Origin: Ferroglobus placidus DSM 10642
GTDB lineage: Archaea; Halobacteriota; Archaeoglobi; Archaeoglobales; Archaeoglobaceae
Length of the DNA: 32,000 nucleotides
NCBI RefSeq assembly: GCF_000025505.1
Contig: NC_013849.1
Location: 2,160,001 to 2,192,000 of the forward strand
Reading direction: 5' to 3'
Part shown: in pieces, positions 1 through 32,000 of the stretch
How positions within the stretch are numbered: position 1 is the stretch's first letter
Layout of the letters: each line of letters opens with the position of its first letter
The notes under the pieces: model-generated
The model's input: the letters and a program-made list of their open reading frames with translations, nothing else
What the model was told of the DNA's origin: nothing
Database searches by the model: none
Position numbers and translations under genes: made by a program

Positions 1-1
1 A

Positions 2-679
2 GCGACTCCCGTTGTAACTTCTGTAGCCGATCTACTAACGATTCCAACTTTGATCGCATTCGTTCTCCTCTTCGAAACTCACGAAGGAGTGTTCCTGTTT
101 ACTTTAATTTTTTTCCTCGCTCTTTTCGGAGTCATGGGTATAAAATACAAAATTTCGAGGAAGATTTTTTTCGAACTTTCAGCAGTGTTAATCGTTCTCG
201 CTGCAGTAAGCTCGATTTCGGGAGCTTTGCTTGAAACATTCAGCAAAGAAATTCACGAGTCCCTCCTTTTCAGCATTCTCTATCCGGCAATAATAGGCAG
301 CCTGGGCAACTTCGGAGGAGTTGTAGGAGCGAGAGTTTCGACGAAACTACACATAGGAGAGGTTGAGAGATTTTTCGAGAAAGACGTCCTTCTCGACATT
401 CTCGCTTTAACGACCTTGACTTTGCCCTTAGCTTCGATAATGTACTCTTCTGGAGTTCTCGTCGCTTACTTCATTTTCGGAAGAGTTCCGGGAATTTACT
501 ACTTCTTCTTCCCTTTTTACATGCTCACAGCTTTGTTCGTTATGATTCTCGGAAATTTAATTTCTGTAACTTTCCACAAGTTCGGTTTCGATCCGGACAA
601 CGTTACAGTTCCCGCTATAACGACTTTAGCCGATCTGATCGGAACTGCCCTCACCATTCTCCTTTCCTTCCTCTCTTAG
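2..679 (+). CDS. MgtE/SLC41-type divalent-cation transporter membrane protein (5' end outside window)
   Basis: The frame of ORF 50..679 stays open back to nt 2. The product is very hydrophobic with multiple TM segments. A signature-like motif occurs twice (ATPVVTSVADLLTIP at the window edge, PDNVTVPAITTLADLIGT near the C-terminus), as expected for the duplicated MgtE membrane domain. Confidence 0.6.
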   Translation, partial: ATPVVTSVADLLTIPTLIAFVLLFETHEGVFLFTLIFFLALFGVMGIKYKISRKIFFELSAVLIVLAAVSSISGALLETFSKEIHESLLFSILYPAIIGSLGNFGGVVGARVSTKLHIGEVERFFEKDVLLDILALTTLTLPLASIMYSSGVLVAYFIFGRVPGIYYFFFPFYMLTALFVMILGNLISVTFHKFGFDPDNVTVPAITTLADLIGTALTILLSFLS

Positions 680-1711
680 CTCCTTTTCGAGTTCCTCGTA
701 AACGTCGAGTAAAGCTATGAGTGTCGTTGGGATCGTGTGCTCGGTTGCGAACGTTATGTAAGGTGTGAGATCTATAACGAAATCCGCAAACCGGAAAATA
801 CCCTTCGGCAAACCAACTCTACTTCCGGCGAAAACGACGATTTCATCCGCTCTTCTAAAAGCCTTCTTTAATTCCTCTTTTATGTCGGAAAGTTGCTTTC
901 CCGTCGGATCGGTTACAATTAAAACGTTCCTCCTCCTCCTTTTGTCTCTAACGGTCTGATATAAGTCGTGCACGTAAACCGGAACCTCTCTGACTTCTCT
1001 CGCGTAAGACTTCCTCTGAATTTTCAGCCTCGCAGTCTGCCCCCTCCTCACGCCTTTAAGGAACTCGAGAAGTTCGTAAGCGTTTACGTAATTGTAAGGA
1101 GCGATAATCAGCTCTTTTATCTCGAAAGATTGAGCGGCTCTTCCTATTCTCTCTCCAATCTGCTTCGCTCCTCTCAAGTCCTCTAAATAAGGCATCTGAA
1201 CGAAGCTGATTTTTCCGAAAAACTTGGTCGAATCGACCTTCTCCGGAGTGTACTTCTTGTGCTCCTCCTTGCCGTCTATCACTCCTATAAACGTCCTCTC
1301 GTTGACGATTTCAACGTAAACGGCTTTTTCCGGAAAGTTTAAATCTACATCAGCACCGCTTAATTCCTGAATTCTCCTTCCGAGCTCTACGTTAACGTCC
1401 GTGCTCGTAAAGTCGTGTTTTAAGCCTCTTCTCGTTGTTCTCACCGCAAAGCTTCTGAATTCTCCCATCGCCTTTACTATGTCTTCCGCTCTGGAGACTA
1501 TCTCCTTCAAGTCGGATTTAACTTCAAAAAGAACGGGTATGGCTCTTTCAACTTCTGGAACTTCTTTCACCTTCTCGACGTCGTCGCTATGAACAATTAA
1601 AATTCCGAGGTAACCGGCGGGTCTTACTTCAATTTTGACGTCTCCGAGCTCGTCCTTTATGCGGCTTGCAGCTATGTATTCCATTCCTCTCTGAGTTTTA
1701 ACGAATATCAT
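626..1711 (-). CDS. THUMP domain fused to SPOUT-like domain, putative RNA methyltransferase (AF2226-type)
   Basis: Track ORF 626..1717 starts at TTG; the first ATG is at 1711. The N-terminal half (FAVRTTRRGLKHDFTSTDVNVELGRRI...VYVEIVNERTFIGV) reads like a THUMP RNA-binding module. The C-terminal half (NVLIVTDPTGK...VVFAGSRVGLPKGIF...DLTPYITFATEHTIP) reads like a SPOUT knot region. Confidence 0.55.
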   Translation of the reverse strand: MIFVKTQRGMEYIAASRIKDELGDVKIEVRPAGYLGILIVHSDDVEKVKEVPEVERAIPVLFEVKSDLKEIVSRAEDIVKAMGEFRSFAVRTTRRGLKHDFTSTDVNVELGRRIQELSGADVDLNFPEKAVYVEIVNERTFIGVIDGKEEHKKYTPEKVDSTKFFGKISFVQMPYLEDLRGAKQIGERIGRAAQSFEIKELIIAPYNYVNAYELLEFLKGVRRGQTARLKIQRKSYAREVREVPVYVHDLYQTVRDKRRRRNVLIVTDPTGKQLSDIKEELKKAFRRADEIVVFAGSRVGLPKGIFRFADFVIDLTPYITFATEHTIPTTLIALLDVYEELEKELREEGKENGEGSSDQIG

Positions 1712-1744
1712 CCGCAAACTTTGAGAATTCGTTATTTAAAACTA

Positions 1745-2020
1745 TCAGATAATTCTGAATGAAGGGTAGTCTCCCTCGTAAGCAAGCTCCTTTTCGAACT
1801 CCCTTACAGCCTTGTGTAAATCGAAAAGCTCCTCGAAGTATTCGGAATTTATTCCGATGTGGCAGCCCCGGTTATACTTCTCGTGAACTATTTTAAACCC
1901 TCTGATCTCGTCACCTTTTTTAGAGTAAACCCTCAGGTATCCTTCCTTACCGCACTTCGGACAGGTGACGATAATGCTGAACTTTCCTCTGCGATTCTTC
2001 ACGATTCTAAAATTAATCAT
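1745..2020 (-). CDS. small zinc-ribbon-like hypothetical protein (91 aa)
   Basis: This is the downstream part of track ORF 1745..2251, taken from the internal ATG at 2020 (MINFRIVKNRRGK...). It contains CPKCG ... CH. The upstream part of the long ORF is antisense to tRNA-Pro, so it is not coding. Confidence 0.4.
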   Translation of the reverse strand: MINFRIVKNRRGKFSIIVTCPKCGKEGYLRVYSKKGDEIRGFKIVHEKYNRGCHIGINSEYFEELFDLHKAVREFEKELAYEGDYPSFRII

Positions 2021-2074
2021 GGGCAGAAATATAACCACAACATTAAAATAACTATCTATTTTCCCCTTCTTCAG

Positions 2075-2148
2075 GGGGCCGTAGGGTAGCCTGGTTATCC
2101 TCCCGGCTTTGGGAGCCGGTGACCCGAGTTCAAATCTCGGCGGCCCCA
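2075..2148 (+). tRNA. tRNA-Pro (anticodon UGG)
   Basis: GGGGCCG...CGGCCCC forms the acceptor stem with discriminator A. The anticodon arm is CCGGC-UUUGGGA-GCCGG (anticodon UGG, G37). The T arm is CCGAG-TTCAAAT-CTCGG. No CCA is encoded. Confidence 0.93.
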
Positions 2149-2336
2149 TGTATTTATATCTTCTAAAGGTCTCGTAAAGAGTTTTTAAGTGTGCTTTTGA
2201 CGGGTTTGTATGAATCCAAAACATTAAAATTATAAAGAGACTGGCTGTCATTTCGTGACAAAACTCAAGGTGAATGAGAAAGAGGGGGTATCCTAATCAG
2301 AAAAATCTTTATGAATGATCGGGAAAAGTACCTATC

Positions 2337-2507
2337 ATGGAAAATATAATCCTTGAGCATCTTCAGAAAATTGAGAAACAGCTTGAAATTCTCAACAGCA
2401 AGATCGAGAATTTCCTAGGTTTTGAGGAATTGAGTGATGAAGAACTCAGAGAACTTGATGAAATCGAGACTGAGATGGAGAAAGGAGAAAAATTCCCGTT
2501 GGAATAA
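2337..2507 (+). CDS. putative antitoxin (56 aa) of RelE-type TA pair
   Basis: Hand-translated ORF below the track cutoff: MENIILEHLQKIEKQLEILNSKIENFLGFEELSDEELRELDEIETEMEKGEKFPLE. Its TAA stop overlaps the ATG of the toxin gene (TAATG at 2505-2509). The product is acidic and helical, which is typical for an antitoxin. Confidence 0.55.
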   Translation: MENIILEHLQKIEKQLEILNSKIENFLGFEELSDEELRELDEIETEMEKGEKFPLE

Positions 2508-2761
2508 TGTACGAAATTTTTCTAAGCAGGCAGGCAAAGAAGTTTCTGGATTCTCTTGATGAATCTAACAGAGAAAGAATTAAAGAAAAACTCAGGTTGC
2601 TTGTGGAAAATCCTTTTTCGCTTCCGTACAAAAAAATCAAGGGGAGAGAAAGTACCTACAGAATCAGAGTAGGGAATTTTAGAATAATATATTCTATCAG
2701 GGGCAGAGAAATCAGGATATTGAAAATAGACAAAAGAGAAAGAATTTATGATAGATTTTGA
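2507..2761 (+). CDS. relE: RelE/ParE-family type II toxin (mRNA interferase)
   Basis: The 84-aa product MYEIFLSRQAKKFLDSLDESNRERIKEKLRLLVENPF...YRIRVGNFRIIYSIRGREIRILKIDKRERIY matches the RelE/ParE pattern (KKxLxxL...I...L..L..nP...YRIRVGdYRiiY.i....i.i..i.hR...Y). Confidence 0.8.
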   Translation: MYEIFLSRQAKKFLDSLDESNRERIKEKLRLLVENPFSLPYKKIKGRESTYRIRVGNFRIIYSIRGREIRILKIDKRERIYDRF

Positions 2762-3055
2762 GGTCAGAAAACGTTTATCGTTTGATCTGTTTGATTAATT
2801 TCCTCTTTCTGAATGAAGCTCTCTGTCGTAACTCTGCACATTCAAGCTTCCTGTATTATGTGCCAAGATTTTGAACGTTTCAGCTCATTATACTCTCCTG
2901 ATTGCAAACGCACTAAAGAGTGTGAGCATTAAATTATAAAAAAGAGTTTCAGAATAGAGAAAACACCCTCAGGGGTTATCCCCTTCGGAGCTCTTCTATT
3001 GTTTGAAAGCTTTATAATGCCGTATAATAAAAATAAAATTTTCAAAATTTTAAAA

Positions 3056-3739
3056 TTACTCTTTTCTCGCTTTCGGATGTCTCACTAATCCCGCTTCTAT
3101 AGTTTTAGCAACCTTCAGCATTAGAGTGTAAACGAGGAAACCCCATGCAACAGTTCCGACGACGATGACTCCTTCCATGAACGAGGGCATGTACTCCCAG
3201 ATCTCCCCTATCGGAGTTGGGACGAAACCGGGAACGACCAATCCCATACCCTTTTCAAGCCAAATGCCAATCGCATTTAAGCTACAAGCTGCAGCAAGTG
3301 TTTTAAAGTTTCTGCGAGTTTTTGGATATAGAAGGAGGGCTACAGAAGTTATTTGCATGAATAGAGACAACCAAGCAATTGGTTTTAGTGCGGCGTAAAC
3401 TTTCCCGTTATGCTCTAATCCGAAGAAGAGGTATTTGAGCGATATTTGGTGTATCGTAGCGGAGTAGAAAACTGTGTATAGCTCGGAAGAGAGCAAGAAT
3501 AAGTTGACGAGCATCGCAATTAGCGTTATTTGTGCTAATGTTTCTATCGCTTTTTCAGATATGTACTTTCTGTAAAAAGTATACTTTCTGATAATCAGCA
3601 AAACGAGAATCATAATGGCTGGTCCTGACGTGAATGCGCTTGCTATGAAACGGGGTGCCATAAGAGCCGTGTTCCAGTAAGGTCTTGCTGAGAGTCCGGC
3701 ATAGATAAAAGCTGTGACCGTGTGGATGCTTATAGCCCA
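3056..3739 (-). pseudogene. NrfD/PsrC-like polytopic membrane subunit, 5'-truncated (C-terminal part only)
   Basis: Track ORF 3056..3661 is an all-TM protein. The frame stays open upstream to 3775 and reads ...WAISIHTVTAFIYAGLSARPYWNTALMAPRFIASAFTSGPA, an NrfD-family-like motif. There is no start codon or N-terminal half, and the gene abuts the IS element. Confidence 0.5.
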
Positions 3740-4466
3740 GGGAGACCCGTAAACTTTACCTTCCCAGAATATTATTCAGACAATTTTGATGAAGTTGAAG
3801 AAGCTTATAGAGGAGCTTGAGTTGTTTGAGAGGGAAAGAGTTCCGAACGACATTAGAATTCTTGGCGTAGCCACTTACGTTCAAACTTCTTCGACGAGGA
3901 GAACGGCTAAAATTCTCTCGGAGTTTCGTCCGGTCTCCCATACGGCTGTGTGGAAATGGATAAAGAAGTTTGAAGAGAAGTTACCAATTTCTACTGAGAA
4001 GAAGCGGAGAAATCTTGTTGCAATAGATGAAACGATTGTCAAAGCTAACAAAAAGAAGTTCTACATTTTTGCCGCGGTAGACGTTGAAAGGAACGAGCTG
4101 ATTTTAATGAGGGTTTACACGACGAGAAACATTCTTACAGCAAGGTCTTTCGTCAAAGAAGTTCTTAATTACTGCGAGAACGAACCCAAGTTTTTGATAG
4201 ACAAAGCACCATGGCTGAGAAAAGCAATAGAAAGTTTAGGCTTGGAATTTAAGCATGAAACCTTTCGGAAAGAGAAGTCTGGTTGAAGCGACGTTCAGCT
4301 CATTTAAACAGAGAGTTAAGCTGTTCTTCTGTTCCATTACCGATAAGAATTCAGTTGTGAACTGGAATTTGTTCTGTAAGTTGTTTATGCCCTATTACAA
4401 TCATCTGAGGTGGTTAAGTTGACAGGGCTTTCAAGTTCAAGCTTCAAAGTTACAAGTCCCACATTA
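3740..4466 (+). mobile_element. IS6-family-like insertion sequence (about 0.7 kb, boundaries approximate)
   Basis: It contains a DDE transposase with IS6/IS240-like motifs. Imperfect terminal inverted repeats are possible (GGGAGACCCGTAAACTTT at about 3740 against the reverse complement of 4446-4463, GGGACTTGTAACTTTG). The flanking genes on both sides are truncated. Confidence 0.6.
3789..4422 (+). pseudogene. IS6-family DDE transposase, interrupted by a 1-nt frameshift near 4266
   Basis: Frame 1 (3786/3789..4286) reads ...VAIDETIVKANKKKFYIFAAVDVERNELILMRVYTTRN...FLIDKAPWLRKAIESLGLEFKHETF. The sequence continues in the +1 frame as GKRSLVEATFSSFKQRVKLFF...NHLRWLS*, with its stop at 4420-4422. 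The joined product is about 210 aa with the D, D and (E)xxxxxxK/R region expected of IS6 transposases. Confidence 0.7.
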
Positions 4467-4644
4467 CTCCTCTGACTGCTGAACCAAAGATGGATGTTCC
4501 TCTGACATTGTATTTTCTCAGTATAGGAACTTTTTGGCAGATTATCTTTAGTCTATGGAGTGTATCCTTTTTGCAATATCCTTCTCCTATTTTTGAACTA
4601 TTATTCCAGCCAAAAACTATCAAGCTCATTCCTCTCAAGAACAT
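4450..4644 (-). pseudogene. possible 5' fragment of a MNT-type nucleotidyltransferase gene, 3'-truncated at the IS end
   Basis: The ORF ends ...LKIICQKVPILRKYNVRGTSIFGSAVRGVMWDL*. The motif FGSxxRG follows a 'YNV' segment, as at the start of minimal nucleotidyltransferase domains. The catalytic D-x-D part is missing and the region upstream is full of stops. Confidence 0.3.
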
Positions 4645-4892
4645 ACTTTCCCCACTCCATTTTAACCCAAGAAGAATCTCTCAAAAACTTCTGGACTTCG
4701 TGAGTACTTCAGCATGTCGTTTAAAGTTACCATAGCTCTCTTTTTTAGCCTTCTCCTCCTTCAAATTTAAAAGTCGATAAAACTTTTCTCGAATGATCCA
4801 ATTGCAGCCCAGATGTCTGATTTTGAAAAATCCTCCGTTAGAATCTTAATGAGTTGCGCTTTAGTTGATGGGGCTTTTAACAAAAATTTAGA

Positions 4893-4965
4893 AGCCGCCG
4901 CCGGGATTTGAACCCGGGACCTGGTGATTACGAGTCACCCGCTCTACCAGCTGAGCCACGGCGGC
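4893..4965 (-). tRNA. tRNA-Thr (anticodon CGU)
   Basis: The reverse complement is GCCGCCGTGGCTCAGCTGGTAGAGCGGGTGACTCGTAATCACCAGGTCCCGGGTTCAAATCCCGGCGGCGGCT. This gives a 7-bp acceptor stem, the anticodon arm GGTGA-CUCGUAA-TCACC and a T loop TTCAAAT. Confidence 0.93.
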
Positions 4966-5035
4966 AATCAGAAATAGAATCTGATCGTTTGAATTTAAGG
5001 ATTGCGGTAAAACGTATAAATCCCGAGCACTCATC

Positions 5036-6031
5036 TTGATCGTGCACGGAGATCAGGCTGAAAAATTTTTGAATGATAGAAAAATACTCGACTTCGCTTC
5101 GAACATAAACCCGTTTCCTCCCAGAGATCTTCAGGAATTTATAAAAAGTATTTCTTGGAAGGTTTCTTACTATCCAGAAAGCAGCTACTCCGATTTAATC
5201 GAAACCATTTCAGAAACTTTTGAATGGAAAAAAGATGAGGTCGTATTCGGGAACGGTTCGATAGAGTTAATAAGAGCGTTTTTCATGATAAACAAAGGAA
5301 AAGTCCTAATCCCTTACCCTACATTCACCGAATACGAGCGATTTGCGAAAGCTTTTGGATTGAAAGTCGTCAGATGTCAGCTTAGAGAGGTTTACGAGTT
5401 TGCGAAAAAAAGTGAATTTGATGCTGTGGTTGTTTGCAATCCGAACAATCCAACTGGAGAATTTGTCGAATGCGTTGAAGAACTCGACATTCTTGCTGGG
5501 AAAAAAGGTTTTAAGCTTCTCGTTGACGAAGCGTTCATCGATTTCTCCAGCGAAAGAGTTCAGCTCGAAAACGCATTCGTTGTAAGATCTCTAACGAAAA
5601 TTCTCGGGATTCCTGGCTTGAGGTTTGGGTACGGTAGATTTCCTAAGAAGTTTGCTGAAAGGTTCCACGAAATTAGAGATCCTTGGAACGTGAACATTAT
5701 CGCAAAGGAAGTTGCCAAGAGATACTTGCCAAAGCTGAAAATTTTTTCAAGGAAAGTTAGGAAAAAGATTTCAATAGAAAGGAGGTACATCAGAAAAAGA
5801 CTGGGAAAGCTTGATTTCTTAAGCATGGGAGAGGTAAATTTCCTTCTTGTCGAAGGAGAATTCAAAGCAAGAAACGTTCAGAAATTTTTGTTCGAAAGAG
5901 GAATTTTGATAAGAACGTGCGAGGACTTCGTTGGTTTGAATGAAAAGCATTTCAGAATAGCCGTTAAGGATAGAAAGAGTAATAGAGAGCTGATAAAAAA
6001 TTTAGAGGTATTTGTCGAGGAAAATTCCTAA
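5036..6031 (+). CDS. cobD: threonine-phosphate decarboxylase (CobD) / class I-II aminotransferase fold
   Basis: HGDQ...ILDFASNINPFPP at the N-terminus, VVCNPNNPTGEF, LLVDEAFIDF, RSLTKILGIPGLRFGY (PLP lysine) and PWNVN all parallel Salmonella CobD motifs as I remember them. Confidence 0.7.
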   Translation: MIVHGDQAEKFLNDRKILDFASNINPFPPRDLQEFIKSISWKVSYYPESSYSDLIETISETFEWKKDEVVFGNGSIELIRAFFMINKGKVLIPYPTFTEYERFAKAFGLKVVRCQLREVYEFAKKSEFDAVVVCNPNNPTGEFVECVEELDILAGKKGFKLLVDEAFIDFSSERVQLENAFVVRSLTKILGIPGLRFGYGRFPKKFAERFHEIRDPWNVNIIAKEVAKRYLPKLKIFSRKVRKKISIERRYIRKRLGKLDFLSMGEVNFLLVEGEFKARNVQKFLFERGILIRTCEDFVGLNEKHFRIAVKDRKSNRELIKNLEVFVEENS

Positions 6032-6850
6032 CTTCCTTCTGACCTCTTCGCTTATCATCTCCGGGGAAGTAGTTATCGCGAACTTCAAAGCGTCTTTGCA
6101 CTCGCATTCTCTTTCTTCTGGAATCTTCGGTATCAGCTTTCTGAGAATCGCTTTTATGTTTTCCTCGTTCTTCGCCATGTTTTCCAAGACGGTCTTAACA
6201 TCCACTGGCTCCTCCTTCCAGACGTCGTAATCCGTGACGGCTGCAATCGTTACGTAGCAAATTTCAGCCTCTCTTGCAAGCTTTGCTTCTGGTAAAGCAG
6301 TCATACCAATTATGTCGAACCCCATGCTTCTGTAGAATTTCGACTCAGCCTTAGTTGAAAACTGAGGACCTTCAATGCAAACGTAAGTTCCTTTGTCGTG
6401 GTAGCTCAAACCGAGCTCCTTCACGGCTTCTATGGCAACCTCTCTCAACTCCGGACAGAAAGGGTCCGCCACGCCGACGTGAACCACCACATCTTCGAAA
6501 AACGTGTCCTTTCTGTGCTTCGTCCTGTCGAATATCTGATCCGGAATAACTATATCCAGTGGCTTTATCTCTTCTTTTAAAGATCCAACTGCCGCTACGC
6601 TAATTATCCTCTCAACTCCGAGTTTTTTGAAGGCGTAGATGTTCGCTCTGTAAGGAACGTGCGTTGGTGAATAGATGTGTCCCTTCCCGTGTCTCGAAAT
6701 GAAAGCCACTTTTCTTCCCTCGTAATCTCCAATCGTTATCTTCGACGAGGGTTTTCCGAAGGGCGTGTCGACGTCAACTTCTGTTACGTTCTCGAAAGCG
6801 TCGCTATCGTAGATGCCGGTTCCGCCAATAATCCCGATTTCCGCCTTCAT
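6002..6850 (-). CDS. mtnP: S-methyl-5'-thioadenosine phosphorylase
   Basis: IGIIGGTGIYD, FISRHGKGHIYSPTHVPYRANIYAFKKLGVERIISVAAVGSL and GMTALPEAKLAREAEICY are PNP/MTAP family signatures. Confidence 0.85.
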   Translation of the reverse strand: MKAEIGIIGGTGIYDSDAFENVTEVDVDTPFGKPSSKITIGDYEGRKVAFISRHGKGHIYSPTHVPYRANIYAFKKLGVERIISVAAVGSLKEEIKPLDIVIPDQIFDRTKHRKDTFFEDVVVHVGVADPFCPELREVAIEAVKELGLSYHDKGTYVCIEGPQFSTKAESKFYRSMGFDIIGMTALPEAKLAREAEICYVTIAAVTDYDVWKEEPVDVKTVLENMAKNEENIKAILRKLIPKIPEERECECKDALKFAITTSPEMISEEVRRKLGIFLDKYL

Positions 6851-7551
6851 TCTTTAATCCTCCAGTAGGGTTTGTTATCCTTTAAAATCTTCTCCACTAT
6901 TCCTCTGTTTTCCATCTCCCTCATAACGTCGAAGAACCTTCCCGGTTGAGCGATCTCCAAGTAAATAGGGTCTATCTGGTGAAGCTCATACAGTCTCCAC
7001 TTTATGTCCCACTCCCCCCAAAGCTTCTCCTTGTCTCTTCTCATCAACCTCGTTATCAACTCTATCATGTCCTCCATGAAATTCCACGGGAAAATTATCC
7101 AAGCCCACTCCTCGAGGTATTCCCCGAAGTAGTCCGGAGTGAACTTAGACGTGTAAAGAAGCTGTAATGTGGCAGTTTTAACCTCTGTTGCTCCCAATTC
7201 TTCAACGTGCTGCTTTGCCGTCATCAAACTTTTGCCAGTATCGGCTATATCATCCACGATCAGCACCTTCTTACCCTTTACGCTCTCTTCGTGAAGAGGG
7301 TATCTTATCCTCACCTCTCCGCTCATCTTAGCCGTGCCTACGTAGTGTTCTACCTTCAAGCTCGTTAAATCGTCCAAACCGAGAAGATCGCAAAGAACTC
7401 TCCCAGCGAACCATCCCCCTCTTGCTAAAGCGACGATAACATCTGGCTCGTAGCCGTCATCTCTGACCTGCTCAGCCACCCTCCTACAAAGCCTGTCCAT
7501 GTACTCCCAGTTTGTCACAACGCACTTGAACTTCTCAGGAAACTCCTCCAT
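6847..7551 (-). CDS. phosphoribosyltransferase (purine PRTase-like) with C-terminal extension
   Basis: PRPP-binding loop KKVLIVDDIADTGKSL, plus the N-terminal VIVALARGGWFAGRVL. Its stop overlaps the mtnP start by 4 nt. Confidence 0.7.
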   Translation of the reverse strand: MEEFPEKFKCVVTNWEYMDRLCRRVAEQVRDDGYEPDVIVALARGGWFAGRVLCDLLGLDDLTSLKVEHYVGTAKMSGEVRIRYPLHEESVKGKKVLIVDDIADTGKSLMTAKQHVEELGATEVKTATLQLLYTSKFTPDYFGEYLEEWAWIIFPWNFMEDMIELITRLMRRDKEKLWGEWDIKWRLYELHQIDPIYLEIAQPGRFFDVMREMENRGIVEKILKDNKPYWRIKE

Positions 7552-7692
7552 AGTTAATCACCAAAGTTAATCCTTTCCTTCACATTTTTAAAATTTCGTA
7601 TGTGAAGCTCTCTGGGTAAAGCCTATGAAGAAGTTTGTGTTGTATAAATTCGCGGAAACGATAAATTTTAAATTCGAACTACTTGTTTTGCG

Positions 7693-8050
7693 ATGGGTGA
7701 CGAAGTGAATCCGATCATATTGGTAGGTTTAGGTGGATTTTTCGGGGCTTCAAAATGGAATATCGTACTTTCCAGTTGGAACACTTGCCGTTAATGTTCT
7801 TGGAAGTTTTTTCCTCAGCCTAACCATGTATTTGTCGGAATACCATGGGTTATTCGGAGAAGAAACGAGAATATTCCTTACAATCGGATTCCTCGGTTCA
7901 TTCACGACGATGTCCACATTCTCTTATGAGACGTTCAAGCTGCTCGAAAATAAAGAAATAAATTTATTTATCATTAACATAACAGCGACTTTAGCACTTA
8001 CGTTGCTTGGAGTTTATTTAGGAAAAATGGTGGCTTTGTGGAGGAGATGA
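7693..8050 (+). CDS. crcB: CrcB/Fluc fluoride channel, apparent +1 frameshift near 7752-7756
   Basis: ATG 7693 gives MGDEVNPIILVGLGGFFGAS (CrcB TM1 with a GGxxGA motif), and that frame then stops at 7792. The rest (ISYFPVGTLAVNVLGSFFL...GFLGSFTTMSTFSYE) is in the frame of track ORF 7733..8050. The switch maps to the run caaaatgg. Confidence 0.75.
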
Positions 8051-8388
8051 ACATGAGAGAAGGTGTTCTGCTCAGAATTTTTATCGGTGAGTCGGACAAA
8101 CACAAAGGTAAACCTCTCTACATGTATATACTCGAAATGTTAAGAAAAGAGGGGATTGCTGGGGCAACTGTTTTGAGAGGTATAGCAGGATATGGAAAAA
8201 CGAGCGTAATCCACACCACTTCAATTCTTCGCTTGTCTTCAGATCTGCCAATAGTAATTGAGATCGTCGATAGCCAAGATAAGATAGAGAAGGTTAAACC
8301 AAAACTTCTCGAAATCGTAAAAGAGAGTTTGATCACCGAAGAAAAAGTGAAAATTATTTTTTACGAGGGTGACGAGAATAAAAGCTGA
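8038..8388 (+). CDS. DUF190 (PII-like) protein commonly linked to crcB
   Basis: LLRIFIGESDKHKGKPLYMYILEMLRKEGIAGATVLRGIAGYGK...LPIVIEIVD matches the DUF190 pattern. It overlaps the crcB stop. The start is more likely ATG 8047 or 8053, after GGAGGAG. Confidence 0.7.
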   Translation: MEEMNMREGVLLRIFIGESDKHKGKPLYMYILEMLRKEGIAGATVLRGIAGYGKTSVIHTTSILRLSSDLPIVIEIVDSQDKIEKVKPKLLEIVKESLITEEKVKIIFYEGDENKS

Positions 8389-8413
8389 TTTAAATAAATA
8401 AAAAATTCAGATT

Positions 8414-8788
8414 TTAAATTGCATCAACAATTCTCTTCAATCTCTCCTCGACATCCTTGGCGTTTTCTTCAATCTCTTCAGTTGCAAAAGCTGTCGGCTT
8501 AACTGCTTCAACAACAACTTCGCCGTCAATCTCGTAGACCACGACATTACAAGGCATAAGGACTCCGAAGGATCTGTTCGCTTTCAAAACCTCGAAGGCA
8601 TTTTTAGGGCTGCACGCTCCGAGAATAACGTACTTGTCAAAATCGACACCTATTTTTTCCTTCAAAGTCTTTTTGACGTCGATTTCACAGAGAATTCCAA
8701 AGACTTCTGACTTTAAAAGCTCTTTAACTTTCTCAACGACTTCTTCAAATTTTCCACTCACTTTTTTACCTACCGTAAACATAAACAC
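8414..8788 (-). CDS. DUF302 domain protein
   Basis: FGILCEIDVKKTLKEKIGVDFDKYVILGACSPKNAFEVLKAN...LMPCNVVVYE is a typical DUF302 core. Confidence 0.65.
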   Translation of the reverse strand: MFMFTVGKKVSGKFEEVVEKVKELLKSEVFGILCEIDVKKTLKEKIGVDFDKYVILGACSPKNAFEVLKANRSFGVLMPCNVVVYEIDGEVVVEAVKPTAFATEEIEENAKDVEERLKRIVDAI

Positions 8789-8888
8789 CGTTAAACTATC
8801 GAAACTTTATAAGTGTGCCGCAGTATATACATTAGAAAGCCAAATCGTCAGGAGAAAATAAATAAACCTCCCCTCTTTTTTATATTTC

Positions 8889-9668
8889 GTGAGGCTTAAA
8901 GTCAAAGATTACATGACGAAAGACGTGGTGGTTGTGAAGCCGGATCAGACGATAAAAGAGGTAATTGATCTCATCGAAAAGACTGGTCATGATGGTTTTC
9001 CTGTTATTGACGATAACGGAATTGTTATCGGATACATCTCTTCTCGTGATCTTTTGAGGAAAAATCTGGATACGAAAGTGAAAGATGTTATGTCTAAAAA
9101 GTTGATAGTAGCCAGAGAGCACATGGACTTGAGAGATGCGGCAAGGGTGATGTTCAGGACTGGAAGATCTAAATTGCCAGTCATAGACGAAAAAGGAAAG
9201 CTCATAGGAATTATATCGAACACGGATGTGATAAGGAGTCAGATAGAGAGAGCAGACCCTAAAAAAGTTGAAAATTTGAGGAAAACGATAGAAAGCGTTC
9301 ACAACGTTAAGACTGAGCTTAAAAGAGGTAAGATCGAAGTTGACAGAATAATTCCGACCCAAACGAAAGTTTACGCTGACGAACTTAGAGGAAGGGTTTA
9401 CGAGCTGAAAAAGGGTTTGGCTGAACCTGTTATCGTTATAAAGAAGGGAGGGAAGTATTACCTTGTGGATGGGCACCACAGGGTTGTGGCAGCTAAAAAG
9501 ATAGGGATAGACAAGCTCGACGCATACATTATAGAGGTTCCGGAAAACGTCGAGCTCGGTCTCGAAAAGCTTGTGAGAAAGAAAGGAATAAAATCAGTCA
9601 GGGATATTCAAGTTTTAGAGGACGCGACGCACCCCCTCGTGGAAATAACCTTTAAAAATTCGAAGTGA
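8889..9668 (+). CDS. CBS-pair domain fused to ParB/Srx-like N-terminal domain protein
   Basis: There are two CBS motifs (VKDYMTKDVVVVKPD...GFPVIDDNGIVIGYISSRDLL; VMSKKLIVAREHMDL...KLPVIDEKGKLIGIISNTDVI). They are followed by IIPTQ...EPVIVIKKGGKYYLVDGHHRVVAAKKIG (ParB-like DGHHR motif). GTG start. Confidence 0.7.
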   Translation: MRLKVKDYMTKDVVVVKPDQTIKEVIDLIEKTGHDGFPVIDDNGIVIGYISSRDLLRKNLDTKVKDVMSKKLIVAREHMDLRDAARVMFRTGRSKLPVIDEKGKLIGIISNTDVIRSQIERADPKKVENLRKTIESVHNVKTELKRGKIEVDRIIPTQTKVYADELRGRVYELKKGLAEPVIVIKKGGKYYLVDGHHRVVAAKKIGIDKLDAYIIEVPENVELGLEKLVRKKGIKSVRDIQVLEDATHPLVEITFKNSK

Positions 9669-9672
9669 TATC

Positions 9673-9951
9673 ATGCTGGAAGAGCTTCAGGAGATTGTTG
9701 AGGAGAGAAAAAGGAATCCGACCCCGGATTCCTATACAGCCAAGTTACTCTATCACGAGAAGGGAGAGGACAAAGTACTCGAAAAGTTCGGGGAGGAGGC
9801 AGTGGAGTTAATCCTCGCTTGCAAAAACAAAGATAAAGAAAGCATAGTTTACGAAGCAGCCGATTTGCTTTATCACTTCGTCGTTCTCCTTTCTAAATTC
9901 GACGTCAAAGTGGAGGAGGTTTACGATGAACTTCGAAGAAGAAAGAAGTAA
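9673..9951 (+). CDS. hisE: phosphoribosyl-ATP pyrophosphohydrolase
   Basis: PDSYTAKLL...KFGEEAVELILA...ESIVYEAADLLYHFVVLL is the HisE/MazG-like signature. Confidence 0.85.
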   Translation: MLEELQEIVEERKRNPTPDSYTAKLLYHEKGEDKVLEKFGEEAVELILACKNKDKESIVYEAADLLYHFVVLLSKFDVKVEEVYDELRRRKK

Positions 9952-10219
9952 CTACTGGATAATCTGGACGGTCAATTTAGATAAGAAGAAGAGCAGAAGC
10001 GAAGGGAGAAAGATTCCGAAGAGGTACGCTGTGCCGAACGTTAAGTTCAAAGAGCTTATCGAAGCTTGCAAAGCCCTCGGTTTGGAGTTTTACGCTGAGG
10101 AAAAAAAGTATCCGAAGTCTTGGTGGGAGGAGGGGGGAAGGGTTAGAGTGAAAAAGACCGGAAAGAAGCTCGACCTCATGATAGAGATAGCTAAAAAAAT
10201 AGCAGAAATGCGAAGATGA
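9926..10219 (+). CDS. srp19: signal recognition particle protein SRP19
   Basis: WTVNLDKKKSRSEGRKIPKRYAVPNVKFKELIEACKALGLEF...KKYPKSWWEEGGRVRVKK is nearly colinear with the A. fulgidus SRP19 sequence as I remember it. Confidence 0.9.
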   Translation: MNFEEERSNYWIIWTVNLDKKKSRSEGRKIPKRYAVPNVKFKELIEACKALGLEFYAEEKKYPKSWWEEGGRVRVKKTGKKLDLMIEIAKKIAEMRR

Positions 10220-11193
10220 AGCTGATCTTCCTCCTCTCCGGAGATCTGGAGTACGTGGCGAGAAAAGAAGTCGAGGTTTTTTCGAAAGAAATACTCGGTG
10301 GGAAAGTTATTCTTGAGGACAGGCAGATATCAGTCGCGGAAGTTTCAGAAATTAAGCTTCTCGAAAGATTGAGCTTGGTTCACGAGGTTAGCGAGTTTCT
10401 CTTCTCCGGAAGTCTGGAGGAGCTAAAAAGCTTCGTAAATGAAGTGGAGCTGCCAGAGGGAAAGATGTGCGTAAGAGTGAGAAACATCGGAGGTCGTTTC
10501 GTTCCTTCAAACGAGTTCGAAAAAGAGCTTGGAGCGATTTTCTACAGGAGAGGGGCGAAAATAAGCGTTTCCAATCCGGATAAAATATTCAGGGTTTACG
10601 TCACCGAAAATAACGTTTACGCCGGCTGGTTAATTCACGTTACAAACACGAAGCAGTTCCTCGAAAGACGACCAGATTTAAAGCCGTTTTTCAGACCCGG
10701 AGCTGTAGTGCCGAGATTTGCGAGAAGCTTGGTGAACATAACCGGAGTTGAAAACGGAGTCGTCCTTGATCCAATGTGCGGAACTGGGACTATGATAATA
10801 GAGGCTGGATTGATGAACCTCGATTTTATCGGAGTTGAGGCTTTTGAAAAAATCGCTAAAGGATGTGCAATCAATCTGAGATACTACAATCTTCCTGTGA
10901 ACGTTATAGTGGGAGATGCCAAAAATCTTCCTTTGGCTGACGAAAGCGTTGACGGAATAGTGACCGACTACCCTTACCTTCAATCGTCGATGAGCTTCGG
11001 AGATTTAAGAGAGTTATACGAAAAAAGCTTTCCGGAGTTTCACAGAGTGCTTAGAGGAGAGAGGATAGTTTTCCTAACGAACATGGACGTTGAAGAATTC
11101 TTCGAGGACTACTTCATTCTCGAATCCAAGTTCTACCAAAAAGTTCACAAAAGTCTGACGAGAAGGATTTACGTTTGTAGAAAGAAAAAGTGA
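10216..11193 (+). CDS. THUMP-domain tRNA (guanine-N2)-methyltransferase (Trm-G10/Trm11/Trm14 family)
   Basis: N-terminal THUMP-like region, then class I MTase motifs VLDPMCGTGTMIIEAG (motif I) and VTDYPY (motif IV, D/NPPY-like). Confidence 0.7.
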   Translation: MKLIFLLSGDLEYVARKEVEVFSKEILGGKVILEDRQISVAEVSEIKLLERLSLVHEVSEFLFSGSLEELKSFVNEVELPEGKMCVRVRNIGGRFVPSNEFEKELGAIFYRRGAKISVSNPDKIFRVYVTENNVYAGWLIHVTNTKQFLERRPDLKPFFRPGAVVPRFARSLVNITGVENGVVLDPMCGTGTMIIEAGLMNLDFIGVEAFEKIAKGCAINLRYYNLPVNVIVGDAKNLPLADESVDGIVTDYPYLQSSMSFGDLRELYEKSFPEFHRVLRGERIVFLTNMDVEEFFEDYFILESKFYQKVHKSLTRRIYVCRKKK

Positions 11194-11401
11194 GCACTCT
11201 CGCACTGAACAGTATGGTTTGGTAACGTTTCTGATGGGATTTTGTTAATTTTTTAGATTTTAGACCATTGCCGCAGCGTGTTCAACTATCAGTTCGGAGA
11301 GCTCGTTGATAGTGGAGTAATTCTTAAATCCCCTTTTCATGAGAACTCTTTTGCCTCCCAGTCCAGTAATGTATATTAACTCACAAGGATAAGAAAAGTT
11401 T

Positions 11402-11674
11402 ATGGAATTATCCGTAACCAAGAAAGAGGTTATAGAATACAAAAAGTTGGAGATCATTTCCCATATAGCTTCGATTAAATCAAAGATCGAACTTTTCGAG
11501 TCAAAATACGGATGCAAGTTTGAAGATTTCGAGAAAAAACTAAAAGAAAGGCAAGATGAAGATTTTGAGGAATGGGACGATTACATCGAATGGAAGGCGT
11601 ACGTTAAAACACTCGAAGAGCTAAGAGAAAAGCTCAAGGAGATCGAAAATGCTAAAGACGTTAGAATTGCTTGA
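11402..11674 (+). CDS. small acidic coiled-coil protein, putative antitoxin-like partner
   Basis: The 90-aa helical, acidic product (..FEDFEKKLKERQDEDFEEWDDYIEWKAYVKTLEELREKLKE) overlaps the next gene by 26 nt. Confidence 0.45.
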   Translation: MELSVTKKEVIEYKKLEIISHIASIKSKIELFESKYGCKFEDFEKKLKERQDEDFEEWDDYIEWKAYVKTLEELREKLKEIENAKDVRIA

Positions 11675-11993
11675 CAAAAGTCCGATCGTTAAGTCTTACG
11701 AAATACTCGACTTTAAAAAGGGAAGGGATTTCTACTACCTTAAGATCAAAGCTATTTTAATCAACGATACAGTTTTGCACATCAGAGAATACGTCTCACC
11801 AGATGACTCATCTTACTCATACAATTGGGTTGATGGGGACGGGAATCTCATTTGCAGATGGGACAACGCACCACATTATAAACACATTAAAACGTTTCCG
11901 CACCATAAACACACTAAAAATGGGGTTAAAGAGTCATTCGAAACAACTCTACAAGATGTTTTAACTGTTATTGAAAAGGAAGTTACAACATAA
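11649..11993 (+). CDS. DUF6516 / TumE-like putative toxin
   Basis: YSYNWVDGDGNLICRWDNAPHYKHIKTFPHHKH matches my recollection of the DUF6516 core (Y.FHW.d..G.li.RyDNAPHh....fPhHkH). Confidence 0.5.
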   Translation: MLKTLELLDKSPIVKSYEILDFKKGRDFYYLKIKAILINDTVLHIREYVSPDDSSYSYNWVDGDGNLICRWDNAPHYKHIKTFPHHKHTKNGVKESFETTLQDVLTVIEKEVTT

Positions 11994-12013
11994 CTTTACG
12001 CTCAAACAAGTCA

Positions 12014-13576
12014 TTACACCTCCAATCTATATCCCAAAGCCTCAAAAACCCCTCTGATTTTAGCTTTTAGCTCTTCTTCCTCTTTCAGCAATTTCGAAAG
12101 TTCTTCGCTGTAAGATCTCATTTTTTCCTCGAATGTTTGTTCATCATCCAAATCAAGCTTAACTCCGACGTATCTTCCCGGTGTCAAAACGTAGTTGTTT
12201 CTCGCAATTTCTTCTATTGTCGCAACCTTAGCAAATCCAACCTCATCGATTTCCTCAAATCTGCCCTCCTCGAAAAGCCTGAACTTCTCCACGATCTTGC
12301 CTATGTGCTCATCTTTCATCACATTCTGCCTTCTCGAAATTGGCTCGTAGAGATCTTTAGCATTTACGAAAAGCACCTTTCCCTTCATGTGCTCTGGCTT
12401 TTCCTTCCTGACAAACCAAAGAGAAACTGGCAATGATACGTTGTAGAAGAGCTTTGGTGGGCAAGCAACAATTCCGTAAACAAGGTCAGCCTTGACTATC
12501 GCCTTTCTTATCTCTCTCTACACCGCCAGCGGACAACGCACCGTTTGCCATAACGAAGCCAGCCTTTCCATTAGGTGCTAAATGATAGACAAAATGAAGT
12601 ATCCACATATAGTTTGCGTTGCTGTTTGGGGGAACTGGTACTCTGACTCCATTTATTCTCAATCTCGGATCGTCAGGCTTAATTCTTTCAGCACCCCACT
12701 CGCTGTCGTTAAAAGGTGGATTAGAAGTAACATAATCGAACCTCATGTCGTAAAACTTGTCATCATGATAGGAATCGCCAACTCTTATGTCTCCTTCAAC
12801 TCCCCTGATAACTAAGTTCATCTTCGTAAGTTTCCAAGCCATAGGATCGGAATCCTGCCCGTATATCTGCAACTCGAACCTATCTATTCCCTCTCTTTCG
12901 AGTTTCTCTATCGCTGAAACAAAGAAACCTCCGCTTCCACATGCAGGATCGAACATTCTTCCTCCTTTAATGTCCAAGACCTCGACTATAAGCTTAGTTA
13001 ATGATCTTGGTGTGTAAAACTTGCCTCCCCTCTTCCCCTCAACTTCCGTAAACTTCCCCAAGAAATACTCGTAAATTCTGCCGAAAATGTCCCTCGCTTT
13101 ATGATCGTATCCGAAATCAATCTTCGAAAAGAGGTTTATCAGATAGGCTAAATCGTAGTGGTCGAGGTTCGAGCTTAGGTAAACCTTTGGAATTACATCT
13201 TGTAGCTGTTTCGGATATTTCTTTTCCAGAATTTCTATGGCTCTCTCTATGATTTCTGCTATATTTGGCTGATTTGCATTTTTGGACAGATAGCTCCATC
13301 TTGCCTTTTCCGGAATGTAGAGAACGCCAGCCTCGAGGTAATAGTCCTCGTCCTCCAAAGCAAGCTCTCTTAACTCTGCACTCGTTTCTTCTTTCATCGA
13401 AAGCGTAGGAAAGATAACGCAAAAAGATTAGTCAGAGAACTATGTATTTGTATTGATGTACCTTCTACCTTCCTCCTCAACTTATCTGCCGCCTTCCAAA
13501 GTTGATTTTCGAAATCGGGTGTTAATTCATGAATCTGAGAATTACCAATATCTACGAAATCGCTGAGCTTTGCCAT
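12014..13576 (-). pseudogene. hsdM: type I restriction-modification N6-adenine DNA methyltransferase (HsdM), multiply disrupted
   Basis: HsdM sequence is spread over at least 4 frame segments. The N-terminus is MAKLSD...LWKAADKLRRKVEG (start 13576). Next comes HQYKYIVL*LIFLRYLSYAFDERRNE, with an in-frame TGA at 13432-13434 where G is expected. The core is FYTPR, FDPACGSGGFFVSA and SNPPFN (12486..13397). The C-terminus is EIRKAIVKADLVYGIVACPPKLFYNVSLPVSLWFVRK... (to 12014). Confidence 0.85.
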
Positions 13577-13673
13577 CCATCTACACCTCCAAGCAATGTT
13601 ACTAAAATGCGCGGAATTTTTAGTTTGGGAATAAGGGAAAAAGTTTTGCAAGCAACGTTTTTATAAAGTTCGT

Positions 13674-14444
13674 TTACTGCTCTTTCTTACCTCTCTTCGT
13701 CTCAGCGAAGTATTCGAGGATTTCTATCGGAATTGGAAAGACTATTGTTGTGTTTTGAGCGTTGGAGATTTCGTTCATCGTCTGGAGAATTCTCAGCATC
13801 ATAGCCCCTCTGCTTTCCGAAAGTATTTCTGCCGCTTCTTTCAACTTCAAAGCAGCTTGATACTCTCCGTCCGCCCTTATAATCTTCGCCCTCCTCTCTC
13901 TTTCAGCTTCAGCCTGCATAGCCATAGCCCTCTGCATTTCCTTCGGCAGCTCGACATCCTTTATTTCAACAGCCGAAACTTTTATTCCCCACTGATCCGT
14001 GGCTTCGTCTATTATCTGCTGAAGCTTTAAATTCAGCTTTTCTCTTTCCGAAAGCAGTTCGTCAAGTTCCGCCTGACCAATAACGCTTCTCAGGGTGGTC
14101 TGGGCAATTTGGGCTGTTGCGAACTTGTAATCGTAAACTTCCGTTATCGCTTTCTCCGGATCGACAACTCGATAGTAAACAACCGCGTTAACCCTAACAG
14201 TGACGTTATCTCTTGTAACGACTTCTTGCGGAGGTACGTCGTAAGTTACCGTTCTAAGGTCGACAACCTGCATGCTTTCGAGAATCGGGATGACGTAAAA
14301 TATTCCAGGTCCTCTCGCACCGACGAGCCTTCCGAGTCTGAAAATTACACCTCTCTCGTACTCCTTAACGATTCTGATTCCCGAAAGGAGGAACAGAATT
14401 ATGACTATCGCCAGTCCCAACAGTATCGTGTCGCTTAAAGCCAT
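13674..14444 (-). CDS. SPFH/band-7 (stomatin/prohibitin-like) membrane protein
   Basis: N-terminal TM segment, then [18 protein letters not shown]...[36 protein letters not shown] and a C-terminal coiled coil ([15 protein letters not shown]). The start is more likely ATG 14444 (MALSD) than 14468. Confidence 0.85.
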
Positions 14445-14516
14445 AAAATAGAAATTTAACTTAAACAAATAAGTTTTTCGATGGATTTATATGTAGCAGT
14501 TTTTAAAATCGCGTAG

Positions 14517-15437
14517 GTGATAAAGGAGCAGTTTAGAGAGATAAATAGGAAGTTCGTGGAGAAATACGAAAAAATAGACGATTCGAAAGAGTTCTACGAG
14601 TTCATGGCTAAGCCAATAAGACAGAGCTTCAGAGTTAACACGCTTAAAATAGATGTTAAAAGCGTTGTGGAAAGATTATCGGAAGAGTTCGAACTCGAAA
14701 GAGTCCCTTGGTGTAAAGAGGGGTTTTTCGTTTACGGAGAGGGAATAACCAAAACTCCTGAATTCGCTCTCGGCTTGATATTCATGCAGGAAGCTTCCTC
14801 GATGATACCGCCGGTTGTTATGGATTTGAAGGAGAACCTCTTCGTTCTCGACATGGCAGCCGCTCCTGGAGCGAAAACGACGCAGATTTCGCAATACATG
14901 AACAACACCGGCTGCGTTATTGCCAATGATGTGAAGTACTCGAGGTTGAACATTCTCATTTCTAACGTTCAGAAGTACGGATGCATAAACGTTGTTGTGA
15001 CGGAAAAGGACGGAAGATACTTTGGAAGGTTCAGAGACACCTTCGATAGAGTTTTACTTGATGCTCCCTGCAGCAACGTGGGGATGATAAGGAAGAACTA
15101 CAAATATTTAAAGCTCTGGAGGCAGATGGAAGTGGAAGCTTTGTCGAGGCTGCAAAAAAGTCTGATTTTGGCAGCTTACAAAGCTTTGAAGCCGAAAGGT
15201 GTTCTTGTTTACTCCACTTGCACTCTCGATCCCGAAGAAAATGAAGAAGTAATCGACTACCTTCTCTACAATACCGACGCGAAGCTCGAAAAAATAAAGC
15301 TTCCAGTAAAGTCTACAGAGCCGATATTGGAGTTCAACGGGAAAAGGTACAGCGAAGAAGTCAAAAAGTGCCTGAGAATTCATCCTCAAGATAACGACAC
15401 CGAAGGCTTCTTCGTCGCCAAGGTGGTGAAACCGTGA
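14517..15437 (+). CDS. NOL1/NOP2/Sun-family RNA cytosine-C5 methyltransferase
   Basis: FMQEASSMIPPVVMD, VLDMAAAPGAKTTQI, DAPCSNVGMIRKN and YSTCTLDPEENEEVI carry both catalytic Cys motifs of RsmB/Trm4-type enzymes. GTG start. Confidence 0.85.
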   Translation: MIKEQFREINRKFVEKYEKIDDSKEFYEFMAKPIRQSFRVNTLKIDVKSVVERLSEEFELERVPWCKEGFFVYGEGITKTPEFALGLIFMQEASSMIPPVVMDLKENLFVLDMAAAPGAKTTQISQYMNNTGCVIANDVKYSRLNILISNVQKYGCINVVVTEKDGRYFGRFRDTFDRVLLDAPCSNVGMIRKNYKYLKLWRQMEVEALSRLQKSLILAAYKALKPKGVLVYSTCTLDPEENEEVIDYLLYNTDAKLEKIKLPVKSTEPILEFNGKRYSEEVKKCLRIHPQDNDTEGFFVAKVVKP

Positions 15438-15832
15438 ACTATTTGGAAATTTTAAGGGAACTTTACGGAGTCGAGAAGGTGAATTTCGAGCTGAAAAAGA
15501 TGGGAAAGGACAGGCTCTACGCTTTTCTGAAGTGCGACAAGAAGGACGAGCTCGGGATAAAAGAGTACCACCAAGGAGTCTACTTCGGCAAGCTCGAAAA
15601 AGATGGGATAAGGTTGAGCATAGAGGGTTGCTATTTGCTTCGAGACGAGATTAAGAAAAACCTCATAGAAGTTTCCTACGAAGATGCGATTAAGTGGTTG
15701 AAAGGAGAAGATTTGGATATTCCTTACAAAGGATACGTCGTGCTGAAGTGGAGAAACTACTTTTTGGGTTGCGGAAAGGGGGATGGAAAGAAAATAAGGA
15801 ACTACGTCCCTAAGGAGAGGAGAATAATCTAA
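15434..15832 (+). CDS. RsmF/NSUN C-terminal PUA-like domain protein (separate ORF)
   Basis: Its GTG overlaps the upstream stop (GTGA). The sequence (GVYFGKLEKDGIRLSIEG...GYVVLKWRNYFLGCGKGDGKKIRNYVPKERR) resembles the C-terminal RNA-binding extension that is fused to these methyltransferases in other organisms. Confidence 0.5.
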   Translation: MNYLEILRELYGVEKVNFELKKMGKDRLYAFLKCDKKDELGIKEYHQGVYFGKLEKDGIRLSIEGCYLLRDEIKKNLIEVSYEDAIKWLKGEDLDIPYKGYVVLKWRNYFLGCGKGDGKKIRNYVPKERRII

Positions 15833-15868
15833 CAAAACATTATTAAATTCCAAAATCAACGCTTAAAA

Positions 15869-16381
15869 ATGGATCCGAGAGCGTTTTATAAAATAAGTTA
15901 CGGACTTTACGTCGTTTCCTCCTCCTACAATGGTAGACTGAGCGGGCAAATTGCCAATACAGTTTTTCAGGTCTCCTCAGAGCCTCCGATGATTGCAGCT
16001 TGTTTGAACAAGAAAAACTTCACCCACGAAATAGTGAAGTCGAGTAAGGTTTTCGCTGTTAGCGTTTTGGAAGCTGAAACGCCACTGACGTTCATAGGAA
16101 GGTTTGGGTTCAGAAGTAGCAGGGACTTCGACAAGTTTGAAGGAGTGGATTACGAAATAGGAGTAACTGGCGCTCCAGTCGTAATTCAGCATGCAACAGC
16201 AATTTTCGAGGCAAAGGTCGTTAAGGAGTGCGACGTTGGAACTCACACCTTGTTTATCGGTGAAGTCGTGAGGGCTGAGCTGAGAAGAGATGCCGAAGTT
16301 TTGACTTACGCCGACTACCATCGGATTAAGAAAGGAAAAACTCCGAAAACTGCTACCGTTTACTTCGATAAGCAAAGTTAG
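15869..16381 (+). CDS. flavin reductase-like FMN-binding domain protein
   Basis: YGLYVVSS...GQIANTVFQVSSEPPMIAACLNKKNFTHEIV...FAVSVL...GTHTLFIGEVV is a typical Flavin_Reduct domain. Confidence 0.75.
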   Translation: MDPRAFYKISYGLYVVSSSYNGRLSGQIANTVFQVSSEPPMIAACLNKKNFTHEIVKSSKVFAVSVLEAETPLTFIGRFGFRSSRDFDKFEGVDYEIGVTGAPVVIQHATAIFEAKVVKECDVGTHTLFIGEVVRAELRRDAEVLTYADYHRIKKGKTPKTATVYFDKQS

Positions 16382-16413
16382 TTGCTAAATTGCAAAAAAT
16401 GCAACATTGATGC

Positions 16414-16420
16414 TTTTTTT
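16414..16420 (+). terminator. oligo-T tract downstream of the flavin reductase gene
   Basis: A T7 run lies about 33 nt after the stop codon. Archaeal termination commonly uses oligo-T. Confidence 0.3.
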
Positions 16421-16435
16421 ATCACTCACTTTTTG
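16421..16435. repeat. left copy of 15-bp inverted repeat ATCACTCACTTTTTG
   Basis: This is the exact reverse complement of 17016-17030. Confidence 0.9.
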
Positions 16436-16638
16436 GGCTTTCGAACAATTTTAAATTTTGGAGATAATAATAAAAAATTAAAATTTAAACTTTTTAAATT
16501 ATATCTTCTAACTCTTATGTTTTCCATTTTTAAATCTTTTATAAAAATTAAAATGACAAAAATTGAATTGATAATTTAAATTAATTAAATATTAATGAGC
16601 TATGTAATCTGTAGCCTTATCACAAAATTTTTAGAATA

Positions 16639-16668
16639 CAACATTTTTAGGTTTACCTAAAAATGTTG
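16639..16668. repeat. perfect palindrome, 13-bp arms with a 4-nt spacer (CAACATTTTTAGG ttta CCTAAAAATGTTG)
   Basis: Read directly from the sequence. A further CAACATT copy lies at 16402-16408. Confidence 0.9.
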
Positions 16669-17015
16669 AATGTGGCGACTCGCTTGTTCCAAAAATTATG
16701 TGAATTTAGGCTGCGTCGCGAATTTACCCCCCCTTAACTGCATGAAGTGTGCAAATTTGTGAAACAACGCTATTTAACGGTGTTAAATATTACAATAATT
16801 TTGGAATAAAGATTATTTAGCCTCAGCAATATATATTTGCTTCAAAATTAACTGCTCAAGAAATTATTGATTTGTGAGTAGATATTTGAATATACAAAAT
16901 TAAAAACTAAAATTAATTAAAATAAATTTTGAAAATTAATATATTACATTAAATAAATAATTTTAATTAAATTACTTAGATACAACAGAACAAATGTAAA
17001 TTAACCTCCAAGTTT

Positions 17016-17030
17016 CAAAAAGTGAGTGAT
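17016..17030. repeat. right copy of 15-bp inverted repeat (CAAAAAGTGAGTGAT)
   Basis: This is the exact reverse complement of 16421-16435; the two copies span 610 bp. Confidence 0.9.
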
Positions 17031-17092
17031 GAAGAAGAGAGAAGATTTTGGGGAAAACGTATAAGAGTGAGTAAAGCAGATGTTCGGATGTT

Positions 17093-18211
17093 ATGAAAAT
17101 TTCGAAAAGCGCGTATCGGAAGAGAGTTGAAAAAGTCCAAGAGCTTATGGAAAAGGAAGGGATAGACGCTTTCCTCGTGCTTTCCCTCGAAAATTACAGG
17201 TATTTCACTGGAGATGTGAGAAAGCAACCGAGGATGGTAATTCCGTCTAACGACGAGCCTTTTTTAATAGTTTTCGACACCGAAAAAGAGGAAGCTGAGA
17301 AAAAGACCGGTCTCGAGGCAAAAACCTATAGATCCCTCCCGGATATGATGAAGCACATCGTAGCATTCACAAACTCCCTTGGGGACAACCCGAAGATAGC
17401 TGTTGAGATGGAGTTTTCAACGCCAGCTTTTCTCCTTGAGAGGTTCAGAAAAATGAATCCTCACGTGGAAGTTGTAGATGCGAAGCAGATAGTTGCTCCG
17501 CTGAGAAAATACAAAGACGAGTACGAGTTAGAACTCATGAAAAAAGCTGGAAAACTTGCGGATGTGGCAATGGAAAAAGTCTTGGACGTTTTGAAGCCGG
17601 GAGTTGCAGAGAGAGAAGTTGCCAACGAAGTGGAGTACTACATCAGAAAGAAGGGAGCTGAAAGGCTCGCTTTTCCTATGTTCGTTAATTCCGGAGAAAG
17701 GAGTCTCTGGCTTCACGGTTTAGCTACAGACAGAAAAATTGAGGAGGGAGATGTGGTTTTAATAGATGTAGGTCCGGTTTACGAGGGATACTGCGCTGAC
17801 ATAGCGAGAACTTTCGTTGTAGGTAAAGCTACCGAAGAGCAAAAAAGAGCTCATTCAGCTTACGTGGAATTACAGGAGAGAGTCGTGGAAATTATCGAAA
17901 AAGAAAAGAACGAAATATCGATTCTTGAGATAGAGAGAAGAAACGAGGAGTTCATGAAAAGCAAGGGCTTTGGAAACTTTTACGTAAAAGGATTTCTCCA
18001 CGGGATCGGACTGAATTTCGAAGAGACTCCGTTTCCAACGATATTTCCCGAAGATTTGAGGGAGGTTGTCGAGGAAAGAATGACTTTGTCAGTTGGACAT
18101 TCTGTTCTCTCAATCAAAGGCGTTGGGGGATTTAGAGTTGAGGATACCATTTACGTTGGAGAAAAAATCGAGTTCCTTACGACTTTCACCAGAGAACTTC
18201 TGGAGGTGTGA
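17093..18211 (+). CDS. M24-family Xaa-Pro aminopeptidase/dipeptidase
   Basis: Creatinase-like N-terminal domain followed by a pita-bread domain: VVLIDVGPVYEGYCADIARTF, HGIGLNFEE, VEDTIYV (metal ligands D, D, H, E, E). Confidence 0.8.
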   Translation: MKISKSAYRKRVEKVQELMEKEGIDAFLVLSLENYRYFTGDVRKQPRMVIPSNDEPFLIVFDTEKEEAEKKTGLEAKTYRSLPDMMKHIVAFTNSLGDNPKIAVEMEFSTPAFLLERFRKMNPHVEVVDAKQIVAPLRKYKDEYELELMKKAGKLADVAMEKVLDVLKPGVAEREVANEVEYYIRKKGAERLAFPMFVNSGERSLWLHGLATDRKIEEGDVVLIDVGPVYEGYCADIARTFVVGKATEEQKRAHSAYVELQERVVEIIEKEKNEISILEIERRNEEFMKSKGFGNFYVKGFLHGIGLNFEETPFPTIFPEDLREVVEERMTLSVGHSVLSIKGVGGFRVEDTIYVGEKIEFLTTFTRELLEV

Positions 18212-18214
18212 TTT

Positions 18215-18625
18215 ATGGCTGAAGCTAAAGGAGAAATTGTCGTTTCCGCAGACGTTGAGAGAGTTAGGAAAGTCCTTTTAGACATGAAAACGGTTGGTAG
18301 TTGCTTTAAGTTCGTTAAGAATGCTTCTGAAAAAGGAGAAAAGTGGTTTGTCAGAGCTCCTATGTCGATGATAACGCAAACAAAGGAGTTAGAAGTGAAA
18401 GTTATCAGAGAAGAGCCAGTTGAATGGGAAGCAAAGGGAAAACATCTGTTATGGAAGGGAAGATTTGAGGTAGAAGAGGCAAACGGGGGAACGAGGATAA
18501 AGGTTACGCTCTCCGTTGAGGGGCTGGGAAGCATGGCAGCGATAATTAATCCGATGGCAAGCGTCCAGATAGAGGGGCAATTAAGGTACTTCCTAAACGA
18601 GTTGAAGAAGAAAATTGAGGGTTAG
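18215..18625 (+). CDS. SRPBCC (CoxG/START-like) family protein
   Basis: The 136-aa product has a beta-rich pattern and a C-terminal helix resembling CoxG-type SRPBCC proteins. The assignment is weak. Confidence 0.4.
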   Translation: MAEAKGEIVVSADVERVRKVLLDMKTVGSCFKFVKNASEKGEKWFVRAPMSMITQTKELEVKVIREEPVEWEAKGKHLLWKGRFEVEEANGGTRIKVTLSVEGLGSMAAIINPMASVQIEGQLRYFLNELKKKIEG

Positions 18626-19659
18626 CGTTTCGCTATAAGCTCTTTCACCGCCGTACAACCTCCGCAGGTGAAGCATCCCGCTTCGGCTTTATTGATTTTG
18701 ACATGCTTAACGTAACTTTCAACGAGCTCGTAAATCTTTACCACTTCATCTAAATTGACTGGCTGTTCGTTAGAATAAGGCGGAGGTCTGTAAGGAGCTA
18801 GGAAAGGAGTAATTCCTATTTCAACCATCCTTTCAACGTTTTCAGCAGTTACGAATTTATCCTCTCCGAAACCAAGCACAATCCAGCTGTTAACCTTCCA
18901 TTTCCCGAAAATATCCACGGCGTTCTCCCAAGCTTTGAAGTACTCTTCAAGCTTCGGCTTTCCTGGAACAACATTGCTTCTAATTTTTTCGTCCAGAACT
19001 TCAGCGTGAATACCTATCGTGTCTGCCCCACTTTCGTAAAGCATTTCAAGAAAATCTCTATCGACGACGTCGACCTGAACGTGAATTGGTATGTCCACTT
19101 TTTCCTTTACAGCCTTAACAACTTCAGAGATTTTTACAGCCCCTTTGTCTTTCCCCGGCATAATTCCGGAAGTTATTGTGAGGTGTCTGCTGTTATCCTC
19201 TTCGTAAGCCATTTTCGCAGCCTCGGCTATCATTTCTGGAGTTTTTTCCACGATCGAGTTTTCCAGCCCAATCTCTATAGAGCAGAATTTGCATCTCTTC
19301 TTTTTCCACAGAACGCATCTTCTCGACACAGCAGTTACGAGAGCGTTAATTCCGTCGAGAGCAACTATTTTCCCGGCTTCAACGCCAAAACTCGTCGGCT
19401 TCGAATAATACTCAGCCTTAGGTAGCTTAACCTCGCCAACGACTTCGTCGTTCTTGAAAAGGTAATATTTCTCGTCGATTTTCTCAATTCTGTAAGGGGA
19501 GTTTTCAACGAACTTTTGCTTGTTCGGAGCAGAAACCACGCTACCTTCTACCTCAAACCCAACTCCTCCAGTTGGACCTCCTCCACTCTTTCTGTAGCTT
19601 CTAACGTTTCCTCTAACTCCTTTCACTATTATTTCGAGTTTCGTTCTCCAGTCAAGCAT
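18622..19659 (-). CDS. radical-SAM-like TIM-barrel protein with non-canonical C-x7-C-x2-C motif
   Basis: SRRCVLWKKKRCKFCS carries a Cys triad with x7/x2 spacing. LTITSG and IVLGFGEDKFVTAENVERMVEIGI resemble BioB/ThiH-type motifs. The C-terminus has GCFTCGGC (C-x2-C-x2-C). The N-terminal domain of about 110 aa, with GGGPTGG, is unassigned. Confidence 0.5.
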   Translation of the reverse strand: MLDWRTKLEIIVKGVRGNVRSYRKSGGGPTGGVGFEVEGSVVSAPNKQKFVENSPYRIEKIDEKYYLFKNDEVVGEVKLPKAEYYSKPTSFGVEAGKIVALDGINALVTAVSRRCVLWKKKRCKFCSIEIGLENSIVEKTPEMIAEAAKMAYEEDNSRHLTITSGIMPGKDKGAVKISEVVKAVKEKVDIPIHVQVDVVDRDFLEMLYESGADTIGIHAEVLDEKIRSNVVPGKPKLEEYFKAWENAVDIFGKWKVNSWIVLGFGEDKFVTAENVERMVEIGITPFLAPYRPPPYSNEQPVNLDEVVKIYELVESYVKHVKINKAEAGCFTCGGCTAVKELIAKR

Positions 19660-20593
19660 AAACCCTCACAGCCTCATCCGGAGAGTCGCTGTAAGCCACA
19701 GCTGCCAGAGCACCTATTACACCTCTCCTCCCGGTAATTTCTATCAACTCAACCCCGTTTCTCTCCGCAACATTTTCAGCCTCCTCGATTTCCACCATCT
19801 CCCTCTTTACCTTCTCCCCGAATTTTAACAGCTCTTCGTCGATCAAAATTTTTTTGTAAACCGCCATAGCCGTTTCGTCGCTGAAAGTGCTCTTTCTAAG
19901 CTCTTTTTCAAACGCTTTCACGAGCTTTTCCGAATCTTGCGTTGCGAAAGTTACTGAAATGGATACGCAGTTCGTAGTTTTGTATGGATTTTTCGTGTAC
20001 AGCTGAGTGATCGTGTGAAGGAGGTAGTATCCAAGTCCTTCTTTTTCAAGTTTGTAGGCGATTTCGTTAACGAGTGCCCAAGTTGCCCCTCCTTCCTTGC
20101 TGTCCGTATCATCGACGCCTATCACAACCTTCTCCATTGCCGGAAGAACGAGTTTAGCCTTTCCAAGTTTCTCTCCTCCTCCCTCTTCGAGAATTTCAAT
20201 TCCCAACACGTTTTCAGCCATGCCCCTGCAAACTGTCGCAGCTATGCCTCCTCCGGCAAGACCGGCGTAAGTTACCTCGACTTTATCACCAACAACTTCG
20301 ACTTTTTCAACACCAGCTCCGGCAATCCCCGGCACGAGCCTCAAAGTCGTTTCTCCCTTTTTCAAAACGAAAATGTTCCTCGCTCCTTCTCTCCTCGCTT
20401 TTAGAACGAGGTTGCTCACTCTCGGGTAGTGGTAAATCTCCCAAGCAGCTCCGCCTATGCATTTTCCTCTCGCATGAAACTCGTGGAGCTCAACGTGAAA
20501 GCCGTCGTGCATGGCGATAATTCTCTCGTAAGGAGAAATCCACTCAACACCACCATATTTTTTTAATACCTCCTCTCTACTCATCAAAACCAT
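19652..20593 (-). CDS. stand-alone TiaS kinase-domain (TCKD)-like protein with novel N-terminal domain
   Basis: The C-terminal region of about 165 aa has VIGVDDTDSKEGGATWAL, NPYKTTN and GRRGVIGALAAVAY. These parallel the TiaS N-terminal domain motifs (IDDTDSSRGMCTTYL, NPTIPYKTRGNG, GRGLIGALAAVG, from memory). There are no OB or Zn-ribbon domains. Its stop overlaps the start of the next gene by 8 nt. Confidence 0.55.
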   Translation of the reverse strand: MVLMSREEVLKKYGGVEWISPYERIIAMHDGFHVELHEFHARGKCIGGAAWEIYHYPRVSNLVLKARREGARNIFVLKKGETTLRLVPGIAGAGVEKVEVVGDKVEVTYAGLAGGGIAATVCRGMAENVLGIEILEEGGGEKLGKAKLVLPAMEKVVIGVDDTDSKEGGATWALVNEIAYKLEKEGLGYYLLHTITQLYTKNPYKTTNCVSISVTFATQDSEKLVKAFEKELRKSTFSDETAMAVYKKILIDEELLKFGEKVKREMVEIEEAENVAERNGVELIEITGRRGVIGALAAVAYSDSPDEAVRVYA

Positions 20594-20626
20594 AAGTTGT
20601 GAAAATTCGAGAACGATTATAAATGT

Positions 20627-21595
20627 TTGGAGGTGCTGAACGTGGAGGCAATACTCGACATAGAGGGAGAAAAGAGCGAGGAGAGAGAATTTGACGTAGC
20701 AATAATCGGAGCTGGACCAGCAGGACTGACCGCTGCAATATATGCTACAAGGTACGGTCTGAAGACGGTTGTCTTCGAAACTGTGGAAGCTTCTCAGCTT
20801 TCGTTAGCTCCGAAAATAGAGAATTACCCGGGATTTGAAGGATCCGGATTTGAATTGCTTGAAAGAATCAAAAGGCAGGCTTTAAAGTTTGGAGCCGTGC
20901 ACAAGTTCGAGCACGTGGAGAGGCTTAGAAAAGACGGTGACTACTTCGTCGTAAAAACCGACATGGCTGAGTATAAAGCGAAAGCTTTGATAATTGCTAC
21001 CGGAGGAAAGCACAAAGAACTCGGAGTTCCTGGAGAAAAAGAATTCGTCGGGAAGGGTGTTAGCTACTGCGCCACTTGCGACGGAAACTTCTTTAGAGGG
21101 AAAAGAGTTGCCGTCGTCGGTGGAGGAAATACGGCTGTGACCGATGCGATTTACCTCCACGAAATTGGTTGCGATGTCGTTTTGATCCACAGAAGAGACG
21201 AGTTGAGGGCTGAAAAAGCTTTACAAGAGGAACTTTTCAAAAGGAACATCCCAGTAATATGGGACACGGTCGTTCTCAGAATAGAGGGTAACGAGAAGGT
21301 CGAAAGGCTCGTCCTCCTCAACAGAAAAACGAATGAAGAGAGCGTTTTAGAAGTGGACGGAGTTTTCATAGCAGTAGGAATCGTGCCAGCGACAGATATA
21401 GTCATGGATCTCGGAGTAGAAAGGGATGCTGCCGGTTACATCAAAGTTGACAAAAGGCAGAGAACAAACGTTCCCGGTGTTTTTGCCGCTGGCGACTGTT
21501 GCGACAATCCTCTAAAACAAGTTGTCACAGCATGTGCCGACGGAGCTATAGCGGCGAACTCGGCTTTTGAGTACATCAAAATGATGCAACTTTAA
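20627..21595 (+). CDS. trxB: thioredoxin-disulfide reductase
   Basis: FDVAIIGAGPAGLTAAIYA, the redox-active CATCDG, VAVVGGGNTAV and GVFAAGDC. The exact start is uncertain (TTG 20627 or downstream GTG codons). Confidence 0.85.
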   Translation: MEVLNVEAILDIEGEKSEEREFDVAIIGAGPAGLTAAIYATRYGLKTVVFETVEASQLSLAPKIENYPGFEGSGFELLERIKRQALKFGAVHKFEHVERLRKDGDYFVVKTDMAEYKAKALIIATGGKHKELGVPGEKEFVGKGVSYCATCDGNFFRGKRVAVVGGGNTAVTDAIYLHEIGCDVVLIHRRDELRAEKALQEELFKRNIPVIWDTVVLRIEGNEKVERLVLLNRKTNEESVLEVDGVFIAVGIVPATDIVMDLGVERDAAGYIKVDKRQRTNVPGVFAAGDCCDNPLKQVVTACADGAIAANSAFEYIKMMQL

Positions 21596-21596
21596 A

Positions 21597-21603
21597 TTTT
21601 TTT
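21597..21603 (+). terminator. oligo-T tract just after the trxB stop
   Basis: A T7 run lies immediately 3' of the TAA at 21593-21595. Confidence 0.3.
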
Positions 21604-21645
21604 GAAACTAAAAAAGTTAAATGGCTTGAAAACCTAATAACTTTA

Positions 21646-21705
21646 GCCGCTGTGATGATTACTCCCGCTGCTGACACGTGATGATTATTGCGCTATCTGA
21701 GCGGC
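21646..21705 (+). ncRNA. C/D box sRNA (2'-O-methylation guide)
   Basis: GCCGC-u-GUGAUGA(C)-UUACUCCCGCUG-CUGA(D')-cac-GUGAUGA(C')-UUAUUGCGCUAU-CUGA(D)-GCGGC. Both guides are exactly 12 nt, the D'-C' linker is 3 nt and the terminal stem is 5 bp. A TATA-like AAAAAGTTAAATGG lies about 25-30 nt upstream. Confidence 0.85.
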
Positions 21706-21887
21706 TACCATTCTATGCTTATCGCGTTGTTCGGACAGGCTCTCGTGCACGCGCCGCACTCCATGCAGAGGTCTTCGTTTACCTTAGCCACACCGCCGTC
21801 GAGATATATGGCTCCTCCCTTCTCGCTGCAAACTTCCACGCAGGCTCCGCATCCATCGCACTTTGAAGCGTCAATTACGGCAGGCAT
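21705..21887 (-). CDS. 2x[4Fe-4S] ferredoxin
   Basis: The 60-aa product has CDGCGACVEVC and CMECGACTRACP cluster motifs. Confidence 0.9.
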   Translation of the reverse strand: MPAVIDASKCDGCGACVEVCSEKGGAIYLDGGVAKVNEDLCMECGACTRACPNNAISIEW

Positions 21888-21992
21888 AATAAAAGCTTAC
21901 ACAACTTGAAATTAAAATTCGAGGGCTTTTTCGGTTTTTACTCAAACGCTCACACCCGATAACCTTTAAATCTTATCTCACGAATATCCTCT

Positions 21993-22049
21993 GTCGATGA
22001 TGACGAGCGCGGGTGCTGAAAAGTGATGAAGAGCTGACGGTCTGAGACG
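21993..22049 (+). ncRNA. C/D box sRNA (2'-O-methylation guide)
   Basis: gucg-AUGAUGA(C)-CGAGCGCGGGUG-CUGA(D')-aaa-GUGAUGA(C')-AGAGCUGACGGU-CUGA(D)-gacg. It has 12-nt guides and a 3-nt linker. TATA-like CTTTAAATC (21964-21972) lies about 25 nt upstream. The terminal stem is short (GUC/GAC). Confidence 0.8.
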
Positions 22050-22095
22050 TTACAATAAAAAATTCCCTGAGTGAAAAACTAAAAAAGAGTTAAAA

Positions 22096-23289
22096 TCATG
22101 GTCTGTAGCTTTTCGGCATTCCGAGAACGTGCTCTCCTATGTAGGCGAGCGCCATCTGCTGCGTTACGGGAGCGAGCCTTATCAGGTTTATCTCTCTCCA
22201 CCACCTTTCGACATCGTATTCTTTAGTGTATCCGTAGCCTCCGAAGGTTTGCATAGCCCAGTAAACAGCTCTAATTCCTGCCTCTACTGCCACAACCTTA
22301 GCCATGTTGGCAGCGTCACCAACTTCTCTGTAAGAAGCGTTGTTGTCGAACAGCCAAGCAGCTTTCAGGTTCATCAGTTTTGCACACTCCAGCGTGGCGT
22401 AAGCCTCAGCCAAGGGGAACTGCAATCCCTGGTAGCTTCCGATCGGATCCTGAAAGACCTTCCTCTGCTTGGAATACTCCACAGCCTTGCTAACAGCCAA
22501 TCTCGCTATGCCTATTGCCGCAGCTGCGAAACTCATCCTCTCAGGATTCAGCGTGTCGAGAATTAGGTACCACCCCTCGTCTTGCGGAGGAATTAAAGCA
22601 TTTTCCGGCAATCTCAAATTATTGAAGCTGACTTCACAGGTTTTTGAATAGTTTATTCCGTGTTTTGGTATGGGGTTTATCTTTACCGCTGGATTTGGCA
22701 AGTCAGCTAAGAACAAACTTATTCCGTAAGTTCTCTTCGGAGCCTCCTCTCTTGGAGTCGTTCTTGCGATTATAAGCATTCCCTTCGCCCTGTCAGCTCC
22801 GCTTATGAATATCTTGTTGCCGTTTATCACCCACTCGTCTCCGTCTTTAACTGCCCTCGTCCTTATGTTGAGGGTGTTCGTTCCAGCGTCGGGCTCAGTC
22901 AGAGCCATGCAGAACTCAAGCTTGCCTTTAGCGATCTTCGGAAGGTACTTTTCCTTTTGCTCTTCAGTTCCGTGCCTCACAATCGTCAAAGCCCCAAAGA
23001 CCTCGGTAAGAACGAGATACCACACTCCCCCCATTCCGCAGCCGTTGGCGGCTAACTCCTCCATCGCTATAAGCAGTTCTGTCATTCCGTACCCGGAGCC
23101 CCCGTACTCTTCGGGGATTACTATTCCTACGAAACCGGCATCGCTTATAGCCTTCCAGAACTCCTCGGCAAACTCTCCCTTCTCGTCCTTTTCCCTCCAG
23201 TATTCGGGAGGAAAATCTTTAGCGATATCTCTTGCAGCCTCTGCTATCATCTTCTGATCTTCCGTCAGTTTAAAGTCCAAATCAATCAC
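22096..23289 (-). CDS. acyl-CoA dehydrogenase
   Basis: FKLTEDQKMIAEAARDIAKDF..., ALTEPDAGTN, FISGA and GGYGYTKEYDVERWWRE (catalytic Glu region). The track ORF runs to 23397, but GGAGGTG followed by the GTG at 23289 gives a normal product of about 397 aa. Confidence 0.85.
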   Translation of the reverse strand: MIDLDFKLTEDQKMIAEAARDIAKDFPPEYWREKDEKGEFAEEFWKAISDAGFVGIVIPEEYGGSGYGMTELLIAMEELAANGCGMGGVWYLVLTEVFGALTIVRHGTEEQKEKYLPKIAKGKLEFCMALTEPDAGTNTLNIRTRAVKDGDEWVINGNKIFISGADRAKGMLIIARTTPREEAPKRTYGISLFLADLPNPAVKINPIPKHGINYSKTCEVSFNNLRLPENALIPPQDEGWYLILDTLNPERMSFAAAAIGIARLAVSKAVEYSKQRKVFQDPIGSYQGLQFPLAEAYATLECAKLMNLKAAWLFDNNASYREVGDAANMAKVVAVEAGIRAVYWAMQTFGGYGYTKEYDVERWWREINLIRLAPVTQQMALAYIGEHVLGMPKSYRP

Positions 23290-23306
23290 CTCCAAAAAAT
23301 AGAAAA

Positions 23307-23777
23307 TTAGGCTGGTTTGAAGTAAAGAATGTCCGTAATCTTTCCTTCTCTCTCTTCCTTCGGCTTTAGAACCGGTTTGACTTTCATTCCAACGCAAACG
23401 TCTTCGGGATTCACTTCTCCGAGCAGGTGAATTATTCTTCCGTTTGTTCCGTCCATCTCTATGAGAGCGTAGATTTCCGGTTTTTCGAGCTTCTCTCCGT
23501 TTTTATCGTAGTACGCCACAGCAAAAGCCGCAACGCATCCCTCTCCGCTCACTTCCACGTATTCCGTCTCGCTAAAGTCGAACTCGCAGTAGATCCTCGG
23601 AGGGAAGAATACGTGCCCGCATTTTTTACATTTGGCGGCTGTAAACTTCCCCTCATCCCTCAGCTTTTTGAAAAAGTAATCTCCAGCTTCTCCGCTCGTG
23701 TAAACCCAGTAAAGCTCTATCTTACCTTCCACGTGCTTCAGCTCTCGAGGATCGATAATTTTTTCGGTAAAAACCAT
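23307..23777 (-). CDS. DUF35 (Zn-ribbon + OB-fold, acyl-CoA-associated) protein, ribbon with only three Cys
   Basis: KCKKCGHVFFPPRIYCEFDFSETEYVEVSG is followed by an OB-fold tail (IYALIEMDG...VGMKVKPVLKP). The fourth ribbon Cys is replaced (CEFD). Confidence 0.75.
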   Translation of the reverse strand: MVFTEKIIDPRELKHVEGKIELYWVYTSGEAGDYFFKKLRDEGKFTAAKCKKCGHVFFPPRIYCEFDFSETEYVEVSGEGCVAAFAVAYYDKNGEKLEKPEIYALIEMDGTNGRIIHLLGEVNPEDVCVGMKVKPVLKPKEEREGKITDILYFKPA

Positions 23778-23782
23778 TCACA

Positions 23783-24319
23783 TCACCCCTCTATCGGCTT
23801 CCAGTACTTTATATCCGTTATCGCTCCCTCCCTCTCCTCTTCGGGCTTCCAGACCGCCTTTACTTTCATTCCGATGTAAACCTTGTCCGGCTCGACCTCG
23901 CCGAGTTTATGTAGAATTCCCATGTGTGGAGAGGCTCCGTCTATAGCTATAACTGCCACAATTTCCGGCTCTTCTAAAGGTCTCGCGTCTGGATCGATGT
24001 AGGAGATCGAGAAGGTCTCAACAACTCCGGTGTCTTTAAGCTCGACCCACTCGTTTATAGGTTTGAAACAAAGCTCGCAGAATTCCCTTGGAGGAACCAT
24101 AACCCTTCCGCACTTGTTGCACTTTACTCCGAGAATCTTTCCCTCCTTCAACCCCTTGAGGAACTTGCTGATAGCCTGTCCGGCTGTAAAGGAATAGCGA
24201 ATGTCAGGGTGATCTTCCACGTACGTTATCGTCTTCTTCTCGAAATCCTCCGCTTCGAGCTCTCTCCCCTTAACGTAAGGAGGACAGCTAATATCCTTCT
24301 TACCTACCGCCAACTCCAT
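23783..24319 (-). CDS. DUF35 (Zn-ribbon + OB-fold) protein
   Basis: KCNKCGRVMVPPREFCELCFKPINEWVELKDTG has the full CxxC...CxxC ribbon, followed by an OB-fold tail. The likely start, ATG 24319, overlaps the upstream stop (TGATG). Confidence 0.75.
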   Translation of the reverse strand: MELAVGKKDISCPPYVKGRELEAEDFEKKTITYVEDHPDIRYSFTAGQAISKFLKGLKEGKILGVKCNKCGRVMVPPREFCELCFKPINEWVELKDTGVVETFSISYIDPDARPLEEPEIVAVIAIDGASPHMGILHKLGEVEPDKVYIGMKVKAVWKPEEEREGAITDIKYWKPIEG

Positions 24320-25527
24320 CACCTCTTGTTTGATAAAACCATAACGGTTCCAACCTGCATCAAATCTCCCCAAGCCTGAGCGACTCCCGTTGTGACTTCC
24401 TTCGGAACCTGCCTCTTTCCAGCTCTGTAGGCGAGCTGCCAGTAGATTTCCGCTACTTTAACTCCCATTGTCGCAGCTATCGGGTTTCCTACTCCAAGCA
24501 GTCCTCCAGATGGGCAAACAGGAAGATCACCGTCTCTTGCCGTGACTCCCTCTCTCGTTAAGATGGGTGCCTCACCCTTCTTAGCCAAGCCTAACCCTTC
24601 CATGTGGTGCAACTCCTTGTAATCGAAGGGATCGTAGGGCTCAGCCACGTCGATTTCCTTCCTCGGATCGGTTATGTGAGCCATCTTGTAAGCCATTTTC
24701 GCAGCCTCAGCCACGTACCTCGGGAAGTAGAGGTCTCTGTTCGTCCACCACGTTGTGTCCAAACTCCAGCCAACTCCTGCCACCCAAACCGGCTCGTCCG
24801 TGAGTTGTCTCGCTATGTGGGGAGCGACCATTATCAAAGCAGACGCTCCGTCGCTCGGCGGAGAAACGTCGAGTCTTCTCACCGGCAAAGCCATCGGCTC
24901 GCTGTTGAGTACGTCTTCAACGGTTATCTTGGCTGCAAGCTGTGCAGCCGGATGGTCTAAAGCGTTTGCCTTGTTCTTTACGGAAACGAGAGCTATATCT
25001 TCATGCTTTATGTTGTGGACGTGCATGTACCTCCTCATTTCCAGAGCGAATATCCAGATGAGGTTCGGTTTTAGCGGACGATCGAGAATTGGATCCCAGA
25101 TGTACTTGAAAGCCGACTGCGGATGCGGATGGGAAGAGCTCATCTTCTCTTCGGTAACAACCAAGCAAACGTCGGCAAGACCGCTTGCAACGTGCCAGTA
25201 GCCGGCGATAGGAGCGAATACTCCAGTGCCTCCTCCTACGAAAACTCTCATGTATGGCTTGTTGCTTCCTCCAGCTCCGTCGAGCAGGTATTCTCCCTTC
25301 ATGTGCACACCGTCAAAGGCATCTGGAGCTGAACCCATTACAACCATGTCTATGTCGCTGATGTCCAAGCCAGCTTCTTCCAAAGCCTGCTTTACAGCAT
25401 AGTAACTAAGCTCTTTTCCAGTCTCGTTAAGCCTCCTTCTGAATATCGTCATTCCCGCTCCAACTATCGCGACATCCTGCTTTTTGTGGTACTTCAAACC
25501 CTTAACCTTCTCAACTATCATGACCAT
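24319..25527 (-). CDS. thiolase-fold (SCP-x/Ltp-type) protein lacking the canonical catalytic Cys/His by eye
   Basis: VAIVGAGMTIF start, ...RVFVGGGTGVFAPIAGYWHVASGLADVCLVVTEEKMS (Gly where the nucleophilic Cys is expected), and CPSGGLLGVGNPIAATMG (Asn in place of the GHP His). Its ATG 25527 overlaps the upstream stop. Confidence 0.7.
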   Translation of the reverse strand: MVMIVEKVKGLKYHKKQDVAIVGAGMTIFRRRLNETGKELSYYAVKQALEEAGLDISDIDMVVMGSAPDAFDGVHMKGEYLLDGAGGSNKPYMRVFVGGGTGVFAPIAGYWHVASGLADVCLVVTEEKMSSSHPHPQSAFKYIWDPILDRPLKPNLIWIFALEMRRYMHVHNIKHEDIALVSVKNKANALDHPAAQLAAKITVEDVLNSEPMALPVRRLDVSPPSDGASALIMVAPHIARQLTDEPVWVAGVGWSLDTTWWTNRDLYFPRYVAEAAKMAYKMAHITDPRKEIDVAEPYDPFDYKELHHMEGLGLAKKGEAPILTREGVTARDGDLPVCPSGGLLGVGNPIAATMGVKVAEIYWQLAYRAGKRQVPKEVTTGVAQAWGDLMQVGTVMVLSNKR

Positions 25528-26669
25528 CACCTCGAAAATACAGCCACAGCTCCGGTAGCGGTAGGAATGTATCTCCAAGACATAGCCACGCCAACCTCAG
25601 CGTCAACCTGCCTTCTTCCAGCTTCCCCTCTCAGCTGCAAAACGACCTCCAAAGCTTTTTGCCCGCCGGTAGCTTCAAGGAGATTTCCAACGCTGAGATT
25701 TCCTCCAGAAACGTTCACCGGCAATTCTCCTTTTCTGTCGAAGTAACCGCTCTTCATCAATTCCTCCACTTCTCCCTTCTTAGCCAAACCGAGAGCTTCG
25801 ATGTGCTGAACTTCTTTGTAGGCAAACCTGTCGTCAACCTCTGCAAGCTGAATTTCTTTATCCGGCTTAGTTATTCCAGCCATCTTGTAAGCCATTTCGG
25901 CAGCCTTCTTTGCATAAGCCGCTTCAAAGCTCATCGTGTCGTAATTGCTTGTTTCGCTCCACCAGCCAATTCCGTTAATCCATATCGGATCGTCTCTAAG
26001 CTCCTTAGCAACCTGCTCGTTAGCCAAAACGAAAACAATAGCTCCGTCGCTCCTCTCAGCAATTTCGAGCTTTCTCAACGGATAGAAGGCTGCTTCGCTG
26101 CTCAAAACATCTTCGACGCTTACATTAGCTGAGTACGGAGCGTCTTTGTTCAGCCTTCCGTGCTTCTTGTTCTTTACAACAACTTCAGCGAAAAGCTCGT
26201 CGCTGTAGCCTCTTCTGCTCATGTAGTATGATTTTTCGAGGGCGGCGAAGTAGTAAGGATGAGCCTTTCCGATCGGTCTCAGCCATATCGGGTCGAACGC
26301 AAACTTAATGACTTCTCCGAAAGTCACTATGTCGCTCGCTTTGCTGTGAGCTTCTACAACAGCTATCTCAGCCAGTCCGCTCTTTATTATCATGTACGCG
26401 TTGGCGATTCCGTGGAGAAAATCGGCAGTCACGGTGAACGTTGGCTTCAGCACCGCACCAAGCTGATCTGGCACGAACTCGTCGAAAATTGCGAAGCCCT
26501 CCCAGAAGTCTTCCGCGCACGTGACGAAGCTGTCGACGTCCTTTCTTGGATTTATCCCTGCATCTTCGTAAGCTCTGACTGCAGCTTCGTACATTATCTC
26601 TTTCCAGCTTAAATCCGGCGTATTTGCGTTAAAACCGGAGTAGCCAACGCCTACGACAGCTACTCTCAT
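25527..26669 (-). CDS. thiolase-fold (SCP-x/Ltp-type) protein lacking the canonical catalytic Cys/His by eye
   Basis: MRVAVVGVGYSGF..., TFTVTADFLHGIANAYMIIKSGLAEIAVVEAHSKAS (no Cys at the nucleophile site), and NVSGGNLSVGNLLEATG (no His). Confidence 0.7.
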   Translation of the reverse strand: MRVAVVGVGYSGFNANTPDLSWKEIMYEAAVRAYEDAGINPRKDVDSFVTCAEDFWEGFAIFDEFVPDQLGAVLKPTFTVTADFLHGIANAYMIIKSGLAEIAVVEAHSKASDIVTFGEVIKFAFDPIWLRPIGKAHPYYFAALEKSYYMSRRGYSDELFAEVVVKNKKHGRLNKDAPYSANVSVEDVLSSEAAFYPLRKLEIAERSDGAIVFVLANEQVAKELRDDPIWINGIGWWSETSNYDTMSFEAAYAKKAAEMAYKMAGITKPDKEIQLAEVDDRFAYKEVQHIEALGLAKKGEVEELMKSGYFDRKGELPVNVSGGNLSVGNLLEATGGQKALEVVLQLRGEAGRRQVDAEVGVAMSWRYIPTATGAVAVFSR

Positions 26670-26812
26670 TTTGTTTCACCAGTTTCAGCTTTACTTACGC
26701 ACTATTTAAAATTTTCTTTTTTATTCATTTCAAATTTTATGAACTCCAATATAAATTTTTTTAATTATTAAACATTCCCGTAAAGCTTTTGCCTATTCGA
26801 TATCAAAAATCC

Positions 26813-26852
26813 TGACAAATTTAAGCCGGCTTCAAATAAATTTTTGACAAAG
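26813..26852. promoter_or_regulatory. candidate operator in divergent promoter region: palindrome AAGCCGGCTT flanked by TGACAAA direct repeats
   Basis: cTGACAAAtttAAGCCGGCTTcaaataaattttTGACAAAg. The 10-bp perfect palindrome lies at 26823-26832, and the TGACAAA copies start at 26813 and 26845. TATA-like elements lie on either side (TTTTAAATA on the minus-strand side near 26705; AAGCTTAAATAAAC near 26851-26864). Confidence 0.3.
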
Positions 26853-26905
26853 CTTAAATAAACTAACGCACTTCTGCTTTCTGTAAAACTTCTGGAGGGG
26901 GCAAA

Positions 26906-28465
26906 ATGTCAAGGCTTCAAGAGCATCCGATAGTTGATTTTAAGAGGGGCAAGGAAGTCACAATTTATTTCAACGGAAAGCCGATAAAAGCTTATGAGGG
27001 TGAAACTGTAGCTGCAGCGTTGTATGCTGCCGGAATTCGTGTTTTTAGCAGATCTTTCAGATTTCACAGACCTCGTGGATTCTTCTGCGCTATAGGAAAG
27101 TGTTCGGCTTGCATGATGGAAGTAGATGGAATACCAAACGTCAGAATATGCAAAGTTTACGTGAGAGACGGAATGCAGATAAGGACGCAGAACGCGTATC
27201 CTTCAGCGGAAAACGACGCTTTAGCGATTTTCGACAGGATAATAGACAGATTCTTTCCCCACGGCTCACACTACAAGAAGTTCACGAGCTCCAAAACGCT
27301 AAGGGAAATAGCGACGAAGCAAATGAGGAAAATAGCCGGAATAGGTGAGTTTCCAAAAGCTCTGCCGAAAGAAGAGGCGGACTACGAAGAGATTAATGCG
27401 GACATAGCGATAGTGGGCGGAGGTCCTGCTGGTTTATCAGCTGCAATTTACGCTGGAAGGCTCGGAGCGAAAGTTGTTCTGATGGACGAAAATCCGTACT
27501 TAGGCGGACAGCTGATAAAGCAGACACACAGATTCTTCGGTAGCGGAGAGCACTATGCCGGAACGAGAGGAATAAGGATCGCGGAAATTTTAACGAAAGA
27601 GGTAAAAGAAATTGAGAACGTGGATGTTAGGACCGAGACGAAAGTTTTCGGAATTTACGGGAAAACCGTTGCGGCTGTCGAAAAAGATAGAAAGCTCCTG
27701 AAGGTCAACGCTAAAAAGATTGTTATTGCAACCGGAGCTTATGAAAGAACCTTAATCTTTGAAAACAACGATCTTCCCGGAGTTTACGGAGCTGGAGGAG
27801 TTCAGACGTTAATGAACGTTTACGGAGTAAAGCCCGGAAATAGAGGGTTAATCGTCGGTTCTGGAAATGTAGGACTTATTCTCAGCTATCAGCTCTTGCA
27901 GGCTGGCGTTGATGTTGCAGCTATCGTCGAGGCTATGCCGTTCGTTGGAGGGTACTTCGTTCATGCTGCAAAAGTGAGGAGACTCGGAGTTCCCATTTAC
28001 ACGAGACACACGATTCTGAAGGCTCTCGGAGAAAAGAAGGTGGAAAGAGCAATAATTGTTGAGCTGGATGAAAATTGGAGACCGATCGAGGGAACGGAGA
28101 AGGAGATAGAGTGCGACTTCATCTGCGTGGCTGTAGGTTTGTCTCCAGCTCACGAATTACTTTACCAAGCCGGATGCGAAATGAAATTCGTCCCCGAGCT
28201 TGGAGGTTTGGTACCAGTTAGAAACAAGTACGGAGAAACTACTGCAGAAGGAGTTTACGTTGCCGGAGACGTGGCGGGAATCGAGGAAGCTACGGCGGCA
28301 ATGATGGAGGGTAGAATTGCCGGGCTTGATGCTGCGATAAAGCTTGGATACGGGGATGAAGAGGCGGTAAAGCTAAGAGATAAGATAGTGGGAGAACTCG
28401 AAGAGTTTAGAAGGGGACCTTTCGGTGAGAGGATTCTCAGAGGTTTGGAGAAGGTGGTGAGGTGA
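26906..28465 (+). CDS. alpha-type subunit of heteromeric proline dehydrogenase/sarcosine oxidase-like flavoenzyme (2Fe-2S domain + FAD/NAD(P) oxidoreductase)
   Basis: N-terminal Fer2_4-like region: IYFNGKPIKAYEGETVAAAL...RPRGFFCAIGKCSACMMEVDGIPNVRIC. Then DIAIVGGGPAGLSAAIYA, LIVGSGNVGL and GVYVAGDVAG. A GGAGGGGG RBS lies before the ATG. Confidence 0.7.
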   Translation: MSRLQEHPIVDFKRGKEVTIYFNGKPIKAYEGETVAAALYAAGIRVFSRSFRFHRPRGFFCAIGKCSACMMEVDGIPNVRICKVYVRDGMQIRTQNAYPSAENDALAIFDRIIDRFFPHGSHYKKFTSSKTLREIATKQMRKIAGIGEFPKALPKEEADYEEINADIAIVGGGPAGLSAAIYAGRLGAKVVLMDENPYLGGQLIKQTHRFFGSGEHYAGTRGIRIAEILTKEVKEIENVDVRTETKVFGIYGKTVAAVEKDRKLLKVNAKKIVIATGAYERTLIFENNDLPGVYGAGGVQTLMNVYGVKPGNRGLIVGSGNVGLILSYQLLQAGVDVAAIVEAMPFVGGYFVHAAKVRRLGVPIYTRHTILKALGEKKVERAIIVELDENWRPIEGTEKEIECDFICVAVGLSPAHELLYQAGCEMKFVPELGGLVPVRNKYGETTAEGVYVAGDVAGIEEATAAMMEGRIAGLDAAIKLGYGDEEAVKLRDKIVGELEEFRRGPFGERILRGLEKVVR

Positions 28466-28954
28466 ATGCAGGAGTTTTGCAAGAGGGGGTATTTGATTGA
28501 AGAAGAACTTCCAGAACCGCCAAGCGAAGAAAGGCTGAGAGATAAAAGACCCGTGGCTTACATAGAATGCCCTCAGAGAATTCCCTGCTCACCTTGTAAA
28601 GAAGCTTGCAGGTTCGATGCTGTGATAATGGAGACGATAAACGACACTCCGAAAGTGGATTACGAGAAGTGTACCGGATGCATGGCTTGCATAAGAGTTT
28701 GCCCCGGCTTAGCAATTTTCATGCTCCAAATTAAGGACGATAAGGGTTACGTTACCTTGCAGTACGAATTCCTGCCCTGGCTGAAAAAGGGAGACAGAGT
28801 GCTCGTTTTGAACAGAAAAGGGGAAGTGATAGGAGAGGGAGTAATAGCGTGGGCTTTGAATCCGGAAAGGAACGACAGAACTCAGCTCGTAACGGTTGAA
28901 GTCGATAAAGATCTGATTTTTGAGGCGAGAGCGGTTAAGAAGGTGGTAGAATGA
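28466..28954 (+). CDS. gamma-type ferredoxin-like 4Fe-4S subunit
   Basis: CPQRIPCSPCKEACRFDAV and CTGCMACIRVCPGLAI cluster motifs. It starts directly after the upstream stop. Confidence 0.6.
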   Translation: MQEFCKRGYLIEEELPEPPSEERLRDKRPVAYIECPQRIPCSPCKEACRFDAVIMETINDTPKVDYEKCTGCMACIRVCPGLAIFMLQIKDDKGYVTLQYEFLPWLKKGDRVLVLNRKGEVIGEGVIAWALNPERNDRTQLVTVEVDKDLIFEARAVKKVVE

Positions 28955-29223
28955 AGAGCAGAAAGATCGTTTGCAGGTGTGAGGATATAACCGAAGAGGA
29001 AATAATACACGCTATAGAGGAAGGATACGACGACATAGAAAGTTTGAAAAGGTACACGGGAGCCACAACCGGAGCTTGCCAGGGAAAGGGTTGCCTAATG
29101 CACATACTGAGGATTCTCAGTCAAAAAACCGGAAAGAGTCCAGAGGAGATCGGGATAACAACCCAAAGACCTCCCGTAAACCCAGTTCCCTTATACGTTT
29201 TGGCTGAGGGTGATAAAGAATGA
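28951..29223 (+). CDS. delta-type small BFD-like [2Fe-2S]-binding subunit
   Basis: CRCEDITEEEI...TGATTGACQGKGC is the BFD-like 2Fe-2S pattern. There are 4-nt overlaps with both neighbouring genes. Confidence 0.6.
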   Translation: MKSRKIVCRCEDITEEEIIHAIEEGYDDIESLKRYTGATTGACQGKGCLMHILRILSQKTGKSPEEIGITTQRPPVNPVPLYVLAEGDKE

Positions 29224-30311
29224 GGGTGGCGATAATCGGTTCCGGCATAGCCGGGATTTCTCTCGCTTACTTTCTTGCGAAAAGCGGAATTGACGTGGCT
29301 GTTTTCGAGAAAAAATATCCTCTTTACGGAGCGAGCGGAAGAAATTCGGGGGGAATAACTCTTCAGTTCGACAAACCGGAGTTCGTGGATCTCGCTAAGG
29401 AGAGCTTAAAAATTTACGACAGAGTTCAGTCGGAAGTGGGATTCAACTTCCTGTACAGGCACGACGGCTACATAAAAGTGGCGAGAAATAAAGACGATTT
29501 GGACAAGCTTGAAAAAGAGGTTAAAGTGGCGAAGTCGAGAGGAGTAAAAGCGAAAATGCTTGAAGCCGAGGAAGTAAAGGAGTTCGTTCCCGACTTCAAC
29601 CCTGATGCCATAGTTGGGGCGAGCTATTCGGAAGGGGGAGTGATCTTTCCTTGGCCGGTAATCTGGGGATTTGCCAAAGGTTGTAAAGAGATGGGAGTTG
29701 AGATCAAAAAAATGAGCGAAGTTAAGGAGATCGTCATTGAAAAAGGGTTTGTAAAGGGAGTAAAAGCTAACGGAGAGATCTACAAGGCTGATTACGTCGT
29801 CAACGCAGCGGGAGCTTGGAGCAACGAAGTCTCGTCTTTAGCTGGCGTAGGATTGGATAACAGAATAATTAAAGAGGAAATTTGCGTTAGCGAAAGCTTA
29901 AAACCTTACCTCGATCTCTACATTCTCGACGTCTCCACCGGCGTTTACCTGAGTCAGAGTGTCAGAGGAGAGATAGTGGGAGGGATTCTCGGCAGCGAGG
30001 TAGAAAAGCCGGACACTTCTTCAAGCTTCGAGTTCTTGACGAAGTACGCTAAAAAAGCGAGCGAGCTAATTCCGAAGCTTAAGAGCCTAACGATACTCAG
30101 GCAGTGGGCGGGAGTTTACGATGTCGCCAAGGACGATATGCCCGTAGTTGGATTAACCTCCGTCAGCGGCTTCATACAGTTCAACGGGCTCGGAAAATTC
30201 GGAATGTGCATCGCTCCAGCTCTGGCAAAGGAGTTGGCAATTTTGATTGTAAGGGGAGAAAACAGAAAAATAGAAAAGTTCAGTCCCCTCAGATTGAAAA
30301 TTTACCACTAA
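29220..30311 (+). CDS. beta-type FAD-dependent (DAO-family) amino-acid dehydrogenase/oxidase subunit
   Basis: MRVAIIGSGIAGISLAYFLAKSG.DVAVFEK dinucleotide fold, GASGRNSGG, and NAAGAWS. Confidence 0.7.
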   Translation: MRVAIIGSGIAGISLAYFLAKSGIDVAVFEKKYPLYGASGRNSGGITLQFDKPEFVDLAKESLKIYDRVQSEVGFNFLYRHDGYIKVARNKDDLDKLEKEVKVAKSRGVKAKMLEAEEVKEFVPDFNPDAIVGASYSEGGVIFPWPVIWGFAKGCKEMGVEIKKMSEVKEIVIEKGFVKGVKANGEIYKADYVVNAAGAWSNEVSSLAGVGLDNRIIKEEICVSESLKPYLDLYILDVSTGVYLSQSVRGEIVGGILGSEVEKPDTSSSFEFLTKYAKKASELIPKLKSLTILRQWAGVYDVAKDDMPVVGLTSVSGFIQFNGLGKFGMCIAPALAKELAILIVRGENRKIEKFSPLRLKIYH

Positions 30312-30511
30312 ATTTTTCTCTTCTTTTTGAGAACTTCCTCAAGTTTCTTTTCTATCGGCTCCTCATGAGTGTACGGGCACATCAGATAATGCTCCACAGC
30401 TTTTGCTATCGCATCCTTCGTTGCACTCTCACCGGTCTTTTTCTTCAATTCGTTAAGCACGTCCTCCGGCAGCACGGTTTGAGCATGCACGATCTTTACC
30501 ATCTCCATCAC
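30308..30511 (-). CDS. small putative ribbon-helix-helix (CopG-like) protein
   Basis: The 67-aa product has VLPEDVLNELKKKTGESATKDAIAKAVEHYL, which fits a beta-strand plus two helices. It overlaps the upstream stop. Confidence 0.35.
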   Translation of the reverse strand: MMEMVKIVHAQTVLPEDVLNELKKKTGESATKDAIAKAVEHYLMCPYTHEEPIEKKLEEVLKKKRKI

Positions 30512-31746
30512 CTATAATGATGATGAGATTGCTGGTATTTAAACTTTGTGCTGAAAGATGCAAAATCTGAATCCTTAAGAGTAAAGAGAGGTTTGCCAAA
30601 CCTTCCGATGTCGAATCCAGAAACCATGATTCTGTAAAATATACCGGCATTTGATATGTCTCCTACGATTATGTAGCCTACAAGCCTTCCATTTTTTACG
30701 TAAAACCTCCAGTAATTCCCTCTGTCCTCTACTTCTTGGTAATTATTCCCGCTCACGTCTCCGGCGACGATAAAGTGGAAACCGAGCTTTTTTAGGCTAT
30801 TGATAACGTCAGAACCTTCGTAAGGAATCTTATAACCGAGAGCGTTTAAAGCCGCTATCTTCCCTTGCCTTACAGCGTTCCAGTAGTTGGCGAAAACTCC
30901 TCTCTCACCGGTAACTCTGTTTTTTGTCTCACAAACGTCTCCACAAGCGTAGATATCCTTTTGGGAGGTCTCCATAAATTCGTTAACTACTATACCTTTT
31001 GCAGTATCAAGTTCTTCCTTACAGAAATCGACGTTCGGAATCATGCCGGTAGCTGCGACGAACACATCTCCGGGAAATTCTTCTCCGTTCTCAGTAACAA
31101 CCGCTTTACAAACTCCTGAGCTGTCAGCCGCGAACTCCGTACCAAAACTGTTGAACACGAGCTCAACTCCCTTGTCTTCAAGTACTTTCTCGACGAATTT
31201 CGACGCTTTTTTATCCAACCTCTCGGGCATTATTCTGTCGGTCGCCTCCAAAAGCGTGACGTCAATTCCGATCTCTCTGAGCGTTAAAGCTATCTCTGTT
31301 CCCTGAAAACCTCCGCCAACGACAACCGCTTTTTTACACTCACCTCTAACAATTTTAGACCGAAGCTCTCGAACTTGAGTTAGCGACTTGAAATTGTAAA
31401 CATTCGGAAGATCCAAACCCTTAAGAGGAGCGTAAAGTCTGCTTCCCGAAGCAACTATAATTTTTTCGAACTCGTAGTCTCCTATTTCGGTTGTTATCTT
31501 TTTCCTCTTGGCATCTAATTTTTCAACTTTCTCTCCAATTCTCGCATCAACGTTTAGCCTTTCAAAAACGTCTTTTCCTTTCCAGAAAATCTCGTCACCG
31601 CCGGTTTTAAGATAGGTTGTCAAGACTGCCGGGTTGTAGGGAGGACATTTCTCAGCGGAAAAAATTGTTATTGGTAGATTTGTTTTCCTTCTGAGAGTCT
31701 CCGCAGCTGATATTCCCGCTGGTCCAGCGCCTACTATAGCGATCAT
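30508..31746 (-). CDS. FAD/NAD(P)-dependent pyridine nucleotide-disulfide-family oxidoreductase
   Basis: MIAIVGAGPAGISAA, IIVASGS, AVVVGGGFQGTEIA and DIYACGDV. It overlaps the cooS stop by 4 nt. Confidence 0.75.
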   Translation of the reverse strand: MIAIVGAGPAGISAAETLRRKTNLPITIFSAEKCPPYNPAVLTTYLKTGGDEIFWKGKDVFERLNVDARIGEKVEKLDAKRKKITTEIGDYEFEKIIVASGSRLYAPLKGLDLPNVYNFKSLTQVRELRSKIVRGECKKAVVVGGGFQGTEIALTLREIGIDVTLLEATDRIMPERLDKKASKFVEKVLEDKGVELVFNSFGTEFAADSSGVCKAVVTENGEEFPGDVFVAATGMIPNVDFCKEELDTAKGIVVNEFMETSQKDIYACGDVCETKNRVTGERGVFANYWNAVRQGKIAALNALGYKIPYEGSDVINSLKKLGFHFIVAGDVSGNNYQEVEDRGNYWRFYVKNGRLVGYIIVGDISNAGIFYRIMVSGFDIGRFGKPLFTLKDSDFASFSTKFKYQQSHHHYR

Positions 31747-32000
31747 ATCCCCAGCTTTCTCCTTTTATCCTCGATGTGTTTAATTATAATTTCAGCAGCT
31801 TTTTCAGGGTCTGGCTCAACAACGAATTTCCCTCCCGTAAGCTCTTCTACTTTGCTTGTAAGAACGTCGAGAACAAGCTTGCTTCCGTAAATCGGTGGAG
31901 GGACGCCTAAAACGACTAATAAACCAGAAGCAACGAAGTAAGCTCCTATCGCAATTGCTTTCTCCGAGTACCATTCCATAGCAGCGCCTGCAGCTGGTAG
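31743..32000 (-). CDS. cooS: carbon monoxide dehydrogenase catalytic subunit, C-terminal end (5' part outside window)
   Basis: The frame stays open to the window edge (LPAAGAAMEWYSEKAIAIGAYFVASG...PPPIYGSKLV...LTGGKFVVEPDPEKAAEIIIKHIEDKRRKLGI). This matches my memory of the CooS C-terminus. Confidence 0.6.
   Translation of the reverse strand, partial: LPAAGAAMEWYSEKAIAIGAYFVASGLLVVLGVPPPIYGSKLVLDVLTSKVEELTGGKFVVEPDPEKAAEIIIKHIEDKRRKLGI

What the first reader, a model, noticed from the sequence alone, without database searches (positions are those of the whole stretch)
18622..20593. Translationally coupled pair: stand-alone TiaS-kinase-domain-like protein plus radical-SAM-like protein with a C-x7-C-x2-C motif
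Seen in the sequence:
- Two minus-strand genes overlap by 8 nt (ATGCTTGA, 19652-19659), which implies co-translation.
- The C-terminal ~165 aa of the 313-aa product carry VIGVDDTDSKEGGATWAL, NPYKTTN and GRRGVIGALAAVAY.
- By eye these line up with the N-terminal Thr18-Cyt34 kinase domain of tRNA(Ile2) agmatidine synthetase TiaS (IDDTDSSRGMCTTYL / NPTIPYKTRGNG / GRGLIGALAAVG, recalled from A. fulgidus TiaS). A Thr sits at the position of the autophosphorylated Thr18.
- The protein lacks the TiaS OB and zinc-ribbon RNA-binding domains. Instead it has an unassigned Gly-rich N-terminal domain of about 150 aa.
- The partner has BioB/ThiH-like barrel motifs (LTITSG, VLGFGED) but an unusual Cys triad spacing (CVLWKKKRCKFC). 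It also has a C-terminal CFTCGGC and its own unassigned N-terminal domain.

Established knowledge: the TiaS kinase domain uses ATP to activate a carbonyl oxygen for amine substitution.

Inference: a detached TCKD coupled to a radical enzyme could be an uncharacterised nucleoside, RNA or cofactor modification pathway.
Basis: partly seen in the sequence, partly recalled or inferred. Interest (0 to 1): 0.8.

Follow-up and report, generated by a model that had tools for sequence, protein, structure and literature searches.

The report
Marker-11 kinase plus radical SAM pair
Two overlapping archaeal genes, a TiaS-kinase-like "methanogenesis marker 11" protein and an unusual radical SAM enzyme, form a widely conserved pair that in methanogens lies inside the coenzyme B precursor operon, which makes them candidates for the unidentified late steps of coenzyme B synthesis.

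Summary
Two minus-strand genes, 19652-20593 (313 aa) and 18622-19659 (345 aa), overlap by ATGCTTGA.

- **313-aa protein.** It is a full-length member of TIGR03280, "methanogenesis marker protein 11" (Mmp11, marker m17, DUF1743). Its C-terminal half is a TiaS TCKD+FLD fold. It has no tRNA-binding domains. Its N-terminal domain has no known relatives.
- **345-aa protein.** It is a LipA/HydE/BioB-like radical SAM enzyme. It has a CX7CX2C site, an invariant C-terminal CX2CX2C and a family-specific N-terminal domain. It is a distant relative of the MSMEG_0568 family.
- **Pairing.** The two genes are adjacent on the same strand in 42 of 43 loci across Archaeoglobi, Korarchaeia, Bathyarchaeia, Methanomicrobia and Actinomycetota.
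- **Context in methanogens.** In Methanomicrobiales the pair sits in one tight operon with AksA/HacA/HacB/AksF-like genes, a TPP enzyme, a second TCKD paralog and an XcbA-like DUF7714. This operon lies next to HdrABC.
- **Other partners.** Elsewhere, Mmp11 neighbours the PTA-like Mmp4, and the radical SAM enzyme neighbours the sulfur-incorporating enzyme HcyBio.

Best reading: a small-molecule thiol-cofactor module of the coenzyme B type, not RNA modification. The exact reactions are inferred, not shown. It is unexplained why this Ferroglobus-like organism, whose lineage is not known to have MCR, keeps the pair.

The parts
19652..20593 (-). Gene for methanogenesis marker protein 11 (Mmp11, m17, DUF1743), 313 aa
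   Evidence: ORF. TIGR03280: E 2.9e-109, 364.7 bits against a cutoff of 255.8, covering the full length. 333 homologues at 48-93% identity. AF2 model pLDDT 95.2.
20138..20593 (-). Mmp11 N-terminal domain (residues 1-152). It is Gly-rich (HARxxCxGGAAWE, TYAGLAGGG, GGG), highly conserved and has no known relatives.
   Evidence: Invariant columns. No Pfam hit. No PDB sequence hit. No significant Foldseek PDB hit outside the TiaS half. hhalign against HcyBio and DUF7714 was negative.
19655..20131 (-). Mmp11 C-terminal TCKD + FLD (residues 155-313), the TiaS-type kinase domain
   Evidence: Pfam PF22641 5.9e-23 and PF08489 7.7e-07. PDB TiaS sequence hits. Foldseek against 4rvz/3amt/3amu: E 1e-9, rmsd 1.8-2.5 A.
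20102..20113 (-). DDTD motif (D161-D164), aligned with TiaS D8-D11 (metal/ATP site)
   Evidence: HMMER alignment to TiaS. Invariant in 63 sequences. The role of these residues in TiaS comes from my own knowledge of the TiaS structure papers.
20081..20083 (-). Thr171 codon, at the position of the autophosphorylated TiaS Thr18
   Evidence: Alignment register D161=D8, so T171=T18. Invariant.
19652..19659 (-). 8-nt overlap ATGCTTGA (radical SAM start codon / Mmp11 stop codon), indicating translational coupling
   Evidence: Sequence. An overlap of the same length is seen in 18 related loci and in L172.
18622..19659 (-). Gene for the Mmp11-associated variant radical SAM enzyme, 345 aa (distant MSMEG_0568/TIGR04043 relative)
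   Evidence: PF04055 2.2e-11. NF045502: 145.4 bits against a cutoff of 125. TIGR04043: 231.3 bits, below its cutoff of 303.7. AF2 pLDDT 93.7. Foldseek hits to LipA, HydE, PylB and BioB.
19330..19659 (-). Radical SAM N-terminal domain (residues ~1-110) with the R-x-GG(A/G)GP-x-G motif. It is family-specific and unassigned.
   Evidence: Invariant K7, G14, R23, G26, G28, G32. No Pfam hit. The domain is retained in the Methanomicrobiales and ANME-1 versions.
19282..19317 (-). CX7CX2C (C115, C123, C126), the radical SAM [4Fe-4S] site with an expanded first loop
   Evidence: Invariant Cys residues with F125. Loop length is 5-8 residues in window-type members and 3 in Methanomicrobiales members.
18655..18675 (-). 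C-terminal CX2CX2C (C329, C332, C335), a probable auxiliary Fe-S cluster site
   Evidence: Invariant in every family member aligned, including distant ones. Cluster binding is inferred, not shown.
20594..20626 (.). 33-bp divergent intergenic region with TTTATAA (20617-20623) about 27 nt upstream of the Mmp11 ATG. It is a possible shared archaeal promoter, and the transcript may be leaderless.
   Evidence: Sequence reading only. The sigma-70 scan is not applicable to archaea. Inference.

Best explanation
The two genes form a conserved two-enzyme module of archaeal small-molecule, thiol-cofactor biosynthesis. The pathway it belongs to is the late part of coenzyme B (7-mercaptoheptanoyl-threonine phosphate) biosynthesis or a close derivative.

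**Mmp11.** It uses its TiaS-type kinase domain to spend ATP on phosphorylating an oxygen of the substrate: a carbonyl, a carboxyl or a threonine hydroxyl. That oxygen can then be replaced by a nucleophile or kept as a phosphate ester. The conserved N-terminal domain would hold the small-molecule substrate in place of TiaS's tRNA-binding domains.

**The radical SAM enzyme.** It is LipA/HydE/BioB-like and has a second, C-terminal CX2CX2C cluster site. It would carry out the radical C-H or C-S step, most plausibly thiol introduction or processing.

**What is shown.** Domain identities, conserved catalytic motifs, conserved gene coupling and operon membership in methanogens.

**What is inferred.** The substrate, which enzyme does which step, and whether this Ferroglobus-like organism makes coenzyme B itself or uses the pair on a related substrate.
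For: **1. Both proteins look catalytically intact.**
- Mmp11: invariant DDTD, T171, PYKT and GxxGxIGALA motifs.
- Radical SAM enzyme: Cys triad, TxTxG and GxGE motifs and the C-terminal CX2CX2C.

**2. The pairing is conserved.**
- The radical SAM gene lies in 37 of 62 Mmp11 loci that have enough flanking sequence.
- It is adjacent on the same strand in 42 of 43 loci where it was found. The same 8-nt overlap occurs in 18 loci.
- The pair spans Archaeoglobi, Methanodesulfokora, Methylarchaceae, Bathyarchaeota, Methanocellales, Methanomicrobia and Actinomycetota.
- In Methanodesulfokora (locus L019) an Archaeoglobi-like pair sits beside a divergent Mmp11 copy, so the pair seems to move as a unit.

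**3. Two Methanomicrobiales contigs carry one tight same-strand operon.**
- Gene order: TCKD paralog, Mmp11, radical SAM, IorA-like TPP enzyme, AksA-like, HacA-like, HacB-like, DUF7714 (XcbA-like), AksF-like.
- HdrABC/FlpD lies immediately upstream.

**4. The Mmp11-aks link recurs in three further lineages.**
- Methanomethylicia, Methanofastidiosa and Thermoplasmata place Mmp11 with an AksA-like gene.
- In the first two lineages it also sits with a TPP enzyme and an FAD/Fe-S oxidoreductase. In Methanomethylicia, HacA/HacB-like genes and Mmp4 are present as well.
- In Methanothrix the arrangement is Mmp11 followed by the IorA-like TPP enzyme.

**5. The late coenzyme B steps have no assigned genes.** Kaster 2011, PMC3087415, lists 'estimated 2 unknown proteins' for coenzyme B and ComF as unidentified.

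**6. The radical SAM enzyme is linked to thiol formation.** In ANME-1 it overlaps by 19 nt with HcyBio+CBS, the sulfur-incorporating homocysteine enzyme family. Its best structural matches are the sulfur-handling enzymes LipA and HydE.

**7. Its bacterial relatives pair with a different ATP-using partner.** That partner is a PurM-type, AIR-synthase-like protein that also scores 303 bits on the Mmp2 model. The logic 'radical SAM plus ATP-dependent O-activating enzyme' therefore recurs.

**8. A winged-HTH-Mmp11 fusion exists in Methanomicrobiales.**
- In Methanocorpusculum it overlaps the upstream homoserine dehydrogenase gene.
- This resembles the enzyme-regulator fusions known from cofactor pathways; that comparison is from my own knowledge.
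Against: - The window and 20 related Archaeoglobi loci carry no aks, TPP, Mmp4 or DUF7714 genes near the pair.
- From my own knowledge, Ferroglobus-type Archaeoglobi are not known to have MCR or coenzyme B. So the pair may do something else here.
- The whole functional assignment is guilt by association. No biochemical data exist.
- Most radical SAM family members in metagenomes are not next to Mmp11. Only about 6 of the 80 best loci are.
- The Methanomicrobiales radical SAM enzyme is only 21-23% identical to the window protein, although it has the same architecture.
- I could not test genome-wide co-occurrence.
Confidence: 0.5

Rival explanations
1. Homocysteine or a general aldehyde-to-thiol route. 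In this non-methanogen the pair would convert another aldehyde, such as aspartate semialdehyde, into a thiol (homocysteine). It would complement or replace the HcyBio/NIL-ferredoxin system rather than make coenzyme B.
For: - HcyBio+CBS is translationally coupled to the same radical SAM family in ANME-1 and lies directly upstream of it in 9 metagenome loci.
- HTH-Mmp11 overlaps the homoserine dehydrogenase gene, with aspartate-semialdehyde dehydrogenase nearby, in Methanocorpusculum.
- Aldehyde dehydrogenase genes lie next to the bacterial radical SAM / AIR-synthase-like pairs.
- The pair stands alone in lineages without MCR.
Against: - Mmp11 itself was never seen next to HcyBio.
- The strongest and most repeated Mmp11 context is the aks/TPP operon.
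- Mmp11 tracks methane and alkane metabolisers, whereas methionine synthesis is universal.
Confidence: 0.15
2. Protein or metallocofactor maturation. The pair would modify a protein residue or help build a metal cluster or cofactor of a redox enzyme such as Hdr, hydrogenase or CODH/ACS. Mmp11 would activate a backbone or side-chain carbonyl in the manner of YcaO.
For: - TfuA and YcaO (Mmp1) lie just downstream of the pair, in convergent orientation, in 8 Archaeoglobales loci. HypC/D/E lie upstream in 5.
- HdrABC neighbours the operon in Methanomicrobiales.
- The top structural hits include the maturase HydE.
Against: - These neighbours occur in a single closely related lineage and on the opposite strand.
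- There is no conserved candidate substrate protein.
- The aks/TPP operon context points to a small molecule.
Confidence: 0.08
3. RNA or nucleoside modification. Like TiaS, Mmp11 would phosphorylate a base carbonyl in tRNA or rRNA (or a free nucleoside), and the radical SAM enzyme would complete the modification.
For: - TCKD is so far known only from the tRNA enzyme TiaS.
- Some family members carry an N-terminal winged helix that could bind nucleic acid.
- From my own knowledge, archaeal radical SAM partners of tRNA enzymes exist (ArcS-RaSEA).
Against: - The protein has no OB fold, zinc ribbon or other RNA-binding domain. It scores 55.9 bits on the TiaS equivalog model, whose cutoff is 600.
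- Synteny is with metabolic genes.
- Its distribution follows methane and Wood-Ljungdahl-type metabolism rather than translation.
Confidence: 0.07
4. Evolutionary remnant with little or no current function, or a purely regulatory or sensor role, in this lineage, which is not known to have MCR.
For: - Adam et al. 2022 treat m15-m17 as 'remnants' in lineages without MCR and could not infer a function.
- HTH fusions exist.
Against: - Identity is 48-93% across phyla and the catalytic residues are invariant in both proteins.
- The 8-nt overlap is preserved.
- The pair has apparently been transferred into Actinomycetota and Korarchaeia.
- All of these indicate strong purifying selection on an active enzyme pair.
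Confidence: 0.05

Closest known systems
TiaS, tRNA(Ile2) 2-agmatinylcytidine synthetase (PDB 3amt, 3amu, 4rvz)
   Same: - The C-terminal ~155 residues of Mmp11 share the TCKD+FLD fold (Foldseek E 1e-9, rmsd about 2 A, 22-28% identity).
- The DDTD, Thr18-equivalent, PYKT and GRGxIGALAA motifs are shared.
- The likely shared chemistry is ATP-dependent phosphorylation of an oxygen.
   Different: - Mmp11 has no OB fold and no zinc ribbon. Instead it has an unrelated 150-residue N-terminal domain.
- It fails the TiaS equivalog model (55.9 bits against a cutoff of 600).
- Its genomic context is metabolic, so the substrate is probably a small molecule rather than tRNA.
Methanogenesis marker protein 11 (TIGR03280; marker m17 of Borrel 2019 and Adam 2022; DUF1743)
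   Same: The window protein is a full-length member scoring above the curated cutoff. [quoted passage not shown]
   Different: - The family is not restricted to methanogens. Here it is in a Ferroglobus-like genome, and it also occurs in Bathyarchaeia and Actinomycetota.
- Its coupling to a radical SAM enzyme and its place in an aks-type operon are not mentioned in the literature I could search.
MSMEG_0568 / TIGR04043 radical SAM family (NitD of the bacterial Nit1C cluster)
   Same: - The overall architecture is the same: an N-terminal RxGGAGP domain, a radical SAM core with an expanded Cys loop and a C-terminal AGCxRCGxCS motif.
- NCBI names the archaeal relatives with this family name.
   Different: - The window protein scores 231 bits, below the cutoff of 303.7.
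- Its partner is Mmp11, not the GNAT, the sll0787 AIR-synthase-like protein or the nitrilase and ABC transporter genes of the bacterial clusters.
- The function of the bacterial family is also unknown.
Lipoyl synthase LipA/LipS2, HydE, BioB and PylB (BioB/LipA-type radical SAM TIM barrels)
   Same: - They are the best structural matches: LipA 5exj at 1.4e-10, HydE and PylB at about 1e-9, and BioB at 8.7e-08.
- They are also the best non-family HMM hits.
- Like LipA, BioB and HydE, the window protein has a second Cys cluster site.
   Different: - Identity is only 14-18%.
- It lacks the N-terminal CX4CX5C and the RSSY motif of LipA, and it is far below all equivalog cutoffs.
- It has an extra N-terminal domain and a CX7CX2C site.
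Known coenzyme B biosynthesis genes (AksA, AksD/HacA, AksE/HacB, AksF)
   Same: Orthologues of the window pair sit in the same tight operon as Aks-type genes in Methanomicrobiales. Mmp11 sits with Aks-type genes in three other lineages.
   Different: - The Aks enzymes make 2-oxosuberate. The window pair is not homologous to them and would act later in the pathway.
- No aks genes are near the pair in the window.

Membership tests
TiaS (tRNA(Ile2) agmatidine synthetase) | N-terminal TCKD kinase domain with DDTD and Thr18 | tested here: met
   PF22641 5.9e-23. Foldseek against 3amt/4rvz at 1e-9. D161/D162/D164 and T171 aligned and invariant.
TiaS (tRNA(Ile2) agmatidine synthetase) | OB-fold and C-terminal zinc-ribbon tRNA-binding domains; full-length equivalog score | tested here: not met
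   The protein ends with the TCKD/FLD. NF040849 scores 55.9 bits against a cutoff of 600 and matches only profile positions 2-152 of 422.
TiaS (tRNA(Ile2) agmatidine synthetase) | ATP-dependent agmatinylation of C34 of tRNA(Ile2) | not testable with these tools
   This needs a biochemical assay.
Methanogenesis marker protein 11 (TIGR03280) | Full-length match above the curated cutoff | tested here: met
   E 2.9e-109, 364.7 bits against a cutoff of 255.8; residues 21-311 match profile positions 1-292.
Methanogenesis marker protein 11 (TIGR03280) | Occurrence only in methanogens (the original 'marker' definition) | tested here: not met
   The closest relatives are from Ferroglobus and Geoglobus. 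The family also occurs in Bathyarchaeia and Actinomycetota. JGI calls it an 'imperfect marker'.
Radical SAM superfamily (PF04055) | Three-Cys [4Fe-4S] motif (canonical CX3CX2C) with SAM-binding motifs on a TIM-barrel core | tested here: met
   PF04055 scores 44.6 bits against a cutoff of 29.5. The motif is the variant CX7CX2C with an aromatic residue before the last Cys. TxTSG and GFGE motifs are present. The fold matches LipA and HydE.
Radical SAM superfamily (PF04055) | Reductive cleavage of SAM by a bound [4Fe-4S] cluster | not testable with these tools
   This needs reconstitution, EPR and 5'-deoxyadenosine detection.
MSMEG_0568 family radical SAM (TIGR04043) | Score above the curated cutoff | tested here: not met
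   231.3 bits against a cutoff of 303.7. The related domain model NF045502 is passed (145.4 bits against 125).
MSMEG_0568 family radical SAM (TIGR04043) | Nit1C-type cluster context (GNAT, sll0787 AIR-synthase-like protein, nitrilase) | tested here: not met
   The window and 43 Mmp11-linked loci lack these genes. They occur in the bacterial-type metagenome loci.
Lipoyl synthase (LipA/LipS2) | Equivalog-level similarity and the auxiliary-cluster CX4CX5C / RSSY motifs | tested here: not met
   LipS2 scores 38.8 bits against a cutoff of 270 and lipA 23.5 against 310. No N-terminal CX4CX5C is present. The auxiliary Cys residues are at the C-terminus as CX2CX2C.
Coenzyme B biosynthesis operon (Aks-type) | Co-location with AksA/HacA/HacB/AksF-type genes | tested here: inconclusive
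   Met for orthologues in Methanomicrobiales (L166, L170) and for Mmp11 in Methanomethylicia, Methanofastidiosa and Thermoplasmata. Not met in the window or in Archaeoglobi loci.
Coenzyme B biosynthesis operon (Aks-type) | Requirement of the genes for coenzyme B formation | not testable with these tools
   This needs genetics and metabolite analysis.

The most novel reading that the evidence does not exclude
Mmp11 and its radical SAM partner are the long-missing enzymes of late coenzyme B biosynthesis. They would carry out thiol introduction into 7-oxoheptanoate and/or the ATP-dependent coupling or phosphorylation of threonine. The pathway would also include the second TCKD paralog, Mmp4, DUF7714 and a TPP decarboxylase.

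In addition, lineages not known to have MCR that keep the pair would actually make coenzyme B or a closely related 7-mercaptoheptanoyl-type thiol for Hdr/Tfr-type enzymes. These lineages are Ferroglobus/Geoglobus, Bathyarchaeia, Mnemosynellales and even some Actinomycetota. That would extend 'methanogen' thiol cofactors beyond methane metabolism.
Probability: 0.2. Interest if true: 0.85.

Novelty: new variant of a known kind. Interest (0 to 1): 0.72.

Why it matters
Coenzyme B is required by every methyl- and alkyl-coenzyme M reductase, yet the genes for its last steps have never been identified. Those steps are decarboxylation of 2-oxosuberate, thiol formation, threonine coupling and phosphorylation (Kaster 2011). 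The equivalent thiol-forming step of coenzyme M (ComF) is also unassigned.

This gene pair, together with its operon partners in Methanomicrobiales, gives a short list of candidates that can be tested directly. Success would matter in four ways:
- It would complete a core methanogenesis cofactor pathway.
- It would help heterologous expression of MCR.
- It would offer new targets for methane mitigation.
- It would show a second, non-RNA use of the rare TiaS kinase fold.

The presence of the pair in lineages not known to have MCR, including bacteria, raises a testable question: are coenzyme B-like thiols used outside methane metabolism?

Tried and rejected
**N-terminal domains: no assignment found.**
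- Mmp11 N-terminal domain: Pfam at E<=10 gave nothing. A profile against PDB sequences gave only E>=0.5 noise. Foldseek against PDB gave only weak ferredoxin-like hits with E>5e-3. hhalign against HcyBio and DUF7714 was negative.
- Radical SAM N-terminal domain: no Pfam hit.

**Literature.**
- Searches for Mmp11, TIGR03280, TCKD/DUF1743 and MSMEG_0568 found no functional study.
- The Nit1C literature gives no function for the radical SAM gene.

**Neighbour leads that did not hold.**
- The AIR-synthase-like neighbour cluster c15 turned out to be HypE in Archaeoglobales and ThiL in two other lineages. It is not the marker m16.

**Ideas considered and set aside.**
- Cobamide or L-threonine-phosphate supply, methanofuran or H4MPT synthesis, and F430: the distribution (methyl-reducing methanogens that lack H4MPT still have Mmp11) and the synteny do not fit.
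- The pair as a fused or Rosetta-stone protein: there is no Mmp11-radical SAM fusion among the best 150 of 571 representative hits.

**Other negative or failed runs.**
- The first metagenome scan with the broad radical SAM alignment failed for lack of a conserved stretch.
- The sigma-70 promoter and terminator scan is uninformative for an archaeon.
- The window holds no aks, TPP, Mmp4, DUF7714 or HcyBio gene.

Full report
**Observation.** The window carries two minus-strand ORFs, 19652..20593 (313 aa) and 18622..19659 (345 aa). The stop codon of the first and the start codon of the second overlap as ATGCTTGA at 19652-19659. The pair stands alone in the window.
- Upstream, only 33 bp away and divergent, is a pyridine-nucleotide-disulfide (thioredoxin-reductase-like) oxidoreductase.
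- Downstream, convergent, are an SRPBCC-type protein and an M24 peptidase.
- Further along is a beta-oxidation-like cluster.
- No aks, TPP-enzyme, Mmp4, DUF7714 or HcyBio gene is in the 32 kb.
- The closest relatives (93% identity) come from Ferroglobus sp., so the window is from a Ferroglobus-like member of the Archaeoglobi.

**The 313-aa protein.**
- It is a full-length member of NCBIfam TIGR03280, 'methanogenesis marker protein 11' (E 2.9e-109, 364.7 bits against a cutoff of 255.8).
- Residues 155-313 match Pfam TiaS_TCKD (5.9e-23) and TiaS_FLD (7.7e-07). They also match the sequences of solved TiaS structures (E 2e-6 to 3e-9).
- An AlphaFold2 model built on 63 homologues has pLDDT 95.2. 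Its C-terminal half superposes on TiaS 4rvz/3amt/3amu with Foldseek E about 1e-9 and rmsd 1.8-2.5 A over about 155 columns.
- D161, D162, D164 and T171 align with TiaS D8, D9, D11 and Thr18 and are invariant in the family, as are the PYKT and GxxGxIGALA motifs.
- It is not a TiaS. The TiaS equivalog model gives 55.9 bits against a cutoff of 600 and covers only the first 152 of 422 profile positions. There is no OB fold or zinc ribbon.
- The N-terminal 152 residues are at least as conserved as the kinase half (motifs HARxxCxGGAAWE, RREGARN, TYAGLAGGG, GGG). They have no detectable relative in Pfam, in PDB sequences or in PDB folds.
- The family is small and tight. A profile search of 1.84 billion representative proteins gave 80 hits at E<=1e-30, and TiaS itself appears only at about 1e-13.

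**The 345-aa protein.**
- It passes Pfam Radical_SAM (2.2e-11) and the NCBIfam 'variant_rSAM' domain model (145 bits against 125). It falls below the cutoff of the MSMEG_0568 family model TIGR04043 (231 bits against 303.7).
- Its model (pLDDT 93.7) is closest to lipoyl synthase (1.4e-10), HydE and PylB, with BioB and ThiH next.
- Family alignments show three invariant blocks:
  - an N-terminal R-x-GG(A/G)GP-x-G domain of about 110 residues with no Pfam match;
  - the radical SAM Cys triad, whose first loop is 5-8 residues long (7 here) in window-type members but the canonical 3 in Methanomicrobiales members;
  - a C-terminal CX2CX2C. I take this to be an auxiliary Fe-S site, by analogy with LipA, BioB and HydE. 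That is an inference.

**Is the pairing real?** A scan of one genome per species with an Mmp11 profile returned 80 loci.
- The radical SAM gene is present in 43 of them.
- In 42 it is on the same strand and directly adjacent: downstream in 37, upstream in 5.
- In 18 it shows the same 8-nt overlap.
- Among the 62 loci with at least 1.2 kb on both sides of Mmp11, 37 carry it.
- The lineages are Archaeoglobi, Methanodesulfokora (Korarchaeia), Methylarchaceae, Bathyarchaeota, Mnemosynellales, Methanocellales, Methanomicrobia-type MAGs and several Actinomycetota (Geothermincolia, Anoxymicrobiaceae). The Actinomycetota contigs also carry bacterial sigma-factor and DnaK genes.
- Methanodesulfokora has a divergent Mmp11 next to Mmp4 and, separately, an Archaeoglobi-like Mmp11-radical SAM pair. 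The pair therefore seems to travel as a unit.
- Further contigs confirm the pair in other lineages: L168 and L172, the latter again with an 8-nt overlap.

**What else travels with it?** ORF clustering of the 80 loci, with annotation, shows two recurrent contexts.
- *Type A.* Mmp4/MtxX, then Mmp11, then the radical SAM gene. Mmp4 has a phosphotransacetylase-like fold, and its function is still unknown according to a 2026 structure paper (PMC12978539).
- *Type B.* This context occurs in Methanomethylicia, Methanofastidiosa and some Thermoplasmata.
  - The full Methanomethylicia operon is on one strand: AksA/LeuA-like, Mmp4, HacA-like, HacB-like, a divergent IlvB-like TPP enzyme, Mmp11, and a GMC-type FAD/Fe-S oxidoreductase. 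No radical SAM gene is adjacent.
  - Methanofastidiosa keeps Mmp11 with the AksA-like, TPP and oxidoreductase genes.
  - Thermoplasmata keeps only the AksA-like gene next to Mmp11.

Two Methanomicrobiales contigs join the two contexts (L166, Methanofollis-type; L170, Methanogenium-type).
- They carry one tightly packed operon: TCKD paralog, Mmp11, radical SAM, IorA-like TPP enzyme, AksA-like, HacA-like, HacB-like, DUF7714, AksF-like.
- HdrA/B/C and FlpD lie just upstream.
- DUF7714 gives a sub-threshold match to the XcbA family, a family named from the bacterial coenzyme M cluster.
- Methanothrix has Mmp11 followed by the IorA-like TPP enzyme.
- The radical SAM enzyme in these operons is only 21-23% identical to the window protein. 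It shares the N-terminal GPGAGG domain, the core motifs and the C-terminal CX2CX2C.

**The radical SAM family beyond Mmp11.** A metagenome scan with a radical SAM profile shows that the family is wider than its Mmp11 association. Only about 6 of the 80 best loci have Mmp11 adjacent.
- In ANME-1 and related contigs the gene directly upstream is HcyBio+CBS, the MJ0100-type sulfur-incorporating homocysteine enzyme (PF01837, 1e-146). In ANME-1-THS it overlaps the radical SAM start by 19 nt.
- In bacterial-type loci the radical SAM gene is often fused to a GNAT. It is followed by an sll0787-type AIR-synthase-like (PurM superfamily) protein that also scores 303 bits on the 'methanogenesis marker 2' model. 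Sulfonate-type ABC transporter genes and an aldehyde dehydrogenase lie nearby.
- So this radical SAM scaffold repeatedly pairs with an ATP-using, oxygen-activating enzyme (TCKD or PurM-type), or with an aldehyde-to-thiol enzyme.

**Domain fusion.** About ten of the full-length Mmp11 representatives are 372-405 aa long. Six of the seven I scanned carry an N-terminal winged helix of the TrmB/MarR type.
- In Methanocorpusculum these are annotated 'TrmB regulator'.
- There the gene overlaps the upstream homoserine dehydrogenase gene by 14 nt, and aspartate-semialdehyde dehydrogenase is nearby.
- From my own knowledge, fusions of a winged helix to a cofactor enzyme (BirA, NadR, archaeal RbkR, ThiR) are typical of metabolite pathways. 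This fits a small-molecule role and links Mmp11 to the threonine / aspartate-semialdehyde node.

**Literature.**
- I found no paper that assigns a function to Mmp11.
- Adam et al. [quoted passage not shown] They note that m15 (MtxX), m16 and m17 persist in lineages without MCR, and they could not infer functions from context.
- Kaster et al. 2011 list the late coenzyme B steps and ComF as unassigned.
- My searches for later work on coenzyme B biosynthesis found none. The library covers only open-access papers, so an assignment published elsewhere cannot be excluded.

**Interpretation.**
- *Shown:* two intact-looking enzymes, tightly and widely coupled, whose orthologues are embedded in the operon that makes the coenzyme B precursor 2-oxosuberate.
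- *Established knowledge:*
  - Coenzyme B synthesis continues from 2-oxosuberate by decarboxylation to 7-oxoheptanoate. Conversion of the aldehyde to a thiol follows, then ATP-dependent coupling to threonine, then ATP-dependent phosphorylation (work of R. H. White, from my own knowledge).
  - The TiaS TCKD uses ATP to phosphorylate a carbonyl oxygen and a threonine hydroxyl.
  - LipA, BioB and HydE handle sulfur with the help of auxiliary clusters.
- *Inference:* the unassigned operon members cover these late steps. They are the TPP enzyme, the radical SAM enzyme, two TCKD proteins, DUF7714 and, elsewhere, Mmp4.
  - The TPP enzyme would be the decarboxylase.
  - The radical SAM enzyme would act in thiol formation. 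The FAD/Fe-S oxidoreductase appears next to Mmp11 only where the radical SAM gene does not.
  - The TCKD proteins, and the phosphotransacetylase-like Mmp4, would act in carboxyl or hydroxyl activation, amide formation and phosphorylation.
- Which protein does which step is not resolved. An alternative is that Mmp11 activates the aldehyde oxygen for sulfur substitution together with the radical SAM enzyme. That would explain why exactly this pair is the conserved core.

**The open problem.** In the window and its Archaeoglobi relatives the pair has none of these partners nearby. From my own knowledge, Ferroglobus has no MCR. Two readings remain.
- These organisms, like some Bathyarchaeia, Mnemosynellales and Actinomycetota, make a coenzyme B-like thiol for Hdr/Tfr-type enzymes. 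TfrB/HdrD-like genes lie within about 8 kb of the pair in several lineages.
- The pair carries out a self-contained reaction on another substrate, for example aspartate semialdehyde to homocysteine.

**Verdict.**
- The proteins belong to named but uncharacterised families. The TiaS similarity is already on record.
- The conserved coupling to a radical SAM enzyme and the placement in an aks-type operon are, as far as I could search, unreported. They turn a long-standing gap, the late steps of coenzyme B biosynthesis, into a directly testable hypothesis.
- The RNA-modification reading is unlikely.

Noticed in passing
window 20594-21595 (+); also L001-L024 cluster c7, L164/L165: A thioredoxin-reductase-like Pyr_redox_2 gene starts only 33 bp from the Mmp11 start, in divergent orientation. 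A TTTATAA element (20617-20623) lies between them. The same divergent arrangement recurs in 13 Archaeoglobi loci and next to an HTH-Mmp11 gene in another contig. It may indicate a shared promoter or a functional link to a disulfide reductase.
   Followed up: partly
L162/L163 8001-9176; proteins P0398, P0439, P0328, P0343, P0351, P0360, P0404: A subfamily of Mmp11 (372-391 aa) has an N-terminal TrmB/MarR-like winged helix. In Methanocorpusculum records it is annotated 'sugar-specific transcriptional regulator TrmB'. There the gene overlaps the upstream homoserine dehydrogenase gene by 14 nt.
   Followed up: partly
L161 6487-9062 (ANME-1-THS, GCA_004212135.1); L095, L099, L101, L102, L105, L110, L112, L115, L150: In ANME-1-type contigs the same radical SAM family is coupled to HcyBio+CBS, the MJ0100-type homocysteine sulfur-incorporation enzyme, instead of Mmp11. 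In L161 the two genes overlap by 19 nt.
   Followed up: partly
L166 5022-12605; L170 7001-14960: A Methanomicrobiales operon reads: TCKD paralog, Mmp11, radical SAM, IorA-like TPP enzyme, AksA-, HacA- and HacB-like, DUF7714 (weak XcbA-family match), AksF-like. HdrABC/FlpD and Ftr lie upstream. It is a candidate complete coenzyme B operon.
   Followed up: yes
L028, L030, L032, L037, L038, L041, L045, L048-L050, L059, L061: Actinomycetota MAGs (Geothermincolia, Anoxymicrobiaceae, Acidimicrobiales-labelled) carry Mmp11-radical SAM pairs next to bacterial sigma-factor and DnaK genes. In a neighbour-joining tree their Mmp11 proteins form one clade that sits beside a Methanomicrobia/NM3-type clade. 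This suggests transfer of the pair from archaea to bacteria.
   Followed up: partly
proteins P0319, P0325, P0491, P0502: Several Mmp11-family proteins of 319-332 aa are named 'tRNA(Ile2) 2-agmatinylcytidine synthetase' in MAG records, including one from a 'Syntrophus sp.' bacterial MAG. These are probably over-annotations based on the shared TCKD.
   Followed up: no
L125, L126, L134-L149, L155, L156, L160: Bacterial-type clusters combine an SsuA-type ABC transporter, a radical SAM gene (sometimes fused to an MSMEG_0567-type GNAT) and an sll0787 AIR-synthase-like protein. That protein also scores 303 bits on the 'methanogenesis marker 2' model. An aldehyde dehydrogenase is often present too. 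This links two 'methanogenesis marker' families to the Nit1C-type cluster.
   Followed up: partly
L004-L010, L016, L017, L019: In one Archaeoglobales lineage, TfuA and YcaO ('methanogenesis marker 1') lie immediately downstream of the pair in convergent orientation. In part of that lineage (L004-L006, L008, L010), HypC/HypD/HypE and an unassigned Cys-rich 350-aa protein lie upstream. In Methanodesulfokora (L019), YcaO and TfuA lie downstream on the same strand as the pair.
   Followed up: partly
window 21705-26669 (-): This stretch is a beta-oxidation-like cluster: a 2x[4Fe-4S] ferredoxin, an acyl-CoA dehydrogenase, a ChsH2-type zinc-ribbon/OB protein and two thiolase-like proteins. It appears unrelated to the finding.
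   Followed up: no
window 14517-18625 (+): This stretch holds an RsmB/F-type rRNA methyltransferase, a flavin reductase-like protein, an M24 (prolidase-like) peptidase and an SRPBCC/polyketide-cyclase-like protein. The last one ends 4 nt inside the 3' end of the radical SAM gene, in convergent orientation.
   Followed up: no
L171 3036-4869: A contig from a MAG labelled Syntrophus (bacteria) has a TCKD protein (327 aa) directly followed by a PTA_PTB-like (Mmp4-like) protein and a sigma-54 activator. The Mmp11-Mmp4 pairing therefore also occurs outside archaea.
   Followed up: no

Follow-up and report, generated by a model that had tools for sequence, protein, structure and literature searches.

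Retro-aldolases with an SCP2-thiolase fold, no nucleophile Cys and a DUF35 partner are known from steroid side-chain degradation, where they are represented by Ltp2-ChsH2 (PDB 6ok1) and Sal-Shy (9myr), both homodimers whose DUF35 domain is carried on a hydratase. The catalytic base is a Tyr within the motif equivalent to the HDCF of thiolases, reading YDHF in Ltp2, YDCY in Sal and YDCF in TbSLP, and the nucleophile position of Sal is Gly (PMC12329534). Ltp3-Ltp4, for which the evidence is genetic only, is described in a review as a heteromeric aldol-lyase (PMC6678751); PMC6678751 and PMC10398937 cite Wilbrink et al. 2012 for its action on C24-branched sterol side chains. The archaeal DUF35-dependent thiolases, including P. 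furiosus PFC_04095 (7yvy) and the M. thermolithotrophicus thiolase (6esq), the latter part of a thiolase/HMG-CoA synthase/DUF35 complex, use a single thiolase type for thiolysis or condensation, retain the Cys, HDCF and GHP, and have an adjoining DUF35 gene. In the multi-component C-acyltransferases PhlABC and MucABC, two different thiolase-superfamily subunits are joined by DUF35. Finally, the first DUF35 structure, SSO2064 of Saccharolobus solfataricus (3irb), is that of an isolated protein, with neither a partner nor an activity, and its authors proposed an acyl-CoA-binding role only.

Here we describe a locus of Ferroglobus placidus, within a window of 32,000 nt, in which ORF calls gave five co-directional, tightly packed genes (Table 1). 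All five products are present in a public protein collection with identical starts. Direct reading of the junctions bore out the tight coupling noted in the first-pass annotation (TGATG at 25527 and 24319, gaps of 5 and 17 nt). At 25527, the A of the ThlA stop TGA is the first base of an in-frame ATG; the database start of ThlB is the next ATG, 25521, which lies 5 nt past the ThlA stop and is better spaced relative to GAGGTGA. The ThlB stop overlaps the DufA start at 24319, the DufA/DufB gap is 5 nt, and the gap between DufB and the acyl-CoA dehydrogenase (ACAD) gene is 17 nt if the latter starts at GTG 23289 and 26 nt if it starts at TTG 23280, as in the database. Synteny of the flavoenzyme operon divergent from ThlA is restricted to the closest relative (L009).

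Table 1. Features of the thiolase/DUF35 operon (positions within the window)
Feature	Position	Strand	Description
ThlA	26669..25527	-	380 aa; alpha-type Cys-less thiolase-fold subunit
ThlB	25521..24319	-	400 aa; beta-type Cys-less thiolase-fold subunit
DufA	24319..23783	-	178 aa; DUF35, Cys4 zinc ribbon + OB fold
DufB	23777..23307	-	156 aa; second DUF35, zinc site C-x2-C...C-x2-D
ACAD	23280..22096	-	394 aa; Pfam and NCBIfam matches
Divergent intergenic region upstream of ThlA	26670..26905	.	presumed operon promoter, from position only

ThlA matched NCBIfam PRK06066 with 620.6 bits (cut-off 516) and carries the Pfam domain Thiolase_C_1, while ThlB matched PRK06065 with 754.5 bits (cut-off 455) and carries Thiolase_N and Thiolase_C_1. 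The first-pass annotation had read VTADFLHG and VGGGTGVF in place of the nucleophile motif, and Asn for His at the C-terminal G-H-P site. HMMER alignments to solved thiolases agree on both counts and placed no conserved catalytic Cys or His in either protein: F84 of ThlA ('TADFLHG') and G97 of ThlB ('VGGGTGV'; G96-G97-G98-T99) stand opposite the nucleophile Cys, 'DDRF' and Y296-D-P-F opposite H-D-C-F, and 'GNL' (Asn329) and G345-N346-P opposite G-H-P. Since all three catalytic positions (the nucleophile Cys, the Cys/His of HDCF and the His of GHP) are replaced in both proteins by residues that are themselves conserved, and no acyl-enzyme can form, neither ThlA nor ThlB can be a thiolase. These active-site features, and those of the zinc sites, are kept across 60-80 orthologues and are not due to chance. 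It is very improbable that the pair is a thiolase or Claisen condensing enzyme with an unconventional nucleophile, e.g. Cys336 of ThlB, even though the database name of the proteins is acetyl-CoA C-acetyltransferase and most orthologues have a Cys in the ThlB motif P-V-C-P-S-G-G. Many orthologues have Asn or Ser in place of that Cys (e.g. L025, L037, L050 and L087), neither the oxyanion-hole His residues nor the acid/base Cys remain, and thiolysis is served by four other thiolase/DUF35 pairs of the genome that are fully canonical.

The complete loss of thiolase residues from both subunits, together with the scaffold role of DUF35 proteins in known complexes, could also suggest a complex without catalysis that binds acyl-CoA or serves as a carrier or scaffold, in which pseudoenzymes dock other beta-oxidation enzymes much as DUF35 does in archaeal fatty-acid-synthase and HMG-CoA-synthase complexes. 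We consider this improbable. Conservation peaks precisely at the motifs of the rebuilt active site (GGGTG, EPYDPF, GVGNP and AWGD), which are invariant or nearly so, with Y-D-P-F of ThlB itself invariant. ThlB orthologues outside Archaeoglobi are 61-75% identical across phyla and domains of life, and the mean column identity is 75% over 32 archaeal and bacterial orthologues, which is more constraint than a dead protein would show. Moreover, among the 51 longer relatives found, which comprised 26 ThlB-DufA fusions, 7 ThlB-DufA-DufB fusions and 18 double DUF35 proteins, no enzyme other than the cassette's own parts was seen attached.

In about 60 of the 80 loci fetched, the four genes ThlA-ThlB-DufA-DufB form a cassette of constant order, and this order recurs in nearly all loci that are long enough to reveal it. 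The hosts range from Archaeoglobi, Asgard archaea, Bathyarchaeia, Thermoplasmata and Nitrosocaldus to Thermodesulfobacteriota, Chloroflexi, Actinomycetota, Krumholzibacteriia and WOR-3, so that the neighbourhood comparison proposed for Archaeoglobi extends well beyond them. DufA and DufB, which are 46% identical, each consist of zf-ChsH2 and OB_ChsH2_C (Pfam), and their zinc sites are as first described, one complete C-x2-C...C-x2-C ribbon in DufA and CKKC...CEFD with three Cys in DufB. All four Cys of DufA are conserved in 45-46 of 46 orthologues; the fourth ligand of DufB is Cys in 33/46 and Asp in 13/46, and the Asp of the window's DufB is therefore a minority variant. Among solved structures SSO2064 is by far the best match, with 76 bits for DufA and 61 bits for DufB against about 30 bits for the next-best DUF35 structures, and it is probably itself a component of an orthologous cassette. 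The first-pass observation of the five-gene operon is confirmed in every detail. The Ferroglobus genome has seven thiolase-fold and seven DUF35 genes, always adjacent, and each of the five thiolase-fold genes outside the cassette adjoins one DUF35 gene. Given this ratio, the single gene order and the fusions of ThlB to DufA (33/51, 7 of them with DufB as well), the best reading of the sequences is a 1:1:1:1 heteromer of ThlA, ThlB, DufA and DufB. By analogy with the complexes solved for Ltp2, Sal, BbsAB and the archaeal thiolases, ThlA and ThlB would pair as a thiolase-fold heterodimer, and DufA and DufB would sit at its flanks, one DUF35 protein to each thiolase-fold subunit.

As a system, the cassette has its closest analogue in Ltp3/Ltp4, the heteromeric type that serves sterol catabolism in actinobacteria and has a double-DUF35 protein adjacent to it. 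The actinobacterial loci compared are presumably ltp3/ltp4, an assignment based on the NCBIfam name 'lipid-transfer protein' and on the mycobacterial locus. Both systems have two different Cys-less thiolase-fold subunits and two DUF35 domains per gene cluster. The Ltp3-like beta subunits share with ThlB the small residues at the Cys site (GG/S-x-G), Y-x-P-F and N-P; the Ltp4-like alpha subunits share with ThlA a shortened nucleophile loop with a conserved Asp, and fall with ThlA and the alpha subunit of a second Asgard cassette in one split of the tree (SH-like support 98). However, ThlA and ThlB lie far under the PRK07937 and PRK08313 cut-offs, and at about 25-33% identity they are separate families. 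The actinobacterial gene order is Duf-Duf-alpha-beta with fused DUF35s, rather than alpha-beta-Duf-Duf, the Ltp4-like alpha reads Y-A-P-F where ThlA has D-D-R-F, and the loci adjoin a P450 and an F420 oxidoreductase, while the Ferroglobus cassette has no sterol context. Ltp2, the model originally put forward, fits in part. Tyr296 of ThlB sits at the base position of Ltp2 and Sal, and the Gly that ThlB has in place of the nucleophile Cys is also found in Sal. ThlA, on the other hand, has no Tyr there, the cassette is a predicted heterodimer with two free DUF35 proteins, and ThlB is 24% identical to Ltp2 and Sal, which Foldseek ranks 22 and 28, after true thiolases. By sequence and fold, both subunits are closer to the archaeal DUF35-type thiolases, with 7yvy and 6esq as the nearest solved relatives (E 1e-47 to 1e-22, TM about 0.9); the cluster has no HMG-CoA synthase gene. 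PhlABC and MucABC differ in that PhlC retains the catalytic Cys, PhlA is KAS III-like and not an SCP2-type paralogue, and there is one DUF35 type.

The complex is most likely a retro-aldolase whose substrate is a small 3-hydroxyacyl-CoA, and its likely catalytic subunit is ThlB. The AF2 model of ThlB has pLDDT 79 and pTM 0.86, and in alignments with the SCP2 thiolases 4bi9 and 6hsj Tyr296 falls on the His of HDCF. Tyr296 would take a proton from the 3-hydroxyl, the C2-C3 bond would break into an aldehyde or ketone and the enolate of acetyl- or propionyl-CoA, and the enolate would then be protonated. A Pro of ThlB sits where Sal has its essential Cys304 and Ltp2 its His296, so that no proton donor can be named; the second catalytic residue of Sal is absent from ThlB, as is that of Ltp2 in the alignable part, which does not extend to a match for Ltp2 Tyr344. 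ThlA (AF2 model pLDDT 87, SCP2-thiolase fold) is itself well conserved (65%) and has a nearly invariant Asp83 in its shortened loop, at the old nucleophile site, so that the picture of a catalytic beta plus an inert alpha may be wrong. This Asp, the missing catalytic acid, and the fact that the fold and DUF35 partners indicate only acyl-CoA binding would all suit another acyl-CoA reaction in the old pocket with no C-C bond made or broken, such as thioester hydrolysis, isomerisation/epimerisation or hydration. We regard this as unlikely, though the least so of the alternatives, for two subunits and two helper proteins are elaborate for a hydrolase or isomerase, and all the characterised Cys-less, DUF35-bound relatives with the Tyr motif (Ltp2 and Sal) are retro-aldolases.

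The neighbouring genes vary more than the cassette. The ACAD has three ACAD domains (Pfam), and its NCBIfam matches are all below equivalog cut-off; comparison with 41 cassette-linked ACADs placed the Glu of 'NPER' at the IVD/LCAD base position, while the C-terminal MCAD position has no Glu ('RLAPVT'). An ACAD follows the cassette in Archaeoglobi (75-99% identity), and ACADs of three different types are linked to it in Archaeoglobi, Asgard archaea (both with an IVD-type base) and Thermodesulfobacteriota (MCAD-type), and in 0/14 other bacterial loci; with the types differing, one common substrate is not evident. The earlier inference of a heteromeric lyase or aldolase, not a thiolase, is partly supported: the lost residues argue against a thiolase, the gene order and the fusions favour a heteromer of the two thiolase-fold and two DUF35 proteins, and Tyr296 makes an aldolase more plausible, but the ACAD it had linked to the reaction is outside the conserved unit. 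A translationally coupled enoyl-CoA hydratase gene follows the ACAD gene in four Archaeoglobaceae loci (L014, L015, L020 and L022). As had been stated, Pfam and ORF calls found none in the Ferroglobus cluster, and most bacterial loci have neither hydratase nor ACAD adjoining.

Of 17 Thermodesulfobacteriota loci, 14 have a B12 methylmalonyl-CoA mutase (MCM), MeaB and an mmdA-type carboxyltransferase beside the cassette, which is flanked directly by the large and small MCM subunits, MeaB and CobO. MCM, MeaB and the carboxyltransferase also stand beside it in three Archaeoglobaceae loci. This setting is compatible with propionyl-CoA release. The mutase context fits a decarboxylase equally well. 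A biotin-independent (methyl)malonyl-CoA decarboxylase would polarise the thioester in its Cys-less site and free CO2, like KS-Q/CLF-type domains, and with the B12 mutase would convert succinyl-CoA to propionyl-CoA; the Cys-less TbSLP indeed has weak malonyl-CoA decarboxylase activity, yet Sal has none (PMC12329534). Both His used by decarboxylating thiolase-fold enzymes are replaced in the cassette, by Tyr and Asn, the MCM-bearing operons already encode an mmdA/PCC-type carboxyltransferase, and no mutase is found near most cassette loci, that of the window among them; Ferroglobus has three MCM genes, 180-820 kb away. A decarboxylase is an unlikely reading.

Full-text searches found no paper describing the activity of the cassette, which we conclude to be a real, uncharacterised, non-thiolytic heteromeric enzyme. 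We give a probability of about 0.5 to the full proposal of a ThlA-ThlB/DufA/DufB enzyme that performs aldolase-type C-C cleavage through Tyr296 and is fed, in Ferroglobus, by ACAD and hydratase. The co-transcribed ACAD would there produce a 2-enoyl-CoA from a small, common acyl-CoA, and a hydratase encoded elsewhere would provide the 3-hydroxyacyl-CoA. We would guess that the substrate is methyl-branched, derived from amino-acid or isoprenoid breakdown, and possibly releases propionyl-CoA. Such a route would dehydrogenate, hydrate and cleave, and a 3-hydroxyacyl-CoA dehydrogenase would not be needed.

The cluster consists of genes for the thiolase-fold pair ThlA (alpha type) and ThlB (beta type), the DUF35 proteins DufA and DufB and an acyl-CoA dehydrogenase, ACAD, on the single contig of 2,196,266 bp that makes up the Ferroglobus genome. 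The public protein collection holds all five products with exactly the ends tabulated here, under the names 'thiolase domain-containing protein', 'Zn-ribbon domain-containing OB-fold protein' and 'acyl-CoA dehydrogenase family protein'. The tight junctions described in the first-pass annotation could be read directly, with TGATG at 24319 and gaps of 5 nt and then 17 or 26 nt, while the TGATG overlap at 25527 between ThlA and ThlB depends on the first of two in-frame ATGs, the database start being the second, at 25521. A 2x[4Fe-4S] ferredoxin is encoded on the same strand, 208 nt downstream of ACAD; at related loci it matches only ferredoxin domains within HdrA-like proteins of Thermodesulfobacteriota operons, and it was not counted in the unit. 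Divergent from ThlA is a four-subunit flavoenzyme operon (2Fe-2S/FAD, 519 aa; 4Fe-4S, 162 aa; SoxA-A3/BFD, 90 aa; DAO, 363 aa), which we rejected as a functional partner because its synteny with the cluster is kept in the nearest relative (L009) alone. No HMGCS-like gene was found within or beside the cluster, and whereas the archaeal thiolase/HMG-CoA synthase/DUF35 complex has both an HMG-CoA synthase and an active thiolase, the window cluster has neither.

Coordinates of the cluster and its flanking genes in the window
Feature	Position	Strand	Product
ThlA	26669..25527	-	380 aa
ThlB	25521..24319	-	400 aa
DufA	24319..23783	-	178 aa
DufB	23777..23307	-	156 aa
ACAD	23280..22096	-	394 aa
Ferredoxin gene	21705-21887	-	60 aa
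Flavoenzyme operon	26906-30311	+	

Scanning a single genome per species gave 80 loci, and when the window proteins were run against these by tblastn, the order ThlA-ThlB-DufA-DufB was kept in almost all loci of sufficient length for the four genes. The conserved unit is these four genes, the cassette, with ACAD outside it; the five-gene unit proposed at first holds for the window, but only four of its genes are conserved, ACAD being linked in some lineages. The cassette occurs in Archaeoglobi, Asgard archaea, Bathyarchaeia, Baldrarchaeum, Thermoplasmata and Nitrosocaldus among the archaea, and in Thermodesulfobacteriota/Syntrophaceae, Syntrophorhabdus, Chloroflexi, Actinomycetota, Krumholzibacteriia, Latescibacteria and WOR-3 among the bacteria. 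Identity to the window protein is about 90% within Archaeoglobi and 61-75% outside them for ThlB, and 46-58% for ThlA. The family is among the most conserved acyl-CoA enzymes common to these organisms; within the cassette, ThlA and ThlB are 38% identical and DufA and DufB 46%. In the class Archaeoglobi, 36 of 96 genomes and 11 of 21 genera have the ThlB family; most genomes of that class with just one to four thiolase candidates are without it, and Sulfolobus acidocaldarius was the only one of 14 control genomes to have it.

Both proteins have the thiolase fold, of the SCP2 type: separate AF2 models of ThlB and ThlA reached pTM values of 0.86 and 0.91, and Foldseek gave TM scores of 0.8-0.9 for both against the solved thiolases 7yvy, 6esq and 6hsp. 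They also score well over the NCBIfam cut-offs of PRK06066 (ThlA, 620.6 against 516) and PRK06065 (ThlB, 754.5 against 455), two families called 'thiolase domain-containing protein' with no function attached. The claim that they lack the catalytic Cys and His is borne out by HMMER alignments to 7yvy, 4yzo, 6esq, 4bi9 and 6hsj, in which the residue correspondence is unambiguous, and by orthologue conservation, since the nucleophile, the H-D-C-F motif (oxyanion His, acid/base Cys) and the G-H-P motif are all replaced in both. In ThlA the nucleophile position is Phe84 (F, G or V across orthologues), in a loop three residues shorter and preceded by the nearly invariant Asp83, H-D-C-F reads D-D-R-F and G-H-P reads G-N-L; its orthologues show little or no variation at D83, D280 and G328 and have Asn, His or Tyr at position 329. 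In ThlB, the invariant Gly97 of G-G-G-T-G stands opposite the Cys of 7yvy, 6esq and 4yzo, the other two motifs read Y-D-P-F and G-N-P, and G96-G98, T99, Y296, D297, P298, F299 and N346 are invariant among 32 orthologues. Because these replacements are conserved across orthologues, the loss of the thiolase residues is no local accident. Invariant, remodelled active-site motifs are also hard to square with a scaffold or pseudoenzyme, which we regard as very unlikely, and a cryptic thiolase using an unconventional nucleophile is most improbable, for Cys336 is variable and the oxyanion residues are missing. We favor, with a probability of roughly 0.8, a non-thiolytic heteromeric enzyme. Ferroglobus has five further thiolase-fold genes, each with a single DUF35 gene behind it, and four of these retain Cys, HDCF and GHP, so that canonical thiolysis is covered elsewhere in the genome. 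The fifth pair (L004:1495-2649; G000:C1:852444-853598, + strand) is also Cys-less, its thiolase-fold protein having Asp at the nucleophile position ('VEAADASGG'), H-D-S-F and both His residues, and is a third kind of degenerate thiolase within one genome.

The remodelled residues of ThlB recall the retro-aldolases of steroid side-chain cleavage, Ltp2 and Sal, which work with a DUF35 partner. In these enzymes the catalytic base is the Tyr of Y-D-H-F (Ltp2) or Y-D-C-Y (Sal), the counterpart of H-D-C-F in SCP2 thiolases; the second catalytic residue is Tyr344 in Ltp2 and Cys304, within YDCY, in Sal, and Sal has Gly at the nucleophile position (PMC12329534). ThlB Tyr296 aligns with the His of HDCF and is invariant in the 32-sequence alignment, so that ThlB, like Ltp2 and Sal, has Tyr at the first position of x-D-x-F, and like Sal it has Gly (Gly97) at the Cys site. 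It differs from both in having Pro298 where Sal has the essential Cys304 and Ltp2 has His296, and the motif equivalence with the two enzymes is taken from PMC12329534, neither being among the five best PDB alignments of ThlB, even with its C-terminal half alone. ThlA, by comparison, has Asp, Asn or Cys at the Tyr296 position among its orthologues. Because Tyr296 is present in ThlB and has no equivalent in ThlA, ThlB looks like the candidate catalytic subunit with an aldolase-type base, and ThlA looks like its partner subunit.

A direct association of these proteins is suggested by gene fusions. Among 51 longer relatives of DufA, we found 26 ThlB-DufA, 7 ThlB-DufA-DufB and 18 double-DUF35 proteins, and none in which DufA was fused to a hydratase, ACAD, mutase or other enzyme from outside the cassette. 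The many ThlB-DufA fusions are about 590 aa long, and the single-chain ThlB-DufA-DufB proteins are P0053 (731 aa), P0203 and P0205-P0209; both kinds would be handy constructs for expression and structural work. The fusions, the adjacency of the DUF35 and thiolase-fold genes in all loci, the rule of one DUF35 gene per thiolase-fold gene throughout the Ferroglobus genome, and the alpha-beta-beta-alpha layout of solved complexes (PMC12329534) together favor a heterodimer of ThlA and ThlB with DufA and DufB at its flanks. Among solved structures, SSO2064 (3irb) is the best match to both DUF35 proteins, by a wide margin over the others of this family. DufB does have only three Cys residues, as had been read from the sequence: its zinc site is C-x2-C...C-x2-D in the window and in 13 of 46 orthologues, and Cys4 in the remainder.

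In order to place the pair within the superfamily, the best 150 matches of a profile search against 1.84 billion representatives, clustered at 50% identity, were taken, and the 114 full-length ones were sorted by three motif positions. Seven belonged to the ThlB family, 19 were other beta types (small residues at the Cys site, Y-x-[PA]-F, N-P), 37 were alpha types (shortened loop with Asp), 12 were Cys-less with both His residues retained, similar to the fifth Ferroglobus pair, 27 were canonical thiolases and 12 were other, which gives the alpha/beta Cys-less radiation 26 beta-type and 37 alpha-type clusters among these nearest representatives. To our knowledge, Ltp3/Ltp4, the actinobacterial Cys-less pair, is the only member of this radiation with genetic data. 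Actinobacterial loci fetched through NCBIfam PRK07937 ('lipid-transfer protein'; L100-L103), which by mycobacterial gene order we take to be the ltp4/ltp3 loci, adjoin an F420-dependent oxidoreductase and a P450 and have three genes in a row, for a fused double DUF35 (340-370 aa), an alpha-type protein (355 aa; VEMDAAW, Y-A-P-F, A-N-P) and a beta-type protein (390 aa; TAGSVGG, Y-V-P-F, S-N-P). No claim made here draws on the unpublished genome G179, which was listed as well. Reviews describe Ltp3-Ltp4, on genetic evidence, as a heteromeric aldol-lyase required for C24-branched sterol side chains (PMC6678751, PMC10398937). The Ltp3/Ltp4 type and the window cluster share alpha and beta thiolase-fold paralogues and two DUF35 domains, but ThlA and ThlB fall outside the Ltp3/Ltp4 families (PRK07937, 87.3 against a cut-off of 419, and PRK08313, 253.5 against 514). 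In a FastTree phylogeny of 124 sequences (SH-like support, midpoint root, sampling skewed towards ThlB), one split with support 98 holds all 41 alpha-type rows, ThlA, Ltp4-like and second Asgard alpha proteins included, and the ThlB family (99), the other beta types including Ltp3-like proteins (97) and the canonical thiolases (98) form a three-way fork with no resolution. Since the tree splits the alpha types from the beta and canonical groups, the alpha/beta arrangement is old and diversified, and the cassette is its most conserved branch, separate from Ltp3/Ltp4. The second Asgard cassette, also of alpha/beta plus two DUF35 genes, adjoins the first in Hodarchaeota/Promethearchaeota (L024:10579-13862, also L027, L031 and L033); its beta protein has TTGGTTGG, Y-S-P-F and T-N-A and its alpha protein V-E-M-D-G-A, nearer to the Ltp3/Ltp4 type.

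The linkage to a dehydrogenase holds in some lineages and lapses in others. An ACAD gene is nearby at 8 of 11 loci in Archaeoglobi, at 12/12 in Asgard archaea (a divergent ACAD-like gene, with an acyl-CoA synthetase in three loci) and at 14/17 in Thermodesulfobacteriota, but at none of 14 loci in other bacteria, where clustering, limited to loci of 9 kb or more, identified no recurrent neighbor. The linked ACADs are of three different kinds: in the Archaeoglobi/Hadarchaeota (window) type the IVD/LCAD base position is occupied by the Glu of 'NPER' and a C-terminal Glu is missing, 'EER' and 'HGGGS' mark the Asgard type, and the Thermodesulfobacteriota type has the MCAD-type 'GEGT'. None passed any NCBIfam equivalog cut-off, hence the families give no substrate, although the archaeal IVD-type ACAD faintly hints at a 3-methyl-branched one. 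At four Archaeoglobaceae loci (L014, L015, L020 and L022) ACAD is followed by a translationally coupled gene for an enoyl-CoA hydratase; branched-chain-amino-acid-type ABC transporter genes come after the hydratase in L014, L020 and L022 and straight after ACAD in L017. Divergently upstream in the Archaeoglobaceae loci L014, L015 and L017 are genes for methylmalonyl-CoA mutase (MCM), an mmdA-type carboxyltransferase, an AbfD/HpaB-like protein and a crotonase. Ferroglobus has no close orthologue of the L014-type hydratase. Its three MCM-type large subunits (L089, L090 and L091, at C1:1590859, 1361255 and 2004063) score 941, 804 and 656 bits against TIGR00641; none is near the cassette, and that of L089 adjoins an mmdA-type carboxyltransferase. 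The Thermodesulfobacteriota operon, seen in L041:1-12200 and typical of 11-14 loci, contains two HdrA/GltD-like FeS flavoproteins, CobO, the MCM large and B12 small subunits, the cassette, ACAD, MeaB and an mmdA-type carboxyltransferase; the mutase scores as the methylmalonyl-CoA type, not IcmF, and the flavoproteins may re-oxidise ACAD by electron confurcation. An indolepyruvate-oxidoreductase-like gene and ACADs lie upstream of the cassette in Nitrosocaldus, and a CoA transferase lies beside it in one Chloroflexi locus. About 3 kb downstream in Krumholzibacteriia is an aldo/keto reductase fused to a 4Fe-4S domain (L070:13605-14612, L072, L078 and L079), which could consume a carbonyl product or be a coincidence.

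From this context, it can be hypothesized that an acyl-CoA would undergo dehydrogenation and hydration before the cassette acts on it, often with genes for propionyl-CoA disposal nearby, which would fit a retro-aldolase releasing propionyl-CoA, like Ltp2, or acetyl-CoA. A tertiary 3-hydroxyl, as in the Ltp2 step and the proposed Ltp3/Ltp4 step, calls for a retro-aldolase. We give even odds to a retro-aldolase acting after ACAD and a hydratase; that the old thiolase pocket was turned to some other acyl-CoA chemistry seems unlikely. A biotin-free methylmalonyl-CoA decarboxylase would suit the mutase neighborhood, and the Cys-less relative TbSLP has weak decarboxylase activity (PMC12329534), but a carboxyltransferase is already present within the same operons and ThlB is without the His pair that such enzymes use, making this reading distinctly unlikely. 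The idea that cassette, mutase and ACAD are the propionate dismutation enzymes of Smithella was dropped as unsupported, since the cassette occurs far more widely than its link to the mutase.

A full-text literature search found no paper describing the activity of the cassette, and the pair in an archaeal fatty-acid-synthase preprint is a canonical thiolase/DUF35 pair. Public RNA runs containing the locus were also sought and none was listed, a result with no bearing on whether the genes are expressed. The cassette appears to be a widespread, heteromeric relative, of Ltp3/Ltp4 architecture, of the DUF35-bound Cys-less C-C lyases. Its thiolase-fold proteins are mis-annotated in databases as acetyl-CoA acetyltransferase or left as 'thiolase domain-containing protein', and because of these labels metabolic reconstructions credit Archaeoglobi, Asgard archaea, Bathyarchaeia, syntrophic Thermodesulfobacteriota and others with a thiolase that these proteins cannot be. 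Ordinary beta-oxidation does not oxidise some methyl-branched CoAs, or does so only with an extra NAD-dependent step. A broader proposal, which we consider doubtful, would make the cassette the key enzyme of a widespread, so far undescribed 'aldolytic' form of beta-oxidation used by anaerobic archaea and by bacteria of sediments. Methyl-branched acyl-CoAs derived from leucine, isoleucine or isoprenoid lipids would then be removed by ACAD, a hydratase and, last, a retro-aldolase of thiolase fold. Substrates such as 3-hydroxyisovaleryl-CoA or 2-methyl-3-hydroxyacyl-CoAs would yield acetyl- or propionyl-CoA and a ketone or aldehyde, and the numerous paralogous alpha/beta cassettes would represent one machine adapted to different substrates. 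Knowledge of the reaction would close a gap in the anaerobic metabolism of short-chain or branched acyl-CoAs and give biocatalysis a further thermostable C-C lyase.
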